Below are positions 1-64,000 of a stretch of DNA of 64,000 nucleotides, piece after piece. Positions within the stretch are counted from its first letter, which is position 1. The number at the start of each line of letters is the position of its first letter. The notes beneath the pieces are model-generated. The model worked only from the letters and a program-made list of their open reading frames with translations. It was not told the origin of the DNA and did no database searches. Source of the stretch: Elusimicrobia bacterium GWB2_63_16 (GTDB lineage Bacteria; Elusimicrobiota; Elusimicrobia; Elusimicrobiales; UBA9959); NCBI GenBank assembly GCA_001799715.1, contig MGTZ01000036.1:54226-118225 (forward strand), given 5' to 3'. The translations under genes were made by a program, and so were the position numbers.

Positions 1-63
1 TACGGCAAGCCGCCCCGGCCGCTGAAGAGCGCGCCGGCAGTGCCGGCCCCGCCCGCGGCCTAG
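1..63 (+). CDS. 3' end of an upstream gene (partial; Pro/Ala-rich tail)
   Basis: Open frame 1-63 (YGKPPRPLKSAPAVPAPPAA) ending in TAG at 61-63, followed by an AT-richer intergenic region. Confidence 0.35.
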   Translation, partial: YGKPPRPLKSAPAVPAPPAA

Positions 64-177
64 CGGCCGGTTATTTAAAAGATACCAACAAGGTATCATT
101 AGTAAAAGTCCGCTCGGGCTGCCTTTGCCCTGGCGGTCTGCCGGGGCAGCCCGGGGGCAGGCTGTGCAGGGGGGGGC

Positions 178-206
178 TTGAAATTCCGGGTTTCCTCTGC
201 TATAAC
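178..206 (+). promoter_or_regulatory. sigma70-type promoter
   Basis: TTGAAA (178-183), 17-nt spacer, TG-C-TATAAC extended -10 (201-206). Confidence 0.55.
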
Positions 207-289
207 ATTACCGTAAAGGCCTTGGAGATGGCTGCCGCCAGTCCCCGGACCTTGGTTTTTATTTATTGTCGGCCGCCGGAGGGGAAAAT

Positions 290-1558
290 ATGTCTTCCGC
301 TGAAGAAAACAAAGAAAACGAGCAGGAAGAGAGCGCTGAAACCGGCGCGGAAAAGAAGGAGCGCCGCTATTGGCCCGCGGCTCTGGGGCTGACGCTGCTG
401 CTGCTGGCCGGCGGCGGCTATTATGCCATGACCGGCATGCGCCAGACGGCCCATAAACTGGGCGGCGGGGCCGATTATGACCAGCTTTCGGCCAACAGCA
501 CCGTCTATGAGGGCGGCGCGCGCGAGTACAAGGATATAGATATTTTTGCCGGCGGGAGCGATACCGAGGCAGCTTCCGGCGAGGAGTCCCAGGCCGCGGC
601 CGGCAGGCTTAACCCCGCTTTGACCCGCAGCGGGAAGGAACTGGCGCGGGAGGCCGCTCTCTCGACCGCGGTACAGGACGGAATACAGCCTGAGGGCGAG
701 GAGGGCGCCGCGCCCGGTCAGGCGGCTGGCCAGCCCGGCCGCTCCGGAGAAGGCTCCATGTCCGACAAGCTCCGCTCCAAGGCGGGTTTCGGTTCTAAGG
801 CTTCGGACGCCAAGAAGCCCGGCACCGCTGTTACTGTAACTCCTTTCAGCGGCCGGGCGGCGGCCGCCCCGAAGATCTCGCAGCAGACCGACACTGCTGC
901 CGCAGGCCGGGCTAAGGCCGGCAAGGGCGGCGTGCTGGACGCCCTTAAGGGGACTTTCAGGGCCTCCTATTATGGGGCCCGCCTCTCGTCCAAGGACGCG
1001 GCCAGGGGCTGGATAGCCAGGACTTTCGACGCCACGCCCGAAGCCGACACGGCCATAGAATACGACCCCCGGATGCGCACCGAACTCGACAAGATAAACC
1101 CGGATTCCATTCCCAAGTTCCTGCGCGAGCAGGACGTCAGCGCGGCCGAGGCCAAGACCCTCGCCACCGCGGATGTCTCCAAGCCCAAACTGGACAAGGA
1201 CGGCACCTATGACGCCCTGAAAAAAGACAAGGATTACCAGCAGAAGAAGCTGGCCAGCGACTTCGCCGGCAGCATGCTCAACGGCGTGTTCGCGGGCATC
1301 TCTGGCACGGGCTCCGAGGATGACAGGGGGTTCACCGACCCCGATGACAGGGATGACATCACCTCCCTGGGCCTCGGGGAGTATCTGGCTTCCCAAGGCA
1401 ACGGCGAGGAATGCGGCTGCAGCGCCGCCGCGGCCTGCTGCTGCCTGCCTCAGGACTATTTCAACTCGCAGAACGACTGTCCCATGTACGGGCCTTTCCT
1501 GCCGGACGACCCCTGCGGCCAGTCCTTCGGCGGAGACGGGGCCGGTATTGTAAATTAA
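290..1558 (+). CDS. Single-pass membrane protein of unknown function with Cys-rich C-terminus
   Basis: ATG at 290 is preceded by GGAGG (278-282), so it is preferred over the track's TTG at 266. Acidic N-terminus, one TM segment (WPAALGLTLLLLAGGGYYAM), C-terminal CGC...CCC...C...C. Confidence 0.75.
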   Translation: MSSAEENKENEQEESAETGAEKKERRYWPAALGLTLLLLAGGGYYAMTGMRQTAHKLGGGADYDQLSANSTVYEGGAREYKDIDIFAGGSDTEAASGEESQAAAGRLNPALTRSGKELAREAALSTAVQDGIQPEGEEGAAPGQAAGQPGRSGEGSMSDKLRSKAGFGSKASDAKKPGTAVTVTPFSGRAAAAPKISQQTDTAAAGRAKAGKGGVLDALKGTFRASYYGARLSSKDAARGWIARTFDATPEADTAIEYDPRMRTELDKINPDSIPKFLREQDVSAAEAKTLATADVSKPKLDKDGTYDALKKDKDYQQKKLASDFAGSMLNGVFAGISGTGSEDDRGFTDPDDRDDITSLGLGEYLASQGNGEECGCSAAAACCCLPQDYFNSQNDCPMYGPFLPDDPCGQSFGGDGAGIVN

Positions 1559-1607
1559 CCCGTTCCGGCCGGGCCCGGGCCCGGCCGGCTGACCTTACGG
1601 AGCCTAC

Positions 1608-2723
1608 ATGAAAAAACTTCCGCTTCTCCTCCTTTGCGCCGCCGCCTGCTCTGGGAAACTGCCAGAGACCCAAGTACAGAACATCTTCGCCCGCCACAGT
1701 TTCGAGGCGCACGCCCCGGAGAAAATTTCTGCCGCCCTGAAGAAGGGGGGTGGCGCCGGTCTGGCCGAACTGGACCTGCGCGCCGCCGTGCTAAAGGACA
1801 AGCTGCCGCTGAAGGCCCGCCCCGCGGACAAGAACATCTCCTCCGGCCTGCTGCTGGGCGAGCGCGGCGGGCAGGTGGTCCTGCTGGCCGTCTTTCCAGG
1901 CTCTCCGGCCTGGGAGGCCGGTTTCAGGGAGGGCGACGCTGTGCTGGCTGTAAACGGCGCCGAGCCGTCCGCGGCGGCCGTGGGGAGCGCCATCGGCAAG
2001 AGTACCCGCTTTACGCTCAGGGCGCAGCGGCCGGGGCGGCCGGAGCCGCTGGAGGCCGAGGTGGAGCGCGGCGGCTTCTTTTTTCCTAAAGTCTTCTCAT
2101 TTTGCGACAGGGAAAGCCGCGCGGCTTTCCTGCGGCTGGGTCTTTTCTACGAGGGCTCGGCCGAGGCCGCGCTGGCCGCCCTCAAGGCGGCCGCAGACTG
2201 CGGGGCTGAGCGGTTGGTCATAGATCTCAGGGATAATCAGGGGGGGGTGCCGGCCGAGGCCGCCGGGGTACTGAAGGCTTTCGCCCCCGGACCGGGCCCC
2301 CTGCTGGAGCTGCGTTCCAGGCATGCCGAATACGCGGCCCTCTACGGGGCCGAAGCCAGGGGACGCCATGCCGGGCTCAGGCTCGCGGTCCTGACGAACG
2401 CCAGGACCTCCATGGCGGCCGAGGTTTTCGCGCTGGCCCTCAGGGAGAAAGCCGGCGCGGTGCTGGTGGGCGGCCGTACCGCCGGCAGCGTTTCGCTGAC
2501 CCGCGTCTTTGCGCTGGGCGACGGGCGCGGCCTGCGGCTGACGGTGGCCCGGCTGCTGCCTCCTTCCGGCGCGAATCTGGAGGGGGCCGGTGCCGCGCCT
2601 GATGCGGCGGCAGGAGAGGCCGACGGCGCGGTGTGGGACAATTCCCGCGAGGTCGCCCTGTTCGGCGACCCGGCCTGGCAGAAGGCGCTGGAGCTGCTGC
2701 GGCCCGGCGTCTCTCGTCGGTAG
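1608..2723 (+). CDS. S41 (CtpA/Prc-like) PDZ lipoprotein, probably catalytically inactive
   Basis: Lipobox-like LCAAAC; PDZ segment (VLLAVFPGSPAWEAGFREGDAVLAVNG); DLRDNQGG motif. The SASASE and GKG motifs are replaced by TSMAAE and AGSV. Confidence 0.85.
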   Translation: MKKLPLLLLCAAACSGKLPETQVQNIFARHSFEAHAPEKISAALKKGGGAGLAELDLRAAVLKDKLPLKARPADKNISSGLLLGERGGQVVLLAVFPGSPAWEAGFREGDAVLAVNGAEPSAAAVGSAIGKSTRFTLRAQRPGRPEPLEAEVERGGFFFPKVFSFCDRESRAAFLRLGLFYEGSAEAALAALKAAADCGAERLVIDLRDNQGGVPAEAAGVLKAFAPGPGPLLELRSRHAEYAALYGAEARGRHAGLRLAVLTNARTSMAAEVFALALREKAGAVLVGGRTAGSVSLTRVFALGDGRGLRLTVARLLPPSGANLEGAGAAPDAAAGEADGAVWDNSREVALFGDPAWQKALELLRPGVSRR

Positions 2724-2731
2724 ATTCATTG

Positions 2732-2782
2732 ATTGACATGTCAATGGGGCCCACTTGACAAATCGCCCATATCTGCTATAAT
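2732..2782 (+). promoter_or_regulatory. sigma70 promoter with upstream palindromic operator (copy 1)
   Basis: ATTGACATGTCAAT palindrome (2732-2745); TTGACA (2755-2760); 16-nt spacer; TG-C-TATAAT (2777-2782). Same layout at 42371-42421. Confidence 0.85.
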
Positions 2783-2793
2783 ATGATTGCAGC

Positions 2794-2961
2794 GCGGTGT
2801 GGTGCGGTCGTTGCTTGGTGTAGAGCAGTGCGGTTGCGGTGTCCCGCCCTTTTGGCTCGGTACGGTGCAGTAGCGGTGCGGTCGTTAGCAGTGCGGTAGC
2901 GGTCGCAGACAGACGCGGTGTAGCAAGCGGTGCAGCGGTGTGTGTCCCAAAAGGGCGGGAC
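2794..2961 (+). repeat. GCGGT/GCAGT pentamer-rich 5' leader closed by a 15-bp long-range stem
   Basis: 11 GCGGT and 3 GCAGT in 2794-2939; GTCCCGCCCTTTTGG (2841-2855) is the exact reverse complement of 2947-2961. Confidence 0.8.
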
Positions 2962-2977
2962 GTTTACTTAAGAAGTA

Positions 2978-3055
2978 TCCGATAATAGCAAAGCCGGCTA
3001 AAGCCGGCGGCGCAAAGCTGTGACCCGTTATGTTCACGGGGGTCAGGCTGCCGAA
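2978..3055 (+). ncRNA. c-di-GMP-I (GEMM-I) family riboswitch aptamer, A20 (c-AMP-GMP-type) variant, copy 1
   Basis: AAUAGCAAA - P2 GCCGGC/UAAA/GCCGGC - GGCGCAAAGC - P3 GACCC...GGGGUC - AGGCUGCCGAA matches the GEMM-I consensus layout. Confidence 0.88.
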
Positions 3056-3099
3056 GAAAGAACCGACCGGTTTCGTGCCGGCGTTGCGGAACGGATTTA

Positions 3100-3175
3100 G
3101 GCCGTTTCCGCTGTCTTCGGGGTATCAGCCCAGTACCGGGTTGAGGCGAAGAGAGCGGAAACGGTCCTTTTTTTT
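3100..3175 (+). terminator. Intrinsic terminator of the riboswitch expression platform
   Basis: GGCCGTTTCCGCT (3100-3112) pairs with AGCGGAAACGGTC (3154-3166), followed by T8 (3168-3175). A competing segment GCGGAACGG lies at 3086-3094. Confidence 0.75.
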
Positions 3176-3298
3176 GGTTCCGCGGCCTGGAGGAAGGATG
3201 TCTTCTACCGAGCGGGGGATCTGGTTTGTAAGGGCGTGCCAGAGGCGCCTTGTTCTCGCGCGCCCGGCCGGTGGCGCCCTGTCATGGCTTTTTAATGT

Positions 3299-3326
3299 TT
3301 GCGAAACAATTAATTTATATTATAAT
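3299..3326 (+). promoter_or_regulatory. Candidate second sigma70 promoter downstream of the terminator
   Basis: TTGCGA (3299-3304), 16 nt, TATAAT (3321-3326) in an AT-rich patch. Confidence 0.45.
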
Positions 3327-3395
3327 GGTTTAATATCCGTGCTTTGCCGGGAGAAAATTCTTCCCCGGCAAGGCCTGGCTGTATTTTGTTTGCCT

Positions 3396-4028
3396 ATGCC
3401 GAAACTGATTTTATTGATAATAATAGCGGCCTCTACCGCGGCTTTCGCCGCTGACGCGGCGGCGCAGGACCGCGGCGCCGCGGAAAGCGGCTTTGCCGAC
3501 AAGGATTTCCGCAACCGCAGGAAAGCCCTGGAAAGCCTCGGCGAAGTGAAAGAGCCGTGGAAGATGGACCTGCTGAAAAAGTCCCTCTCGGATGAGGACC
3601 CCGTTATCAGGGAAAAAGCCGCGCGGCTGATCGGCAAGTCCAAGGACAAGGCCGCCTACAAACTGCTCACCGATTCCCTCAAGTCTTCCGACAATGACAC
3701 GCGCCTGGGCGCGATAGACGGCCTGCGCGATCTTGGCGACAAGCGGGCCGCCGCGCCCTTGGCCGCCCTGCTCTCTCATCCGGACCGGAATACCCGCTGG
3801 AAGGCGGCCGAGGCGCTTGGCTCGCTCAAGTCGGACAATGGCGTGGCCGCCCTGCAGAAGGCCGCCGCGCAGGATAAGGACGAGTTCGTCAGGAAAGCCG
3901 CGGTGGAGAGCCTCGGCAAGATAGGTTCGCAGCGGGCCCGGACGGCGCTGAACGCGCTGCGCGCCGGGGCCGACAAGCGGCTGGCCGGCTGGGCCGGTAA
4001 CGTGCTGAAGGCGATGGGCGCCAAGTAA
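3396..4028 (+). CDS. Secreted HEAT-repeat (PBS-lyase-like) protein
   Basis: ATG 3396 gives a signal peptide (MPKLILLIIIAASTAAFA); repeats of type D-x-x-x-R-x-x-A-x-x-x-L-G. The track start at 3030 lies inside the riboswitch. Confidence 0.85.
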   Translation: MPKLILLIIIAASTAAFAADAAAQDRGAAESGFADKDFRNRRKALESLGEVKEPWKMDLLKKSLSDEDPVIREKAARLIGKSKDKAAYKLLTDSLKSSDNDTRLGAIDGLRDLGDKRAAAPLAALLSHPDRNTRWKAAEALGSLKSDNGVAALQKAAAQDKDEFVRKAAVESLGKIGSQRARTALNALRAGADKRLAGWAGNVLKAMGAK

Positions 4029-4032
4029 ATAT

Positions 4033-7000
4033 ATGAACGGGCACTGGACAAAAAAAGGAGCCGCGGGCCTCAGGGGCCTGGCCGCGCTGCTGCTTTTTGG
4101 CCTGCTGCCGGTACTTCTGCCTGTCCAATCCGGGGCTGCCGCCGACATAGAGCTGGGCGCCGGCGATACGGCGGTAGGCAACCAGCGCAAGGTCATTTTC
4201 GTTCCCGGGTGGGGTTACTGGGCTTTCTATACGGACGAGGCGGCCGAGCCGGTTTGGAGTTTCTCCGCCTCCGGCTCCGGCGGCACCTGGAGCGCCGCCG
4301 CCAACGTCTTCGCTGGTTCCGGCGCCGTGGACTATTCTGGCCAGCCCAGCGTCTGGTTCAATACCGTCTCAAGCTATGTTTTCGTCGCGGCAGGGCCTTC
4401 CTCCAGCGGCGAATTGAGCACCGCCGACCAAAAATTACATCTGCGCAAGGGCCAGCTCGGCTCTGACGGCTCCATCACCTGGCTGTCTTACAATAATCCC
4501 GACTACGACGAGGGGACCTTTAGCACTACCAGTGACGAGGATATGGTGAACCAGGCCGGCATATCGCCGGCTACCACCATCACGCAGAACCGCAATAACT
4601 ACACCTGGGCCGCCACCATAGGCGGCGAAGGCACCGCCGGCGGCAACGACGACTTTACCACGCTCATCGGCATGAGCAACAGCATCAATAATATCGACAT
4701 AGCCAACTCGCACCGCGAAGTGGGCGGCCTCGAGGACGACAGGATAGAGGCCATTTCCCTGGTCCTGCCGCATGGCGGGGCCAACGACCAGGTCTGGGTG
4801 TTCGCCCCGTCCGGCAACGGCACGGATGTTCTCCTTTATAGGGTGAACGAGACCTATACCGTGAGTTCGGTCGGTACGGTGTTCGCCAACCTGCTGACCG
4901 GCATGGACGATTCCAAGAACGTCTCGGCCGTGGTGGACTCGTCCGGCCGCATGCATATAATCGGCACCACCCCGGGCACCGGAGAGGTGCGCTATAACAG
5001 CTGCTCCTCGGCCAACGCGCTGAGCGGCGAAGCGGCGCTTACTGCCGGTTATACCGCTATGCAGGCCTCGGTAGGCATAGCCTATTACCCGGCCACTAGC
5101 CAGGCCAAGCTGATAGTGGTCTTCGAATCGCTGGGCAACCTGTACTTCATGGACAGCGCCCTGTTCACGCCGGGCAACACCCCGGGTTCCTGGAATGCCC
5201 CCGTCCTGTTCCGCTCCGGAGCCGCCAAGCCCTCGCTGGCCTACGAGGTGAGCACGCCCTACCCGATGCCGCTGATCTACACTGATTCTCTCGGCAAGGT
5301 GATCTTTACGCGCATTCCGATTTCCGCCAACCCCGACCCCACCGTCTCCTCCATAAGCCCGGTCACGGTGGGTATAGGCGCCGGCATAGAGGACGCCTCG
5401 GCGGATGCTACTTACGATATAGCCATAAATGGCTCCGGTTTCCTCAATAACCCGGCCCCCGGCATCACCTTCGAGCGCGACGGGGTGCCTGTGGACGGGG
5501 TTACGGTAACCAGCGTCACCTATGTCACGGCGGCCAGCCTCTCACTTCATTTTACGGTGGCCCAGAGCGTCTCGGCGGGCCCCATGGATCTGCGGGTGGC
5601 CAATTACGACGCGCGCGAGGCCTTTAAGACCGGCATCGCCACGGTGACCGTTCCGTCCTCCGACCTCAACTATCCCGTGGAGCCTATCGCTTATTCCAGC
5701 GGTATAGCCTCGATATCCGGCGTAGCCTCCTTTGCCCCTTCGGCCGGCCAGTCCGCCCTCGCGCCGCAGATCCGCGTCACCCGGAATTCGGACGGCTACC
5801 AGTGGAACGGCTCGGACGGCTATATCAACCCGGCAGTTTACGGCCAGCAGTGGTTCCCGGTTTCCAGCGGAGTGACCAGCTGGACGCATACCGGCTGGTA
5901 CAACAACGACAGCGGCCAGCCGACCGGGCAGACCTTCACCATAGAGTCCCGGGGCCGCACCTCGGACCGCGGTTACGGCAACCCTTCCAGCGCCGTGGTA
6001 TTGACCATAGACAAGACCGTCGCCGCCGGCAATTTCACCTTCCCGGCTCCCAACGCCAGTTATAGCGCCATTCCCTATATACAGGGCAACGCCGCCGACA
6101 CTGCCTCCGGTCTGAAATACGTGCAGATGCAGTTGCGCGACTCGGCGGATAATATCTTCGACGCCAACGACCAGTACTGGACCGGCTTCGACGGCACCGG
6201 CTTCGATTCGGCCGCCACCTGGTATTACATGGTGCGCATCGTGCCCCAGCCGAACACCATCACCAACTTCACCTGCGGCATCGAGTGCACGAACAAGGAC
6301 CTGACCTCCATAGTGAAGAACGTGCCGGACCTGCCCGCCGACCCGAAGCTCCCGGCCTGGACGGACGGCCGAAAGTACCGCATCACCCAGCGCCAGTACG
6401 ACATGTTCGACCAGGGCTCGCTTTCGAACAGCCGCGACTTCTATTACGACGTCACGAAACCCACGGTAACGCTGACCGTGCCCGAGCAGCTGATGTCCGA
6501 AGAGCCGATAGTCCTCGAATCGCCGTCCAATATCTGGCGCAACAATATGGCGCTGATGACCGGCGCTATAACCGACAATGTCGTGGACCCCGTTATCGGC
6601 AAGAGGCGCCTGAAGTATTGCGTCTACAAGCAGGGCGGCGATTCCAAGTTCGGCACCGCCTGTTCGGACCCCGCTCCCGTTTTCGCCAGCGTGGAATACG
6701 GCCCCGCCGTGGAGACCTACAACTACAGCGTCGACATTTCGACGGACTGGGCGGACGGCACCTGGTACCACCTGGCGGTCTACTCCGAGGACGCCGCGGG
6801 CAATTCCACCGGCACCGCCACCGCCCCGGCGATAGCCGGCTATTTCCTTTACGACGGCGGCGCGCCCACCAACCGGATCTCCTACCCCGTCAACGGCGGC
6901 AATTACGGCACCGCCTCGCTGGACAGGCTGCTGGGTACGGCCAACGACCCCATTTCCAGGGTCGGCAGCGTGGAGTACACGCTTTCCCACCCGCCGCTGG

Positions 7001-10000
7001 CCAAGTGGAGCAAGCCCCTCAAGGACTGGGTCGACCAGACCGGCAGCATCTGGAACGTGGCCGACACCACCACCACGGTCCCCTTCGAAGTCTGGCAGTC
7101 GTCGGAGACCCAGGAGAACAATAAGTGGCGCAGCGGCGAAGAATATACTTTTATCGTGAAGGCCCGGGATAAGGCCCTCAACTACTCGGCCGTCTATTCC
7201 ACGGTGACGTTCAGGTACGATGCCACCGCGCCCGACACGGTGGTGCTCAACCCGATCGAGAGCGCCACCTATGCCGATACCGCGCTGACCAATATCGCCG
7301 GCACGGCCAAGGATATGCCCGACACCACGCGGCAGACCGGCCTGAACATGACCTGCATCGGCGTGCAGCGCCAGTCCGACCTGAAGTGGTGGAACGGCAC
7401 GATCAACGGTTGGGAGGCGGCGCGCAACGATTCCTGCCAGTCGCCGGCCGCCGACTGGTCCCACCAGAGCATGGGCGGCTTCTGGACCGGAGTTCCTACC
7501 GCCGAGGAGTTCAAAGTGTATGCCTGGTCGAAGGACAACGTCGATCTGCCCGACGAGAGTTACCGGAACCTCGGCTCCTCTACCACGCTGAAGAAGTCCT
7601 TCAAGTACGAGGTGCAGCCGCCCACGTCCACGATACTCTCCCCGGCCAACGACGCCTGGTACAGCAACATGCCCGGCTACCAGTTAACCGCGGTGGTCGG
7701 CACCGCCGTGGACCTGCCGCTTGCCGGCCTGGCCTCGGGCGGCACCATCAGCGGCATGCAGGTGGAGGTGCGCGACGAAGTGCTGTTGACCTGCTGGAAC
7801 GGCACCGACTTTACCGGCACCTGCGGCAGCGCCGCCACCTGGAAGGACATGGCGCTGGTGGAGGGCAGCACTTACTCGTACAACACCTCCACGCTGTTCG
7901 CGGCCGCCGTAGAGGGGCGCCCCTACCGCACCCGCGTCCGCTCTATGGACAACGCGCTCGACAAGGACAACGCCGCCAAGCCCAACGTCGAAGCGCTCTT
8001 CACGCAGGGCCGCAACCAGAACACTTTCAGGCCCGACCGCACTCCCCCGGCGGCGCTGATCCAGGCGCCTTCTATTAAGGACGTCTACGTCTTCGATACG
8101 GTGTCCGGCACCGCGCAGGATTCCTACACCGCTATAAAGAAGGTCCACGTGGCCTACTTCGGCCTGACCGAACGCAAATGGTGGAATCCAGCCACGGCCG
8201 GCACTTTCGACCAGGGCGACGATGTCAACCCGCCCCCGGACAGCGTCTTCGTGGAAGCCTCCACCAACACGGCCACTCCGGTGCAGTGGTCCGTCAGCGG
8301 CACTAAGGTGCCCGTGCTGATAAACGGGCGCAGCTACCTGGTGTTCGCGCGCGCGATGGACGCTCTGGAGAATAAAACCGCCTTCCCCGGCTATACCGGT
8401 TTTACGGAGGCCCCGACGCTGTCGGCCCTCATAAAGATAAACAAGATAACGCCGCTGCCCGACACCACTATCACCACGCCGCCGCCCGGCATCCCGTACT
8501 ACAGGCCCACGGACCTCAGTGTGATCAACGGTACGCTGTCCGCGGCCAATACCGTGCAGGTGATGATCACCAACCTGAGCGTCACCCCCAACCAGGTCTG
8601 GACGCCCGGGGGCTGGATCTCCACGGTCACCTATCTCGCCGGCTGCACCGACGAGAGCTACGTGGTCGGCGCCTCCTCCTGCGGCTATTTCGGCGTGGAC
8701 AATGTGGGGCCGACCGACTGGTCCAAGAACATAGCCGGCATCTGGCCCGCCGGCACCAACAGGTTCAGCCTGAAATCCAGGGGCGCCGCGGACGAAAGCC
8801 TGGAGACCACGCCCTTCGCCGAGCGCTTCTTCTATGTCGACGGCGACGACCCGGACACCACCCTCCTCGAGCCCAGCGCCGAGTTCGAGCGCAGCCTGCC
8901 GTCCATCTTCGGCACGGCCTCCGACACCGGCGAGGGCAAGGTGTCCAAGGTGGAGGTCTCCATCTCCACCACGGCCGGCACCTATTACTGGGACGGCGAC
9001 AGCTGGGAGTCCGGAGAGATCTGGCTGACCGCGCTCGCCGACGACGCCGCTTTTGATTCGGGTTCCGAGGCGTGGCATCTGGACGCCTCGCTGCCGGTCT
9101 TCGAGAACAGCATGACCTACGAGGTGCAGGTCAAGGTGACGGACAAGGCGGGCAGGACCAAATTCTACCCCACGCCGTACCGCCAGTTCACTATAGACAC
9201 GGCCTCCCCTACGGCCAGGGTGCTCTACCCGACCGGGGCCACGGGGGTGAACAGCATCCCGGCCCTTTCCGGTACCGCTTACGACAACGGCCGCAACGAG
9301 AGCGTTCAGGTGGCCGTTCAGCAGTGGGGCAGCCCGCAGCTCTGGTACGACGGCGACGGGTTCGACCTGCTGCAGGACAACCCGCACTGGATGCCGGTCT
9401 CCGCCGCCAACGGCTTCCTGTCGCCGGACGCCACCAGCTGGATTTACGCGCCGGCCGACATGGACACCGACTTCTCCGGCGGCCTCAGGTACCTGCTGCT
9501 GTTCCGCTCCACCGACGTGGCCGGCAATCTGCAGGAAACGCTGGCCGTAAATATTTCATCGCGCGTGATCTACGTGGACAGGGCGCCCCCGGCCTCTTCC
9601 GTCTCGCTGCCTCTGGACTACGGCAACGGCGTCAGCGGCCGCTACAAGTCCGCCAATATCGGCAAGTCCGTCACTTCCTCGCGCTTTTACGGCTCGGCCT
9701 CCGATACTTTCTATTCCGCGAATAACGCCGGGGTTGAACTGACGCAGATAAAACTGTCCTACCTGGCGGCCGGGGATACCTGGTACTGGCTCGGCGCGTC
9801 CTTCAGCTCGGGCGCGGTAGCCGAGTCTTCGGCCTGGCTGAATACTTCCGGCGCCGGCAGCTGGATCTACGTCAACGACGTGATCTGGCCGGCCGGCGAC
9901 AGAGAGTACAAGCTGGAGGCCCGGTCCATGGACGCCACGCGCCCGGCCGGCGGCGGCGGGGCCGGCAACTGGGAGACCCTTTTCTCGGTAGGCGCCGACA

Positions 10001-13000
10001 TCATGCGGTTCATAGTGGACGACACCCCGCCGGAGGTCGCGATCACCACGCCCACCGAACTCTCCCTCACCTCCAACACGGACATCTACGGTACCGCCAA
10101 TGCCGATATCTCCGGCTTCAGCAAGGCCCAGGTGCGCATTTCCACCGGCACCGGCGCGGCGATAAAATTCTGGAATGCCGGTTCTTCTTCCTGGGTTACC
10201 GAGCCCGAGACCTGGAACGATTCCATTAAACTGGGGCCTACCTCCTGGTACTACACGATCTCCCCCGCGCTGCTGGTGGAAAAGACCACCTACACCGTAA
10301 ACGCCCGCGCGCTGGACTACGCCGGCAACTACTCCGTGGTCTACTCTACCAGGGATTTCCTCAACCAGCGCCCGGTCAGCCGTGTGCTGGTCCCCGCCCT
10401 GCCGGCCTACAGGACGCTGCCGCAGCTTTCCGGAGAGGCGGAGGATAATACCGGAATAGCCGCCGTCGCCTTCACGATCTTCAACTACGACCAGAACAAG
10501 TGCTACGACCCGTCGCTGGCCCCGGACCCGTGGAAGACCGCGGGCTGCCTCTCCGACAACGACGCCGCCTGGGTGACGCCGCCCACCGAGTTCTGGGCCT
10601 CTTCCGCCTCGTGGACTTACGCTATCGCGGATTCCACCTGGACCAGCGGCGCCCATTACCGGGTGCGGACCAGGTCGAGGGACAAGGCCGGCAACTGGGA
10701 CGTCACGTACTCCACCAAAGAGTTCCAGTTCGATACCGAGATCCCCGTCTCGGGGGTCACCTACCCCGCCGACGGGGCGCACCTGCCCTTCTCCGCCAAG
10801 CCTATAACCATAACCGGCAACAGTTTCGACGGTTTCTCCGGGGTCAACGAGGTGAAACTCCATTTCAGGCGGTCCAACGGCGATTATTGGAACGGCATCG
10901 ACTGGCAGCCGGGCGCCGCCCCGCTGGACGCGATCGCGCCGTACGCCAACTGGAACCGGCCTATCGGCGATGCCGCGGCGGCCTATGTGGACGGCGAGCG
11001 TTATACTATAGAGACCTGGGCCGGGGACCTCGCCGGCAATACCGAGTCGCTCGCGCTGAAGTCCACGTTCGTATACGACATAACGCGGCCCACCAACGCC
11101 GTCTCCTACCCGTACAACAACGGCTACATCAGCCAGACCGGGCGGGTGACCGGCGACTCCTATGATAAACCCTATGGCGTGACCGCTGACGTAAAGGTGC
11201 GAGTCAAGCAGCTGACCGGGCCCAAGGCCGGCCATTACTGGCGCGTGGCCGACTCCAGCTGGACGGTGGAGAACGCCCCGGCGGTCTGGAACGGCGTCGC
11301 GACCTATGGCACGCTGAGCCCGGCCGCCACCTGGTGGCAGCTCAATACGTCGCCCTGGCAGACCGGCGAGACCTACGAAATCAACTCCTACGCCGTGGAC
11401 AAGGCCGGCAACACCGAGCTGGTCTATTCCACCGCCACCAATATCAAAGCCGACTTCACGGCTCCCAGTTCCACCGTCACGCTGCCGGGCGAGGGGCTCA
11501 CCTACGGCGAAGTCCCGCTCCCCCAGGTTAGCGGCACCGCCTTCGACGAGGCGCCCGGCGAGCTGAACAACGTCTTCCTGCAGTTCGGCTACACCCCCAC
11601 CGGAGAGGCCGGCGCCATCACCTGGACCTTCGACGGCACGGCCTGGCAGAACAACGACTCGACGTGGCTGCCGGTCTCCTCCGTCACGCTGGCAGGGGGG
11701 GACTGGAACTACGCCGTGCCCGACTCCATCTGGAACTGGAACAATTCCTGGTACGCCGTCAGGGCTTATTCCCGCGACAAGGCTAACAACACGGAGTCCG
11801 TGGTCTGGCGCAAGAATTTCAAGTACAGCGCCCCGTACCCGAATACCTGGATCAACGTTCCGGCCAATAACAACTATACCAACGCCAAGCCGCAGACGGT
11901 GTCCGGCGGCGCCACCAAATTCACGTATTCCAATCCGGCGGGCATCCGCCTTTCCGTGGAGCGCAAGAGCGACGGCTACTACTGGTACGGCAGCTCCTTC
12001 TCCGCCCCCGGTTACATCCAGGCGGCGCCGCGCGTCTATTTCAACGCCAGCGACGTCAGCGTGCTGGGCGACTCCAGCCTATATTGGGAATGGACCGCCA
12101 ACATTTCCACCGAAGCCTGGACGGACAATACCTCGTACTATTTCCTATCCAAGGGTTTCGGCACGGCTGGCGAGGAGCAGCCCGGCGACCTGGCCGGCAA
12201 CCTGGTTATATATGACATAACGCTGCCGAACTCCGTGGTGTCCGCGCCCGGCCCTAACATCTACCAGGTCCTGCCGCAGATCTCCGGCGGCGCCTCCGAC
12301 GCGGTCCCGGGTCTGCTCGAGAAGAACGATATCACCATACAGAACCTGGCCTATCCCGCCACGTACTGGAACCCCGTGCTCACGGCCTGGCAGGAGGGGA
12401 TAGTCTGGGCCACCACAACGCTGACCGGCGGCGCCTGGTCGCTCGGCACCGGCCTGCCCGTCTGGGCCGACGGCGCTTCTTACCGCGTAACGGCCAGGGC
12501 CACCGACAGGGCAACCAACGCCCAGACCGGCTCCGCCGTAGATTTTCTGGTAGACCGGACCACGCCCACCGCCAGGATCACCGATTTCACCGCCGTAAAT
12601 TCCACCGTGGCGGCCGCGAGCGGCCAGGTCCGCTCCTCGCTGGACTCCATCATCGGTACGGCCTGGGACGTGGCCGGCCCCGGCGGCGGCGCCGGTAAAC
12701 TGGACAAGGTGCTGGTGCATATCAAACGCCCCGCTCAGGGCTTAGACTTGCTGCGCTACTGGCGCTGGAATTCCGTGCCTCCCGCCTGGGATGCCTCCGA
12801 GGGTGAGGAGAACGACATCTACTGGGGCACCTCCACGATCCACGTTCCCGGAGTAACTGTCTCGTCCTGGACGCACCCGGTCATGCCCCCGCCGGCCGCC
12901 TTCACCCACGGGTACTCGTACATACTCCGCGCCAAGGCCCGCGACACCTCGCTGCCAGCCGGCAACACGCAACAGATCTTCACGCTGGGAGAGTCCTCGT

Positions 13001-16000
13001 TCACCTTCGTCTGGGACTCCCAGGCCCCGGCCGCCGCGGTCACCGGCTTCGAGGACTCCGACGGCAACGGCAGGGTGAACCCCGCCGGCGCCCTGGTCAT
13101 CACCGGCAGCGCCTCCGACGTGCCCGCCGGCGTCTCCGGCGTCGGCAACATCAAGCTTCAGATAGGCAGGCTGGAGGGTGCGACCACCTGGTACTGGACC
13201 GGCCTGGCCTGGTCGGAGACGCCCTCCGAGTTCGGCCCGGACGCTTTCACGCCCCCGAACTGGGACTACACGCTGGCGGCCGCGAATATCGTTTCCGACC
13301 AGAAGTATATGCTGAAGGTGCGCGGCATCGACAACGCCAACCCGCCCAACTCCGGTTCTTTCGGCGCGTCCTCGGACGTCATCATAGACACCACGCCGCC
13401 GTCCGTGCTGATAACCACCCCGGCGGCCTCCGTAGTGGCGCAGCGGGCCGCGTTCACCGTCTACGGCACCGCCAACGCGGACCTGGCCGGACAGGACCAG
13501 ACCTACGTTCGCATTTCCACCGGCGCCGGTATAAACCTGAAGTACTGGACGGGCTCCGTCTGGACCGGCGACGTTAATGACCCGGCTATCTGGATACAGT
13601 CAGTAAAGCAGGGGCCGACCTCCTGGTATTACGCCATACCGCCAGCTATCCTGTCCTCCGACAGGGGCTATGTCGTCTCCGCCAGAACCCTGGACTACGC
13701 CGGCAATTACTCCGCGCTGTATTCCACCTACGCTTTCACCTACGACAGCGTGCCGCCCTACGCCGCGGTCTCGTTCCCTGTCGACGCCGAGACTTATTCC
13801 CGCGTGAAGCTGTCCACTCCCATAGCCGGCTCGTCCAATCAGAACGACCAGGTCGAGGCCTACTCCCAGGTAACTGCGGTGCTGGTGCAGATAAGCAGCG
13901 GTACGCTCTGCTTCGACGGCGCGGTCTTCGGCGCCTGTCCGAACTGGCTGCCCACCTCCGGCTCGCCGGCCGCCTGGAGCTACAACGACGCGGACCTGGA
14001 CTTCACCGGCAATATGCAGTACGTCGTGAAGGCCAAGGCGCTGGACTATGCCGGCAACGAATCTGTCCAGGCCCAGGCGACCATCAAATTCGACGTGAAC
14101 AGGCCGACCTCCACGCTCACCTACCCGCTGACCGGTTTTACCACCGGTTTCTCCTACATAGCCGGCACCGCGGCCGACGCGGCCGATACGTACAAAGCCG
14201 ACCTCGGAACCTATTCCGTGCGGGTGGCCTTCAAGCGCGTCAGCGGCCCCGGTACCGACTATGGCTGGTGGAACGGCACCGATTTCTCCGCGCTCAACAC
14301 CGACCCGACCTGGTTCGAGGCCGCCCTGAACACTTCGGACGGAAAATTCACCTACGCCCTGCCGGCCCTTCTCAAGACTTATCTGGAGAATCCGGTCAAG
14401 CAGAACTCTGTCTACCGCATAGTGCCCTGGTCCTATGACCTGGCGCTGAACCCGGAATACGGCCCGGCGCCGGGCCTGCCCCAGAGCGCGCATATACCGG
14501 CGGGCGTCGGCCTGGTAGTCAACTTCGATAACGAGAAGCCCGTCAGCGTCATTACGCTGCCGTCCCAGCCCGCTTACAACTCCCTGCCCGTCATCGGCGG
14601 CACCTCGAAGGACAATATAGCCATCGCCGAGACCAGGATAACGGTGTACCTGGTCGACACTGACCGGTATTACGACCCTTCGCTCCCCGGGGCCTGGTCG
14701 CCCACCGGCCAGAACGAGAACCTGGCGCCGTGGCTGCCGGTACAGGAGACCATCCACACCGATTCCTCCACCTGGACCTACGACATACAGAATTCCTCCT
14801 GGAGCAGCGGCTTCACGTACCGGATACGCGCCAAGTCCCGCGACACCGCCGGCAACTGGGACAACGTCTATTCCACCGCGTCCTTCGTTTACGATACCCA
14901 GGCCCCCGTCTCTTCCGTGACCTTCCCTTCCAACGGCCTGCATGTGAATTACTTCCCCGGGAGCCTTACCGGCACCGCCGTCGATACCGGCGCCTCGGGG
15001 GTGAACCAGGTGTCGGTCTATTTCCAGCGCCAGACCGACGGCTGGTACTGGAACGGCGCCGGCTGGGAACTGAACCCTACCGCTTTCAACGCCACGCCGC
15101 CGTGGAACGGCTGGACCAGGGCCATCTCCAACACCATGTTCACGGACAACGACGGCGAGCTCTTTCACGTCTGGACCAACGCCCGCGACGCCGCCACGAA
15201 TTCCGAGGGCTACGTGCGCAGGGCGTCCTTCGTCTACGACGTAACGCGCCCCACCGCGGCCATCTTTTACCCGTACGACAACGGCTACATCAGCCAGACC
15301 GGCAAGGTGACCGGCGGTTCCTACGACAGGCCTGCCGGCATCGTCAGCGACCTTAAGGTGCGCATCCTGCAGACCGGCGGGCCCAACGCCGGCAAGTACT
15401 GGAGCGTGGCGGGCTCCTCGTGGGCCGTAGGCGCCATAGAGAACAGCGTGCTGGCCTACGGCGCGCTGAGCCCGGCCGCCACCTGGTGGCAGCTGAACAC
15501 CGCGCCGTGGCAGAGCGGCGAGACCTACGAGGTCAACGCCTGGGCCGTGGACAAGGCGGGGAACTACCAGCTGGCGTACGCCACCGCCGCCGCAGTCAAG
15601 GCCGACTTCACCAGCCCGGTTTCCACCATCACCTACCCGCAGCATGGCGTGGACGTGACGGTGGAGCTTACCGCCATACAAGGGTCCGCCTCCGATTCGG
15701 CCCCGGGCACGCTGGACAAGGTGCAGCTCTCTTACTTCAAGTGCAACAGCGATACCTGCGTGGACGGCTTCTACTGGAACCGCGCGGCGATGGCCTGGAA
15801 CTCGGCCTCGGAGCTCTTCTACGACGCGGCCATAACCGGCGACACCTGGCAGGCGACAGGCGCCTCCACCCCTACCTGGGTCTACCACACCGACGGCCTG
15901 CACTACAAGGTCTTCGCGAAAGCCGTGGACCAGGCCGCCAACGAGGTGGCCAAGCCCGGCGCCGCGCAGTCGGCTTCGCCGCTGATACAGTTCAAACTGT

Positions 16001-19000
16001 TCCCGCCGCCGCCGGTCTCGCGCGTGAACACCCCGCCCGCCGGCGTGCCGCATTACAGGCTGGACAATATCCCGGCCATAGCCGGTACGGCCGTATACGC
16101 CACCACGGTAGCGCTGCGCATAACCGATTACGGCCCGGACCTCAAGGAGATGGAGGGCAACGACAACCTGGCCTGGAACGGCGCGGCCTGGGTTTCCACC
16201 AACGCCTTCACCGGGTATGCCGGCGTGGACACCTTCCCGATGCCCGGCTGGACGATGACCCTGCCGTCCTGGAACGGCAACCGCCGCTACCGCATCGTTT
16301 CCAAGGCTACACAGGAGGGCTACGGGCTGCCCGAGGTCCCGAGTTCGGAACGGGAGATGATCATAGACGCCGCGGCGCCCACCGCCGGCGTTACGGTGCC
16401 GGACAAGGTCTACCTGCGCGCGCTGGCCACGCTCTCCGGCACGGTGGCCGATACGGCTCCCGGCAGCGTGATTTCGGCCTATTTCCGGGTGAAGCGCCAG
16501 ACGGCCGAGGAGTACTGGAACTGGCAGGCCTCCACGTTCACCGCCGACGCCGGCCAGTATACCCGCCTGACGGCGGCGCTGAACTGGAACGACGAACTGA
16601 AGACCGGCCTGGTCAGCTACACCACCGATTATTTCGCCTCCGGGGCCGCCTTCGAGCCCGGCCACACCTACCTGGCCGAGCTGACGGCCTCCGATAAGGC
16701 CGGCAACAGCGGGTCGGCGGCGGCCTTCCAGTTCACCATAGACGTGGCCTCGCCTACCGCCCGCGTTCTGGTGCCCACCGACCCCAACAGCAGCGGCGTG
16801 CGCCAGATGCTTTCCATCTCCGGCACCGCGACCGACGATTTCGCCAATTCCGACGTTTACATCGCGGTGCAGCAGCTCGCCAGCCCGCCGTACTGGTACG
16901 ACGGCAATACGTTCAGCGGCGGCGGAGCCAGCCCGCTCTGGATAGCGCTGAAGGGCAACACCAGCGCCTACCTCTCCTCCAACGCCACCTACTGGGCCTA
17001 CGCCCCGGCCGGCCTGGACAACCGCTTTACCGCCGGGACCAGCGGACTCAGCTACCTGGTGCTGGCCAAGGCGCGCGACGTGGGCACCAATGAGCAGGAG
17101 ACTTTCGCCGTCGGGATTTCGTCGCTGGTGATCAAGATAGACAAGGCGCCGCCCTCCTCCCTCTTCACGTTGCCGGCGGACGACCTGGACGGGGTCAGCG
17201 GCAGGTATAATTCCGCCAACATAGGCCAGTCCGCCACCAATACCCGGCTTTACGGCGCGGCGACCGACAGCTTTTACAGCGTCAACAACGCCGGAGTGGC
17301 CTATGGCCTGATGCGGCTATCCTACCTGGCGGGCGCTACCACCTGGTACTGGGACCCGCCCGCTTTCACCACCGCGGTTTCTTCCGAGGCGGCCTGGCAG
17401 CCGGTTTCCGTCTCCTACGTGGGGCCTGGCTGGAGCTGGGCCTATCTGCAGGACGTCGCCTGGCCGGCGGGGGACCGCGAGTATAAGGCCGAGGTAAAGA
17501 GCATGGACGACGCCCTGCCGGCCGCCGGCTCCGGCGACGGCAACTGGGAAGACCCGCAGACGCGCGGAGCCAACGTGCGGTATTTCGTAATAGACGATAC
17601 CCCGCCGTCGGTGCTGATCACCACCCCGACCGCGTACGCCGTGCGCCACCTGCCCGGCGTTGGCGGCACCGCGGCGGCCGATATTTCCGGCTTCAGCCGC
17701 GCCGAGCTGCGCATCTCCACCGGCACCGGCGGCGCCGAGCGCTGGTGGAACGACGACACCGGCGAGTGGCAGGCCACGGCCAAGTGGATCACCGCCACCA
17801 CCCGCCTCGGAGACACTTCCTGGTATTACACGATACCGCCCGCGATGCTGCGCGACGACGCGGCCTACACAGTGGTGGCGCGGGCGCTGGATTACGCCGG
17901 CAACTATTCCTCCGCCTACTCCACGTATACGGTAACGTATGACATAACGGGCCCGCTGGTCTCGTTGTCCCATCCGCTCAACGCCGTCACTTATTCCAGC
18001 GTGCTCAAGTCCACGCCCATGGCCGGCACCGGTTCCAATAATCAGACAGCGGCGTATACGGGCCCCAGCACCGCCGCGGTGGCCATAACGGACCTGGACG
18101 CCTTGCAGTGTTTTGACGGCGCCTCTTTCACCGGCTGCGCCGCCTCGCTTTGGCTGCCCGCGCAGGGCACGGCGGACAACTGGAGTTTCAACGACGCGGA
18201 GCTGGTCTTCGTCAGCGACCACCGCTACAAGTACGAGGCCCGCACCTCCGACCCCGCGGGGAATAATTCCGCCGTAGTTTCCGTGACCACCAGGTTCGAC
18301 CTGGACAGGCCCACTTCCACCGTGCTCGCCCCGGCCGCCGAATTCGTGAACGCGCTGACCTCCGTCTCCGGCGACGCCAACGACGAGCGCTTCGGCCCGA
18401 GGGTCTACGAGGCCGGCCTCGGCACCTACACCGTCAAAGTGGCCGTCCGCCTGGTGGGCGGCGATTGGTGGAGCGGTTCGGCTTTCGACCAGCCGGCGCC
18501 GGCCTGGTTCGAGACCTCGGTGGACACCTCGCCCTACAGCATCGGCAAGTCCACCGTGGCCTGGGCTTACGTGCTGCCGGCCGGCCTGCAGACGGCTATC
18601 GTCACGAACAGGCGCCAGGACTACCGCTTCGTCACCTATGCCTACGATCTGGCCCTGAATAAGGAATTCGGCCCCCTCTCCGGAGAGCCGCTGGGCGCCG
18701 ACATCCCCGCAGAAGCCGGCAGGATAGTGCAGTTCGACAACGAAGTGCCGGTGGCCGTGGCCACCTTCCCGGTCAACACTTTCGCCTACTACAGCGCCCC
18801 TTACGTTTACGGCGTGGTCACCGACACCGGCACCATCGAGGGCGTCAAGGTGCTGGTCAAGGCCCGCGGTAATTATAACGCGGTCTGGAAAGGCACCTTC
18901 GCCAACGAGATCGGCGACTGGGACACCAGCCCCGTTACCAAGTACGACCTCTGGCACGACGCCGTGTACGCTAACGGCGCCTGGCGCATACAGCTGCCTT

Positions 19001-22000
19001 CCCTTTCCCCGGTGAACAACTCCAAGATCTCGGTCTGGGCCCGCGGCTACGACCGGGCCGGCAACTGGCAGGCCCTGCCCACCAACGTGCAGATAGACAA
19101 CAATCTGAAGGCGGACGGCACGGCCGCCTACTACTTCACCTTCGACAATACCACCCCGCTTACGGACGTTACCGCGCCCGACAATTACGCCGTAGCCGCC
19201 GCCACCGGCATGCTGCGCGGCACCGCCTACGACCCCGTCACCGGCGGCGAACCCAGCGGCGTGAACACCGTGAAGATCCGCATGAGCCGCTCGGACGGCC
19301 TGTACTGGGACTACTTCGGCGGCGCGTGGGGGGCCGCCAGCGGCTACCACGACGTGGAGACCCTGGTCGCCGGGGACTGGACCAAGAGCCTGCCGGTTTC
19401 CTCGCAGGGCGACGGTTACCAGTACTACATCAACCAGTACGCGGTCGACCGCGCGCTGAACAACCAGTCCGGAGCTTACGTCTCCACCTTCACGTTCCTC
19501 GTTGACCTGTCCACGCCGGCCTCCAAGATCACCTTCCCGGCCCACAACAGCTTCATCGGCGCCGTGCCGGCCATCACCGGCACCGCCGACGATTCCGTCG
19601 AGAACCTGAAAGGCTGGGTTTTCCCGCAGAATTACGAGGTCGGCATCAGCACCTATAACACAGCCGTGGAACTGGCCATGCAGCGCCTGACCGACGGCCT
19701 GTGGTGGGACGGCGCCAACTTCACCCAGGCTTCCCGCCAGTGGAAGACGGCCGCTTTCACCGGCGCCTCGTCCGGCACCTGGACCTACAGCCTCCCCGCC
19801 GGGGCCATAGCCGACGGCACGACCTATTACGCGATGAGCAGGGTGCGGGATATCCTCAGTCACCTGGAGACGCAGTACACCACCACCTACTTCACCGGCG
19901 ACACCACGCCCCCCGTCTCCAAGGCGGCCTTCCCCAGCGGCGAGATCGGCGGCGTGCCCTCCATTTCCGGCACGGCTTTCGATGCCCCTCCCGGCGAACT
20001 GCTGACTTCCGGCGTGGTGTGCGTATCCATGAAGCAGGTCACCGGGCCCGGCAGCCCCAGGTGCTTCGACGGCGGCCCGACCCCGACCGGCTGCCCCGGC
20101 ACGCCCGGCCTCGGCAGCAACGATTTCGTGGCCTGCCCCGGCGGCGTATACCCGAATAACCGCATCTGGTTCGCCACCGCCACGCTGGCCGTGAACGCGG
20201 ACCCGTCTCAGGTCAGCACCTGGACCTGGAACACCTCCGGGATAAGCTGGACCAACGAGAGCCAGTACAATGTCATCGCGCTGGCCAAGGACAAGGGCGG
20301 CAACCAGCGGCCCGCCGGCGCGCTGGAGACGGCCGACACCAGCTTCCTGCTCAAGACACCCCAGGCCGACGCCTCCATCGACACGCCGATGGGCCCCGAC
20401 GACAGGAACTACCGCGCCTCGGACATGCTTAATATAGTCGGCAGCGGCTCCAACCTGAGGGCCGTGGACAGCGTACAGATCAGGCTGCAGCGCCTGATGC
20501 ATCCCACCAGCTGGTGGTACGAGCCGACGCTCTCCTGGGTGGACCATGATACCTACACCTGGTACAGCAGCGCCGACGGCTCCTGGGTACAGGCCATTGA
20601 CGGCCCTTCGGCCTTCACCGTGGACAACGCCTCCTACACGGTCACCGTTACGGCCTACAACTCTTCTAATGAGCCCGACCCCTCGCCGGCGGTGCGCCGG
20701 ACGGTGATAGACAATACCAAGCCGGTAGGCTTCGTGCAGGTCCCCAACAGGGCCTACGTCAACGCCATGCCAGCCATCTCTGGCACCGCTACCGACCCCG
20801 GCAATATCACTCTGTATCCGCTGCAGAAGGACTCTGGCGGCAATGTCTACATACGCATAAAAGACCTCGAGAACGGCTACTACTGGACCGGCTCCAGTTT
20901 CTCCGTCAACGCCTCCAATATCGAGACTGAATACGTGCCGGCCACGGTCGTGGCCTGGTCTACGGCCACGGCCGTCAACGCCGCCCTGCAGGACGGGCGC
21001 CGCTACCGCGTGCTGCTGCTGCCCAAGGACAAGGCCGGGAATATAGAGAGCAACGAGAGCATTATGGCCGCCTACCAGGTGCTCTTCGACACGTCGCCCC
21101 CGGCGGCCTCCTTCGCGTACCCCGGCGACAGGCAGGTGCTGCGCAACCTCGCCTCTATCACGGGCACCGCCTATGACCCGATAGGCGTCTACTCGCCCAA
21201 CTACAAGTCCGACCTGCGCGTGGTCGAACTGCAGATCTACGACGAACAGGCCGACAAGCGCTGGGAGAACGGTTCAGGCGGTTTCGGCATCTCCGCCTCC
21301 AGTTTTAACGTGGTTTCCGGTACCGATACCTGGAGTTACACGCACGCCAACCTGGAGACCGCGCTGGCCTCCGGCAAGTATTACGTGGTCCAGGTCAGGG
21401 CCGCCGACTTCGCCGATAACACGCAGCCGGGTTTCACGAACGTGGTCTCCTCGCGCGCATTCATCTGGGACAGGACCCCTCCCACCTCGGCCATCGCGCA
21501 GCCGATCAACCTCGGCAAGTACAAACCGGCCGGCCTGACCGGCAGCAGCGCCTTCAACGGCAGCGCGGCCGACGCGGCGCTGCCTTTCGTCGGCATGCTG
21601 CTCAGCACGACGCAGGTGCACCTGAGCTATCTGGAGGGCGCCACCACCTATTACTGGACCGGCTCCGCCTTCAGTTCCTGGACCGTCACTTTCGACGGGG
21701 CCTGGCAGACGGCCGTGGGCAGCGATACCTGGCGCTATCCTTTCGACGGCGCGAACTGGGTGTCGGACAGGAACTACACGCTGCGCGTCCGCGCCTTCGA
21801 CAAGGCCGAGCCGATGGGGGTGAACGGCGGCAACGAGCAGAACCCCTGGACCGTCCACTCCTTCATCGTGGACGGCACCCCGCCCGTTTCCAGGGTCTCC
21901 ACCCCTACCGCCGGCAGCTATATACAGAATTCGCTGGCGCAGATCTCCGGCACCAGCTACGGCGGCGTTTCCGGCCTGGCCGCCGCGCCCGCCGGCCTGC

Positions 22001-25000
22001 GGGTCAGGATCTCTCATGTCTGGGCCGGCGACACCTATTACTGGAACGGCACCGCGGCGCTGGGCTGGAGCTCGGGCACCGTGGTCGACCTGCCGGTGGC
22101 TTATACGGCCTCGGCTTCCACTATAAACTGGAGCTACCCGCCCGCCACCTACGACCCGCCGAGCGTTTCCACGGACAACCACGTGTATTCGATAGCCGTC
22201 GCGGGCCTGGATAATGCCGGCAACCAGGAGACCTACGCCTCCGTCAGTGTCACGTCCGACTTCAGTTATCCGACCATAAGCATCTCCACGCCCATGGCCG
22301 CCGTGAACGCCTTCTACGGCGGAGACAGGCCTACGGGCCAACTGTTGGGCAGCTACACGGACGCGCCGGCCGGGGTGTTGCTGCCCATACGGACGCAGAT
22401 CTCCAACCTCTCGGAGAGCGGGGCCGTGAAACCCAAGTGGGACGGGGCCGCCTGGCAGGTGGTCGCCTCCACCTGGCTGGCCGTGACCGACTCCGATCCC
22501 TCGTGGTCCTATGCGCCGCCGGCCTGGCCGGTCAATAAGCGCTTCCGCGTCGAGCTTTCCGCCGCCGACAACGCCGGGAACCAGACACCGGACGGGGCCT
22601 TCGTGCGGGAATTCATCTACGACGTCAACAAGCCGTCCACGACTATCGCTTATCCGTCCTCGGCGTTCCAGAACGCCGCGCAGGCCGGGGTTTTCTCAGG
22701 CTCGGCCTTGGACTGGCTGGTCTACCCCGCCACCGAGGCCATGAGCGGTCTTTCCCCGGCCGGGATAGAGGTGCAGGTGGCCGACCCCTCCGGCAACACT
22801 TTCAACGGCACCGGCTTCGCTTCCGGCTCCTTCTGGCGCCCCGCCCTGGTCACGCCTTCGGCGGAGGTCACGGACGCCGTGCTGGGCGTAAACATCATCT
22901 CGGCCGCCAACTGGGCCTACCCGTCCGGTGCCGACCTGTGGCCGCCCGCCCTGGTGCAGGGTTCCACTTATACGGTACGTGTTCGCTCGCTGGACCGCTC
23001 GCTCAATCTGGAGAGCTACCAGCAGAGGGCTTTCTGCTACGACGCCTCGGCCCCCACGGCCACGATCACGCTGCCCGGCAACTTCGCCTACACCGCCCTG
23101 CCGGTTATCTCCGGCACTTTCCTCGAAGAGTACAGCAATATGAACCCCGGAGACGGCGTCCAGGTCGTCATCCAGAGCGATTCGCTGCTGGAGTACTGGA
23201 ACGGCTCCGGCTGGGACGCGGTCTGGAACGCCGCCACCCACTGGCGCAACGCCACTACCGTTGGCGGGGGGGTCTGGAGCCTGGCCGACGCCGCGCTGAA
23301 CGCCGAGTTCGAGAGCCTCAAGGCTTCCAACGCCTCGCTCAAGTACCGCCTCTATCTGCGCGCCAAGGACCTGGCCGGCAACCAGTCGCGGCCCGGGACC
23401 TCCGCCCCGGCCAACCCAGAAGTGGTCTTCACGCTGGACCCTGTTATACCCGTTTCCCAGGTGACCAGCCCGGCGGACGGTGCCAACCTCAGTGCGACTA
23501 TCTCATCTATCGGCGGCACCGCGTCCGACGCCAGCCTGGGCGTGCCTTCGGACCTGGCGCAGGTCAAGATACGCCTCTCGCGCCTCAACGGCTCCGCTAC
23601 CCGCGGTTATTACGACTGGGGCCTGAATACCTGGACCAGCGCCGAGGGCGTCTGGGTTTTCCGCGCCGTGGACGGGGCGCTCAACCCCTGGACGAAGTCC
23701 GTGCCCTCTTCCGCCTTCACAGGCGCCAATAACGGCGACGGCTACCGCTTCGAGGTGCAGTCCGAGGCCCGCGACAATACGCAGCCGGTCAACGGCGGTC
23801 CCAACACCGAGGTGCTGTACGCCACCTCCACTTTCCTGATCGACTACAGCACGCCTACCGCCTCCATACAGCAGCCGGCGCACGCTTCCTTCCTGCGCTC
23901 GCTGTCCCTGCTGTCCGGCCTGGCCGCGGACCCGGTGGTGGGCGGCGGCATACCTGCCGGGCTGAATACCGTGGAGTACGAGCTCGCCGACACCGACCTG
24001 GTTCCGAACAAGTACTGGAATTTCAATACCCGCCAGTGGCAGGCCAGCTACGTGTCCAGTGTTACCGCCGCTTCCGCCAACTGGTCCAACGCCGCGCTGC
24101 CGTACAATAACCCGGCCGGGGCCGATACCTGGGCCGTCGGCCGCTCCAGCGCCACCTTCGTGCTGAAGGTGAAGGTCTCGGACCGCGCCGGCAACTACTC
24201 GGCGTTCTCCGTGAACCAGTCCACTTTCACGCTGGACCTGCTGCCGCCAGATTCCCTGATCTCCTCGCCGCCCGCGGAGAACGGCTTCTATCTCGAAGTC
24301 AGCAGTATTACCGGCACCGCCTACGACTACAACGCCGGCATAGCCGCCGTGCAGCTGCGCGTGCAGCAGGACATCTCGCAGGCTCCGGAGAATACCTGCT
24401 CCGACACCGGCAACAACGGCTATTACTGGAACGGCGCCGGCTGGCAGAACGGGGAGTTCTGGCTGTCCGGCATCCCGTACAACTCCGGCGACAATTCCTG
24501 GAACTTCGACGCTTCCGGCGTGGTCTTCAGGGCCTACTGCTACTACGTGCTGAAGTCCAGCGCGTCCGATAATGTGGCCAACGGCGAAGCTACCTGGGGC
24601 TCGCGCCGCTTCCGCTTCATGCCGCCGCCCGCGGGCACGCGCGTGCTGGTGCCGGATAATCTGAAATACTACAAGAGCCTCACCCAGGTCAGCGGTACCG
24701 CCAACGCGGACACCAAGCGCCTGGGCCTCGAGGTCCGCCGCCTGACCGACAACTGGTACTGGAATTTCGGCAACTCCTCCTGGCAGGTCGGCCTGTCGAG
24801 CGTCTCCATAACGCCCGCCGGCGGGACCTGGAGCCTGGGCGCCTCGCTGCCGCCGCTGGTCAGCGGCTCCTCCTACACTTTCCGCTCCGTGGGTATCAGC
24901 TATTCCGACATCTACGAACTGGGCCCGGTGGTGAATCTGGTCTTCTTCGATACGGAAAAGCCTTCGGCCGGCGTGCTGCTGCCGGCGGCCGCGCAGGCTT

Positions 25001-28000
25001 ACTATAACTCCCTGCCGCGCCTGGGCGGCAACGCGCAGGACCCGCCCGGCGTAACGCCGCCCGCCGCGGGCGTCAGCAAGGTCTGGGCCGAGCTTTGCGC
25101 GCTCAACGGCGGCGACTCCGGCAAGTGCTGGGACAACGCCACCTCCGCCTTCACGGCCTCCTGGAACCAGGCCGGCAACCAGGCCGTCTATTACGTGGCG
25201 GTCTCCTCGTGGGAGTATACGGTCTCCTATCCCACCGCGGCCTACGTCAACGGCGTGCAGTACAGCGCGCGCGCCAAGTCGCTGGACAACACCTACGACA
25301 ACAGCGCGTTCGCCGGCACCGAGTCCGATTTCTCCGCGCCCAGCGTCTTCAGCTACGACGTCACGGCCCCGACCGCGGTGATCACCTCGGTTTCCCCGGG
25401 CCAGCGCCGCTCCGGCGTCAGCGTGGCCAGCGGCACGCTCTCCGAGGAGGCCGTGCTGGCCAACAGCGCCGGCTACCAGCCCGGCATGCAGGTACAGGGC
25501 GTCAAGGTGCGCCTGCGCGACAACGACCTGAACCTCTACTGGGACGGCTCCGGCTGGGGCGGCGACCCCGCCGTCTGGGCCGCGGCTGCCGTGCACCAGT
25601 CCTCCTGGTCCATGGCCGCGATGCCTACCTGGGCCCCCTCCGGTTCCTACACCCTCTGGGCCGAGGCGACCGACAAGGCCGGCAACGTGCAGACCGGCTT
25701 CGCCGGCAACGGTTCCTCCGTCACCTTCACCACCGACCGCACCGCGCCGCTGGTGGCCGTGCTGCTGCCCGCCGCCGACGGTAAAATAGCTTCCGTGGCC
25801 TCCGTCTCCGGCACCGCCAACGACCCGAACTGGACCACCAACTCCGGCATAGCCGGCGCCGCCAACGTGCAGGTGCAGGTCTCCTACCTGTCCGGCACGG
25901 TGACCTACTATTACGACAACGCCAACTCCTTCACGGAGACCGCGGCCTGGTGGCCTGCCAATACCTGGACCCCTCTGGGCCCCTCCTCCGGTACCTGGGT
26001 CTACAACCCCGCCGGTCTCTCCGCGGCCATGGTGCCCGACAAGGTCTACCGCTTCAGCGCCCGCGCGCAGGACAACGCCATCCCGGTGCCCAACCCCGCC
26101 GCGCTCGGCGACAACGCGGTCAGCAACGCGAACGTGATCTATGACGTCACCAAGCCCGTCTCCCGCGTCACCGACCCGCTCGACGGCGCCAAGCGGCGCA
26201 CGCTCGCGCTGATCTCCGGCACCGCGCAGGACAACCTGGCCGGTATCTCCACGCTGGGCCAGATCCGGGTCAGCATCTCGCAGCTCTCCCCGGGCACAGA
26301 CAAGTGGGACGGCCTCTACCCCGGCTCCTTCGCTCCCGGCGTCGAGGCTTTCCGCCCGCTCAGCGCGCCCTCGCTGGCCGCCTCCTATGACGGCACAGCC
26401 TGGGCCTTCAACGCCCCCACGCTGCAGGACGGCTACGTCTACCGCGTCGGCGTGCAGGCGCTCGACGACGTGACTCCGCCCAACACGGAGACGGCGGTAC
26501 AGTACGTCACCTTCACCTATGACACCACGCCGCCCGCGGCCGCTATCACCTACCCGGTGGCGCTGCCGGACTCCCGCGGCAACCTGAAGGCGCTGGCCGC
26601 CGTTTCCGGCACCGCTTTCGAGCAGTTCACCATCAAGTCGGCCTCGGTCTCCGTGCAGGAGGCCGACACCCTGTTCTACTACGACATTCAGACCTCCACG
26701 TTCAGCTCGGCCGCCCCGAAGTGGATAACCGCTACGGTCTCCGGCTCGGGCCCCAACTATACCTGGAGCGTCGCCGCGCCGCCGCTGACGGACAATAAAA
26801 ACTACAACATGCAGGTGCGGGCCGACGACGCGGCCGGCAACGAGCTGGTCCCGCCTTCGGCCACTACGATACGCTACGACGTGACCCCGCCGGTCTCGCA
26901 GGTCCTTGCCCCGGTGGACGGCGATTTCCTTAACCACCTGGCGGCCGTCACGGGCACCGCCTACGACCAGAAGTCCAACCCCTCCGGCCTGGCCGGTACG
27001 CAGATCAGGATACAGCGCACCAACGGCGACTACTGGAACGGCTCGACGTGGGGTTCGGAGGCCTGGCTGACCGCCGTCTCCGGCGCGCCGTGGATCAAGG
27101 CCGCCCAGCTGCCGCCCTCCGATAATTCCGCGGGCCTGCAGGACGGCGTGCTCTATACGCTGACCGCGCGCTCTTACGACGTGGCGGGCAACACGCAGAG
27201 CGTGATCCTGGCCGGCAATTCGTTCCGCTTCGACGTCTCCAGCCCCACCGCGAGCGTGCTGCTGCCGCAGAACGGGACCAGGTACGCCTCGCTGCCGCTG
27301 GTGTCCGGCACCGCCAGCGACTCCTTCAACGCGGACTTCCCGCGCCTGCGCGTTTACGACATGCCGCTCAACAAGTACTGGATGGACGGCACCGGCGACT
27401 GCGGCGGCATAGCCCTGCCCGGCTGGGTGGACTCGGCCTGCCCCGCCTTCCCGGAGATCTGGAACGTGGCCCTGGACTCCTCCTCCGTAGCCGGCGCCTT
27501 CACGTGGCGCTATGACTCTTCCGCCCTGCCCTGGCCCAACCGCGACAGCGAACTGCGCGTGGAAGCCAAGGCCCTCGACCGCGCCGGCAACTACTCGGTC
27601 GCCTCCTCCACGTTCAGCTTCGACGACGTGAGACCGGCCTCCCGCATCACCTACCCGCCCGCCGACGGGGTGTTCTATTCCTCCATGGCCGCCATCACCG
27701 GCACCTCGTACGATCTGACCTCGGCCATCAACGACGTGCGCATCCGTATCTGGTATCTGGCCGGCTCCGCCACCTATTACTGGCAGCCCACCGCCCCGCA
27801 CTGGTCCGCCTCCGACACCGGCTGGTGGTCCATCTCCGGCGCCCCCGGCTCCAAGGACACCACGAACCCGTGGTCTTATACCAACTCCGACTTTACTAAC
27901 CCCGGCGCCAACAATTTCGCCTGGCGCGAGGGTACGCACGACGGCGGCAACGGCAAGACCTTCTACGTCGTTACGCGCGCCGCCGACGCCACCACCAACC

Positions 28001-31000
28001 AGGAGGTGACGCTGAGCACCCGCAACTTCGTCTTCGATAACCTGCCGCCGGTCTCCGCGCCGGTGCAGCCCGGCGTGGATACCGCCTATAATAATCTGCC
28101 GCTGATCTGGGGCACTTCGGTGGACGCCTCCACCTCGGTGGCTTCCGTCAAGATCTCCATCCTCAGCGAGGACCATGCCGGCGGGGCAAAGTACTTCGAC
28201 GGCTCGGCGTTCGCGGTCGCCGGCGAGACCTGGCTGCCCATCGTGCAGTCCAACCTGTATCCCTCTTCCTGGACCTACACCAACGGCCTGCTGGCCTTCT
28301 CCACCGGCCAGCACTACGTGATCAAATCCTCGGCCACGGACTTCATCGGCAACGTACAGAATATCCTCGGGGCGTCCCGCTTCCTTTTCGACCAGACCGA
28401 GCCTCAGTCCTCCGTGCTGGTTCCCGCCAACTCGGTAGTGCGCGAGGACGACGCCACGCTGGTGGGCGGTTATTCCGACCCCGGCTTCACCTCCGGCATA
28501 GACGGGAACGGTTCCGGCGTGTACCCGAGCCTGCCGTGGCACCGCGGCGAGGTGGAGATAGCCGTGTTCCGCGACACCGCTCCCTACATGAGCGGCTCCG
28601 GCCCGCTGATCTACGGCGCGGGCACCGGCTGGGACGATTCCGGCTACTTCTGGAACGGCTCCACCTGGTCCGCGGTCTCCGGCGGCCCCCTGTGGGTGGG
28701 CGCGCAGTTCGACCCGCCCAACTGGCAGTACGCCGGCCTGGTCTGCGACGACGACGCCGAGCGCGCCGCGCATACCTGCTGGCGCCGCGGCGACGCCTAC
28801 GTCTCCTGGGTGAGGGTCACCGACAACGCCGGCGTAACGCAGACCAGCCTGGTGCAGGGGCCTAAGTTCTACATCGCCGCCCCGGCCAAGAGCTTCCTCG
28901 TCAGCGTGGCGCCCGCGGACAACCCGATGGACGCCGGCGAGATCGTCAACGTGACCGTGGAGGCCAAGGACGCCAACGGCGGCGCCGGCGAGACGGCCCG
29001 CGCCTATATCGGCACGGTCACCTTCCACATGGACCTGCCCGCCGACGGCCCCGAGGTGATGGGCAGCGACGACGCCAACGCCATCGACGAGGCGCACGGC
29101 CTCCCCGTGCAGTACAAATTCGAGACCGGCGACTACGGCCTGCGCACCTTCCAGATGCGCCTGCGCAAGAGCGGCAACCGCGTGATGAGCGTCGTGGACC
29201 TGTACACCCCCAGCATCAACGGCACGCTGGCCGCCATGGTCAACACGATACCGGCCGAGAACGTCCAGGTGATAGCCGACTACGACCCCGCCGGAGAGCT
29301 GCCCGCGCCCGGCACCCAGAGCGGCAAGACCGGCGCGCCCCGCGGCAAGCTGGCCGGCGCCAGCGTCCCCTTCCTGGTGCAGGTGACCGACAAGTACTGG
29401 AACCTCGTGCCCTCCTCTTCGGTCGTTCTGAACGTTTCCGACACGGACAACAATAATTCCGCGGTAAGCCCCGACGGTCCGCTGTCCTTTACCAGCTCCG
29501 TGACCGTCAACCGGATCTTCGTCTCGGCCGACGACGTGGGCTGGAACCTGGACGTATCCGGAGCCGTCTCCAGCAAGGTGAGGATAACGCCCAACACGGC
29601 CAAGGGCCTGCTCGCGCTGATGCCCGGAGAGACCCGCAACCAGGGTAAGTACACCGTGGAGCCCAAGGGCAAGGACGGCCAGGTGGCGGACCAGCTGGCC
29701 GGCTCCACGTTCACCGTCCGGGTCTACGCCGTGGACGCCTACTACAATACCGACGTCTCCACCTCCTTCCCGGTCACCGTCGACATCGTCACCGACCGCT
29801 ACGAGATCAACCCCGCCACCGGCACGCTCCTGACCGGCGCTACGGAGTTCGTCTTCTCCCCGGTAGTGGCCGGCACGCACACCGTCAAGGCCCAGAAAGC
29901 GGCCCCGCAGTACCTGGCCGGCGGCACCTCGTATTACATCACGCCGAATACCTTCAGGGCCTGGTGGAACCGGCCGGCCAACCTGCACCTGCTCGCGCCC
30001 GGCCAGTACCTGGAGCCCGGCCTGCCCCCGTACACGTCCGACCCGTCCGGCGGCGGCAAGACCGGCTCGCCTACCGGCCTGGAGGCCGGCGCCACCGTGC
30101 AGATGCGCGTCTACCTGACCGACAACTACTATAACGTTGTGAGCGGCACCACGCCTTTCATGGCGGTCTCGTCCAATACGCCGCAGGTGCAGATAGACTT
30201 CCTCAACGACCCCAACATCCAGCTGCGCGGCGTGCCCCCGTATCCCACCGGCTACCGCCGCAGCCTTATCGCCGGCGCTACCACTTTCAGCGTCGTGCCG
30301 GTCACGCGCAACCAGGCCCCCGGCCTGTCGGTCAGGGTGACCGATACCGGCCTGACCGGCACTTTCTTCAGCACCGATACGGTGACCGGCATCGTGGTCG
30401 ACCCCGCCCCCGCCAGGCACCTGCTGCTGCTCGTGCCTACCGAGACCCCCGCCGAAGGCGAGATAGGGGGGGAGAGCGGAACGGCCGGACCCCTGACGGC
30501 CGGCACCACCTATACCCTCACGGTGCGTTCCGTGGACGATTTCGGCAACCTGGCCAACGACGGGCGCGAGGTCAGGATCTATTCCAACGACATTTACGCG
30601 GTGCACCCGCCGCCGCAGTCCCTGGCCAACGGCATCGCCATCATAGCCGGCTTCGTGCCCAGCGCCGCCACCTCCAACCTGGTGATCGACGCCGTGGACA
30701 ACGGCAATACCGAGCCGAAGCTCTCCACCAGCACCGATTCCGGCATCATCGTGACTCCGGGGGCGGCTTCGCGCCTGATCGTGCTGCTGCCCACCCAGAG
30801 CCTGGTGCCCGGTAAAGTGGTCGCGCCCTACGGAGTGGAGGGGGCCATCTCCACTCAGACCGCCGGCGTCTACTTCGACGCGCAGATCTACGCCGCCGAC
30901 TCGCGCTATAACAGGGTGACCGACAGCGCCCTGGACAAGACGATGGTCGTCACGACCAACGATCCTTTCGCGGCCTCGCTCGGCACCTACAGCATGATAG

Positions 31001-34000
31001 ACGGCAGCGCGACGGTGAACAATATCGCCCTGCGCACGGCCGGCGCCAGGGTCATAACGGCGGCCGACCAGAGCGGCGCGCTGGGCAGCACGCCCAGCGG
31101 CGGCTTCCTGCTGGTCCCGAACACGCCCACCAAGCTCCGCGCGATGATAGAGGGGGAGGACCGGGAGCCCGGGTCCACCGGAGACGGCCGCTCAGGCTCG
31201 CCCGAAGGCCAGCAGGCCGGCTTCCCGTTCACGGTCACGGTGGACATCACCGACTCTTTCTGGAACCTGACGCCCGGCGCCAGCCAGGAGATACGCCTCA
31301 TCTCCGACGACCCCGCGGCCACGATCGTGCCCGCCTCGCAGATCATTACCGGCTCCGCCACGTTCACCGTCACTCCGATCCGGGCCGGCAGCACCGTGCT
31401 GCGCGCCGAGGCCGTATCGCCCGGCGTGCCGGGCAGCCCGCTCGGGACCGCGGTTTTCGACATAGCCACTACCGTCAGCGTGGCGCCCGGCGTGCCCAAG
31501 CGCCTGCTGCTGCTGCTGCCGGGAGAGTCCTTCAGCCAGGGCTCGGCCACCGGCAAGTCCGGAAACGCCGAGGATACCACGGCGGGCAGCACCGACTTCA
31601 AGGTGCGCGTCGGCGTGGTGGACGACTATTTCAACCTGGTGTCGGGCAGACCCGTCGACGTCAAAGTGAACACTCCTACGGACGCCTACGCCCCCGCGGT
31701 CAGCACGGTGGCGGTGGATACGGCTTTCGGCTATACCGACCTGATCTACTTCCAGATGCGCAGGGCCGCCACTCATTACCTGACCGCGTCCGACTTCGGA
31801 GCTTCCGGCCTCTCGGACGATCCCAAGTCCTCCACGTTCACCGTGCATCCCGCGGCCCCGCTGGGCCTGCAGATAGTGCTGCCCGGCGAGATCGCGCTGC
31901 CGGGCTCCGGCGCCTACCCCAACGGCGGCAAGGCGCTCACCGCCTCCACGCAGACGGCCGGCACCGGTTTCAGCGCCACCGTGAACCTGGTGGACCAGTA
32001 TATGAACGTCTACCAGGGGCTCTCGGTGGGCCCGACCGTCTACCTCGTCACCTCGGACCTCTATGACATAGACCCCGACAGCGCCCCGCTCAATTACGGC
32101 ACGCTGCAGGTGCCGCTTAACCTGGTCACGCGGGCCAGTGCCGCCAGCGTAAAGGCCTACCCCGTCTCCGGGGCCGACAACCTGGTCTGCAGCGGCAACC
32201 CCGGCGGGCTCTGCCGCAACGACGACGCGGCGGCGAAGGACTCCTTCAAGGTCTACGCCTCCACCGCGGTGCGGCTGGAGGTCGTGCTCCCCGGCCAGAC
32301 GCTGGTGGAGGGCAAGTGCGCGGTCAGTCCGCCGTGCAAGAGCTCTGCCCTGACCTGGCCCGGCCGCAGCGGCCCTCCTGCGGAGCATACTATCGGCGCC
32401 GGCGCGCTGTTCGCCAACGTTTACCTGACCGACATGTTCTATAACAGGGCCACGGACGCGGTAGGAGCGGCCCAGAACACGAACCCGGTGGCCGTGATGC
32501 CGGAGGTCCGGCTGACGATGCCCAGCGACTCGAAAACCACCGCGCCCGCGCCGCAGACCCTTTCCAACGGCAGCTCGGTCTTCTCGCTCGACCCGCGCAC
32601 CTCCATCAGCACGTACACCGTGCTGGCGGCCACCACGACGGCTTCCGCGGCCGGTTACAGCGCCGGCATCTCCACGCTGGCCGTCAACCCCGGTCCGGCG
32701 GCCAGTATGGCGATGACCGTGGCCTCCACCTACGCGGTGGCCGGCGTGCCGTTCTCCGCCCAGCTCTACGTACTGGACGCCTACGGCAACGTCTGCTCCA
32801 CCGGCCCCAACGTCTACCTGGGCACGGCCACCTTCGTCGTCACCGACCAGGTCAGCCTGCTGCAGGACCCGGCGCTCGCCGCGCCGACCACGGCCTATTA
32901 CTCCTACGACTTCGGCGTCAAGACGCTGACCAACTGGTTCACGCTGAAGAAGGCCGGCCCCGACACTGTTTCCGCGCACGACTCGCTGCTGCCGGCCATC
33001 GCCGTGACCCCGCCGCTGGAAATGTACGTGCTGCCCGGCCTGCCCAGCGTGTACCGCGTTTCTCCCACCAGCGACCTGGAGGTTCCCGCCGGTACGCTGC
33101 TGTCCCCCGGCCTGCAGGAGCTCACCGCGCAGCTGACCGACGCTTTCGACAACAACATCTCCTCGGCCGGCCTGCCGGCGCAGGTCATGATGGGCGAGGT
33201 GTACGGCTCCACCGGCACGCTGGTCTATTATGACGGCGCCGCCTGGCTGGATGTCGGCGTTTCCACGCTGGTCTACACGGATAGCCAGGGCCGCGTGGGC
33301 GTCTCCACGGAGATCGCCTATCAGGTCTCCAGCAAGGCCGGGGACTGGGCCAGGGTCTGGATCGGCACCACCACGCTGAATCCCGCTTCTTACGCCACCT
33401 ACGCGTCGGCCAGGCAGAACATCAGCGGCCGGCTGACCACCACCGGCGGCACGCCCACCAAGCTGGTCTATATTTCCAGCCAGGCGGAGGCGCTGGTCGG
33501 TATACAGGAAATGGCGGCGGTGGGCGCCGCGTTCACGGTGGAGCGCCGCGACGACTTCGACAACATCACCAAGCAGGGCGAGACCGGCGTCTACCTGAGC
33601 ATCCCGTCCGAGCAGCAGACGGTGCATACCGGCCTGGGCCGCACGCTGGCCACTTTCGGCAACATCGGCGACTACGGTTTCCGCGACGAGTTCGACACGC
33701 AGTTCGTCAACGCGGTCATCATCCCGCCCAATAAGACGTCCGCCAAGTTCCGCTACCACGACAGGACCTCGTCCTATTCCGGCACCTCGCCGGCCGCCAA
33801 TACCTACGAGGACGGCAGGCCCGGCTACTGGCAGCTGGAGGCCCGCTCGGGCACGATGCAGCCGGCCATACACCAGCTGCGCGTCAACCCGGCGCAGGTC
33901 GCCCGCGTGGCCTTCGGCAACGACCCCAGGTCCATGACGGCCGGCAAGCTGACCGACAGGTTCGGCGAACTGCAGGTCTTCAGGGCCGAGCTGCGCGACA

Positions 34001-37000
34001 TGTTCGACAACCCGTCCGTCTCCACCGCCGCGGTGCAGGTGCTGCTATCCACGTTCACCCGCCAGCCCTCGCTGATCAACGATTCTGTCCATTTCGCGTC
34101 GGCCAGCGCTCTGTCCGGCGCCTTCCCGCCGGTCTTCGCCTCCACGGTATCCGTGGTCGATATCCCGCTGGACGGCTACACGGCCACGTTCTACTACCTC
34201 GACACCACCGCTTCTTCGGTCTACGCTTCCTCGATGACGCCGGTACGCCCCATAATAAAAGTTGAGGTGCCGGAGCGCGAGGGCTGGTCCTCCTCCACGC
34301 AGTCCGTCACCGTCATGCCGGACCTGACCTACCGCGTGAACGTAAGCTCCAACGCCGGGCAGACCCTCACGGCCGGCGCGACGTCGCAGGTCTTCCTGCT
34401 GTCCGTGGAGGACCATTACGGTAACCCGACCCCCGTGGCCAGCGGCCAGGAGGACGCCGTCGGGGCGGGCATAACCTTCTCGCTGATCTCCAACTCGGCC
34501 GGCCAGGTGAAGTTCTCCTCGCCGGACCCCGGCGCCTTCGCGGCGCAGCCAGGTTCGGCCAAGATGCAGCTAGGGGAGGCCACCACCAGCTTCTACCTTA
34601 TCGACACGCTGGTTTCCGCCCCGACGCACCAGCTCTCCGTGAACACGGTGCAGGCTAAGGGCTGGCTGCCGGCCGTCTCGTCCTACACCGTGACGCCGGC
34701 CGCCCCCGACCACGTGGTCTTCCATACCCCGCCCCGCCGTCTGGTGGCCGGCACCACCGTGCAGTACGCCAATTACACCATCGGCCTCACCACCCCGACG
34801 CCGGTCACCGTGGCCCTGAAGGACGCGTACGATAATAACACGACCACCAATACGCAGGTCACCGTGCGCCTGTCGGCGGCGCGCAACAGCACCTACGGCG
34901 GCATAGACCCGTCCACCACCACCGTTTCCTCCAACCCGAGCTGGAAGCTGCTGAGCACGAACCCGCTGGACCTGGACATCCCGGCCGGCTACTCGTTCGC
35001 CAACTTCTACGTCTGGGACACCATAGTCGGCACCTCGGTGGTGAACGCCAACTCTTACATCGCCGCGGACAATATCACCCTGCCGCAGGTTTCCCAGGAC
35101 GTCTATATCACGCCCAGCACCGCGGCCTATTTCTCGCTGCACCACGGCTACACGCTGGCCAGCCCGCTGCGCGTGCAGACCCCCGGCTATGTTACGCTGC
35201 GGGCCAGGGACCAGTACGGCAACGTGGCGGCCGGCGACCCCGTAAACGGCAAGTATTATACGGGCAAGATCAACATGGTGACGAACTCCAAGGGTTCGGC
35301 CGACCTGCGCGACTATATAACCAATACGACCGACTACACCTTTGTGCCCGCCGACCGCGGCGAGCGCACGCTGATGATCTACGACACGATGGTGGAGACG
35401 CTGCGCGTCAACGTCACCGACTACAGCCTGCCGGGAGTCTTCGGCCACACCGCCGACAGTTCGCGCGGCCTGCCGCAGGGCTCCAGCGAGGACCTGGTCC
35501 TCTCCGGCCTGGTGATCACCCCGCGGGATTTCGCCCCCGAGGACCCGCTGCCCGTCTCGAAGACCTCCATCGGCATCAACAAGACCGCCATCTACCAGGG
35601 CGACGGCGTCATCGCCGACATCCCGGCCCCGGTGCCGATGCTGCGCCTCACCGTGCAGGCCCAGCCGGCCGGTTCGCCGCCGGCCTACCTGAAGTCGATG
35701 CAGCTCAAGAGCTCCGGCACGCTGGCCTATTCGGATATCATAGAGATCGGCATGTACGCCGACAACCCGTCCGCCGGCCAGCTGGGCCTCTTCGACGGCG
35801 AGACCGTGCTGGGCGGCGCGCCCGTGGACATCTTCATGTCGAGCGGCACCTGGGACTCCGGGCTGATGGGCTGGAAGTTCGAAGACCTGAACACCAAGGT
35901 CTCCACCGCCGCGATAGTTTCCGACGTGGCCAGGAACTTCTTCTTCGCGGTGCGCATGTCCACCGTGGCCGCCACGCCGCGCAGTTTCGCCATCGCGCTG
36001 GATAACCCGTCGTTCGTGGTGCTCAGCTCCACGTTCGTCGGCGTCGCGTACAACAATTTCCCGATAGTCACCGCCACCTCCCCGGTGCGGAACCAGCCCG
36101 CCACGATCATGGTGCAGGGCGAGGATATCGGCGCCTGGTGGCAGGCGGGCGTGGACGCCGGGCAGTACGATTACGTGGAACAGGGCACCGAGCGCGCCGG
36201 CTTCCTGGCGATCCGCGCCTGGACGGATAACTTCATCGGCACGATCAAGTCCTTCAAGATCATTAAGACCGGCACCGGTTCCGGGCAGGACCTCAAGAGC
36301 GTGCGCCTGTTCCTCGACGACGGCGACGGCGAATTCGGCCAGGCCATCGATAAAGAGGTCACGGACCCGGCCAACCCGCCCACATTCAACCCTGCCGACC
36401 CCGGCACCTACGTGCTGCCGCTCTATAACCCGGGGGTGGACGGAGCCATATCGATAAGCACCCGCACTTACTTCGTGGTCTACGAGTTCCAGCCCGACGC
36501 GGTCCCCAACATGACGCACGGCGCGCGCCTGGAGAACTCAGGCATCAGCCTGATAGACGGCGTCGTCGGGGCCTTCACGCCGGTGGCTTCTTCCACCGTG
36601 CCGCTGTACGCCACCGCGGACCTGGTCTACCTGGTGGACGTCAACAGGTCGGCCCCGAACGACTTCAGCAAGCCTTCTTTCGTCACGCAGAACGACATCA
36701 ATAAGCCGGTGGCCCGCCTGACGATGAAGATCACCGATTCGATCGGTTCCGCGGTCTGGCGCGGCCTGAAGCTGGACCGCTGGGTTACCGCCGCCGAGAA
36801 TGGCAATACCGAGGCCTGGAACATGGTCACCGACGTAAAGCGCATCAGCCTCTGGTATGATTCCACCGGAGACGGCCTGCTGCAGACCACCACCACGGTC
36901 AAGGATACCGAGGTGGTGCTGCTGGGCGCCAACACCCGCAACTTCCCGTACGACACCCTGAAGGCGCCGCTGGTCTCCACCGACACGGTCATCCGCGTCA

Positions 37001-40000
37001 CCGACATACAGAAATTCTTCCCGTCCGACAGCCCGTTCCCGATGGCGCCCGGCCGCCTGATCATCAACGACGCCCAGCCCGATCCCGCGCAGAAGGAAGT
37101 CGTCTACTACGGTTCCGTGGACGTGCTGACCAACTCCTTCGGCAATCTGACGCGCGGTGCCGAGGGCACGGCCCAGGTGGAGTGGTCCAGCGGCACCGTG
37201 ATCTCGGGCCAGGCCGTGCTGCCGCTGATCGGCGACGGCAGCAGCCTCGACGGCCAGGTGATCTTCTCCGAGTCCCGCGACTACTTCATCACCTACGATA
37301 TAGACCCGCTGGCCAACGTGTCCAACTTCTCGTACCTCGGCATGGCCATACGCAGCACGGACTATTTCCTGATCGACGCGCCCAAGATGATGAGCCAGTC
37401 CAACGTGGGCGTGACCGCCCCCGGCAAGACGCTGTCGCTGGTGGGCCGAGTCAATGAGTACGCCGACTCCGTCATCGTGACCGCCTCTGACACGTTCACC
37501 GGCGACAACCTGCAGCAGCAGGCCGTCAACCAGCCGATACTCGACTTCACGATGTCCACCGACGTGTCCGACGCGATGTGGCGCTGGATGCTGGTCTACG
37601 CCACCGGCACGGCGATCAAGGACGGCACGGCCGTGCCCGACGTCTCGGCAGTGAAGATCTGGTACGACAAGGACAATAACGGCTTCCTGGGCGGCATAGA
37701 CGAGCAGGTGGGCACCGGCACCTTCGGCAACACTATCTACGGCCCGCTGGTGGCCAGGGTTTCGCTCTCCCAGGAGCAGCGCATCGTGACCGCGCAGAAG
37801 GCCGCGATCGACAATATCTCCAGGCGCTACTTCCTGACCTACGACATCAGGGACTCGGCCATGCCCAACGACGCGCTGGGCAACCCGCGCTACCTGGGCG
37901 CTTATCTCAAGGCGGAGTCCTTCCCGCAGGGCAGCCCGAGCTTCGACGACGCGTCCAAGAACGCGCTGTCGCTGCCCAACAAGTTCCTCCCCGACGACTC
38001 CAACCTGACCTACGTCTCCAGGGTCCGCGAGATCATCTCCTCGCCCAGCACCGTTACGGTGAATACCGAGCCGGTCTTCGCCTTCGAGGGCGGCGCCTCT
38101 TTCCCGAACCTGCGCCTGACGCAGGACGTGGTCAGCCCCGGACCGATGGACGCCGCCTGGCTGGTGACCTCCACCGCCGGCATCCCGTCTTCGGGTTACG
38201 CGATGGTGGACAACGAGATCGTGCAGTACGCGGGCACCGCGGCCGGCGCGCTGACGATGGTCACGCGCGGCGTCTTCAGCACGCCGGTGGTGGCCCACTC
38301 CTCGGGCGCCGCGCTGGGCGGCATGGTGCGGCAGGGCTGGGGCAACTACCCGTTCATGAAGATGACGCTGCTGACGGCCGGCTACGGCGTGCGCTGGCGC
38401 GGCTTCAGGCTCTCGCGCAGGCAGCCTTCCGGTCTGAACGGTTACGACTCCGACGTCAGCATGGTCAAGGTCTGGAAGGACAACGGCAACGGCATCTTCG
38501 ACCGCGACCCCGTGACCGGCATGAACACTTCCGACGTGCTGGTGGGCAGCGGCCGCTTCGGCGAGGCCGACCCGGTGGGCAAAGCCACCATTTACGTGGC
38601 CGACCCGGCCCTGGCCAACCAGGACTACGTCGTGGTCAGCGCCACCCCGACCATAGTCTTCGTCACGATGGACGTGGACCGCGCCTCCAGGTTCTCGCAC
38701 GAGCTGCTTACGCCGCAGAACGACGTGCTGGGCGTGGAGGTGCCGTTCGAGAGCAACTTCCTCTTCGGGCCCGACAACTCCGGCCACGTCGCCGATTTCC
38801 TTAATCCCGCCGCCAGCGCCATGACCGCGGTGATGCCCACGCTCAACGACGTCACCCTGGAACCCGAGGATATCTCGCCCGTGGCGGCCGTGCAGAACGA
38901 CAAGAACGTCGGCCTGCTGGCCCTGCACATGAAGGTCGACAAGACCTCGGCGCTGCTCGAGGCTATCAAGCTGCGCCGCCTGGGCACCGCCGCGGACTCC
39001 GACATAGACCTCATCAAGGTCTGGAGGGACTCCAACGACAACTGCATCCTGGACTCCGTGGACGTGGCCTCCACCTCGGCCGGCCTGTATCCGAACCTGA
39101 TGAGCTACGGCAACGAAGCCTACTCTTCCAGCACCATCAATATTGCGCTCAAGACGCCTATCGTCATCACGACTACGCCGTCCTGCGCCTTCATCAGCTA
39201 CGACCTCTCGCAGTTCGCCATCGTGGGCTCCACCACGGCGCTGAACCTGGGCGGCATCGCGGACCTGACTATCGGCATCCCCAACACGGTCACGATGACC
39301 ACGTGGCCGGTGAATACGATGCCGATCAAGATAGAGGAAATCCCGTCCGACGTCAAGCTGGGCGCCAACGACATGGCGGCCGCGCTGCTGCAGTCCGGCG
39401 GCGTGGGCCAGGCCCAGGTGAGCGTGCCGATGCTGCGCTTCAACCTGACCACCGAGGCCGGCAACGCCCGCTGGAGCGCGGTCAAGGTGCAGCGCACCGG
39501 CGCCTCCAACGACCCGAACGCGCCTTTCGGCAAGAACACGGACGTGAAGTTCGTGTCCATCTACCAGGACTCCAACCAGAACGACACGCTGGACGTCAAC
39601 GACATCAATATTTCCGAGGCCCGCACCAAGCTGGCGGTGCCGCTCTCGTCCACGGTCACGGTGCCGTTCCAGCTGGTGCTGGACTCGACCGCCGGCTTCC
39701 CCGTCTCCGGGCGCCTCTACGTCAGCGACGCCGAACTGATGACCTACAGCGGCAGCGGCCTCTCCGCCTCCGGCAAGCCGTACCTGAACGTCACCTACCG
39801 GGGCGAGCGCCTCGGCGACTTTATCACGCCGCTGATCAATCACCCCGCCGGCGCCCGGGTGCGCAAGGTGGACCTGTTCGACCAGGATAACGCCCTGAAC
39901 ACGCAGATCACGGTCAGTCTGGCCCAGACGCAGACGCTCAGCCCGCTGGCCCAGACCTTCTTCGCCGTCTACGATATCGGCGAAATGGCCGTGAAGGCCA

Positions 40001-42312
40001 ACAAGGTGGGGCTGATGATCCGCGACCGTTCGTGGCTCACTGTCAACGTGCCGCACGACATTTCGCCGCAGGTCTACATGAATATCGACAAGGCCCTGCC
40101 GCAGGGCACCTATACCGGCGAGTACCCCGTCGCGTCCAGCCTGGTGCCCATACGGGCCATCACCCTGGCCGTCAGCGGCACCAACATCTCTCCCAGGTCG
40201 GCCCAGAAGGACACCAGGAACGTCCCGATGGTCACGCTGGACCTGGCCACGCTTTCCGACTTCGTGGCCATAGGCCAGGTCAATTTCACGCAGGGCGGCA
40301 CTATCAGCAGCGCCACGGTGGGTCTTGGCGACGGCGACCTGACCAGCGTTTCGCTCTGGAAGGACGACGGCGACGGCGCGTTCAGCCCCATCACGGATTA
40401 CCGTCTGGGCTCGGCCGTGCATTCCTCCACCAACCCCTTCGAGAGCGTCATCTCGGTGCCCATCATGGACGGCAACCTGCCCTACCTGATCGTCTCCACC
40501 TCGAGCATGATCCTGCACCTCTCCTGCGATATCAGCTCCTCCACGGACCTGTCCGGCGCGGACACCCTCGGCCACCTGGCCAGCGTATCGCTGGCGGCGT
40601 TCTCCGACCTGCGCGGCCTCGGCGGCCTGCCGCTGGCCGCCGGCCAGAACTTCTCGGACGTCTATCCGATCGCCTCCAACGAGGTGCTGGTCGCGCCGGC
40701 CATCATCCCGCTGACGCCGGTGTATAAGAACATCATGCTGGCCTCCAACGGCTACCCGGCCTACGCGGTGACCGACTCCAGCGGCAACGTGCTGCTGGGC
40801 GCCGGCAACCTGCCCGTAGCCGACCAGAGCTACTGGATCTATAACTACACCGCCTCCGGCTGCCGCGCGGACGAGCCGCTGATAGACGTCAACGGCGACG
40901 GCCGCCCCGACAACTACGACTTCTACGGCTCCGGCAAGTGCCTGAACGTCACGCTGAACAACTCCGGCCTGCCTTCCTTCGACATCAACGGCGACGGCCT
41001 GCTGGACTTCGAGTCCAACCTGGACTACGTGCCCGACAAGATCGTGGACGACGGCACCGGCAAGCCGCTCTACTTCATCGGCGACTTCGTGAAGAACGCC
41101 AACCTGCTGCTGGCCGTCTCCGACCTGGGCGCCGTGCCCTCGGCCTGGTCGGCCAAGACCACCGAGCTGCCGGCCCTGTGGAACCCCGCTTCCGGCGCCG
41201 TGGATTCCTACGAGGTCTCGCTGGGCGGCAACTTCGAGGATCCGACCGGCATCAAGAATTCCTGGCAGTCGGTGGGCGCGGCGCTGGCCGGCAGCGTGAC
41301 CAACGTTGCCCTGTCGCCGGGGCATATCACCAAGCTGACCAGCCGCATAGAGGTCAACACCTCTTCCTTCACGGTGCAGTCCACCGAAGGCTTCGCCACC
41401 GAGGGCATCATCTACGTCGGCAACGAGATCATGCTGGTCCGGAAGCTCGACGGCGTCACCTTCGCCGTGCAGCAGCGCGGCGTGCAGGGCTCGTTCAAGG
41501 GCCCCCATACGGCCTGGGGCGAGTCGGTTTCCGACCGCGCCTATGTCATCTCGGTGCGCGGCAAGATGGCCGACGGCCGCTATGTGCCCAGCGAGAACGG
41601 CGTGCCGGTACTGATCTACCGCATCGACACCAGCTACCCGAGCGTCCCCGGCGCCCCCGAGCCCCAGGTGGCCAAGGGCGTGGCCTCTGGCCAGGTCTTT
41701 ACCCTCAAGTGGAACGCCGCGGAGGACACCGAGTCCAATATCATGTCCTACGAGGTGCAGGAGCGCGAGGGCACCAGCCCCGTCTGGAAGACCATAGCGG
41801 CCATCCCCGGCTTCAAGACCGGCGGCGCCATAAACAATATCTACTCCGTGGGCGATGTCTCCGTGCCCGGAGAGACCCCGCGCAAGCTCGGCACCTATTA
41901 CACCTACCGGGTGCGCAGCTGGAACTTCGCCGGCATCCACTCCGAGTGGTCCACCATCTCCACCCCGGCCGGCACCACGATAGGCGAGGAGCTGATCAGC
42001 AAGGTGTCCAGCTTCCCGAACCCAGTGGACCTGCGCAAGGGCGGCGTGGAAGGCAGGGTGGACATCACCTATACCCTCAACGACAACGCCGAAGTGACCA
42101 TGACCATCTACGACCTGCTGGGCTACGTGGTCAAGGAATTCCGCTTCACCAGCGGTTCTGACGGCGGCAAGCTGGGCCCTAACCACGTCCTCTGGGACGG
42201 TAAGAACGGCCTGGGCGGCACGGTCTCCAAGGGCGGCTATATAGTGCGCGTGAAGGCCTCCAGCCCCAAGGGCAGCAAGGTCATACTGCGCAAGATAGGC
42301 GTTATACATTAA
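4033..42312 (+). CDS. Giant (12,759 aa) secreted Ig-like repeat surface protein with Fn3 and T9SS type A / FlgD-Ig-like C-terminal domain
   Basis: Uninterrupted 38,280-nt ORF; Sec signal peptide; T/S/G/W/Y-rich beta-sandwich repeats; terminal FPNP...IYDLLG...WDGKN..G..V..G.Y...KIGVIH. Confidence 0.95.
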   Translation: MNGHWTKKGAAGLRGLAALLLFGLLPVLLPVQSGAAADIELGAGDTAVGNQRKVIFVPGWGYWAFYTDEAAEPVWSFSASGSGGTWSAAANVFAGSGAVDYSGQPSVWFNTVSSYVFVAAGPSSSGELSTADQKLHLRKGQLGSDGSITWLSYNNPDYDEGTFSTTSDEDMVNQAGISPATTITQNRNNYTWAATIGGEGTAGGNDDFTTLIGMSNSINNIDIANSHREVGGLEDDRIEAISLVLPHGGANDQVWVFAPSGNGTDVLLYRVNETYTVSSVGTVFANLLTGMDDSKNVSAVVDSSGRMHIIGTTPGTGEVRYNSCSSANALSGEAALTAGYTAMQASVGIAYYPATSQAKLIVVFESLGNLYFMDSALFTPGNTPGSWNAPVLFRSGAAKPSLAYEVSTPYPMPLIYTDSLGKVIFTRIPISANPDPTVSSISPVTVGIGAGIEDASADATYDIAINGSGFLNNPAPGITFERDGVPVDGVTVTSVTYVTAASLSLHFTVAQSVSAGPMDLRVANYDAREAFKTGIATVTVPSSDLNYPVEPIAYSSGIASISGVASFAPSAGQSALAPQIRVTRNSDGYQWNGSDGYINPAVYGQQWFPVSSGVTSWTHTGWYNNDSGQPTGQTFTIESRGRTSDRGYGNPSSAVVLTIDKTVAAGNFTFPAPNASYSAIPYIQGNAADTASGLKYVQMQLRDSADNIFDANDQYWTGFDGTGFDSAATWYYMVRIVPQPNTITNFTCGIECTNKDLTSIVKNVPDLPADPKLPAWTDGRKYRITQRQYDMFDQGSLSNSRDFYYDVTKPTVTLTVPEQLMSEEPIVLESPSNIWRNNMALMTGAITDNVVDPVIGKRRLKYCVYKQGGDSKFGTACSDPAPVFASVEYGPAVETYNYSVDISTDWADGTWYHLAVYSEDAAGNSTGTATAPAIAGYFLYDGGAPTNRISYPVNGGNYGTASLDRLLGTANDPISRVGSVEYTLSHPPLAKWSKPLKDWVDQTGSIWNVADTTTTVPFEVWQSSETQENNKWRSGEEYTFIVKARDKALNYSAVYSTVTFRYDATAPDTVVLNPIESATYADTALTNIAGTAKDMPDTTRQTGLNMTCIGVQRQSDLKWWNGTINGWEAARNDSCQSPAADWSHQSMGGFWTGVPTAEEFKVYAWSKDNVDLPDESYRNLGSSTTLKKSFKYEVQPPTSTILSPANDAWYSNMPGYQLTAVVGTAVDLPLAGLASGGTISGMQVEVRDEVLLTCWNGTDFTGTCGSAATWKDMALVEGSTYSYNTSTLFAAAVEGRPYRTRVRSMDNALDKDNAAKPNVEALFTQGRNQNTFRPDRTPPAALIQAPSIKDVYVFDTVSGTAQDSYTAIKKVHVAYFGLTERKWWNPATAGTFDQGDDVNPPPDSVFVEASTNTATPVQWSVSGTKVPVLINGRSYLVFARAMDALENKTAFPGYTGFTEAPTLSALIKINKITPLPDTTITTPPPGIPYYRPTDLSVINGTLSAANTVQVMITNLSVTPNQVWTPGGWISTVTYLAGCTDESYVVGASSCGYFGVDNVGPTDWSKNIAGIWPAGTNRFSLKSRGAADESLETTPFAERFFYVDGDDPDTTLLEPSAEFERSLPSIFGTASDTGEGKVSKVEVSISTTAGTYYWDGDSWESGEIWLTALADDAAFDSGSEAWHLDASLPVFENSMTYEVQVKVTDKAGRTKFYPTPYRQFTIDTASPTARVLYPTGATGVNSIPALSGTAYDNGRNESVQVAVQQWGSPQLWYDGDGFDLLQDNPHWMPVSAANGFLSPDATSWIYAPADMDTDFSGGLRYLLLFRSTDVAGNLQETLAVNISSRVIYVDRAPPASSVSLPLDYGNGVSGRYKSANIGKSVTSSRFYGSASDTFYSANNAGVELTQIKLSYLAAGDTWYWLGASFSSGAVAESSAWLNTSGAGSWIYVNDVIWPAGDREYKLEARSMDATRPAGGGGAGNWETLFSVGADIMRFIVDDTPPEVAITTPTELSLTSNTDIYGTANADISGFSKAQVRISTGTGAAIKFWNAGSSSWVTEPETWNDSIKLGPTSWYYTISPALLVEKTTYTVNARALDYAGNYSVVYSTRDFLNQRPVSRVLVPALPAYRTLPQLSGEAEDNTGIAAVAFTIFNYDQNKCYDPSLAPDPWKTAGCLSDNDAAWVTPPTEFWASSASWTYAIADSTWTSGAHYRVRTRSRDKAGNWDVTYSTKEFQFDTEIPVSGVTYPADGAHLPFSAKPITITGNSFDGFSGVNEVKLHFRRSNGDYWNGIDWQPGAAPLDAIAPYANWNRPIGDAAAAYVDGERYTIETWAGDLAGNTESLALKSTFVYDITRPTNAVSYPYNNGYISQTGRVTGDSYDKPYGVTADVKVRVKQLTGPKAGHYWRVADSSWTVENAPAVWNGVATYGTLSPAATWWQLNTSPWQTGETYEINSYAVDKAGNTELVYSTATNIKADFTAPSSTVTLPGEGLTYGEVPLPQVSGTAFDEAPGELNNVFLQFGYTPTGEAGAITWTFDGTAWQNNDSTWLPVSSVTLAGGDWNYAVPDSIWNWNNSWYAVRAYSRDKANNTESVVWRKNFKYSAPYPNTWINVPANNNYTNAKPQTVSGGATKFTYSNPAGIRLSVERKSDGYYWYGSSFSAPGYIQAAPRVYFNASDVSVLGDSSLYWEWTANISTEAWTDNTSYYFLSKGFGTAGEEQPGDLAGNLVIYDITLPNSVVSAPGPNIYQVLPQISGGASDAVPGLLEKNDITIQNLAYPATYWNPVLTAWQEGIVWATTTLTGGAWSLGTGLPVWADGASYRVTARATDRATNAQTGSAVDFLVDRTTPTARITDFTAVNSTVAAASGQVRSSLDSIIGTAWDVAGPGGGAGKLDKVLVHIKRPAQGLDLLRYWRWNSVPPAWDASEGEENDIYWGTSTIHVPGVTVSSWTHPVMPPPAAFTHGYSYILRAKARDTSLPAGNTQQIFTLGESSFTFVWDSQAPAAAVTGFEDSDGNGRVNPAGALVITGSASDVPAGVSGVGNIKLQIGRLEGATTWYWTGLAWSETPSEFGPDAFTPPNWDYTLAAANIVSDQKYMLKVRGIDNANPPNSGSFGASSDVIIDTTPPSVLITTPAASVVAQRAAFTVYGTANADLAGQDQTYVRISTGAGINLKYWTGSVWTGDVNDPAIWIQSVKQGPTSWYYAIPPAILSSDRGYVVSARTLDYAGNYSALYSTYAFTYDSVPPYAAVSFPVDAETYSRVKLSTPIAGSSNQNDQVEAYSQVTAVLVQISSGTLCFDGAVFGACPNWLPTSGSPAAWSYNDADLDFTGNMQYVVKAKALDYAGNESVQAQATIKFDVNRPTSTLTYPLTGFTTGFSYIAGTAADAADTYKADLGTYSVRVAFKRVSGPGTDYGWWNGTDFSALNTDPTWFEAALNTSDGKFTYALPALLKTYLENPVKQNSVYRIVPWSYDLALNPEYGPAPGLPQSAHIPAGVGLVVNFDNEKPVSVITLPSQPAYNSLPVIGGTSKDNIAIAETRITVYLVDTDRYYDPSLPGAWSPTGQNENLAPWLPVQETIHTDSSTWTYDIQNSSWSSGFTYRIRAKSRDTAGNWDNVYSTASFVYDTQAPVSSVTFPSNGLHVNYFPGSLTGTAVDTGASGVNQVSVYFQRQTDGWYWNGAGWELNPTAFNATPPWNGWTRAISNTMFTDNDGELFHVWTNARDAATNSEGYVRRASFVYDVTRPTAAIFYPYDNGYISQTGKVTGGSYDRPAGIVSDLKVRILQTGGPNAGKYWSVAGSSWAVGAIENSVLAYGALSPAATWWQLNTAPWQSGETYEVNAWAVDKAGNYQLAYATAAAVKADFTSPVSTITYPQHGVDVTVELTAIQGSASDSAPGTLDKVQLSYFKCNSDTCVDGFYWNRAAMAWNSASELFYDAAITGDTWQATGASTPTWVYHTDGLHYKVFAKAVDQAANEVAKPGAAQSASPLIQFKLFPPPPVSRVNTPPAGVPHYRLDNIPAIAGTAVYATTVALRITDYGPDLKEMEGNDNLAWNGAAWVSTNAFTGYAGVDTFPMPGWTMTLPSWNGNRRYRIVSKATQEGYGLPEVPSSEREMIIDAAAPTAGVTVPDKVYLRALATLSGTVADTAPGSVISAYFRVKRQTAEEYWNWQASTFTADAGQYTRLTAALNWNDELKTGLVSYTTDYFASGAAFEPGHTYLAELTASDKAGNSGSAAAFQFTIDVASPTARVLVPTDPNSSGVRQMLSISGTATDDFANSDVYIAVQQLASPPYWYDGNTFSGGGASPLWIALKGNTSAYLSSNATYWAYAPAGLDNRFTAGTSGLSYLVLAKARDVGTNEQETFAVGISSLVIKIDKAPPSSLFTLPADDLDGVSGRYNSANIGQSATNTRLYGAATDSFYSVNNAGVAYGLMRLSYLAGATTWYWDPPAFTTAVSSEAAWQPVSVSYVGPGWSWAYLQDVAWPAGDREYKAEVKSMDDALPAAGSGDGNWEDPQTRGANVRYFVIDDTPPSVLITTPTAYAVRHLPGVGGTAAADISGFSRAELRISTGTGGAERWWNDDTGEWQATAKWITATTRLGDTSWYYTIPPAMLRDDAAYTVVARALDYAGNYSSAYSTYTVTYDITGPLVSLSHPLNAVTYSSVLKSTPMAGTGSNNQTAAYTGPSTAAVAITDLDALQCFDGASFTGCAASLWLPAQGTADNWSFNDAELVFVSDHRYKYEARTSDPAGNNSAVVSVTTRFDLDRPTSTVLAPAAEFVNALTSVSGDANDERFGPRVYEAGLGTYTVKVAVRLVGGDWWSGSAFDQPAPAWFETSVDTSPYSIGKSTVAWAYVLPAGLQTAIVTNRRQDYRFVTYAYDLALNKEFGPLSGEPLGADIPAEAGRIVQFDNEVPVAVATFPVNTFAYYSAPYVYGVVTDTGTIEGVKVLVKARGNYNAVWKGTFANEIGDWDTSPVTKYDLWHDAVYANGAWRIQLPSLSPVNNSKISVWARGYDRAGNWQALPTNVQIDNNLKADGTAAYYFTFDNTTPLTDVTAPDNYAVAAATGMLRGTAYDPVTGGEPSGVNTVKIRMSRSDGLYWDYFGGAWGAASGYHDVETLVAGDWTKSLPVSSQGDGYQYYINQYAVDRALNNQSGAYVSTFTFLVDLSTPASKITFPAHNSFIGAVPAITGTADDSVENLKGWVFPQNYEVGISTYNTAVELAMQRLTDGLWWDGANFTQASRQWKTAAFTGASSGTWTYSLPAGAIADGTTYYAMSRVRDILSHLETQYTTTYFTGDTTPPVSKAAFPSGEIGGVPSISGTAFDAPPGELLTSGVVCVSMKQVTGPGSPRCFDGGPTPTGCPGTPGLGSNDFVACPGGVYPNNRIWFATATLAVNADPSQVSTWTWNTSGISWTNESQYNVIALAKDKGGNQRPAGALETADTSFLLKTPQADASIDTPMGPDDRNYRASDMLNIVGSGSNLRAVDSVQIRLQRLMHPTSWWYEPTLSWVDHDTYTWYSSADGSWVQAIDGPSAFTVDNASYTVTVTAYNSSNEPDPSPAVRRTVIDNTKPVGFVQVPNRAYVNAMPAISGTATDPGNITLYPLQKDSGGNVYIRIKDLENGYYWTGSSFSVNASNIETEYVPATVVAWSTATAVNAALQDGRRYRVLLLPKDKAGNIESNESIMAAYQVLFDTSPPAASFAYPGDRQVLRNLASITGTAYDPIGVYSPNYKSDLRVVELQIYDEQADKRWENGSGGFGISASSFNVVSGTDTWSYTHANLETALASGKYYVVQVRAADFADNTQPGFTNVVSSRAFIWDRTPPTSAIAQPINLGKYKPAGLTGSSAFNGSAADAALPFVGMLLSTTQVHLSYLEGATTYYWTGSAFSSWTVTFDGAWQTAVGSDTWRYPFDGANWVSDRNYTLRVRAFDKAEPMGVNGGNEQNPWTVHSFIVDGTPPVSRVSTPTAGSYIQNSLAQISGTSYGGVSGLAAAPAGLRVRISHVWAGDTYYWNGTAALGWSSGTVVDLPVAYTASASTINWSYPPATYDPPSVSTDNHVYSIAVAGLDNAGNQETYASVSVTSDFSYPTISISTPMAAVNAFYGGDRPTGQLLGSYTDAPAGVLLPIRTQISNLSESGAVKPKWDGAAWQVVASTWLAVTDSDPSWSYAPPAWPVNKRFRVELSAADNAGNQTPDGAFVREFIYDVNKPSTTIAYPSSAFQNAAQAGVFSGSALDWLVYPATEAMSGLSPAGIEVQVADPSGNTFNGTGFASGSFWRPALVTPSAEVTDAVLGVNIISAANWAYPSGADLWPPALVQGSTYTVRVRSLDRSLNLESYQQRAFCYDASAPTATITLPGNFAYTALPVISGTFLEEYSNMNPGDGVQVVIQSDSLLEYWNGSGWDAVWNAATHWRNATTVGGGVWSLADAALNAEFESLKASNASLKYRLYLRAKDLAGNQSRPGTSAPANPEVVFTLDPVIPVSQVTSPADGANLSATISSIGGTASDASLGVPSDLAQVKIRLSRLNGSATRGYYDWGLNTWTSAEGVWVFRAVDGALNPWTKSVPSSAFTGANNGDGYRFEVQSEARDNTQPVNGGPNTEVLYATSTFLIDYSTPTASIQQPAHASFLRSLSLLSGLAADPVVGGGIPAGLNTVEYELADTDLVPNKYWNFNTRQWQASYVSSVTAASANWSNAALPYNNPAGADTWAVGRSSATFVLKVKVSDRAGNYSAFSVNQSTFTLDLLPPDSLISSPPAENGFYLEVSSITGTAYDYNAGIAAVQLRVQQDISQAPENTCSDTGNNGYYWNGAGWQNGEFWLSGIPYNSGDNSWNFDASGVVFRAYCYYVLKSSASDNVANGEATWGSRRFRFMPPPAGTRVLVPDNLKYYKSLTQVSGTANADTKRLGLEVRRLTDNWYWNFGNSSWQVGLSSVSITPAGGTWSLGASLPPLVSGSSYTFRSVGISYSDIYELGPVVNLVFFDTEKPSAGVLLPAAAQAYYNSLPRLGGNAQDPPGVTPPAAGVSKVWAELCALNGGDSGKCWDNATSAFTASWNQAGNQAVYYVAVSSWEYTVSYPTAAYVNGVQYSARAKSLDNTYDNSAFAGTESDFSAPSVFSYDVTAPTAVITSVSPGQRRSGVSVASGTLSEEAVLANSAGYQPGMQVQGVKVRLRDNDLNLYWDGSGWGGDPAVWAAAAVHQSSWSMAAMPTWAPSGSYTLWAEATDKAGNVQTGFAGNGSSVTFTTDRTAPLVAVLLPAADGKIASVASVSGTANDPNWTTNSGIAGAANVQVQVSYLSGTVTYYYDNANSFTETAAWWPANTWTPLGPSSGTWVYNPAGLSAAMVPDKVYRFSARAQDNAIPVPNPAALGDNAVSNANVIYDVTKPVSRVTDPLDGAKRRTLALISGTAQDNLAGISTLGQIRVSISQLSPGTDKWDGLYPGSFAPGVEAFRPLSAPSLAASYDGTAWAFNAPTLQDGYVYRVGVQALDDVTPPNTETAVQYVTFTYDTTPPAAAITYPVALPDSRGNLKALAAVSGTAFEQFTIKSASVSVQEADTLFYYDIQTSTFSSAAPKWITATVSGSGPNYTWSVAAPPLTDNKNYNMQVRADDAAGNELVPPSATTIRYDVTPPVSQVLAPVDGDFLNHLAAVTGTAYDQKSNPSGLAGTQIRIQRTNGDYWNGSTWGSEAWLTAVSGAPWIKAAQLPPSDNSAGLQDGVLYTLTARSYDVAGNTQSVILAGNSFRFDVSSPTASVLLPQNGTRYASLPLVSGTASDSFNADFPRLRVYDMPLNKYWMDGTGDCGGIALPGWVDSACPAFPEIWNVALDSSSVAGAFTWRYDSSALPWPNRDSELRVEAKALDRAGNYSVASSTFSFDDVRPASRITYPPADGVFYSSMAAITGTSYDLTSAINDVRIRIWYLAGSATYYWQPTAPHWSASDTGWWSISGAPGSKDTTNPWSYTNSDFTNPGANNFAWREGTHDGGNGKTFYVVTRAADATTNQEVTLSTRNFVFDNLPPVSAPVQPGVDTAYNNLPLIWGTSVDASTSVASVKISILSEDHAGGAKYFDGSAFAVAGETWLPIVQSNLYPSSWTYTNGLLAFSTGQHYVIKSSATDFIGNVQNILGASRFLFDQTEPQSSVLVPANSVVREDDATLVGGYSDPGFTSGIDGNGSGVYPSLPWHRGEVEIAVFRDTAPYMSGSGPLIYGAGTGWDDSGYFWNGSTWSAVSGGPLWVGAQFDPPNWQYAGLVCDDDAERAAHTCWRRGDAYVSWVRVTDNAGVTQTSLVQGPKFYIAAPAKSFLVSVAPADNPMDAGEIVNVTVEAKDANGGAGETARAYIGTVTFHMDLPADGPEVMGSDDANAIDEAHGLPVQYKFETGDYGLRTFQMRLRKSGNRVMSVVDLYTPSINGTLAAMVNTIPAENVQVIADYDPAGELPAPGTQSGKTGAPRGKLAGASVPFLVQVTDKYWNLVPSSSVVLNVSDTDNNNSAVSPDGPLSFTSSVTVNRIFVSADDVGWNLDVSGAVSSKVRITPNTAKGLLALMPGETRNQGKYTVEPKGKDGQVADQLAGSTFTVRVYAVDAYYNTDVSTSFPVTVDIVTDRYEINPATGTLLTGATEFVFSPVVAGTHTVKAQKAAPQYLAGGTSYYITPNTFRAWWNRPANLHLLAPGQYLEPGLPPYTSDPSGGGKTGSPTGLEAGATVQMRVYLTDNYYNVVSGTTPFMAVSSNTPQVQIDFLNDPNIQLRGVPPYPTGYRRSLIAGATTFSVVPVTRNQAPGLSVRVTDTGLTGTFFSTDTVTGIVVDPAPARHLLLLVPTETPAEGEIGGESGTAGPLTAGTTYTLTVRSVDDFGNLANDGREVRIYSNDIYAVHPPPQSLANGIAIIAGFVPSAATSNLVIDAVDNGNTEPKLSTSTDSGIIVTPGAASRLIVLLPTQSLVPGKVVAPYGVEGAISTQTAGVYFDAQIYAADSRYNRVTDSALDKTMVVTTNDPFAASLGTYSMIDGSATVNNIALRTAGARVITAADQSGALGSTPSGGFLLVPNTPTKLRAMIEGEDREPGSTGDGRSGSPEGQQAGFPFTVTVDITDSFWNLTPGASQEIRLISDDPAATIVPASQIITGSATFTVTPIRAGSTVLRAEAVSPGVPGSPLGTAVFDIATTVSVAPGVPKRLLLLLPGESFSQGSATGKSGNAEDTTAGSTDFKVRVGVVDDYFNLVSGRPVDVKVNTPTDAYAPAVSTVAVDTAFGYTDLIYFQMRRAATHYLTASDFGASGLSDDPKSSTFTVHPAAPLGLQIVLPGEIALPGSGAYPNGGKALTASTQTAGTGFSATVNLVDQYMNVYQGLSVGPTVYLVTSDLYDIDPDSAPLNYGTLQVPLNLVTRASAASVKAYPVSGADNLVCSGNPGGLCRNDDAAAKDSFKVYASTAVRLEVVLPGQTLVEGKCAVSPPCKSSALTWPGRSGPPAEHTIGAGALFANVYLTDMFYNRATDAVGAAQNTNPVAVMPEVRLTMPSDSKTTAPAPQTLSNGSSVFSLDPRTSISTYTVLAATTTASAAGYSAGISTLAVNPGPAASMAMTVASTYAVAGVPFSAQLYVLDAYGNVCSTGPNVYLGTATFVVTDQVSLLQDPALAAPTTAYYSYDFGVKTLTNWFTLKKAGPDTVSAHDSLLPAIAVTPPLEMYVLPGLPSVYRVSPTSDLEVPAGTLLSPGLQELTAQLTDAFDNNISSAGLPAQVMMGEVYGSTGTLVYYDGAAWLDVGVSTLVYTDSQGRVGVSTEIAYQVSSKAGDWARVWIGTTTLNPASYATYASARQNISGRLTTTGGTPTKLVYISSQAEALVGIQEMAAVGAAFTVERRDDFDNITKQGETGVYLSIPSEQQTVHTGLGRTLATFGNIGDYGFRDEFDTQFVNAVIIPPNKTSAKFRYHDRTSSYSGTSPAANTYEDGRPGYWQLEARSGTMQPAIHQLRVNPAQVARVAFGNDPRSMTAGKLTDRFGELQVFRAELRDMFDNPSVSTAAVQVLLSTFTRQPSLINDSVHFASASALSGAFPPVFASTVSVVDIPLDGYTATFYYLDTTASSVYASSMTPVRPIIKVEVPEREGWSSSTQSVTVMPDLTYRVNVSSNAGQTLTAGATSQVFLLSVEDHYGNPTPVASGQEDAVGAGITFSLISNSAGQVKFSSPDPGAFAAQPGSAKMQLGEATTSFYLIDTLVSAPTHQLSVNTVQAKGWLPAVSSYTVTPAAPDHVVFHTPPRRLVAGTTVQYANYTIGLTTPTPVTVALKDAYDNNTTTNTQVTVRLSAARNSTYGGIDPSTTTVSSNPSWKLLSTNPLDLDIPAGYSFANFYVWDTIVGTSVVNANSYIAADNITLPQVSQDVYITPSTAAYFSLHHGYTLASPLRVQTPGYVTLRARDQYGNVAAGDPVNGKYYTGKINMVTNSKGSADLRDYITNTTDYTFVPADRGERTLMIYDTMVETLRVNVTDYSLPGVFGHTADSSRGLPQGSSEDLVLSGLVITPRDFAPEDPLPVSKTSIGINKTAIYQGDGVIADIPAPVPMLRLTVQAQPAGSPPAYLKSMQLKSSGTLAYSDIIEIGMYADNPSAGQLGLFDGETVLGGAPVDIFMSSGTWDSGLMGWKFEDLNTKVSTAAIVSDVARNFFFAVRMSTVAATPRSFAIALDNPSFVVLSSTFVGVAYNNFPIVTATSPVRNQPATIMVQGEDIGAWWQAGVDAGQYDYVEQGTERAGFLAIRAWTDNFIGTIKSFKIIKTGTGSGQDLKSVRLFLDDGDGEFGQAIDKEVTDPANPPTFNPADPGTYVLPLYNPGVDGAISISTRTYFVVYEFQPDAVPNMTHGARLENSGISLIDGVVGAFTPVASSTVPLYATADLVYLVDVNRSAPNDFSKPSFVTQNDINKPVARLTMKITDSIGSAVWRGLKLDRWVTAAENGNTEAWNMVTDVKRISLWYDSTGDGLLQTTTTVKDTEVVLLGANTRNFPYDTLKAPLVSTDTVIRVTDIQKFFPSDSPFPMAPGRLIINDAQPDPAQKEVVYYGSVDVLTNSFGNLTRGAEGTAQVEWSSGTVISGQAVLPLIGDGSSLDGQVIFSESRDYFITYDIDPLANVSNFSYLGMAIRSTDYFLIDAPKMMSQSNVGVTAPGKTLSLVGRVNEYADSVIVTASDTFTGDNLQQQAVNQPILDFTMSTDVSDAMWRWMLVYATGTAIKDGTAVPDVSAVKIWYDKDNNGFLGGIDEQVGTGTFGNTIYGPLVARVSLSQEQRIVTAQKAAIDNISRRYFLTYDIRDSAMPNDALGNPRYLGAYLKAESFPQGSPSFDDASKNALSLPNKFLPDDSNLTYVSRVREIISSPSTVTVNTEPVFAFEGGASFPNLRLTQDVVSPGPMDAAWLVTSTAGIPSSGYAMVDNEIVQYAGTAAGALTMVTRGVFSTPVVAHSSGAALGGMVRQGWGNYPFMKMTLLTAGYGVRWRGFRLSRRQPSGLNGYDSDVSMVKVWKDNGNGIFDRDPVTGMNTSDVLVGSGRFGEADPVGKATIYVADPALANQDYVVVSATPTIVFVTMDVDRASRFSHELLTPQNDVLGVEVPFESNFLFGPDNSGHVADFLNPAASAMTAVMPTLNDVTLEPEDISPVAAVQNDKNVGLLALHMKVDKTSALLEAIKLRRLGTAADSDIDLIKVWRDSNDNCILDSVDVASTSAGLYPNLMSYGNEAYSSSTINIALKTPIVITTTPSCAFISYDLSQFAIVGSTTALNLGGIADLTIGIPNTVTMTTWPVNTMPIKIEEIPSDVKLGANDMAAALLQSGGVGQAQVSVPMLRFNLTTEAGNARWSAVKVQRTGASNDPNAPFGKNTDVKFVSIYQDSNQNDTLDVNDINISEARTKLAVPLSSTVTVPFQLVLDSTAGFPVSGRLYVSDAELMTYSGSGLSASGKPYLNVTYRGERLGDFITPLINHPAGARVRKVDLFDQDNALNTQITVSLAQTQTLSPLAQTFFAVYDIGEMAVKANKVGLMIRDRSWLTVNVPHDISPQVYMNIDKALPQGTYTGEYPVASSLVPIRAITLAVSGTNISPRSAQKDTRNVPMVTLDLATLSDFVAIGQVNFTQGGTISSATVGLGDGDLTSVSLWKDDGDGAFSPITDYRLGSAVHSSTNPFESVISVPIMDGNLPYLIVSTSSMILHLSCDISSSTDLSGADTLGHLASVSLAAFSDLRGLGGLPLAAGQNFSDVYPIASNEVLVAPAIIPLTPVYKNIMLASNGYPAYAVTDSSGNVLLGAGNLPVADQSYWIYNYTASGCRADEPLIDVNGDGRPDNYDFYGSGKCLNVTLNNSGLPSFDINGDGLLDFESNLDYVPDKIVDDGTGKPLYFIGDFVKNANLLLAVSDLGAVPSAWSAKTTELPALWNPASGAVDSYEVSLGGNFEDPTGIKNSWQSVGAALAGSVTNVALSPGHITKLTSRIEVNTSSFTVQSTEGFATEGIIYVGNEIMLVRKLDGVTFAVQQRGVQGSFKGPHTAWGESVSDRAYVISVRGKMADGRYVPSENGVPVLIYRIDTSYPSVPGAPEPQVAKGVASGQVFTLKWNAAEDTESNIMSYEVQEREGTSPVWKTIAAIPGFKTGGAINNIYSVGDVSVPGETPRKLGTYYTYRVRSWNFAGIHSEWSTISTPAGTTIGEELISKVSSFPNPVDLRKGGVEGRVDITYTLNDNAEVTMTIYDLLGYVVKEFRFTSGSDGGKLGPNHVLWDGKNGLGGTVSKGGYIVRVKASSPKGSKVILRKIGVIH
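5655..28870 (+). repeat. Tandem array of ~110-150-aa bacterial Ig-like domains (about 60, estimated from spacing)
   Basis: Recurrent consensus D.T.P.S.I..P...I.GTA.D..SG...V.V.I...YW.G..W...W...W.Y...W..G..Y.V...A.D.AGN. Confidence 0.85.
29605..32400 (+). repeat. Second repeat class of the giant protein (L(L/V)PG(E/Q)...G..G.P..Q.AG..F.V...D...N)
   Basis: Eight copies seen: LLALMPGE, LHLLAPGQ, LLLLVPTE, LIVLLPTQ, LRAMIEGE, LLLLLPGE, LQIVLPGE, LEVVLPGQ. Confidence 0.75.
36298..40385 (+). repeat. Third repeat class with DxD/NxDG putative Ca2+-binding loops
   Basis: Seven copies: VRLFLDDGDGEF, ISLWYDSTGDGLL, VKIWYDKDNNGFL, VKVWKDNGNGIF, IKVWRDSNDNCIL, VSIYQDSNQNDTL, VSLWKDDGDGAF. Confidence 0.75.
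41626..41975 (+). other. Fibronectin type III domain of the giant protein
   Basis: P..P...TLKWNAAED.ES.I.SYEV...W...YTYRVRSWNFAG..SEWS. Confidence 0.8.
41995..42312 (+). other. C-terminal sorting-like domain (T9SS type A / FlgD-Ig-like)
   Basis: SSFPNP, ITYTL, VTMTIYDLLGYVVK, WDGKNGLGGTVSKGGYIVRVKA, terminal K-I-G-V-I-H. Confidence 0.8.
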
Positions 42313-42370
42313 GGGTTATTAGTATAAGGGGGGGCTGGACAAGCGGTCCGCCAGGTGGTATGCTATGGGT

Positions 42371-42421
42371 GTTGACATGTCAACCCCCTCCCCTTGACAA
42401 AGCCATTTAATCTGCTATAAT
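42371..42421 (+). promoter_or_regulatory. sigma70 promoter with upstream palindromic operator (copy 2)
   Basis: GTTGACATGTCAAC (42371-42384); TTGACA (42394-42399); 16-nt spacer; TG-C-TATAAT (42416-42421). Confidence 0.85.
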
Positions 42422-42464
42422 ATTAATGCCGTAAATCTGTAACGAGTTTGTAATGCAGTAGTGT

Positions 42465-42543
42465 TACGATAATAGCAAAGCCGGTGAAAACCGGCGGCGC
42501 AAAGCTAAGACCCGCTAAGTGAGCGGGGGTCAGGCTGCCGAAA
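42465..42543 (+). ncRNA. c-di-GMP-I (GEMM-I) family riboswitch aptamer, A20 variant, copy 2
   Basis: CGAUAAUAGCAAA - P2 GCCGGU/GAAA/ACCGGC - GGCGCAAAGC - P3 GACCCGCU...AGCGGGGGUC - AGGCUGCCGAA. Confidence 0.9.
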
Positions 42544-42546
42544 ACA

Positions 42547-44163
42547 ATGAAACGCAATCTTTGTATTGCCTTTGCCCCCTTGGCTATATGGGCTGAAACG
42601 AAGCGTGTTATACGCTTCAGCCTCGCCATGGGGTTTTTTATTGCCCTTTCGGCGGCGACTGCCCTGGCCCAGGGCGGCGGCCAGCCCGGCGCCTTCATGA
42701 GCTACGGCGCCGGCGCGCGCGGCCTGGGCATGGGCGGCGCCTTCTTCGCGGTGGCCGACGACGCCTCCGCCTCCTACTGGAACCCCGCGGCCCTCACCCT
42801 GCTCGAGCGCAAAGAGTTCACCGCCATGCAGGCGACCCTGTTCGAGCAGACCACGCTTAACTTCTTCACCTACGCGCACCCTACCAGCACCAAGGGCACC
42901 TGGGCCGTCAGCATGACCCAGCTGCAGTCCACCGGCTTCGAGAAGATCTCCATCACCGCCAACCCCGGCGGCGACGAGATCATAGACATCAAGACGCTCG
43001 GCACTTTCGACAGCACCGAGCGCGCGCTGGCCTTCTCCTGGGGCCGTGAGGTTTCCGACAAGCTGGCCTTCGGCATCATGGCCAAGAACATCTCCCGCAC
43101 GCTGGACACCTCCGTGGACTCCTTCAACGCCATCGACATAGCGATGCTAAACAAGTTCTCCAAGACCTACCGCGCCGCGATCGGCATCCAGAACGTCTTC
43201 TCCATGGCCTCGGGCGATACCGAGGACAAGCTGCCCCTGACCCTGAAGTTCGGCCAGGCCCTGAGCCTTTTCAAGGGCAGCCTGCTGTTCGGCTTCGACC
43301 TGAACAAGCCCCAGGGTTCCTCCATGAACTGGCGCTTCGGCGGCGAGTACTGGCTGATGTACTGGGCCGCGCTGCGCTTCGGCGTGCAGGGCGCCCCCGA
43401 GATCCAGGAGGCCGATTTCGGCCTCGGCATCAAGTACAAGAACCTCGGTTTCGACGTGGCCCAGGGCGTGCACGCGCTGGGTTCCACCACCCGCTTCTCC
43501 GTGACGCTGCGCATGGGCCAGAGCAACAAGGCCAAGCACGACCGCGAGGTCCGCGAGCTGGTCCGCCAGGCCCTGCAGTACTTCAAGTCCGGCTACTTCA
43601 GCCGCGCCATGGAGAAGCTGCGCGCCGCCATGGACGCCGACCCCGGCAACCCCGAGATCCGCCGCATGGTCACCCGCCTGCAGGGCGCCATAGACTACGT
43701 GCCGGACGCCACGGGCGGCGACGAGGTGCCTACCCTGACCCGCCGCGGCATCATCTCCTACGTGGACGGCAAGGACCTGAAGGCCTCCGTGAACGTGCTG
43801 CGCCACGCCTTCAACAAGGACCCGAAGAACGACCGCCTGCTCTCCCTGCTGAACATGGTGGAGCGCGAGGCCGGCGTGAGCGAACTGACCCGCAAGCCCG
43901 AGGGTCCCGAGATCTTCACTTACATCGACCAGCGCACCTACGACGCCCGCCAGGCCATCTACGACGGCAAGTACGACCTGGCCATGAAGCGCGCCCAGGA
44001 CATCCTGGACCTCGAGCCCAACAACGAGACCGCCCTCGAGATCATGGGCAGCTCGTTCTACCTGATGGACCAGAAGGAGAAGGCCAAGGTCATCTGGGAA
44101 AAGGTCGTGGAGATCAACCCCAACAACACGATGGTCAAGAACTTCCTGCGCCAGGTGAAGTAA
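42547..44163 (+). CDS. PorV/PorQ-family outer-membrane beta-barrel with C-terminal TPR repeats (start codon uncertain: 42547 or downstream)
   Basis: GAGARGLGMGGAFFAVADDASASYWNPAAL motif of the PorV/FadL-like family, alternating beta-strands, then helical TPR-like repeats (ALQYFKSGYFSRAMEKLRAAMDADPGN...). Confidence 0.85.
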   Translation: MKRNLCIAFAPLAIWAETKRVIRFSLAMGFFIALSAATALAQGGGQPGAFMSYGAGARGLGMGGAFFAVADDASASYWNPAALTLLERKEFTAMQATLFEQTTLNFFTYAHPTSTKGTWAVSMTQLQSTGFEKISITANPGGDEIIDIKTLGTFDSTERALAFSWGREVSDKLAFGIMAKNISRTLDTSVDSFNAIDIAMLNKFSKTYRAAIGIQNVFSMASGDTEDKLPLTLKFGQALSLFKGSLLFGFDLNKPQGSSMNWRFGGEYWLMYWAALRFGVQGAPEIQEADFGLGIKYKNLGFDVAQGVHALGSTTRFSVTLRMGQSNKAKHDREVRELVRQALQYFKSGYFSRAMEKLRAAMDADPGNPEIRRMVTRLQGAIDYVPDATGGDEVPTLTRRGIISYVDGKDLKASVNVLRHAFNKDPKNDRLLSLLNMVEREAGVSELTRKPEGPEIFTYIDQRTYDARQAIYDGKYDLAMKRAQDILDLEPNNETALEIMGSSFYLMDQKEKAKVIWEKVVEINPNNTMVKNFLRQVK

Positions 44164-44182
44164 GGCGCAGGAGAGGGGAGAG

Positions 44183-44314
44183 GGCCGGTGAGGGTATGCC
44201 TTCTACGGGTACGCTCGGCCACACCGTGGCCTCGCTCTGTCACTCGTGCTCGGCGCTACGCAAGCCTCGCACTCGCGAGGCCCCTCCGAAGGCATACCCT
44301 CCCCAGCCTGCCGT
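44183..44314 (+). repeat. Structured intergenic repeat family, copy 1 (~130 bp)
   Basis: Closing IR GAGGGTATGCCTTC/GAAGGCATACCCTC; core CGGGTACGCTCGGCCACACCGTGGCCTCGCTC shared with 46580-46712 and 62951-63083. Confidence 0.9.
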
Positions 44315-44348
44315 TCTCCTGCAATTAGGCCGTTTCATGGTGGAAACT

Positions 44349-44532
44349 GGCGGAAACCATATGGGCAGGGTTAGCAAAACCCTGTCGGGGTGGAGCGAAG
44401 CGACACTTTCCCCGCCCCGAGCTTGCATAGCGCGAGGGCCGAGACGGGGAGTGGCGAGCACGGTGTGCGGGTGGAGCGCAGCGACACCGCAGTGACGGCG
44501 GTTTTGCGTTCCTGCCCATATGGTAAGCCGCC
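44349..44532. repeat. Second palindromic MITE/REP-like element
   Basis: Terminal IR ACCATATGGGCAGG (44356-44369)/CCTGCCCATATGGT (44511-44524); internal direct repeat GTGGAGCG(A/C)AGCGACAC at 44390 and 44471. Confidence 0.6.
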
Positions 44533-44630
44533 AAAGCGTCAGGCACGGCAAGCGGGTAAGGCGTCAGGTTTTAATAAGTGAATGTTTTTGAAACTATTCT
44601 GTAATACGTTAAAGATAGAATAATTGTGAT

Positions 44631-46574
44631 ATGAAAAGGCTTTTCGCCTCCCTCGCGCTCGTTATGAGCCTGTGGGCGCCCCGGGTATCTGCCCAGAGCG
44701 CCGCGCTCGATAATCCCATGATGGAGACCTCGCTGATGCAGAAGCAGGACTCCATGCGCCGCGAGGCGGAGACCAAGGTCAAGAAGGAGATCCTCGACCC
44801 CATCCTCGGGGCCGACAAGTCCTTCGTTTTCGCCGACGTCGAGCTGGAGGTCATCTCCAAGAAGGCCGAGCAGAGCAAGGAAGGCCTGGGCGTGATGCAG
44901 AAGTACAAGGAGAAGGGGGGCAGCGACGAGGCGGCCGATACCGACTTCATCCTTCCCGGCATCCCTAAACCCAAGAGCGTGCTGGGCGGCGAGAACAAGC
45001 GCCCCGAGGCGGCCCAGGGCCAGCAGGCCCAGCAGGCCAAAGGCGTGCAGGAGATACGCTACGGCCTCGAGACCGAGATCACCCGCTTTCAGCTGACCGT
45101 CATCCACGACGAACAGCTCTCCCCGGCTTCCATAGCCCTGGCCCGCGAGCGCATAGACGATTTCCTGGTGCCCTACAAGATCCGCAAGACCGGCGCGCCC
45201 ACCGTGGTCTTCAAGCCCACCAAGTTCAAGGCCGGCAATCCCCTGGACGACCTTAAGAAGCCGTCCGTGTACCTGCCCCTGCTTTACGCGCTGCTGTTCC
45301 TGCTGCTGCTGCTGTTCCTGTTCGGCCCGCTGTGGGGCTTCTTCCGCAAGTACATCAAGGCGCTGATGGCCAAGCCCGGCGCCGAGGTGAACATAGAGGA
45401 CAAGCGCGAAGAGGGCGGGGGAGGGAGCGGCGAGGACGAGGGAAAGCAGGAGACCGAGGGGCACCAGAGCATAGATATGAACTTCCTTCAGAAGGAGGAG
45501 GAGAAGAAGGAAGACGAGGACGACCTTATGAAGAAATTCGAGCCTTTCACCTATTTGAACGAGGAGAACCTCAAGCGGCTGATTTATCTGTTCCTGCTCC
45601 GCAAAGAGGACCCGTGGGTCATAGCGGTGGTGCTGAGCTACCTCAAGCCCGACCTGTCCCGCCAGGCCCTGAGCATGCTGCCGGTGGAGATGCAGAGCCG
45701 CGTGGCGCTGGAGGCCCTGACCGTGCGCCAGGCCACCCGCGAGCAGATAGAGGCCATCGACAAGGATATCCGCGAGAACGTGGATTTCGTGATGGGCGGC
45801 ATAGAGCGCCTGATAAAGATGCTCGACGACTCCGACCCGGCCACCCGCAAGAACATCATAGAGTACCTCAAGACGCAGAAGCCCGACGTCTACGCCAAGG
45901 TGCGCCAGATCGTGCTGATGTTCGAGGATATCGTAAATTTCGCCGACCGCGACATGCAGTCCATCATCCGCAACCTCAACAACGAGGACGTGGCGAAGGC
46001 TCTGGCCAAGGCCGACCCGGCCATCGTCAACAAGTTCTTCACGAACATGTCGCAGGGCGCCGTGAACTCCGTCAAGGAGATCATGGAGTACTCCGGCGAG
46101 ATCAGCCTGGCCCAGTCGGACGAGGCGCAGATGAAGATCCTGGACGCCATCAAGACGCTGGAGTCCGAGGGCAAGATCGCCTCGCGCGGCGGCAATTCGC
46201 AGGAAGTCTATATGATAGAGGGGGGGGAGATGTCCTCCGGCGACGAGCGCCGCAAGAAATTCGAGAGCCTGTCCGCTTCCGCCCCGGCCGCCGCCGGCCC
46301 CACGCCCGAGCAGCTGGAGCAGGCCAGCCAGTACGCCGCCGCCGGCGCCAATATGTACAACCAGGGCCAGGTGCAGGAGAGCCTGCAGTACCTGGAATAT
46401 GCCTCCTCGCTGAACCCCGGCGACGCCTCCACCTGGCAGTACCTGGGCGCGGCCTATTACGGCCTGCAGCGGGTGGACGAGGCGGTGGCCGCCTACGAGA
46501 AGTACGCGTCCCTGTCCGGCGACCCGGCCGCCTCCGAATGGCTGGCCGGCTTCAAGGCGAGCGTAGGCAGATAA
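44631..46574 (+). CDS. Signal peptide - FliF-like ring domain - TM - FliG middle/C-terminal domains - TPR fusion protein
   Basis: FliG motifs EDPWVIAVVLSYL (EHPQ-like), GGIERLIKML, LMFEDIV (MFxF-like), FFTNMS, EAQMKILDAIKTLESEGKI. FliF RBM3-like ILDPILG..FVFADVEL and ITRFQLTVIHD; one TM at ~45267-45345; C-terminal TPRs. Confidence 0.85.
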   Translation: MKRLFASLALVMSLWAPRVSAQSAALDNPMMETSLMQKQDSMRREAETKVKKEILDPILGADKSFVFADVELEVISKKAEQSKEGLGVMQKYKEKGGSDEAADTDFILPGIPKPKSVLGGENKRPEAAQGQQAQQAKGVQEIRYGLETEITRFQLTVIHDEQLSPASIALARERIDDFLVPYKIRKTGAPTVVFKPTKFKAGNPLDDLKKPSVYLPLLYALLFLLLLLFLFGPLWGFFRKYIKALMAKPGAEVNIEDKREEGGGGSGEDEGKQETEGHQSIDMNFLQKEEEKKEDEDDLMKKFEPFTYLNEENLKRLIYLFLLRKEDPWVIAVVLSYLKPDLSRQALSMLPVEMQSRVALEALTVRQATREQIEAIDKDIRENVDFVMGGIERLIKMLDDSDPATRKNIIEYLKTQKPDVYAKVRQIVLMFEDIVNFADRDMQSIIRNLNNEDVAKALAKADPAIVNKFFTNMSQGAVNSVKEIMEYSGEISLAQSDEAQMKILDAIKTLESEGKIASRGGNSQEVYMIEGGEMSSGDERRKKFESLSASAPAAAGPTPEQLEQASQYAAAGANMYNQGQVQESLQYLEYASSLNPGDASTWQYLGAAYYGLQRVDEAVAAYEKYASLSGDPAASEWLAGFKASVGR

Positions 46575-46579
46575 CTGGT

Positions 46580-46712
46580 TGTGCCCGGCATGGGGCTGCC
46601 CTCTCCGGGTACGCTCGGCCACACCGTGGCCTCGCTCTTTCACTCAGGCTCGGCGCTTACGCAAGCCTCGCCTTCGCGAGGCCCCTGCGAGGGCAACCCC
46701 CTGCCGGACACA
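46580..46712 (+). repeat. Structured intergenic repeat family, copy 2
   Basis: Same core as copy 1; closing stem GGGGCTGCCCTC/GAGGGCAACCCC with compensatory changes. Confidence 0.88.
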
Positions 46713-46842
46713 GCGGATAAAGAGCACCCTTGCCGGTCCCCCATGGGGGATATAAAGTTGTTAATAATCTTGTAACGAAAGTGAAACCGCGTTTTTTTAG
46801 AATATAGTGGCAGCAAGACGGACTGAGCTTAACCTTAAATTT

Positions 46843-49239
46843 ATGTCAGACGAGAAGAAAATACCTAAGATGCCCCCGCTTCCCCCGGGGATGCTCAAGC
46901 CTGGTATGCCGCCGGCCCCTCCTGCCGGCAGGCCTCCTCTGCCGTCCATGCCTGGCATGCCGCAGGCCGGTTTCCCCTCCATGCCCCAGGGCTTCGGCCA
47001 GCCGGCCGCCGCCCCGCAGCCCGCCGCCAAGGACGACGCCGAAGAGCGCCGCCTGCAGGAAGAGAAGGACAAGCTGGAGCGCAAGATCGCGGACATGGAG
47101 AAGCTGCTGTCGGCCGAGAAAGAGAAGGCGCTGCTCGCCACGCTGAAGAACCAGCAGGACGAGGCTCTCTCCTCCCGCGTGGAGTCTTCGCTTAAAGATA
47201 TACAGGACAAGATGCGCCGCGACCGCCGCGACCACGAGGTCGAGGAAGAGCGCCTCACGCTGAAATCCAAGATCAAAGAGATGGAGACCCGCCTCGCGCA
47301 GGAGCGCGAGACCTGGATGACCACGCTCAAGAACCAGATGTCCGAGCGCGAGGTGCAGGGCCGCGACGTGGAAGGCCACTTCATCTACAGGCTCCAGGAG
47401 ATGGAGCGCCGCTGGCTGGACGAAAAGGCCCAGTGGCAGAAAGAGATCACCTCCCGCGAGGAGACCATCCGCTCGCTCAAGTCCGCCGCCGAGAAGCTGC
47501 GCGACACCGAGGACGAGCTGCGCAAGATCTCCCTGGAAAAGACCATGTCCGACCGCGAGGTCTCCCGCCTGCGCGACGACGTGGCCCGCGCCGAGCGCGA
47601 GAAGGCCTCGGTCGAGACCTATATCAAGATGATCCCCGAGAAGGAGCGCGAGATCGCGGACCTCAGGAGCGAGAACATCTCGCTGCGCGGCCGCGAGGAG
47701 AAGGCGCGCCTCGAGGAGAAGCACAACGCCGAAAAACAGGCTTTCGAACTGGAGAAGATGCAGAAGGAGATAGGCCGTCTGCAGGCCGAGATCGGCGCCA
47801 TCTCCGACCGCAAGAACGAGGAGAAGAACGAGGCCCTGCGCAAGCAGGCCGAGCGCTACGACGCCTCCCTCCTGGAGAAGGAGAAGGCCCTGGCCGACGT
47901 GAACGGCGAGAAGGTGCGCGCCATCTCCGAACTGGTCAAGATCAAAGGTTTCGTGTCCCGGGTGCAGGCCATCAACGCCGTGCTCGACAAGGAACGCGGC
48001 CAGCTGAAGCTCGAGAAGATGCAGCTCGCCCAGAACATGGCCGCGCAGCTCGAGGAGATACGCCGCCAGAAGCAGGAACTGGACACCATCAAGGCCGCCC
48101 ACCAGAGCGAGCTGGAAGCCCAGGCCACCGGCTACAAGGCCGAGATAGCCAGGGTAAAGAACGGCTACGGGGCCGAACTGGCCGCCAGGCACGCCGAGGA
48201 ACTGGCCGAGGCCTCCCGCAGGAACCAGGAGGAACTGTCCAGGCTGGCCGCCGTGCACCAGGCCGAACTGGCCAACGCCGCCTCGTCCCACCAGGCCGAG
48301 CTGTCCAGGCTGGAATCGATACGCCGCGAGGAGGCCTCCAGGGCCGCCGCGGCCCACCAGGCCGAACTTACCAAGCTCGCCGACGAACGCCAGGTGGAAG
48401 TATCCAAAATTTCGGCCGACGCCCAGGCCGAGGTCGCCAGGATTTCCGCCGAGCGCCAGGCCGAGCTGGACGCCAAGGTCTCCCAGCTGCGCATGCAGTA
48501 CGAGTCCTCCTCCGAAGAGGAGAAGACCGCCGTGCGCAAGCAGCTCGAGGCGGCCCACTCCGCCCAGCTGGCTACCGCCCGCGCCGAAGCCTCCGCCGCG
48601 ATGGATTCGCTGGTCAGGCTGGAGGCCGAGAACCGCCGTCTCGCCGCCGAGAGCGCCGTGTTCGAGAAGACGATCGCCGCCAGGACCAAGGATTTCGAGG
48701 ACAGGCTGGTCCGCGCCGAGGCCGAGGCCAAGCGCCGCGACGAGCAGGCCTCCCGCGCCGAGGCCCAGCTCTCCGAGTCCCTGGCCCGCGCCGCCGAAGC
48801 CGCCAAGGCCGCCCAGGCCGTGGAGACGGAACGCCAGCGCCTGTCGGCCGAGTACGCCGCCCTGCGCGAGAAATATTCCGCGATAGAGTCCCGCCGCGCC
48901 GCCGAGGAGGCCGAACTGGCCCGCCTGACGGACAGCTTCAAGGCCCAGGCCGAAAACCTCAGGCTGGAGAGCGAGAACCGCACCCGCTTCGAATCCGAGC
49001 TGCTCTTCCTCAAACAGAAGGTGCAGCAGATGGAACTGCAGGCCCAGGAGACCGCCTCGCTGCTCGACGACGAGCGCAACGCCGCCGCCGCGCAGGCGCA
49101 GGCCGCCGCCGACCAGGCCGCCGCCGACGCCGCCCGCCTGGCGGAGGCCTCCGCCGAGCTGGAGAAATACCGCTCGCTCGAGGCTTCCTTCGCGGAGCGC
49201 CTGAAGTGGGCCATCAAGGGTAAAAAACAGGCGGAGTGA
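46843..49239 (+). CDS. Long coiled-coil protein with N-terminal proline-rich segment
   Basis: ATG 46843 (MSDEKKIPKMPPLPPGM...), preferred over GTG 46807; ~740 aa of E/K/R/A/L-rich helical repeats; no TM. Confidence 0.85.
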   Translation: MSDEKKIPKMPPLPPGMLKPGMPPAPPAGRPPLPSMPGMPQAGFPSMPQGFGQPAAAPQPAAKDDAEERRLQEEKDKLERKIADMEKLLSAEKEKALLATLKNQQDEALSSRVESSLKDIQDKMRRDRRDHEVEEERLTLKSKIKEMETRLAQERETWMTTLKNQMSEREVQGRDVEGHFIYRLQEMERRWLDEKAQWQKEITSREETIRSLKSAAEKLRDTEDELRKISLEKTMSDREVSRLRDDVARAEREKASVETYIKMIPEKEREIADLRSENISLRGREEKARLEEKHNAEKQAFELEKMQKEIGRLQAEIGAISDRKNEEKNEALRKQAERYDASLLEKEKALADVNGEKVRAISELVKIKGFVSRVQAINAVLDKERGQLKLEKMQLAQNMAAQLEEIRRQKQELDTIKAAHQSELEAQATGYKAEIARVKNGYGAELAARHAEELAEASRRNQEELSRLAAVHQAELANAASSHQAELSRLESIRREEASRAAAAHQAELTKLADERQVEVSKISADAQAEVARISAERQAELDAKVSQLRMQYESSSEEEKTAVRKQLEAAHSAQLATARAEASAAMDSLVRLEAENRRLAAESAVFEKTIAARTKDFEDRLVRAEAEAKRRDEQASRAEAQLSESLARAAEAAKAAQAVETERQRLSAEYAALREKYSAIESRRAAEEAELARLTDSFKAQAENLRLESENRTRFESELLFLKQKVQQMELQAQETASLLDDERNAAAAQAQAAADQAAADAARLAEASAELEKYRSLEASFAERLKWAIKGKKQAE

Positions 49240-49324
49240 ACGCGCCCCCGGAGGGGAAGCAGGGCGGGGGGAACCAGGGTTGCCGCCGCCCGCGCTTATT
49301 GGCAATAAAGTATAATTTAAGACG

Positions 49325-49549
49325 ATGATCAAGCTCGAAAAACTCAACGGGACCATGGTGGTGGTGAACGCCGAACTCATCGAAACGATAGAGGCCGGCC
49401 CCGACACCGTGCTGAACCTGGCCACCGGCAACCGGTACCTGGTCAGGAACCCGGTGGACGAAGTGATCGCGCTGATCGTGGAGTACAAGAAGAAGGTCTA
49501 CGCCGAGCGGCGCTGCGTCAACCCCGTCGAGGGCTTCGAGAAAAAGTAA
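49325..49549 (+). CDS. flbD: Flagellar FlbD family protein
   Basis: MIKLEKLNG...VVNAELIETIEAGPDTVLNLATG.RYLV....DEV; directly upstream of motA as in flbD-motA-motB operons. Confidence 0.9.
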   Translation: MIKLEKLNGTMVVVNAELIETIEAGPDTVLNLATGNRYLVRNPVDEVIALIVEYKKKVYAERRCVNPVEGFEKK

Positions 49550-49564
49550 GGAGACCCTGCTTTC

Positions 49565-50347
49565 ATGGATATAGGTACATTAAGCGGCATCGTGGTGTTC
49601 ATGGGCTTCGTGCTGGGCTCGGTCTACCTGCAGGAGGGTATGGCCGGCTTCAAGCCCTTCATGAACATCGAGGCCTTCCTCATCGTCATGGGCGGCACGT
49701 TCTGCGCGCTGCTGGTCAATTTCCCGCTCTCCGCCGTGATCGGCTCAGGCAAGGTGCTCAAGAAGGTGCTGACCACCAAAGGCGAGGACACCTCCAAGCT
49801 GGTCACCACCTTCGTCTCGCTGTCGCAGAAAGCCAAGAAAGAGGGTTTCCTGGCGCTGCAGGGCGACGTGCAGGCCATCGACAACGACTTCCTCAAGCGC
49901 GGCGTGCAGCTGGTCATCGACGGCGCCGACCACGAGTTCATCCGCAACATGCTCGAGACCGAGATCGACTTCATCCGCGAGCGCCACAAGAACGGCCGCG
50001 AGATCTTCAACGCCCTGGGCACCTACGCCCCGGCCTTCGGCATCATCGGCACGGTGCTCGGCATGATCCTGATGCTTTCCTCCATCGACGACGTGGCCCA
50101 GGTGCCGCGCCGCATGGCCCTCGCCCTGGCGGCCGCCTTCTACGGCCTAGCGTCCGGCTACTGGCTGTTCATGCCCATGGGCGGCAAGCTCAAGAGCCGC
50201 TCCGACGAGGAGCTGTTCGTCAAAGAGATCATCATCCGCGGCGTGCTGCTGCTGCAGAGCGGCGCCACGCCCAGCGTAGTGGAGGCCAACCTGAAGGCCT
50301 ACCTCGACCCCGCCGCCCGCGCGGCCATCAAGAAAGAAGGCGCGTAA
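49565..50347 (+). CDS. motA: Flagellar-type stator protein MotA/PomA
   Basis: AFLIVMGGT, KAKKEGFLAL, FLKRGVQLVIDG, YAPAFGIIGTVLGMI, FYG...PMGGKL, GVLLLQSGATP; SD AAGGAG. Confidence 0.95.
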   Translation: MDIGTLSGIVVFMGFVLGSVYLQEGMAGFKPFMNIEAFLIVMGGTFCALLVNFPLSAVIGSGKVLKKVLTTKGEDTSKLVTTFVSLSQKAKKEGFLALQGDVQAIDNDFLKRGVQLVIDGADHEFIRNMLETEIDFIRERHKNGREIFNALGTYAPAFGIIGTVLGMILMLSSIDDVAQVPRRMALALAAAFYGLASGYWLFMPMGGKLKSRSDEELFVKEIIIRGVLLLQSGATPSVVEANLKAYLDPAARAAIKKEGA

Positions 50348-50356
50348 GGCTCTCCT

Positions 50357-51160
50357 ATGGCCCTCAGAGTAAAAGGCATGATCCCGGAGGACGACAGGCG
50401 CGTGGCGCCCGTCGGCGAACCCGCGCCCCCGTGGATGGTCAACTACGCCGACCTGATGACCGAGCTGGTCTGCTTCTTCGTCATCCTGTACGCCCTGTCC
50501 GCCGCCCTCAACAAGGACATGCAGAAGGCCCAGCAGGAAGTGCAGGAGATGATCAAAGAGGGCAAGATGGCCGGCCAGGTGCAGATAGACAAGGAAGGCA
50601 TGCGCATCACGCTCGAAGAGCAGAGCCAGATGGCCTTCTTCGAGAGCGGCAAGGCCGACCTGACCGACTCTATGCGCGAGCAGATGGGCAAGCTCTCCCC
50701 GGTGCTGCTCAAGCTGGCAGAGAAGCACGACATCGTGGTGGAAGGCCACACCGACAATATCCCGATCTATACCAAACAGTTCGCCTCCAACTGGGAGCTG
50801 TCCACCGCGCGCGCCACCAGCGTGGTGAAATCCATGCTGGAAGACAAGTTCGCCCCGAAGCGGCTGTCGGCCGTGGGCTACGGGGAATACCATCCCATAG
50901 TGCCCAACGACAGTCCGCCGAACCGCAAGAAGAACCGCCGCGTGGTATTCTTCATCAAGAACAATCCTTATCCCGACCCGACCGGCCCCCCGGGGCCTGA
51001 CGGCAAGCCCCTCCCGGTTGCGCCGGAAGGCGGAGCCCCGGCCGTGCCCGAGCAGGCGCCGGCCGCGCCGGAAGGCGCCGCCGAACTGCCGGCCGGAGAG
51101 GTTCCCGCCCCGGAGACGCCCGCCCCGGCGGGAGACGCGCCCGCGGAAGCCGGGGAATAA
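50357..51160 (+). CDS. motB: Flagellar-type stator protein MotB/PomB with OmpA-like peptidoglycan-binding domain
   Basis: WMVNYADLMT TM motif with the conserved Asp; VEGHTDN, NWELSTARA, GYGEYHP, NRRV; Pro/Ala tail. Confidence 0.95.
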   Translation: MALRVKGMIPEDDRRVAPVGEPAPPWMVNYADLMTELVCFFVILYALSAALNKDMQKAQQEVQEMIKEGKMAGQVQIDKEGMRITLEEQSQMAFFESGKADLTDSMREQMGKLSPVLLKLAEKHDIVVEGHTDNIPIYTKQFASNWELSTARATSVVKSMLEDKFAPKRLSAVGYGEYHPIVPNDSPPNRKKNRRVVFFIKNNPYPDPTGPPGPDGKPLPVAPEGGAPAVPEQAPAAPEGAAELPAGEVPAPETPAPAGDAPAEAGE

Positions 51161-51176
51161 CAGGAAGGCTGAATTT

Positions 51177-51920
51177 ATGAAGAGAGAACTGATCCGGATA
51201 CTGGCCGTTACCCTGCTGGCCGCGCCGCTGGCCGGCTGCTTTGGCGGCATGAAGCACCTGAAAGTGGTGGACTACACCGACACGCGCGTGGGCGACCTGT
51301 CGCTGACCAAGAAGGTCACCGGCAAGCGCGAGTTCCTGTTCTTCTCCACCACCAAGATGAGCGTCTTCCTGGACGGCAACATACAGGGCGTCATCACCGA
51401 TTACCAGGGCAATCCCATCGAGGGCGTCACCGTGAAGGTCATGCCCGACACCGGCAAACAGGGCGCCGGCGGCGGGGACGGCGGCGATACCTTCGCGCTG
51501 GAAGAGAACGCCGGCGCGGCCATAAACCTTTCTTTCGCCCCCGGCATTACGGATACGATGGGGCTTTTTAAAATACACTTTTCCCTGCCTGTCACCGACA
51601 ACGAGGTGGACGTGCGCGGCAAGCTGGTCTACAATCCGGGCTGGGACCAGCAGCGCCTGAACCTGGGCAAGGCCTACGAGCCCCAGATGAAGGAATCCCC
51701 TTTCCGCCTCTACTACAACCTCGACAGCGGTTTCCTGGCCTTCGCCGAGGGCGTGCGCAAAGTTATCGTGCAGCCGGTGGGCGAAGGCAAGGGGCGCATG
51801 CAGAACCTGCCCGGCGCCCAGGCCCCGCAGCCGGCAGCCAAACCCGGAGGCGAGGCCGCCCCGGCCGGCGGCGCGCAGGCCGAGGAAGACCTCTTCAAAG
51901 GCTTCGACTTCGGCCAGTAA
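51177..51920 (+). CDS. Lipoprotein with carboxypeptidase-regulatory-like (Ig/transthyretin) segment
   Basis: ATG 51177; lipobox LAGC; IQGVITDYQGNPIEGVTVKV. Confidence 0.8.
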   Translation: MKRELIRILAVTLLAAPLAGCFGGMKHLKVVDYTDTRVGDLSLTKKVTGKREFLFFSTTKMSVFLDGNIQGVITDYQGNPIEGVTVKVMPDTGKQGAGGGDGGDTFALEENAGAAINLSFAPGITDTMGLFKIHFSLPVTDNEVDVRGKLVYNPGWDQQRLNLGKAYEPQMKESPFRLYYNLDSGFLAFAEGVRKVIVQPVGEGKGRMQNLPGAQAPQPAAKPGGEAAPAGGAQAEEDLFKGFDFGQ

Positions 51921-51938
51921 GGGCCGCCGCGCCGCAGG

Positions 51939-51964
51939 AAAAGAGGGCCACGCGCCCTCTTTTT
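51939..51964 (+). terminator. Intrinsic terminator closing the motor operon
   Basis: AAAAGAGGGC-cacgc-GCCCTCTTTTT. Confidence 0.8.
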
Positions 51965-52002
51965 CATTTATAGCGGGGATGGCAAAATAATAGAATAGTA
52001 CC

Positions 52003-53082
52003 ATGAAGAAGAAGGTCGTAGTCGCGATGTCCGGCGGGGTGGATTCCTCCGCCGCCGCGGCCCTGCTGCTGCGGCAGGGTTACGAGGTGATCGGCGTCAC
52101 GCTGCGCCTGTTCGCGGAGCGGCGCGGCGCGGTTAAATGCTGCGGCGGCGCCGAGAGCGCCGACAAAGCCCGCGCCTCGGCGCAGGCGCTGGGCATCAGG
52201 CATTATTTCAAGAGCGCGCACGGCCTGTTCGAGCGGCACGTGATAAAGGATTTCACGGACGGCTACCTGGCCGGACGCACGCCCAACCCCTGCGTGGAGT
52301 GCAACCGGCACCTTAAATTTTCCTACCTGTTCGACCTGGCCGTTTCGCTGGGCGCGGAGTTCCTGGCCACCGGCCATTACGCCGTGATAAAAGAGGAGGC
52401 CGGGGAGTACGGCCTGTACCGCGGGGCGGACCCGCTGAAGGACCAGAGCTATTTTCTCTACTGCCTGCGCCGGGAACAGCTGGGCCGCCTGCTGTTCCCG
52501 CTGGGCGGCATGACCAAGAAAGAAGTGCGCGCCGTCGCGGCCTCGCTCGCGCTGCCGTCGGCCGCCGCCCCCGAATCGCACGACATCTGCTTCGTCACCG
52601 AGGGCGATTATTCCCATTACCTGCGCCGCTCCGGAGTAAAGCCCCGCCCCGGCTATATCGTGGACGCCGCCGGCAAGCGGCTGGGCCGGCATAACGGCTT
52701 CTTCAATTTCACGGTAGGCCAGCGGCGCGGTACCGGCGTCTACGGCGGCGGCCGCCTCTACGTCACCGAATTGCGGCCTGAGACCAACGAGGTGGTGCTG
52801 GGGCCGCTGGGCGCGGCCCAGAGCCGCGGCTTCGAATTGTCCGGCCTTAACTGGCTGGCGGCGCCGGCGGCCGGGGAGTTGCGCTGCGCGGCGCAGATAC
52901 GCTACCGCCACAAGCCCGAGCCCTGCCTGCTGCGTCTGGGCAGGGGCGGCAGGGCGGAAGCGCTGCTGGACAGGCCTCAGTTCGCGGTGGCGCCGGGGCA
53001 GGCCGCGGTCTTCTACGACGGGGACCGGGTTCTGGGCGGGGGGATCATCGGTAAAACTACGTCGGCCGCGGAGGGCCTGTAA
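52003..53082 (+). CDS. mnmA: tRNA 2-thiouridine(34) synthase MnmA
   Basis: AMSGGVDSS, GRTPNPCVECN..LKF, ATGHYA, KDQSYFL, ES.DICF, TVGQRRG, APGQAAVFY. Confidence 0.95.
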   Translation: MKKKVVVAMSGGVDSSAAAALLLRQGYEVIGVTLRLFAERRGAVKCCGGAESADKARASAQALGIRHYFKSAHGLFERHVIKDFTDGYLAGRTPNPCVECNRHLKFSYLFDLAVSLGAEFLATGHYAVIKEEAGEYGLYRGADPLKDQSYFLYCLRREQLGRLLFPLGGMTKKEVRAVAASLALPSAAAPESHDICFVTEGDYSHYLRRSGVKPRPGYIVDAAGKRLGRHNGFFNFTVGQRRGTGVYGGGRLYVTELRPETNEVVLGPLGAAQSRGFELSGLNWLAAPAAGELRCAAQIRYRHKPEPCLLRLGRGGRAEALLDRPQFAVAPGQAAVFYDGDRVLGGGIIGKTTSAAEGL

Positions 53083-53084
53083 AT

Positions 53085-54164
53085 ATGAAAAAAAAGATAG
53101 CTGTCATTTTCGGGGGGAAATCCCCGGAGCACGAGGTGTCCATAGAATCGGCCAAGACCGTCTGCGCCAAACTGCGCGAGGCCGGTTTCGCCGTGCTGCC
53201 GTTCTACGCGCCCCGCGAGGGCGCCTGGCGCCTGGTGCGGCTGGCCGACCTGCTGGCCGGCCGGCCCCTCAAGGGCCCTGCCCTTGAACCTTCCCTTGGC
53301 TCCGGCTGTTTCCTGAAAGCCGGCGGCGGCCGGGTGAAGCCCGACGCCGCTTTCCCCATCATCCACGGCTCCACCGGCGAGGACGGGGTGCTGCAGGGCT
53401 TCCTGGAGCTGCTGGGCCTGCCCTATACCGGCTGCGGCGTGACCGCCTCGGCCGTGGGCATGGACAAGATCATCTCCAAGGAGCTGGCGGCCCTCGACGG
53501 CGTGCCGGTGCTGCCCCACGTGGTGATCAGGGCGCATCAGAAAGCGGCCATGGGCCCGCTGCTGGCCCGGGCGGCCCGGCTAGGTTTCCCGCTGTTCGTC
53601 AAGCCGGTGGCGCAGGGCTCCTCGGTGGGCGTGGCCAAGGTGAAGACCGCCGCCGCGCTGCGCCCCGCCGTGCTGAACGCCTTTCGCTTCGACAACGCCG
53701 TGATGATAGAGAAGGGCGTGGACCGGGCCCGGGAGATCGTGGTGGGCGTGCTGGGGTCGCACGAGGGCGCCGCGGCCAGCGTCTGCGGCGAAGTGGTGCC
53801 GCAGGGCAAGCACGAATTCTACGATTACGAGGCCAAGTATCTCGACGATAACGGCATGCAGCTGCGCCTGCCGGCGCCGCTGCCGGCCGCGGTCTCCAAC
53901 AGGCTGCGCGACCTGGCCGTAAAGATCTTCATGGCCCTGGGCGGCTCCGGCCAGGCCCGCATAGACTTCTTCGTGGACCCGAAGAACGATAAAAAGGTGT
54001 ATTTCTGCGAGATCAACACGCTGCCCGGTTTCACCTCGCACAGCCTGTACCCGCGCCTGTGGGAAAAGACCGGCCTCAAGCCGGAGCAGGTGCTGGAGCA
54101 GCTGGTGGACACGGCGCTGCGCTCGGCCGCCGCCCGCCGCCGGCTGACCACGGCCCGCAAGTAA
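53085..54164 (+). CDS. ddl: D-alanine--D-alanine ligase
   Basis: FGGKSPEHEVS, HGSTGEDG.LQG, MDKIISK, FVKP..QGSSVGV, YDYEAKY, EINTLPGFT..SLYP. Confidence 0.95.
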   Translation: MKKKIAVIFGGKSPEHEVSIESAKTVCAKLREAGFAVLPFYAPREGAWRLVRLADLLAGRPLKGPALEPSLGSGCFLKAGGGRVKPDAAFPIIHGSTGEDGVLQGFLELLGLPYTGCGVTASAVGMDKIISKELAALDGVPVLPHVVIRAHQKAAMGPLLARAARLGFPLFVKPVAQGSSVGVAKVKTAAALRPAVLNAFRFDNAVMIEKGVDRAREIVVGVLGSHEGAAASVCGEVVPQGKHEFYDYEAKYLDDNGMQLRLPAPLPAAVSNRLRDLAVKIFMALGGSGQARIDFFVDPKNDKKVYFCEINTLPGFTSHSLYPRLWEKTGLKPEQVLEQLVDTALRSAAARRRLTTARK

Positions 54165-54175
54165 ACTCGAAAAAT

Positions 54176-54212
54176 AAAAAGGCCGGGAGCTTTCAGGGCT
54201 CCCGGCCTTTTT
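54176..54212. terminator. Bidirectional intrinsic terminator between convergent genes
   Basis: AAAAA GGCCGGGAGC-tttcagg-GCTCCCGGCC TTTTT. Confidence 0.85.
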
Positions 54213-54228
54213 GTTTTTCCTCCGGAGT

Positions 54229-56082
54229 TTATTCCGCCTCGTCCTCGTAGACGTACTCGTATTCTTCCTCGGCTTCCTCGGCCGCTGGGGCCGGCTTGGG
54301 CGCGGTCTTGGGCGCCGCTTTGACGGCCGGCTTGCGCGCGGCGGCTTTTGTGGCGGCCGGCTTCCTGGCGGCGCTCTTGCGCGCAGGCGGGGCCGGCGCG
54401 AAGGCGGCTTTGGCGGCGTCGTTCAGGGGGGCCACGGTCTTCTGCGCCCTGTCCACCAGGAAGGTGTAGGTCAGATTCCCGGTCCTGGACGGTATGACCG
54501 CGTCTATCTCGAACTTGCCCTCCGGGGCGGTCCTGACCTCCCAGGCTGTATTGTTCGGGTTGCCGCCCGCCTTGGCGGCATGGTCGTACACCTTGTTCTC
54601 CAGGCTGGCGCCGGAGGCGTCGGGCTTGAAGGTGCGGGCTATATACGTGATTTCGGGAGAGGCGTCCTTGACGGCCTGCTGTTGGGCGGCCTGTTCCTGC
54701 GCCTTGCTCTCCGCGGCGGGCGCGGCCTGCTGCTCAGGGGCGGCCTGGGTTCCCTCTGCGGCGGGCTGGCCGGCCTGTCCGGGCGCGGCGCCCTCCTGTA
54801 ACGCCTCGGCCCCGGTCTGCGCGGGCTCCTGCGGGGCGGACACGAAAGGCAGCGGGAACGGTATGAAAGGCGTGGCGTCGAAGATCCCGAAGGTCTTGAG
54901 GCCTATTACCGCGCCCAGCAGCACGGCGACCAGCAGGGCCAGCGTGATTATAAGTTTAAAGACCTTCTTGAGCGCCATGCCGAGATTGGACTTCTTGGTG
55001 CCTATATCCTTGGGTTCCTCTTTGACGGGTTCCTTGGCCGGTTCCGGCTTGGCCTTTTCCGGTTCCCTGGCGCGCTGCGGCTCCACGCCGAACACGGTGT
55101 CGGAATTCCGCTCTATTTTGAGCTCATGCGAGGGGGCGGGCGCGGCGGCGGGGGCCGGGTTGCGCAGGGCCGCCTTTACGTCGCCGATGGCGTTTTCCAG
55201 ATAGGCCAGCTTGTCGGTCACTTCGCGCTGGAACTGGGAGTTCTTTATGGAAGAAACGACCTCGCCCATCTGGTCCAGCTTGATCCTGATGGGGTCCACC
55301 GCGTTGTCCACGTCCTTGCGGCTGACGGAGTTGGCCGAGATCTCGTCGAGGCGGCGCAGCAGCTTCTCCAGGCCGGCCGTATCCACCACGGGCGCTGCCG
55401 CCGGGGCGGCGGCGCGGGGGAAATTCTCGGTTTCGAACTGCGCGGGCGCGGCGGCGGCCGGGGGCGTATAAACCGCCGGTTCCGGGGCGGGGGCAGCGGG
55501 CTCGGGGGCCGGCGCCGGTTCCGGGGCCGGCGCGGGCTGGAACTGGTCGTTGCGCGGCTCCAGGGACAGGCCTTCCGGCGCGGGCGCCTCCTGGCCTACG
55601 GTCTCGGTGCGGCGCACTATCTGCGAGAGGCTGATGGGGTCGAAGCCGGAGGAGGACTGCGCCACCGGCTCGGGGGCCGGGGCATGCGCGGCCGAGCCGC
55701 CGCCAAGGCGGTTCACCGCTATGTCTGCCATGCCGTCGGTATGGGTGGGAGGGGGCATGGGGTCTATGGACTGGGCCGCCCGCAGGGGCTTGAAGCTGAG
55801 GCTGGTGGTTTCTATGGCGGGCTGGGGAAAGGAGCGTGGGGCCGGTTCCTGCGCGGCGGGTTCGGGCTGGAAAGCCGCCGGTTCCGGGGCGGGAGCGGGC
55901 TGGGCGGCGCCGCCGGACGAAAGTTCGGGGTAGGTGGAGGCTTCCTTCCAGTCCTCCGTCTTCTCGCCTACCGGGGTCTGGGGGCAGACCAGCATGGAGG
56001 GGGAAAAGGACGGAAGCTCGCGGAGCTTGTCTTTTTCGAAAGGGCCGAGGATCTCGTTGTTAACGTACGCCCAATATTTCAT
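54229..56082 (-). CDS. GYF_2 (DUF4339)-domain single-pass membrane protein
   Basis: ATG 56082 with AGGAAGG SD; N-terminal WAYVNNEILGPF...L..L...LVCP...W..A..YPEL; Pro/Ala linker, short coiled coil, TM (LIITLALLVAVLLGAVIGL), basic then acidic tail. Confidence 0.8.
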   Translation of the reverse strand: MKYWAYVNNEILGPFEKDKLRELPSFSPSMLVCPQTPVGEKTEDWKEASTYPELSSGGAAQPAPAPEPAAFQPEPAAQEPAPRSFPQPAIETTSLSFKPLRAAQSIDPMPPPTHTDGMADIAVNRLGGGSAAHAPAPEPVAQSSSGFDPISLSQIVRRTETVGQEAPAPEGLSLEPRNDQFQPAPAPEPAPAPEPAAPAPEPAVYTPPAAAAPAQFETENFPRAAAPAAAPVVDTAGLEKLLRRLDEISANSVSRKDVDNAVDPIRIKLDQMGEVVSSIKNSQFQREVTDKLAYLENAIGDVKAALRNPAPAAAPAPSHELKIERNSDTVFGVEPQRAREPEKAKPEPAKEPVKEEPKDIGTKKSNLGMALKKVFKLIITLALLVAVLLGAVIGLKTFGIFDATPFIPFPLPFVSAPQEPAQTGAEALQEGAAPGQAGQPAAEGTQAAPEQQAAPAAESKAQEQAAQQQAVKDASPEITYIARTFKPDASGASLENKVYDHAAKAGGNPNNTAWEVRTAPEGKFEIDAVIPSRTGNLTYTFLVDRAQKTVAPLNDAAKAAFAPAPPARKSAARKPAATKAAARKPAVKAAPKTAPKPAPAAEEAEEEYEYVYEDEAE

Positions 56083-56254
56083 ATCGCCTTCCTGTCCCGG
56101 TTTGAGTGTGCCGCTTTGCTGCGCCCCAGGGCCGCGGGCATACATATGGTATTTAGGTAGTAGAAATTAAAACGCATATATACGTATAAATTCTACATTT
56201 GGGCTGTTACAGAAATAATAACTAATAATTAAATCCTTTTTGTATACTTTAGCT

Positions 56255-57079
56255 ATGGACGCAAGGGCGATACGCGCGCTGATATACATGTTTAGCGGGT
56301 TGATAGTCATTTTCTTCCTGCTCATGCTGGTCAACTTCATAGGCAGTTTCTCCGGGGCCAGGCTGGACGCCGACGGCCGGGAGATCTCGGAAGAGAAGCC
56401 GGAAAGCGCCGAGACCGCCGCGCAGCAGGCCATGGCCGCGGCCCGGGCCGGCGGCGCCCCCAGGGCCTCCATGATCCCCGCCGCCAGGCAGGGCCTCTCC
56501 ACCGCGGCCGTCACCTCCAACGGCGCCATTCAGCTGGTGAAGGACAAAGATTTCGACGGCGTGGCCGAAAAACCCAAGGACATGATGGCCATGCTCAACG
56601 ACATGGCCGGCGGGGACAGGCGCAAGCCGCCCCCGATACGCCTCAGCGACGCCGACCTGGACCGCAAACTGCGCGACCTGGGCGCCTCCAGCCCCGGCGG
56701 GCACGGCGTGAAGACCTCCAGCATGCCCGAGCTGGGCCGCGGCAGCGGCCAGGAGGGAGTGACCATGCTGGCCGCCCCGGTGGACTACAAGATATTCAAG
56801 AGTTCCGAGACCTGGTGGACCTTCGCCAATTCCCGCAAGCTCAAGCCCGGGCCGCACGATTTCGGCGCCTTCGACCTGGTGATCCTCGTCTCGCTCTCGG
56901 ATTTCCCGAGCGGCATTTTTAGTGTGGCCGGCGTGGAGCCGGGGCGCAAGGAAACCCTGGTGAAGTACCGCGTGAACCCGCTGGCCATGGCGGCCGGAAC
57001 CGACCCGGGCAGCCGCGATTCCTACGCCAGCGCGCCGGTGCCCAAAGGGCGTCCGGTGCGCCTGCAGCAAGTTCCCTGA
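56255..57079 (+). CDS. Membrane-anchored protein, C-terminus weakly PrcB_C-like
   Basis: N-terminal TM (LIYMFSGLIVIFFLLMLVNFIG); C-terminal DF..FDLVILVS...PSGIFSV..V...ETLVKY resembles PrcB_C (by-eye only). Confidence 0.6.
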   Translation: MDARAIRALIYMFSGLIVIFFLLMLVNFIGSFSGARLDADGREISEEKPESAETAAQQAMAAARAGGAPRASMIPAARQGLSTAAVTSNGAIQLVKDKDFDGVAEKPKDMMAMLNDMAGGDRRKPPPIRLSDADLDRKLRDLGASSPGGHGVKTSSMPELGRGSGQEGVTMLAAPVDYKIFKSSETWWTFANSRKLKPGPHDFGAFDLVILVSLSDFPSGIFSVAGVEPGRKETLVKYRVNPLAMAAGTDPGSRDSYASAPVPKGRPVRLQQVP

Positions 57080-57112
57080 TAGTTTATTTCGACCGGCCGC
57101 GGACGCGGCCGG

Positions 57113-57724
57113 CTAGAGCTTCTTCCTGAACAAGCCTTTCTTTTCCCCGTCTTCCACGAACCCCATCCTGCGCAGATATTGCGCGTGCTTCGGCGAGCCG
57201 CTGGCCGCCGTGAAGTGCGTGAAGCCGGCGAAGATCTCCGGGTTCCGCGCCCTGTTGAACAGGAAACGCGCGCTCTTGAGGTCGCGGTAGTCTTCGGCCA
57301 CGTAGTCCAGGTGCACGCGCAGGTCGCCGCCCTCCTCGGTGTAGATAAAAAGTCCTACCGGCAGCAGGTTGCGCAGGATGAAGACGCAGCGCGGCGCCGC
57401 CAGGGCCGCGAGGTCGAAGTCGGGGAAGAACTGCCAGATGCCACGCGCGTGGTAGGCCAGGAAATTGGCCAGCAGCGGGTCGGCGCTCCCCACCGGCATC
57501 AATTTGAAGATATCGCGCTTGGACTTGAGGGCGACTATATGCCACAGGTCTATGCAGGCCACGAACAGGTTGACCGCCAGCACCGGCCAGGCCCGCGTCA
57601 GCGCCGCGTAAACCACGAACACCGCCGCCCCGGCCAGGTTCAGCACCCGCAGGCGCAGCACGTTGCTGGTCAGCAGCGACACCGCCACCAGCGCCGAGGC
57701 CGCGTAGCCGATAAGTTCTATCAT
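57113..57724 (-). CDS. YgjV-family membrane protein
   Basis: IGYAASALVAVSLL.SN..RLR.LNL.GA..F..Y......WPV..VN N-terminal TM hairpins followed by a soluble domain. Confidence 0.7.
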   Translation of the reverse strand: MIELIGYAASALVAVSLLTSNVLRLRVLNLAGAAVFVVYAALTRAWPVLAVNLFVACIDLWHIVALKSKRDIFKLMPVGSADPLLANFLAYHARGIWQFFPDFDLAALAAPRCVFILRNLLPVGLFIYTEEGGDLRVHLDYVAEDYRDLKSARFLFNRARNPEIFAGFTHFTAASGSPKHAQYLRRMGFVEDGEKKGLFRKKL

Positions 57725-58659
57725 GGGTTTTTCCTCTTCGCCGCCAGCTTGGCGGCGAACAGGATGGCGGCGGTCATGCCCGCCGGGTCGGCCTTATTCT
57801 TCCAGGCTATGTCGAAAGCGGTGCCGTGGGCCGGCGAGGTGCGCGGGAAGGAGAGGCCCCAGGTCCAGTGTACGGCCGGGGCCGCGCCGGGGGCCACCTT
57901 CAGCGGGGCCAGCGCCTGGTCGTGGTAGAGGCAGAGCAGGCCGTCGCTGGCGCCGGCCAGGTGGGCGGCCCAGGCGGCGTCTGAAGGCAGGGGGCCGCCG
58001 GCGCGCAGGCCGCTGGCGCGCAGTTCTTTCAGCGCCGGCCGGATGGCGTCTATTTCCTCCCGGCCTATCACGCCGCCGTCGCCCGCGTGCGGGTTAAGGG
58101 CGCAGACCGCGATGGATGGGCGGCGAAGGCCAAGCGCTCCCAGCGCGGAAGCGAAGAGCAGCGCCTTTTCTTTTATCAGGGCTTTTGTGAGCGCCTTGGA
58201 CAGGTCTTTCACCGGCAGATGCTCGGTGACCAGGGCGGCGTTGATCCGCCCGCGGGAGAAGAGCATCAGCGGCTCGCGGCGCTCCAGCAGGCGGAACAGG
58301 TCCGTATGGGCCGGGGCGGGGGCCCCGGCCAGCGCCCAGGCTTCCTTGGAGACCGGCGCGGTGACCAGCGCCCGGAACAGGCCGGATTTAAGCAGGCAGT
58401 AGGCGCCGGTCACGGCCCGCAGAGAGGCGGCGCCGCCGGCCTCGGTGGGCCCGGGCCGCCTGAAGTTCAGCCGGCCCGCGTCCTCGGGCAGCAGGGGGCA
58501 AAGCGCGGGGGTCCAGCCGGCCCGGCGCAGCGCGGCCGTATCGCCGATGACGGCGGGGCTGCAGGCGCGGCGCACGGCCGGGTTCAGCAGGGCCTTGACC
58601 GTTATCTCCGGCCCTATGCCCAGCGGGTCGCCGGCGGTTATCAGTATGTCTGGTTTCAC
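57721..58659 (-). CDS. pdxA: 4-hydroxythreonine-4-phosphate dehydrogenase PdxA
   Basis: TAGDPLGIGPE, TAPVSKE, NPHAGDGG..G.EE, GPLPSD, YHDQ, RTSP.HGTAFDIA; downstream of a surA-like gene. Confidence 0.92.
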   Translation of the reverse strand: MKPDILITAGDPLGIGPEITVKALLNPAVRRACSPAVIGDTAALRRAGWTPALCPLLPEDAGRLNFRRPGPTEAGGAASLRAVTGAYCLLKSGLFRALVTAPVSKEAWALAGAPAPAHTDLFRLLERREPLMLFSRGRINAALVTEHLPVKDLSKALTKALIKEKALLFASALGALGLRRPSIAVCALNPHAGDGGVIGREEIDAIRPALKELRASGLRAGGPLPSDAAWAAHLAGASDGLLCLYHDQALAPLKVAPGAAPAVHWTWGLSFPRTSPAHGTAFDIAWKNKADPAGMTAAILFAAKLAAKRKNP

Positions 58660-58719
58660 GGTTTCAGGCTAAAACAAAGCCACGGGAAAGGGTCTCCCGT
58701 GGCTCTCGCGGCGGGCGGC

Positions 58720-59826
58720 TTAGTTCTTACCGGCTTCCGCGGCGAAGATCTGTATCTTGGCGTCCTTGCGCAGCTCCTTGATGTACTTGCCGAGCTCTTC
58801 GGCGAAGGAGTTCTGAGCGAGCACCTGTTCCAGGTCGTCCCGGACGGTCTCGAAGCGCAGGCGCTGGGCCGCACGCTTCTCTTCCAGGCGCAGGATATGC
58901 CAGCCGAACTTGCTCTCCACCGGCTGGGAGTTCTCGCCCACCTGCAGCTTGAAGGCCGCGGCCTCCACTTCCTCTGGCAGCATGCCCCGTATGATGTAGC
59001 CCAGGTCGCCGCCGCGGCGGGCGCTCTCCTGGTCGTCGGAGCTTTTCTCGGCCGCCTCGTCGAAATCCAGAGCGCCGTCGAGATCCTTGCGCAGCGCGGC
59101 GGCCCTGTCCTTGGCCGCCTTCTTCTGCTCGGGCGTGGCGCCCTCGGCCACCTTTACCAGGATGTGGCGCAGGCGCAGGCGCTCGGCGGTGATCTCCTTG
59201 AACTTGCCGGCCACGGCCAGCAGGTCCTGGCGGGCCTCCTCGTCGCTGACCTTGATCTCCGCTTCCCGGCCTTTCAGGACCAGGCTGATATTCTCGAAAT
59301 AGGCCTTTGTCTCGGCCTCGCCGGGTATTTTGGCCCGGGCTTTAACGGTTTCCTGCACCAGTTTCTGCACCATCAGCTGCTTGCGGATGCGCTCGCGGAA
59401 TTCCTCCATCGTCACGCCCTCGCGCTTGAGCTCTCCGCGGAAGGCCGCCTCGGCCTTTTCGGGCGGGAGCACGCCGCCCTCGGGGGAGCGGGCGAAGCGC
59501 TTCTTGATCTCGCCCACGCCGCTCTCCAGCTCGCGCTCGTAAACCTTCAGCTTCAGGGCCTCGGCCTTCTGCCGCAGCAGAGCCTCGTCCACCAGCTTGT
59601 CCAGGGCGGCCTTCTCTATCTGCTGCTCGGCGTCCTTCTGTTTGAAGAAGTCCGGCATGGCGGCCGCGTATTGCTCGGTCATCGCGTCCTTGGCCTTCTT
59701 GTATTCGGAGACGGTTATGGGCTCGTTGTTCACCCGCGCCGCCAGTTCGTCCACCACCGCGGCCCGCGCCGGGGCGGCCAGCGCGCACAGGGCGGCGGCC
59801 GCGACAAATTTATTTATAGTCCGCAT
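58720..59826 (-). CDS. surA: SurA-like periplasmic chaperone / parvulin PPIase
   Basis: Signal peptide; AARVNNEPIT SurA N-domain; RHILVK, F.EAA.K.S.D..SA.RGGDLG, GWHILRL. Confidence 0.8.
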   Translation of the reverse strand: MRTINKFVAAAALCALAAPARAAVVDELAARVNNEPITVSEYKKAKDAMTEQYAAAMPDFFKQKDAEQQIEKAALDKLVDEALLRQKAEALKLKVYERELESGVGEIKKRFARSPEGGVLPPEKAEAAFRGELKREGVTMEEFRERIRKQLMVQKLVQETVKARAKIPGEAETKAYFENISLVLKGREAEIKVSDEEARQDLLAVAGKFKEITAERLRLRHILVKVAEGATPEQKKAAKDRAAALRKDLDGALDFDEAAEKSSDDQESARRGGDLGYIIRGMLPEEVEAAAFKLQVGENSQPVESKFGWHILRLEEKRAAQRLRFETVRDDLEQVLAQNSFAEELGKYIKELRKDAKIQIFAAEAGKN

Positions 59827-60613
59827 CTAATACCTCCACTTTGTTCTTTTCCTGGAACTTGGCCAGGTATGCGTCGAATTTCTTCTTCTCCAGTATCTTC
59901 CGGACCCGCTCCATGGCCTCGGGCTGCTCCACTTTGGCCTGGCCGAGCTTCTTGAGGATATGGAAGCCCATCGGGGTCTTCACTATGCCCTGCGTCTCGC
60001 CCTGCTTCATCTTGAAGGCCATGTCCTCCAGCTCGGGCATGAACTCGCCGTACATTACCGGCGGCAGGCGCACGGTCTCCTTGTCCAGCGAATACTCCTT
60101 CGCCGTCCTGTCGAAGTCCGCGCCGGCCTTGAGCTTGCGCACCACCTTCTCCGCTTCCTCGTAGCTGGGCATCAAAATGTGGGCCAGGGATACCTTGTAC
60201 GGGTACTTCTGGTAATACTCGGCCACTTCCTGGTCGCTGACCTTGAGCTCGTTGCCGCGCATGTCCTCTATCCACATGCGGGTCAGCATGAAATCCCTGT
60301 AGTCTTCCATCGTCCGCTTGATCTCCTCTTCCTTCTCGCGGATTCGGGCCTTGTAGTCGTCGCCGGAGGCCACGCGGCTCTTGCGGGCCGCCAGCAGCAT
60401 CAGGCGCTCGTGGATCAGCACGTCCAGGAACTGCTTGCGGCCCGGCTTGGAGGCCAGGTATTCCTGGGCCGCGGGGCTTATTTCGGCGAACTTCGCCTGC
60501 AGGTAGGACTCTGTGATCTTTTCGGAGCCGATCCTGGCTATGACCTTGCCGTCCTGACCGGAGCAGGCGGCCAGGAAAAGGGCCCCGGCCAGCAGCGTTA
60601 AATGTTTGTTCAT
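59810..60613 (-). CDS. PrsA/PpiC-type parvulin lipoprotein
   Basis: Lipobox LAAC; AHIL...EEAE.V...LKAGADF...AKEYS.D; MGFHILK. Confidence 0.8.
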   Translation of the reverse strand: MNKHLTLLAGALFLAACSGQDGKVIARIGSEKITESYLQAKFAEISPAAQEYLASKPGRKQFLDVLIHERLMLLAARKSRVASGDDYKARIREKEEEIKRTMEDYRDFMLTRMWIEDMRGNELKVSDQEVAEYYQKYPYKVSLAHILMPSYEEAEKVVRKLKAGADFDRTAKEYSLDKETVRLPPVMYGEFMPELEDMAFKMKQGETQGIVKTPMGFHILKKLGQAKVEQPEAMERVRKILEKKKFDAYLAKFQEKNKVEVLDADYK

Positions 60614-60690
60614 AATAGGAATGTATCATTTTTCACGGGGAGCGGCAAAGCGGGGCCGCCCGCTCCTAAAGATTTAATATAATCAATGGT

Positions 60691-62838
60691 ATGAATATCG
60701 TCCGCAGGTTCCTGGACTACCTGGACGGGCTCTCGGCGCGCGAGCTGGTGCTGAAGACCGTTTACATAGCAGGCGTGCTCTCCGCCGTCGTCATCCTGGC
60801 CGCCTCGCTGCTGATGCGCAAGATCCTCGCGGACATCCCCTCGGTGGACAAGCTGGACGAATATACCCCGTCGCTGACCACCTACGTCTACGACATCAAC
60901 AATAACGTTATAGCGGAGTTCTCGGTGGAGAAGCGCGCCATCCTGCCGCTCTCCAAGATACCGGTGGACATGCAGAACGCCGTGATCGCCATGGAGGACC
61001 AGAACTTTTTCCGGCACTGGGGCATCTCGCCGCGCGGCATAGCCCGCGCGCTGCTGCGCGATATCCTGCACCGCCGCACCGCGCAGGGCGGCTCCACGCT
61101 GACCCAGCAGCTCTCCAAGCTCATCTTCCTCAAGCCGGAAAAGACCATCACCCGCAAGATCAAGGAGATGGTGCTGGCGCTGCAGATAGAGCGCAACTTC
61201 TCCAAGCAGGAGATCCTGGCGCTGTACCTCAACCAGATCTATTTCGGCGCCGGCGTCTACGGCGTGCAGTCGGCCTCCAAGCTGTATTTCGGCAAGGACG
61301 TCACCGAGATGACGCTGGGCGAATGCTCGCTGCTGACCGGCCTGATCCCCTCGCCGGAGCGCTTCTCACCGTTCAACAACCCGGAACGGGCCAAGCAGCG
61401 CCGCCGGCTGGTGCTGCAGCGCATGCGGGCCGAGAACTATATCACCCAGGCGGAGGCCGAGGCCGCCGCGGCCGAGCCCATCCCCACCGAGAAGTCCACC
61501 CTGTTCGCCAGCCACGCGGCCTATTTCGTGGAGTACGTGCGCCAGCAGCTGGAGCCCAAGTACGGCATCGCCCAGCTGTGGAAGGGCGGCATGAAGATCT
61601 ATACCACGCTGGACCTCTCCATGCAGATCCCCGCGGAGGAGATCATGGAGAAGAACCTGGCCAAGTTCGACGAGGCCGCCGCCAAGCTGGCGGCCGAGGC
61701 CCCCAAGCCCGAGACCGAAGGGGAAGAGGAGGGGGTGGTGAAAGCCACCGCGCCGCTGCAGGGCGCCTTCCTGATCCTGGACACCAGGACCGGCGCCATC
61801 AAGGCCATGATAGGCGGCCGCAACTTCCGTGACAGCAAGTTCAACCGCGCCACCCAGTCGGCCCGGCAGGCCGGCTCCACGTTCAAGCCCTTCGTCTGGA
61901 TGGCCGCGCTGATGAGCGGCTACACGCCGGCCAGCATCGTCGACGACTCGCCGATGGCCTACTATTACGACGGCAAGGACTGGCGCCTGCTCGAGGGCGC
62001 CACAGACCAGTACTCCATCGACATGGCCATCCAGCCCTTCCTGGGCGACAAGGATTTCAAGATCTGGGTGCCCAACAACTATGACGGCAAGTTTCAGGGC
62101 AGGATCACGGCGCGCCGCGGCCTGGAGGCCTCGCGCAACCTGGCCTCCATCTTCCTCGTGACGCGCATCGGCCCCACGCTGGTGGCCGACGTGGGCCACC
62201 GCGCCGGTATTAAGCGCCACCTCGAGGCCGTGCCCTCCATCGGCCTCGGCACCTCGCTCGTCAGCACGGTAGAGATGGCCAGCGCTTTCTCGACTTTCGC
62301 CAACGGCGGCATACACGCCGCGCCGTTCGGCGTGCTGCGCGTGACCGACAACGGCGGCCGCGTGCTGGAGGAGGCCGTGCCCGAGGAGACCGAAGCGTTC
62401 TCGCCGCAGCTCTCCTACGTGCTGGTCAACATGATGAAGGGCGTGGTGCAGCGCGGCACCGGCGCCTACGCCAGCCGCCTCAAGCGGCCGATAGCCGGCA
62501 AGACCGGCACCAGCCAGGACTCCAAGGATATGTGGTTCATCGGCATGACGCCGGACCTGACCGCCGCGGCCTGGATGGGCTACGACGACATGAGCTCGCT
62601 GACCATGCAGGACTGGACCGGCGGCGGCACCGTGGTACCGTGGTGGACGGAGATCATGGAGGCCGTGCTCAAGGACCAGCCGGTGCGCGACTTCCAGGTG
62701 CCCGAGGGCGTGGTCTTCGTGACGGTGGACCGCGATACCGGCAAGCTCTCGCTGCCCACCTGCCCGGCCAAGAGCAAGATGCTGGAGGCCTTCATCAAGG
62801 GCACCGAGCCCAAAGAATTCTGCGACGCCGTGCACTAA
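60691..62838 (+). CDS. Class A penicillin-binding protein (PBP1A family)
   Basis: GT51 motifs EDQNFFRH.G, QGGSTLTQQL.K, RKIKE, YLNQIYFG; transpeptidase GSTFKP (SxxK), SRN, KTGT. Confidence 0.95.
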   Translation: MNIVRRFLDYLDGLSARELVLKTVYIAGVLSAVVILAASLLMRKILADIPSVDKLDEYTPSLTTYVYDINNNVIAEFSVEKRAILPLSKIPVDMQNAVIAMEDQNFFRHWGISPRGIARALLRDILHRRTAQGGSTLTQQLSKLIFLKPEKTITRKIKEMVLALQIERNFSKQEILALYLNQIYFGAGVYGVQSASKLYFGKDVTEMTLGECSLLTGLIPSPERFSPFNNPERAKQRRRLVLQRMRAENYITQAEAEAAAAEPIPTEKSTLFASHAAYFVEYVRQQLEPKYGIAQLWKGGMKIYTTLDLSMQIPAEEIMEKNLAKFDEAAAKLAAEAPKPETEGEEEGVVKATAPLQGAFLILDTRTGAIKAMIGGRNFRDSKFNRATQSARQAGSTFKPFVWMAALMSGYTPASIVDDSPMAYYYDGKDWRLLEGATDQYSIDMAIQPFLGDKDFKIWVPNNYDGKFQGRITARRGLEASRNLASIFLVTRIGPTLVADVGHRAGIKRHLEAVPSIGLGTSLVSTVEMASAFSTFANGGIHAAPFGVLRVTDNGGRVLEEAVPEETEAFSPQLSYVLVNMMKGVVQRGTGAYASRLKRPIAGKTGTSQDSKDMWFIGMTPDLTAAAWMGYDDMSSLTMQDWTGGGTVVPWWTEIMEAVLKDQPVRDFQVPEGVVFVTVDRDTGKLSLPTCPAKSKMLEAFIKGTEPKEFCDAVH

Positions 62839-62858
62839 GCGCCGCTCTCCGCCCCATA

Positions 62859-62892
62859 AAGAACGCCGGCCCCCGCCGGCGTTTCTTTTTTT
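62859..62892 (+). terminator. Intrinsic terminator after PBP1A
   Basis: GAACGCCGGC-cccc-GCCGGCGTTTC followed by a T-run. Confidence 0.75.
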
Positions 62893-62950
62893 ATAGGGAG
62901 GAGCGGCCGCGAAAAGTCCCGGCCCGACACAGATAAGCAAGGGTAGATAG

Positions 62951-63083
62951 ACGGCAGGCCGGTGAGGGTATGCCTTCGGAGGGGCCTCGCGTAGGTGAGG
63001 CTTGCGTAAGCGCCGAACCGAAGCGAAAGAGCGAGGCCACGGTGTGGCCGAGCGTACCCGTAGAAGGCGTACCCTCATCGGCC
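62951..63083 (-). repeat. Structured intergenic repeat family, copy 3 (reverse orientation)
   Basis: Reverse complement is near-identical to 44183-44314 (GAGGGTACGCCTTCTACGGGTACGCTCGGCCACACCGTGGCCTCGCTC...GAAGGCATACCCTC). Confidence 0.9.
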
Positions 63084-63103
63084 AGTTTACCGGGCAGAGG
63101 GGG

Positions 63104-64000
63104 TTATTTGTAGACGCGGGGGAGGTTGGCGTTGGCCGCGGTGCGGCGGACGTGCAGGGCGACCGGCGTGCCGGGTTTGGCTTCGGGGATGGCGGTGACG
63201 TCGAGCAGGGTGTGCGCTATGCCGGTCTTGCCGGTGAAGAAAGCCTTCTTGCCGTTGATGACGCCCCAGTAGCGGAAACCCGCCGTCAGGCGTATCTTGT
63301 TCTCGGTGGGCTCCATCGTCAGGCCGTCGGAATAGCCGGCCGGGATGGTGGCCAGGCGCATGGCGCGCGGCGCCGTGAATTCGCCGGCGTAGCCCAGCGA
63401 CTCGCCCTTCTTCACGTTCCTGACCGAAATGATGCGCGCGTAGAACTGCCAAGGGCGGCCCAGGCCGGGCAGCGGCGGGCCCTGCCTGCGCTTCCTGTAA
63501 ACGTCGGTGGGATAGATGCCGTAGAGCAAATTGCCGAGCCGGACCAGGTCCAGCTGCCAGTGGGGGAAATCGGCGAAGATGGCGCTGCTGGCGGCGTGGG
63601 CTTTAAGGCCCGGCGCCAGGGCGCGCAGCCGTCCGGCCAGCGCGCTGAAAGAGGCGAGTTTCTCTTCGGCCTCCGTCATGTTCTGCGGCGGGCGGTAGGC
63701 CAGGTGGGCCGAAACGGCGCAGGGCCGCGCCTTTTTGAAGGCCAGCGCCGCGGCCAGGAATTTTTCGGCATCGGCGGGCTTAACGCCCCAGCGGCCCAGG
63801 CCCAGGTCTATGTCGAGCGTATAGGGGGCGGCTTTTTTCGCGGCGCGGTCCAGCGCCTTTATAAAGGGAAGGGAGTCTGCGGTCGGGGCCAGGCCGGCTT
63901 TCACTATGGCCGCGGCCTCCTCGGGCAGGGAGGGCGCCAGCAGGTGTATGGGCGTCCGGGGGAAGCTCGCGCGCAGGGCGGCGCCCTCTTCGGCGGTCAG
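63104..64000 (-). CDS. alr: Alanine racemase family PLP enzyme (5' end outside the window)
   Basis: EGAALR..FPRTPIHLL, DLGLGRWG, VRLGNLLYG, GESLGY (catalytic Tyr position), TIPAGYSDG; the frame stays open to the window end. Confidence 0.75.
   Translation of the reverse strand: MTAEEGAALRASFPRTPIHLLAPSLPEEAAAIVKAGLAPTADSLPFIKALDRAAKKAAPYTLDIDLGLGRWGVKPADAEKFLAAALAFKKARPCAVSAHLAYRPPQNMTEAEEKLASFSALAGRLRALAPGLKAHAASSAIFADFPHWQLDLVRLGNLLYGIYPTDVYRKRRQGPPLPGLGRPWQFYARIISVRNVKKGESLGYAGEFTAPRAMRLATIPAGYSDGLTMEPTENKIRLTAGFRYWGVINGKKAFFTGKTGIAHTLLDVTAIPEAKPGTPVALHVRRTAANANLPRVYK

Follow-up and report, generated by a model that had tools for sequence, protein, structure and literature searches.

A conserved GEMM-I riboswitch aptamer with adenine at the specificity position, upstream of a giant gene in Elusimicrobiota

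The 64-kb stretch of Elusimicrobiales DNA that was analyzed here in full (hereafter, the window) contains, ahead of an operon encoding a giant protein, a genuine, conserved aptamer of the GEMM-I class of cyclic dinucleotide riboswitches (copy 1), for which ligand binding itself is a prediction. At the position equivalent to G20 of the Vc2 riboswitch, this aptamer carries an adenine (hereafter, A20), which would make the binding pocket competent for 3',3'-cGAMP; whether bound selectively or alongside c-di-GMP, 3',3'-cGAMP appears to be the likeliest physiological signal, a reading to which we give about an even chance. In a search of the literature, we found no published report from Elusimicrobiota of GEMM-I riboswitches that have the GEMM-Ib pocket signature.

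The entire window was scanned with cmscan against Rfam 15. The RF01051 model (c-di-GMP-I, that is, GEMM-I; gathering threshold, 35 bits) matched positions 2977-3055 of the plus strand along its full length (model positions 1-87), with 57.3 bits and E = 1.4e-8, in agreement with the first-pass annotation, which had placed a GEMM-I riboswitch at 2978-3055. Assignment of copy 1 to the variant family RF03167 (c-di-GMP-I-GGC) was considered and rejected, given that the score of 50.9 bits is below the gathering threshold of that family (59 bits) and that copy 1 has CGCAAAG in place of CGCGAAG. Rfam matches to VA RNA and PK-BYV were weak, far under the threshold, and were disregarded. The elements of the aptamer are the following:

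2977-3055, plus strand: GEMM-I aptamer copy 1, recognized by RF01051 and, with 86.9 bits, by a covariance model of the lineage, with covariation
2987, plus strand: adenine at the Vc2-G20 specificity position, in the context GAUAAU-A-GCAAA, with U2986 before it
G2988-C3013 and C2989-G3012, plus strand: junction pairs (GC/GC)
2993-2998 with 3003-3008, plus strand: P2, with GCCGGC arms
2999-3002, plus strand: P2 loop UAAA, a non-GNRA loop by sequence
A3014, plus strand: equivalent of A47
3016-3049, plus strand: P3
3046-3057, plus strand: 3' end of the aptamer, GGCUGCCGAAGA (strand A), comprising the base of P3, CC, and the tail, and complementary to 3114-3130

Copy 1 adopts the GEMM-I arrangement, with P2 and P3 joined by GCAAA...CGCAAAG...CC and backed by covariation, and lies in a sense-strand 5' leader that also includes an expression platform; promoter (2755-2782), terminator (3100-3175), and downstream genes are all on the plus strand. 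On every point that can be judged from the sequence, it is a member of GEMM-I. For comparative analysis, we collected 80 orthologous loci, one per GTDB species, through alignment of the homologs of a PorV/TPR protein that is encoded next to the second aptamer copy of the window (see below), as well as 12 loci orthologous to that of copy 1 through the homologs of the adjacent HEAT-repeat protein (44-94% identity of the HEAT protein). The lineage covariance model detected 94 aptamers, all at the expected places and none elsewhere in 1.08 Mb. Standard pairs occupy 98.2% of the cells in the paired columns of these 94 aptamers, and 14 of the 18 pairs show double compensatory changes; the observed pairing values were reached by none of 500 shuffles, nor did slid registers come close. 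RNAalifold was also run on the aptamer alignment to assess covariation. The junction letters and all pocket nucleotides are invariant among the relatives.

Several features of copy 1 depart from the textbook form of the aptamer. A canonical P1 helix between the aptamer flanks was sought, but the search yielded just two pairs, C2980-G3053 and G2981-C3052. P3 lacks the positions that form the 11-nt receptor in the Rfam consensus. The P2 loop at 2999-3002 indeed reads UAAA instead of GNRA, as had been pointed out in the initial inspection; the 12 copy-1 orthologs have UAAA (6), CAAA (4), GAAA (1), or GUAA (1), and, with UAAA or CAAA kept in 10 of the 12, the UAAA loop is not a defect. The 3' end of copy 1, GGCUGCCGAA at 3046-3055, had been described as Geobacter-like, and the resemblance to the pilM aptamer (AUGCCGAAA) is real but not diagnostic: the UGCC form is present also in Cd1 and in the orthologs with guanine at position 20 (G20), 11 of 41 of which have G rather than A at the respective 3'-end position, with the full GCUGCCGAA in 3 of these. 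The CC within 3046-3057 would pair with the ligand G and with G14, the pairing C being placed by homology to C87 of Cd1.

The G at position 11 of the RF01051 model, which corresponds to Vc2 G20 and lies directly 5' of GCAAA, aligns to A2987 in copy 1 and to A42474 in the second copy, in either case within GAUAAU-A-GCAAA, so that the early observation of an A just before GCAAA holds; we take the Vc2-G20 position to be equivalent to A14 of Gs1761. Both copies in the window are thus A20 aptamers, and the window has no G20 aptamer beside which a discrimination between ligands would be needed, a point against the cGAMP reading; in Geobacter, the two kinds of aptamer occur together in one genome, which implies two separate signals. 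Among the 94 aptamers, position 20 is occupied by A in 53, by G in 41, and by C or U in none, and all 12 copy-1 orthologs have A. The adjacent nucleotides follow suit: U19 precedes A20 in 53 of 53 aptamers, in contrast to G20, which is preceded by C in 28, by A in 9, and by U or G in 2 each; at the base of P2, 40 of the 53 aptamers of the A class have a G-C pair, and 39 of the 41 of the G class have C-G. It is in the sense of this adenine at the Vc2-G20 position, shared by 53 of the 94 relatives, that copy 1 is a member of GEMM-Ib. As A occupies the G20 position and CGCAAAG is retained (CGCGAAG in RF03167), the pocket triplet is predicted to be A20/A47/C92.

We mapped the state of position 20 on a neighbor-joining tree of the PorV protein. 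In this tree, the window falls within one monophyletic clade of about 40 species, in which copy 2 is uniformly A20. The sister group is chiefly G20, with A in L043/L083, L067, and L048, and the outgroups have G; furthermore, L080, a separate lineage, has a tandem of an A20 and a G20 aptamer. At least 4 changes of state are required, an approximate count because the tree is that of a single protein. Because only A or G is found at position 20, because A is present in all 12 orthologs and throughout the clade of about 40 species, and because A20 is coupled to U19, A20 is, by comparative evidence, under selection and has a reproducible local signature.

The aptamer is embedded in an elaborate leader, in which the following elements were identified:

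2733-2744, palindrome without strand: TTGACATGTCAA, a candidate operator, just 5' of the -35 box and common to the twin copy (42372-42383)
2755-2782, plus strand: sigma-70 promoter, TTGACA, 16 nt, TG-extended TATAAT, matching the consensus at 12 of 12 positions
2785-2961, plus strand: structured, GCGGU-rich 5' leader of about 180 nt, conserved, with compensatory changes
3063-3083, plus strand: hairpin P4 (CCGACCGG...CCGGCG), conserved, with covariation in L091 (GUCCGA/UCGGGC) and L088
3086-3111, plus strand: small hairpin GCGGAACGG/CCGUUUCCGC, predicted to sequester the 5' arm of the terminator, with a compensatory change in L087 and L130
3100-3175, plus strand: intrinsic terminator, with the basal stem 3100-3112/3154-3167, inner stems 3114-3119/3147-3152 and 3126-3131/3138-3143, and U8 at 3168-3175
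3114-3130, plus strand: switching strand T, UCUUCGGGGUAUCAGCC, an unusually well-conserved part of the terminator interior, which can pair with 3046-3057 or with 3138-3152 in the terminator
3299-3326, plus strand: second promoter-like element, TTGCGA-16-TATAAT, with a hairpin at 3345-3372, both present in 10 of 12 orthologous leaders

Many of these elements are conserved across the lineage. The motif TTGAC-NN-GTCAA is found upstream of 43 of the 53 A20 aptamers, and TTGACA-N16/17-TAnAnT precedes nearly all related aptamers. Within the leader, a long-range stem of 15 bp (2841-2855/2947-2961), with compensatory changes in five pairs, encloses the invariant GCGGUCGCAGACAGACGCGGUG; the 176-nt leader contains 11 GCGGT pentamers, compared to 104 in the whole 64 kb, and does not match any Rfam family. 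The terminator fold has a z score of -5.6, and compensatory changes together with a tract of U6-U8 are seen in most of 11 orthologs, the tract being degenerate in L134 and L089.

The folding predictions suggest how aptamer and terminator could communicate. Without the ligand, strand T (3114-3130) would invade the 3' end of the aptamer (3046-3057), forming a helix that encloses P4 and the small hairpin 3086-3111, such that the 5' arm of the terminator would stay sequestered and transcription would read through towards the HEAT and giant genes. With the ligand bound, the 3' end of the aptamer would be locked and T would pair with 3138-3152, allowing the hairpin to zip into the 13-bp basal stem and transcription to stop at U8 (3168-3175). 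The helix between T and the aptamer, enclosing P4 and the small hairpin, is the minimum free energy (MFE) structure at transcript length 3135, and the changes in T among the orthologs (CAGCC, UAGCC, UGGCC) are precisely those transitions by which wobble pairs with the aptamer strand, itself invariant, are preserved, with the terminator partner covarying. Because this platform logic is the same as in the Cd1 OFF switch, we favor ligand-induced termination, and copy 1 is probably a Cd1-like transcriptional OFF switch. Two predictions count against the OFF sign: at lengths 3125 and 3145, the MFE structure leaves the aptamer intact, with T bridging both flanks, which would fit an ON switch, and, in the full-length transcript, the terminator fold outcompetes the antiterminator by a wide margin (-98 versus about -64 kcal/mol). 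A four-strand exchange between P2 and P4 was also considered as the switch and rejected: it is MFE-predicted but not conserved in L088 and L091.

The genes around the leader and the second copy of the aptamer are arranged as follows:

1608-2723: S41 peptidase gene, the first in the gene order described here
3396-4028, plus strand: HEAT-repeat protein of 210 aa with a signal peptide, the first gene downstream of copy 1
4033-42312, plus strand: giant ORF of 12,759 aa, the C-terminal 100 aa of which are FlgD_ig/T9SS-CTD-like
42394-42421, plus strand: promoter of copy 2
42464-42542, plus strand: GEMM-I aptamer copy 2 (RF01051, 60.4 bits; lineage model, 100.2 bits), with A20 at A42474 and a GAAA loop in P2
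42547-44163, plus strand: PorV/PorQ-family and TPR gene (NCBIfam PorV_fam, 113.5 bits versus a cutoff of 90), with ATG 5 nt past the aptamer
42576-42639, plus strand: hairpin with U6, inside the first 31 codons of the PorV/TPR gene

The succession of S41 peptidase, HEAT, and giant genes recurs in relatives, with giant orthologs of 12,795 aa (L130) and at least 8,834 aa (L134); a scan of GTDB genomes with the N-terminus of the giant protein found no relatives. The S41 peptidase is identical on Rifle groundwater metagenome contigs and in the MAG GCA_001799645.1. For the HEAT gene, some pipelines predict an extended ORF of 276 aa starting at 3198, which we rejected on the grounds that the extension covers conserved AT-rich promoter-like DNA and that the signal peptide begins at 3396. 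Downstream of copy 2, the PorV/TPR gene is followed by genes for a FliG_M/FliG_C and TPR protein, an 810-aa protein of no assigned family, MotA, and MotB. With a giant T9SS-CTD-like protein, PorV, a FliG-like/TPR protein, and MotA/MotB, the locus plausibly encodes a surface-adhesion or gliding/motility-type machine, as was proposed in the first-pass annotation; the parallel drawn there with Bdellovibrio, in which cGAMP controls gliding motility, is correct (PMC9140294).

The homologs of the gene that follows copy 2 all come from Elusimicrobia/Elusimicrobiales MAGs, and the module consisting of the promoter and the aptamer was apparently duplicated within one Elusimicrobiales clade, which would have placed copy 1 before the HEAT/giant operon and copy 2 before the PorV-family/TPR gene, followed by the FliG-like and MotAB genes. 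At copy 2, regulatory and coding sequences are tightly interlaced: in about 48 loci, the PorV/TPR frame is open from 0-2 nt past the aptamer, with ATG 2-8 nt after CCGA, and the hairpin with the U-tract within the first ~30 codons shows abundant covariation. The 5' arm of the copy 2 terminator is similar to the 5' strand of P3. This double coding would be explained if copy 2 were an OFF switch that, by blocking ribosome loading, permits premature termination.

We also searched for the enzymes that could supply the ligand. The window and the orthologous loci contain no GGDEF gene, and two adjacent GGDEF genes are located within the 10 kb that follow the end of the window. The complete GGDEF domain has NDTFGHQAG-D followed, 23 residues on, by GGEEF, plus an RxxD I-site. 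Among cGAMP synthases, which also include DncV-type enzymes, the Hypr enzymes have Ser or Thr at the position of GacA residue 348 together with GGDEF. The complete protein, with Asp and GGEEF rather than that combination, is by sequence a canonical diguanylate cyclase, and the organism very likely makes c-di-GMP. The second gene is readable only in part, and a search with its N-terminal 104 aa returned fragments only; in a related strain, this gene is interrupted by an IS element. No Hypr GGDEF or other cGAMP synthase was found in the ~100 kb around the locus, where one complete GGDEF domain is readable.

The sequence alone cannot decide between cGAMP and c-di-GMP as the ligand of copy 1, and the experimental record on A20 aptamers points both ways. 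In Geobacter, the GEMM-Ib aptamers, which bind cGAMP, are defined by A at the G20 position; this A forms a pair with the cGAMP adenine, and for many of these aptamers the preference for cGAMP exceeds 1000-fold (PMC6140456; PMC6456294). Vc2 G20A, on the other hand, binds c-di-GMP at 53 nM and cGAMP at 120 nM, and c-di-GMP is likewise preferred (30 nM versus 463 nM for cGAMP) by Cbe 1-2, a natural A20 aptamer of Clostridium beijerinckii; this bispecificity is explained by a stably protonated adenine that supports c-di-GMP binding, and A20 is held to be necessary but not sufficient for cGAMP selectivity (PMC6140456). Position 20 has been characterized as a selectivity factor and not a hard filter, and the selectivity between cGAMP and c-di-GMP is reportedly adjusted by the lower part of P2 (PMC9262584). 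Thus, of the initial claim that A20 predicts cGAMP sensing, the presence of A20 and its selection stand, whereas A20 taken alone, as Vc2 G20A and Cbe 1-2 demonstrate, is not a predictor. The alternative that copy 1 senses c-di-GMP, with A20 as an affinity-lowering or bispecific variant in a host without cGAMP signaling, is a serious one, to which we assign somewhat less than an even chance. It is consistent not only with the behavior of Vc2 G20A and Cbe 1-2 and the effect of adenine protonation (PMC6140456) but also with the junction pairs, which are canonical GC/GC as in Vc2 and not CU/GG as in pilM, with the canonical Asp/GGEEF cyclase on the same contig, and with the G20 state of the orthologous aptamers in sister lineages, which suggests that c-di-GMP was the ancestral signal. 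What speaks against it is that the G-to-A change with a constant U19 recurs or persists in several lineages and ~40 species, even though affinity could be tuned in many other ways, and that this same change marks the cGAMP sensors of Geobacter (PMC6456294). All readings other than a cGAMP-responsive sensor or a plain or bispecific sensor of c-di-GMP are, even together, quite improbable. In particular, the UAAA loop and the loss of the 11-nt receptor from P3 might be taken to break the folding, leaving copy 1 a decaying, non-binding relic or a receptor for another ligand; given that UAAA or CAAA persists in 10 of 12 orthologs, that the pocket nucleotides are all invariant, that covariation is strong, and that copy 1 does not qualify for the GGC variant family and retains A47, this is very improbable indeed.

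As for the output of the switch, copy 1 does lie upstream of the giant gene, as originally stated, but the intrinsic terminator and the second promoter-like element intervene before the HEAT and giant genes, and this element could drive both genes independently. Given the conservation of this element and of the structured leader, the switch could act either on read-through into the operon or on the 3' end of an RNA of about 390 nt. Our preferred reading is that the riboswitch may modulate read-through into the HEAT/giant operon. Conversely, the region of approximately 2789-3175 might be mainly a stand-alone structured small RNA of ~390 nt, with the switch determining where this RNA ends or how stable it is, and with the promoter at 3299-3326 serving the HEAT and giant genes. 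The conserved 180-nt structured leader with its compensatory changes, the strong terminator directly downstream, and the retention of TTGCGA-16-TATAAT in 10 of 12 orthologs are compatible with such an RNA, and there is a precedent in Vc2, a riboswitch described in a preprint as governing how stable a small RNA upstream of it is (bioRxiv 10.1101/617340). We nevertheless consider it unlikely, because the order of aptamer, terminator, HEAT, and giant genes is syntenic in all orthologs and because copy 2 of the module directly abuts its coding sequence.

A broader evolutionary scenario, possible although on the doubtful side and offered tentatively, is that, in the Elusimicrobiales clade of about 40 species, a regulon ancestrally controlled by c-di-GMP riboswitches came to respond to 3',3'-cGAMP via a U19-coupled change of G20 to A, which was repeated several more times in the phylum. 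The regulon that would have been rewired in this manner consists of the giant T9SS-type protein, the PorV-family protein, the FliG-like/TPR protein, and the MotAB stator. To our knowledge, riboswitch-based cGAMP signaling is documented essentially for Geobacter and its relatives, and the known Hypr GGDEF enzymes come mainly from Deltaproteobacteria-type lineages and one Acidobacterium. If the rewiring is real, Elusimicrobiota should encode a cGAMP synthase that has yet to be described, and a non-flagellar surface-motility or adhesion machine outside Proteobacteria would be under cGAMP control. Irrespective of the ligand, the occurrence of G20 and A20 at orthologous riboswitches is a natural experiment on the evolution of specificity and affinity in one regulatory slot. 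Were cGAMP the ligand in the A20 clade, this messenger would extend to an uncultivated phylum, where it would be tied to a very large adhesin/motor locus; were it c-di-GMP, annotation based on the A20 'signature' would predict too many cGAMP riboswitches.

Comparison with known riboswitches, at the sequence level for pilM and Cd1 (PMC9262584 supplement) and by description for Gs1761, Gm0970, and Cbe 1-2, reveals a mosaic of shared and distinct features. The Geobacter GEMM-Ib riboswitches (pilM, pgcA/Gs1761, Gm0970) have the same GEMM-I fold with A20, A47, and the pairing C, and likewise possess an intrinsic terminator downstream and cell-surface genes as targets; the pilM aptamer of G. metallireducens, an experimentally validated cGAMP switch, also has U before A20 (AAUA), as do the window aptamers. 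In contrast to these riboswitches, which are from Desulfuromonadota, the window aptamers belong to Elusimicrobiota and have no obvious P1 helix; furthermore, the junction pairs are CU/GG in pilM but GC/GC here, as in Vc2. The platforms differ as well: in pilM, the terminator overlaps the 3' strand of the aptamer (ON), whereas, in copy 1, the relay strand T lies in the terminator loop, and the arrangement looks like that of an OFF switch.

Vc2 G20A and Cbe 1-2 resemble copy 1 in having A20 in an otherwise canonical pocket (GCAAA...CGCAAAG) and in that the host is not known to make cGAMP; unlike in Cbe 1-2, compared by description, A20 in the present lineage is clade-wide, recurrent, and strictly coupled to U19. 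The c-di-GMP-I-GGC family (RF03167) is part of the same clan, and its score for copy 1 is close to that of RF01051, but it has G at the A47 position. In its switching logic, copy 1 appears similar to Cd1, the transcriptional OFF switch of the flgB operon of Clostridioides difficile, a c-di-GMP-I riboswitch in which the ligand-pairing C is captured by the antiterminator and the terminator acts as the thermodynamic sink (PMC9262584). Neither Cd1 nor copy 1 has a stable P1; the two have in common an antiterminator that engages the ligand-pairing C together with its neighbors, a thermodynamically favored terminator, and a motility locus, in the window a putative one, as the target. Cd1 differs in that its specificity position is occupied by G and its GAAA loop is accompanied by a receptor, and the sequence of its platform is unrelated to that in the window.

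Besides the GEMM-I aptamer at 2977-3055 (+; copy 1), the window holds the following features, among them its twin (copy 2):

2733-2744 and 42372-42383: palindrome TTGACATGTCAA, identical at the two sites; in both riboswitch promoters the -35 box follows it at a distance of about 10 nt
2785-2961: conserved, GCGGU-rich structured 5' leader, upstream of copy 1
3299-3372: conserved AT-rich, promoter-like element (TTGCGA-16-TATAAT) with a hairpin (GCCGGG...CCCGGC), downstream of the riboswitch terminator and ahead of the HEAT gene
4033-42312: single giant ORF, 12,759 aa
42464-42542 (+): copy 2, a second GEMM-I aptamer with A20 (adenine at the Vc2 G20 specificity position), immediately upstream of a gene for a PorV/PorQ-family protein with TPR
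42547: ATG of the PorV/TPR gene, 5 nt past the copy 2 aptamer end
42576-42639: intrinsic-terminator-like hairpin followed by U6, within codons 1-31 of the PorV/TPR gene
44631-51160: region encoding a 647-aa protein with the FliG middle and C-terminal domains fused to TPR repeats and, downstream, an 810-aa protein followed by MotA/MotB stator genes

Because the hairpin of copy 2 lies so early in the coding sequence, its U-tract doubles as Gly-Phe-Phe codons of the signal peptide; the hairpin shows covariation among orthologues. The palindrome may be an operator for a common regulator. TTGAC-NN-GTCAA is kept in most promoters of the A20 clade and, in many loci of the G20 clade (guanine at that position), overlaps the -35 box proper. 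A gene for a LuxR/GerE-type response regulator lies a few kb upstream (locus L001).

The copy 1 leader contains 11 GCGGT motifs within 176 nt, and its 15-bp closing stem (2841-2855 with 2947-2961), which encloses the invariant GCGGUCGCAGACAGACGCGGUG, is supported by five compensatory pairs across 10 orthologues. Since no matching family for the leader was found in Rfam, it is a candidate for a new RNA motif or a protein-binding leader. Covariation is present also in the hairpin preceding the HEAT gene, and the 276-aa HEAT product reported by some gene callers results from translation running across this promoter-like region.

The giant ORF is nearly blank in Pfam searches: Big_13 is matched weakly, and the C-terminus carries a FlgD_ig / T9SS-CTD-like domain. 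Related MAGs encode orthologues, one of 12,795 aa and another of at least 8,834 aa. The FliG/TPR and MotA/MotB genes, the only flagellar genes in the window, resemble a non-flagellar rotor-stator set adjoining the PorV-family gene; the intervening 810-aa protein matched no family. On the same contig, about 8-10 kb past the window end (L137, 20494-22148), two GGDEF genes are adjacent and overlap. The product of the first is a canonical Asp/GGEEF cyclase and has an RxxD I-site. The second gene is disrupted in a related strain (L138, L139), where an IS element with an rve transposase sits 80 codons into the reading frame.

In some Elusimicrobiota, GEMM-I aptamers occur in tandem upstream of the PorV/TPR gene. 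Variant arrangements among the related loci include:

L080, 1305-1409 and 1601-1727: tandem A20 and G20 aptamers
L077, 122-214 and 419-508: tandem G20 aptamers
L048, 5863-6003: A20 aptamer whose P2 holds an insert of about 45 nt, in an otherwise G20 lineage

Most of the deepest outgroups retain GAC, namely L081, L082 and L086, together with L080 in its second aptamer. Nearly all of the 94 Elusimicrobiota aptamers aligned (alignment A5) carry GGCGCAAAG, as opposed to GACGCAAAG in the Rfam consensus, a difference that corresponds to A43 to G in Vc2 numbering.

Follow-up and report, generated by a model that had tools for sequence, protein, structure and literature searches.

The FliG-like and MotA genes of the window, the 64,000-nucleotide stretch of Elusimicrobia bacterium GWB2_63_16 analysed here, encode what is probably (at roughly two chances in three, 0.68) a flagellum-independent rotor-stator module that has a half-canonical contact and is common in Elusimicrobiota. 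The domain make-up, the conservation, the order of the changes, purifying selection, the absence of flagellar genes and the gene linkage are established.

The cluster, all of it on the forward strand, runs in the order giant CTD protein, PorV-family outer-membrane protein (OMP), fusion, coiled-coil protein, FlbD, MotA, MotB and lipoprotein, with strict synteny and intact reading frames across 29 Elusimicrobiota genomes. The first ORF (4033..42312) encodes a giant surface protein of 12,759 aa that ends in a FlgD-Ig/T9SS-type sorting-like domain. Its C-terminal 399 aa gave weak NCBIfam matches to FlgD-Ig, PorZ, PorU and T9SS CTD regions, and this C-terminal part is kept 5' of the PorV-like gene at orthologous loci. 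The PorV/PorQ-family outer-membrane barrel (42547..44163) scored 113.5 bits against NCBIfam PorV_fam NF033709, above the cut-off of 90, and fell under the cut-off of each of the NCBIfam PorV, PorQ and PorV2 equivalog models; it bears a C-terminal TPR extension (residues 337-536, Pfam). Next come the putative rotor subunit, a 647-aa FliF(RBM3/collar)-TM-FliG(M+C)-TPR fusion recognised by Pfam, AF2 and Foldseek (44631..46574), and an 810-aa coiled-coil protein with a Pro-rich N-terminus (46807..49239), for which no family match was obtained in Pfam or NCBIfam. The position of the coiled-coil gene between the fusion and flbD is retained among orthologous loci, and distant fusions are likewise trailed by a long family-less protein. 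The small protein FlbD (49325..49549; PF06289, 7.4e-24), also kept in orthologous loci, is followed by a flagellar-type MotA/PomA-like stator A subunit of 260 aa (49565..50347) and by MotB (50357..51160), which has a plug region (MotB_plug, 5.4e-12), the channel Asp and an OmpA-type peptidoglycan-binding domain (OmpA, 5e-18). A lipoprotein with a LAGC lipobox (51177..51920), kept by orthologues and without a family in Pfam or NCBIfam searches, closes the conserved cluster.

The product of 44631..46574 is a natural FliF/FliG/TPR fusion and not a flagellar FliG. Pfam matched FliG_M (5e-11, residues 322-384), FliG_C (1.7e-25, residues 412-516) and TPRs; FliG_N had no Pfam match in the 647 aa, and the three-domain N-M-C layout of ~330 aa is absent. 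Against TIGR00207, the FliG equivalog, the whole fusion scored 116 bits, under the cut-off of 226.7. In the domain layout based on the AF2 model, a signal peptide (44631-44693) is followed by a periplasmic RBM3/beta-collar-like domain (44733..45221, residues ~35-197), a TM helix 3' of it (~45261-45344), the FliG middle (45594-45782) and C-terminal (45864-46178) domains, which Pfam and the alignments also place at 45594..46178, and a cytoplasmic TPR tail at the C-terminal end (46320..46565; TPR_2, TPR_19 and other Pfam families; pLDDT ~90). Of moderate quality overall (mean pLDDT 68), the model gives the fusion a periplasmic part of ~190 aa. Its FliG MC region was matched by Foldseek with a probability of 1.0, and the FliG-C fold, torque helix included, superposed on 1qc7_B and 8ucs_H with TM 0.93-0.95 and rmsd 0.9-1.2 A. 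The RBM3-like domain, modelled as helix, long strand, disordered insert, long strand, helix and strand, matched the FliF S-ring/RBM3-collar structures 7bk0_B, 8z4g_1, 6sd1_A and 7d84_A with a Foldseek probability of 1.0, the matches being modest in E-value (3e-3 to 1e-2) and TM (0.41-0.50). PF08345 matched paralogue C45 (2.9e-7, 31.5 bits) above its cut-off of 23.8, paralogue C28 (9.5e-4, 20.1 bits) below it, and the distant relative P0181. Together, the model and the profile matches suggest, with moderate confidence, that the fusion contains a FliF-type RBM3/beta-collar module. In flagellar FliG, the EHPQ(R) motif of FliG-M binds FliM, and FliG-N binds the FliF C-terminus. At the motif position the fusion reads EDPW (KEDPW), with K325, E326, P328 and W329 invariant in 61/61 orthologues, and the canonical Elusimicrobiota FliG L076 retains EHPQ.

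Judged by its sequence, the MotA is of the flagellar type (FIT / TGI4 group of PMC12505986) and not of the ExbB/TolQ type. It has a four-TM MotA_ExbB core with a large cytoplasmic domain (PF01618, 1.8e-28), and at full length it matched the C. sporogenes MotA structure (5e-50), PomA (6e-45) and B. subtilis MotA (2e-44). For the MotA_N-type N-terminus it scored 22.9 bits against PF20560, under the cut-off of 27.3, and reached none of the NCBIfam MotA/PomA/MotP equivalog cut-offs (233.9 vs 394, 215.4 vs 340, 208.6 vs 341 and 182.9 vs 237). Its YAPAFG and LFMPMG motifs align with P173 and P222 of E. coli MotA, and YADLMT of MotB holds the channel Asp (D32). In the MotA tree, the clade with the window MotA (support 100/99) has as its sister the flagellar-contig MotA of the FlhA-positive G121 (95/89) and falls together with PomA and C. 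sporogenes MotA, a second Elusimicrobiota clade being separate from this group. This placement among flagellar stators is indicative only, the deep branches of the tree being long.

No FlhA, FliF (PF01514), FliM/N or flagellin was found in the 91%-complete genome. PF01514 covers the TM1 and RBM1/RBM2 region of FliF, which houses the export gate, and had no match in the whole genome. The genome has five FliG_C/MotA modules, in three of which MotA lies 19-26 nt from the fusion or overlaps the called fusion ORF. The flagellar-gene absence, the five modules, the fusion and its synteny bear out the suggestion of an earlier note on this DNA that the genes form a motor dedicated to a non-flagellar task and remodelled at its interface. 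Across a phylum sample of 301 genomes, FliG_C occurred in 107 and FlhA in 6; fusion genes were present in 67/97 genera at one to six copies per genome, and canonical FliG and fusions occurred together in two flagellated genomes, alongside complete flagellar sets. The PorV-like gene is the fusion's most constant neighbour (within 1.5 kb at 44/59 phylum loci), ahead of MotAB (41/59). MotAB was not found within ~9 kb at 18/59 related loci, and adjacent MotAB is absent at two distant fusions; the fusion may therefore have a role independent of the stator.

We propose that the fusion would be the rotor subunit, built from a FliF RBM3/collar, one TM helix, FliG M and C and a TPR tail, without FliG-N and the FliM-binding motif. 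The RBM3/collar is a ring-building module, and the fusion probably assembles into a membrane ring. The stator would be a flagellar-type MotA5B2-like unit, with MotA, MotB carrying the channel Asp and OmpA domain, and FlbD. We infer that ion flow via MotAB would rotate MotA against the FliG-like torque helix, which presupposes a physical contact between the two. The linkage to the giant-protein and PorV-like genes suggests, by association, that the output is to move or export the neighbouring giant CTD protein through the PorV-like OMP. It is conceivable, if doubtful, that the locus encodes a new rotary machine, in which the rotation of a MotAB-driven FliF-RBM3/FliG-MC ring is transmitted across the periplasm to PorV-like/TPR OMPs and so moves or exports giant CTD proteins; a switch, rod, hook, filament and type III export apparatus would all be missing from it. 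If true, such a machine would represent a novel type of engine for gliding or secretion. It would also amount to a minimal flagellar motor found in nature, relevant to how rotor and stator were joined in flagellar origins.

Less probable still, and rather unlikely, is that MotAB energises an outer-membrane process in the style of TolQR/ExbBD/GldLM, for instance a step that exports or anchors the giant CTD protein via the PorV-like protein; the fusion would then be a static scaffold or regulator, and another partner would shape the torque-helix residues. The closer association of the fusion with the PorV-like gene (44/59 loci) than with MotAB (41/59), the lack of adjacent MotAB at the distant fusions, and the TPR tail and coiled-coil partner, which suggest scaffolding, all favour such an arrangement, as does the power that known 5:2 motors supply to secretion, for example in the T9SS (PMC8986121). 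Against it, the stator is a flagellar-type MotA rather than an ExbB/TolQ type, MotA abuts the fusion gene in three paralogous modules, an RBM3/collar builds rings, and the FliG-C fold, the acidic torque-helix end and the basic MotA-90 are conserved family-wide.

In E. coli, MotA R90 and E98 interact with FliG D288-D289 and R281, respectively, and FliG R281 and R297 normally face MotA E98. The torque-helix segment of the fusion, NMSQGAVNSVKEIMEYSGEISL (residues 472-493; 46044..46109), was aligned gap-free with T. maritima FliG NMSKRAAALLKDELEYMGPVRL by HMMER and with E. coli FliG by MAFFT, which gives R281G, D288E, D289I and R297S, with G476 equivalent to R281, E483 to D288, I484 to D289 and S492 to R297. 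The fusion also shows K264A, with a Lys one residue on; the conserved FliG charges K264, R281, D288, D289 and R297 thus read A (K+1), G, E, I and S. The cytoplasmic segment of MotA, AKKEGFLALQGD (49832..49867; K91 = R90, Q99 = E98), where nucleotides 49832-49867 correspond to KAKKEGFLALQGD, aligned gap-free in HMMER with C. sporogenes KARREGLLSLEDA and Vibrio PomA AARKGGFLALEE and showed R90K and E98Q, the Q codon being CAG (49859-49861). Search output supplied the reference sequences of T. maritima, C. sporogenes and PomA; for E. coli FliG and MotA, assumed standard sequences were used. All six substitutions that the earlier note had read by eye are recovered by these alignments, and two of the six, D288E and R90K, are conservative.

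G281 and E288 are invariant in 61/61 fusion orthologues. Among 75 long representatives of the wider fusion family, 59 have G281, 66 have E288, 59 have E/D289 and 50 have T/S297, and among 35 canonical-length FliGs, K/R264 is present in 34, R281 in 33, E/D288 in 34, E/D289 in 32 and R/K297 in 30. The 61 fusions of the phylum sample include 46 with G281 and none with R/K297, and 60 keep an acid at 288/289. In these alignments, G281 and T/S/P297 are hallmarks of the fusion family, and the acidic 288/289 and the basic MotA-90 are retained. The other four paralogues of the same genome diverge strongly at all charge positions, and therefore no single interface rule holds. In the solved stator-FliG complex, the torque helix carries charged residues at either end, and these grip adjacent MotAs (PMC11302681).

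Position 98 of MotA is more variable: 16 of 24 orthologues have E and 8 have Q, with at least three switches. The 41 MotAs neighbouring phylum-sample fusions have K (25) or R (13) at position 90 and Q (26) or E (15) at position 98. Five MotAs from flagellar clusters, in flagellated Elusimicrobiota whose FliG keeps R281, likewise have Q98; E98 is for this reason not membership-defining for flagellar-type stators in Elusimicrobiota. Ordinary flagellated taxa thus share E98Q with the window and do not share the FliG changes.

A true reciprocal co-evolution, in which the losses of R281 and E98 compensated for each other and a new specific contact took their place, is improbable. It is consistent with the neutrality of both partners in the window, the part of the earlier proposal that stands, and with the four phylum-sample fusions that have a basic 281 (two R, two K), whose neighbouring MotAs have E98 in 4/4 cases against 11/37 for the others (one-sided Fisher p ~0.014 for basic 281 vs E98 in these counts). 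These four cases, however, represent two lineages only, and the alignments reveal no replacement charged pair. The further proposal that both partners changed together is not supported by the order of the changes: G281 is fixed in all 61 orthologues, whereas E98 persists in 16/24 and toggles at least three times; basal members of the window stator clade have R90/E98 with G281 already in the rotor; and five flagellar pairs combine R281 with Q98. The existing data lean toward no dependence between 281 and 98, and MotA E98Q is, across these orthologues, a recurring polymorphism rather than a co-evolved loss.

We suggest instead that R281 and R297 were replaced early in the fusion family, by Gly and by Thr/Ser/Pro, respectively. 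MotA-98, its partner gone, would no longer have been constrained as Glu and would have been free to alternate, by drift, between Glu and its isostere Gln. The window would then represent one of several independent E-to-Q changes at MotA-98, together with a family-level change of E289 to Ile in the rotor. The resulting interface would be half-canonical, keeping the pair of basic MotA-90 and acidic FliG-288(289), here K91-E483. The occurrence of Q98 in genuine flagellar stators with R281 present indicates that Glu-98 can be dispensable, which weakens the idea that loss of the partner relaxed E98.

The dN/dS of the fusion and MotA genes was 0.10-0.25, the same as for the housekeeping gene MnmA; therefore, both genes are not decaying, contrary to the relaxed torque function that had been offered as an alternative. 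That they persist under relaxed selection as remnants of a flagellum since lost is very improbable: other flagellar genes are indeed absent and several canonical charges missing, but the selection values, the intact frames and strict synteny in 29 genomes, the one to six copies per genome in 67/97 genera, the coexistence with complete flagellar sets in two genomes and the invariance of the substituted positions among orthologues refute it. An alignment artefact, in which a shifted register would bring the canonical charges back, was a concern with an alignment made by eye and has next to no likelihood, since the HMMER alignments are gap-free over the region in both proteins, profile alignments of ~200 sequences concur, the same columns read K, R, E-D and R in the canonical FliG L041 (Synergistales), and the FliG-C superposition (TM 0.93-0.95, rmsd 0.9-1.2 A) places the torque helix in the right register.

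The module shares with the flagellar interface (C. sporogenes MotAB-FliG-C, 8ucs) the FliG M/C folds, MotA, the plug, Asp and OmpA features of MotB and the contact between basic MotA-90 and acidic FliG-288. In contrast to the flagellar system, the genome has no FliG-N, FliM/FliN switch, export apparatus, rod, hook or filament; R281, D289 and R297 of flagellar FliG are not conserved in the fusion, EHPQ is replaced by EDPW, and a FliF-like domain and a TPR tail are carried instead. The fusion and MotA matches all fall under the NCBIfam flagellar equivalog cut-offs.

In the T9SS and gliding machinery of Bacteroidota, a 5:2 motor (GldLM/PorLM) operates with the PorV shuttle and the giant CTD-bearing adhesin SprB. 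The Elusimicrobiota locus likewise links MotAB-family motor genes to a PorV-family OMP and very large surface proteins with CTD-like tails, but it has flagellar-type MotAB and a FliG-like partner instead of GldL/GldM, and its PorV-like barrel is TPR-extended. SprA_N had no match in the genome, a result that carries no information because the control genomes were likewise matchless; Elusimicrobiota are outside the taxa usually credited with a T9SS. The Agl-Glt gliding motor of Myxococcus comprises the TolQR-type AglRQS, the coiled-coil AglZ and MglA/MglB. It has in common with the present module a 5:2-family motor with a long coiled-coil cytoplasmic protein, whereas the stator here is flagellar-type rather than TolQ type and has a FliG-like partner. 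A Roadblock/LC7 (MglB-like) gene lies near one distant fusion locus.

Engineered FliF-FliG fusions of Salmonella and Vibrio reportedly form MS-ring/S-ring structures (PMC6079021, PMC10941966 and PMC11481574). They resemble the Elusimicrobiota fusion in joining the FliF ring-building region, with its RBM3/collar-like fold, and FliG in one chain. The Elusimicrobiota fusion, however, is natural, lacks FliF TM1, RBM1, RBM2 and FliG-N, adds a signal peptide that looks cleavable as well as a TPR tail, and is present, with as many as six paralogues, in cells that have no flagella. Numerous motAB, flbD and fliG homologues of unclear role have been reported in non-flagellated Elusimicrobiota (bioRxiv 10.1101/2022.07.08.499144). 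That study concerns the same genes and phylum on the basis of KEGG annotations alone; how the fusion is built, its linkage to the PorV-like and giant-protein genes, the pattern of charges and the phylogeny are not described there.

The window 'FliG' is not a flagellar FliG. The 647-aa protein encoded by ORF 44631-46574 on the forward strand has Pfam matches only to FliG_M (residues 322-384), FliG_C (412-516) and a C-terminal TPR; FliG-N was not found by Pfam. Its first 250 residues comprise a signal peptide followed by a periplasmic domain and a single TM helix. In the AF2 model the periplasmic domain runs helix, long strand, disordered insert, long strand, helix, strand, and Foldseek matched it to the FliF S-ring/RBM3-collar structures 7bk0, 8z4g, 6sd1 and 7d84 (probability 1.0, E 3e-3 to 1e-2). 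YscJ_FliF_C (PF08345) also matched two paralogues (2.9e-7, and 9.5e-4, the latter under the cut-off) and one distant relative. On the basis of the Pfam domains, the predicted topology, the FliF matches and PF08345 in relatives, the window protein is a natural FliF(RBM3/collar)-TM-FliG(MC)-TPR fusion. It has EDPW where the FliM-binding EHPQ motif is expected and reaches 116 bits with the NCBI FliG equivalog model, whose cut-off is 226.7 bits, and the window MotA scores under all MotA/PomA/MotP equivalog cut-offs.

The fusion gene is the third in a cluster of eight. It is preceded by genes for a surface protein with a CTD-like tail (4033-42312, a single 12,759-aa ORF with a very high GC3 of 0.89) and for an outer-membrane protein of the PorV family that carries a TPR extension (113.5 bits with NF033709, cut-off 90), and followed by genes for an 810-aa coiled-coil protein, FlbD, MotA (49565-50347), MotB and a lipoprotein. 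The cluster is syntenic across 29 species-level Elusimicrobiota genomes. The source genome, a 91%-complete Elusimicrobiales MAG of 2.87 Mb, encodes five FliG_C proteins, and close to each of them lie a MotA/MotB set and large proteins with CTDs. FlhA, FliF (PF01514), flagellin and FliM/N were not found in this genome. This combination supports the proposal of the earlier note that the cluster encodes a dedicated non-flagellar motor. A PorV-like protein with TPRs is present at four or more of the five loci, and MotA directly adjoins the fusion gene in three; counterparts of the 12,759-aa protein at paralogous loci measure 6,022 and 2,863 aa. Two of these loci (L042 and L043; C60:40982-42384 and C20:77006-78327 of G000) carry two unlike MotB-like proteins in tandem after MotA, which points to B subunits that pair as a heteromer. 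Histidine kinases and CheY-like response regulators lie in or beside three paralogous modules (L042, L044 and L045; G000 C60:42416-42796, C45:57970-58980, and C28:58969-60300 and 64491-67404), are absent from the window cluster, and are possible regulators of switchless motors.

In an even sample of 301 Elusimicrobiota genomes from 97 genera, FliG_C was detected in 107 genomes and 67 genera, about a third and two thirds respectively, at one to six copies per genome and mostly in frames of 480-720 aa. FlhA was detected in only 6 of the 301, and two flagellated genomes carry a canonical FliG (335-346 aa) together with long fusions. Of 59 sampled loci, 44 had a PorV-like gene no more than 1.5 kb from the fusion, 41 had MotA and MotB within about 9 kb, and 29 had an ORF of more than 1500 aa, which ties these FliG and MotA folds to PorV-like proteins of the outer membrane and to giant surface proteins. 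A distant fusion on an ENA metagenome contig (L083, 13138-16145; M-C domains 31% identical) is followed by an 830-aa protein of no known family and a Roadblock/LC7 (MglB-like) gene, with CTD proteins and two PorV genes upstream; no MotAB was found within 10 kb of it. A SprA search for a T9SS translocon gave no match, and neither did its control.

The stator is of flagellar type, with the channel residues intact (the P173 and P222 equivalents of MotA and the Asp of MotB). From the domain content, we infer that the fusion would assemble into an inner-membrane ring through its RBM3/collar region, as FliF does, and that peptidoglycan-anchored MotA5B2 units would turn against its FliG-like domains through a K/R90-E288 contact. 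As the FliM/N switch is absent, the motor may be controlled by histidine kinases and response regulators such as those of the paralogous loci. The output would be directed to the envelope, most likely to the PorV-like protein with its TPRs and to the giant protein with the CTD, and would serve to move or export adhesins. The main rival, which we consider unlikely, makes the fusion a static scaffold, with MotAB energising an outer-membrane process. A second alternative, relaxed torque function or decay, was raised in the earlier note and is refuted by the substitution rates. Against six orthologues per gene, dN/dS was 0.11-0.25 for the fusion, 0.10-0.25 for MotA, 0.11-0.16 for FlbD and 0.16-0.28 for MotB, compared with 0.11-0.25 for the housekeeping gene MnmA, and these values are if anything overestimates because strong GC3 bias probably lowers dS. 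The fusion and MotA are thus under purifying selection, and their values, together with synteny in the orthologous loci, exclude a pseudogene.

The charge substitutions on which the earlier note was based, read by eye, were borne out. Using HMMER, fusion residues 304-526 aligned to T. maritima FliG-MC (1lkv, 3ajc) at E 2e-31, with NMSQGAVNSVKEIMEYSGEISL of the fusion opposite NMSKRAAALLKDELEYMGPVRL of T. maritima FliG without gaps. MAFFT gave identical columns with a sequence that we take to be that of E. coli FliG. The torque-helix segment occupies 46044-46109 on the forward strand, as the earlier note had it, and differs from canonical FliG by R281G, D288E, D289I and R297S; outside this segment the fusion also has K264A, with a Lys one position further on. 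The window MotA aligned end to end with the solved flagellar stators C. sporogenes MotA (5e-50) and Vibrio PomA (6e-45), placing KAKKEGFLALQ opposite KARREGLLSLE and AARKGGFLALE, respectively; the changes are R90K and E98Q, the Gln codon being CAG at 49859-49861. The modelled C domain of the fusion superposed on 1qc7_B and on 8ucs_H, the FliG-C chain of a stator-bound structure, with TM 0.93-0.95 and rmsd 0.9-1.2 Å. A register shift that would restore the charges is ruled out by these gap-free alignments of both proteins, the superposition and an alignment of library representatives.

G281 and E288 are invariant across 61 orthologues, in which position 289 is Ile (Ala in one) and position 297 varies (S/T/N/A and others). 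The comparison was extended to the nearest 150 representatives from a 1.84-billion-protein library, including 35 proteins of canonical length and 75 long fusions. The canonical proteins had K/R at 264 in 34, R at 281 in 33, E/D at 288 in 34, E/D at 289 in 32 and R/K at 297 in 30. The corresponding counts in the fusions were K/R in 58 at 264, G in 59 and R in 8 at 281, E in 66 at 288, E/D in 59 at 289, and T/S in 50 and R/K in 8 at 297. A phylum set of 61 fusions from 60 additional loci (fusion present at 59) had G 46, N 8, S 2, K 2, R 2 and E 1 at 281; none had R or K at 297, and 60 kept an acid at 288 or 289. In a quick FliG M-C tree (SH-aLRT), a 'G-E-E-T' fusion clade (84) stood apart from the canonical 'R-E-D/E-R/K' clade, and G-E-I-S of the window was a derived state within its own family. 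A 328-aa fragment, P0124, reads R-E-T-T yet groups with the window orthologues, so its Arg may be a reversion of the family Gly. A rare fusion subtype (L130 and L131; G169:C48 and G119:C14) keeps R281 together with D-D or D-E at 288-289. The MotA encoded next to it shares LEE with PomA and sits on a very long branch of the MotA tree.

On the stator side, 41 MotAs neighbouring the phylum-set fusions had K (25) or R (13) at position 90 and Q (26) or E (15) at position 98. Gln is an isostere of Glu. Among 24 orthologous MotAs, 16 had E98 (GAG/GAA) and eight Q98 (CAG), with at least three switches forced by well-supported branches and six counted by parsimony. In the MotA tree the window stator clade (100/99), near PomA and C. 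sporogenes MotA, is sister (95/89) to the MotA of a flagellar contig from an FlhA-positive Elusimicrobiota genome. Basal members of the window stator clade retain R90/E98, yet G281 and T297 are already present in their FliG-like partner; R90K arose once and E98Q several times, both later than the basal nodes. Furthermore, flagellar-cluster MotAs of five flagellated Elusimicrobiota (L047, L050, L053, L054 and L055, in G062, G104, G064, G242 and G170) have Q98 (SRREGLLALQK), each beside motB, about 6-14 kb from canonical fliG and with flhA on the same contig. The FliGs of these genomes keep R281, have K at 297 and carry E/D at 288-289. By the standard that the earlier note set for itself, substitutions common in ordinary flagellated taxa, E98Q counts against its reading and the FliG changes do not. 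A natural flagellar E98Q with R281 kept is of interest to motor specialists on its own. Counted by lineage over the 41 neighbouring and five flagellar pairs, positions 281 and 98 showed no consistent association: four fusions have a basic residue at 281, all with E98 in the partner MotA, but they represent two lineages only and are offset by the R-Q pairs of the flagellar systems. Reciprocal co-evolution, with both partners of the E98-R281 pair changing together, is therefore not supported, and the interpretation in the earlier note is partly supported as a whole. The data fit an order in which the FliG arginines were lost early and Glu-98 was then freed to alternate with Gln, although the flagellar Q98 cases weaken the second step.

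The two parts of the window cluster have unlike histories. Against the closest genomes (L012, L013), dS was 0.12-0.20 for the PorV-like, fusion and coiled-coil genes (42547-49239) and 0.36-0.67 for flbD, motA, motB and the lipoprotein gene (49325-51920). The window MotA is nearest those of L014-L016 (95-96% amino acid identity), whose fusions are only 83-84% identical. Both contrasts suggest recombination inside the cluster.

To our knowledge, FliG-MotA torque generation is known from flagella alone; here both folds are under purifying selection in flagellum-less bacteria, with as many as six copies in one genome. Annotation as 'flagellar motor switch protein FliG' or 'MotA' in Elusimicrobiota is thus no sign of flagella. 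A literature search found the system undescribed apart from a 2022 preprint (bioRxiv 10.1101/2022.07.08.499144), which notes in passing that motAB, flbD and fliG have 'numerous homologues' with unclear roles in non-flagellated Elusimicrobiota. A 2025 MotAB classification paper, a 'loss of flagellar motility' preprint and an 'LBCA flagellum' preprint do not treat it.

The fusion family is a natural experiment that asks which of the interface charges are required, and opens to test the needs of a minimal FliG/MotAB motor and the uses of a filament-less rotor. The position counts and the FliG M-C tree define a half-canonical family signature: both FliG arginines are lost, and the acidic end of the torque helix and the basic MotA residue are kept. 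The MotA-90(+)/FliG-288(-) contact would thus persist, with Glu-98 and Gln exchangeable even in true flagellar stators of the phylum. In the solved stator-FliG complex, charged residues at both torque-helix ends grip two adjacent MotA subunits (PMC11302681); in the fusion, by contrast, charge is kept at only one end.
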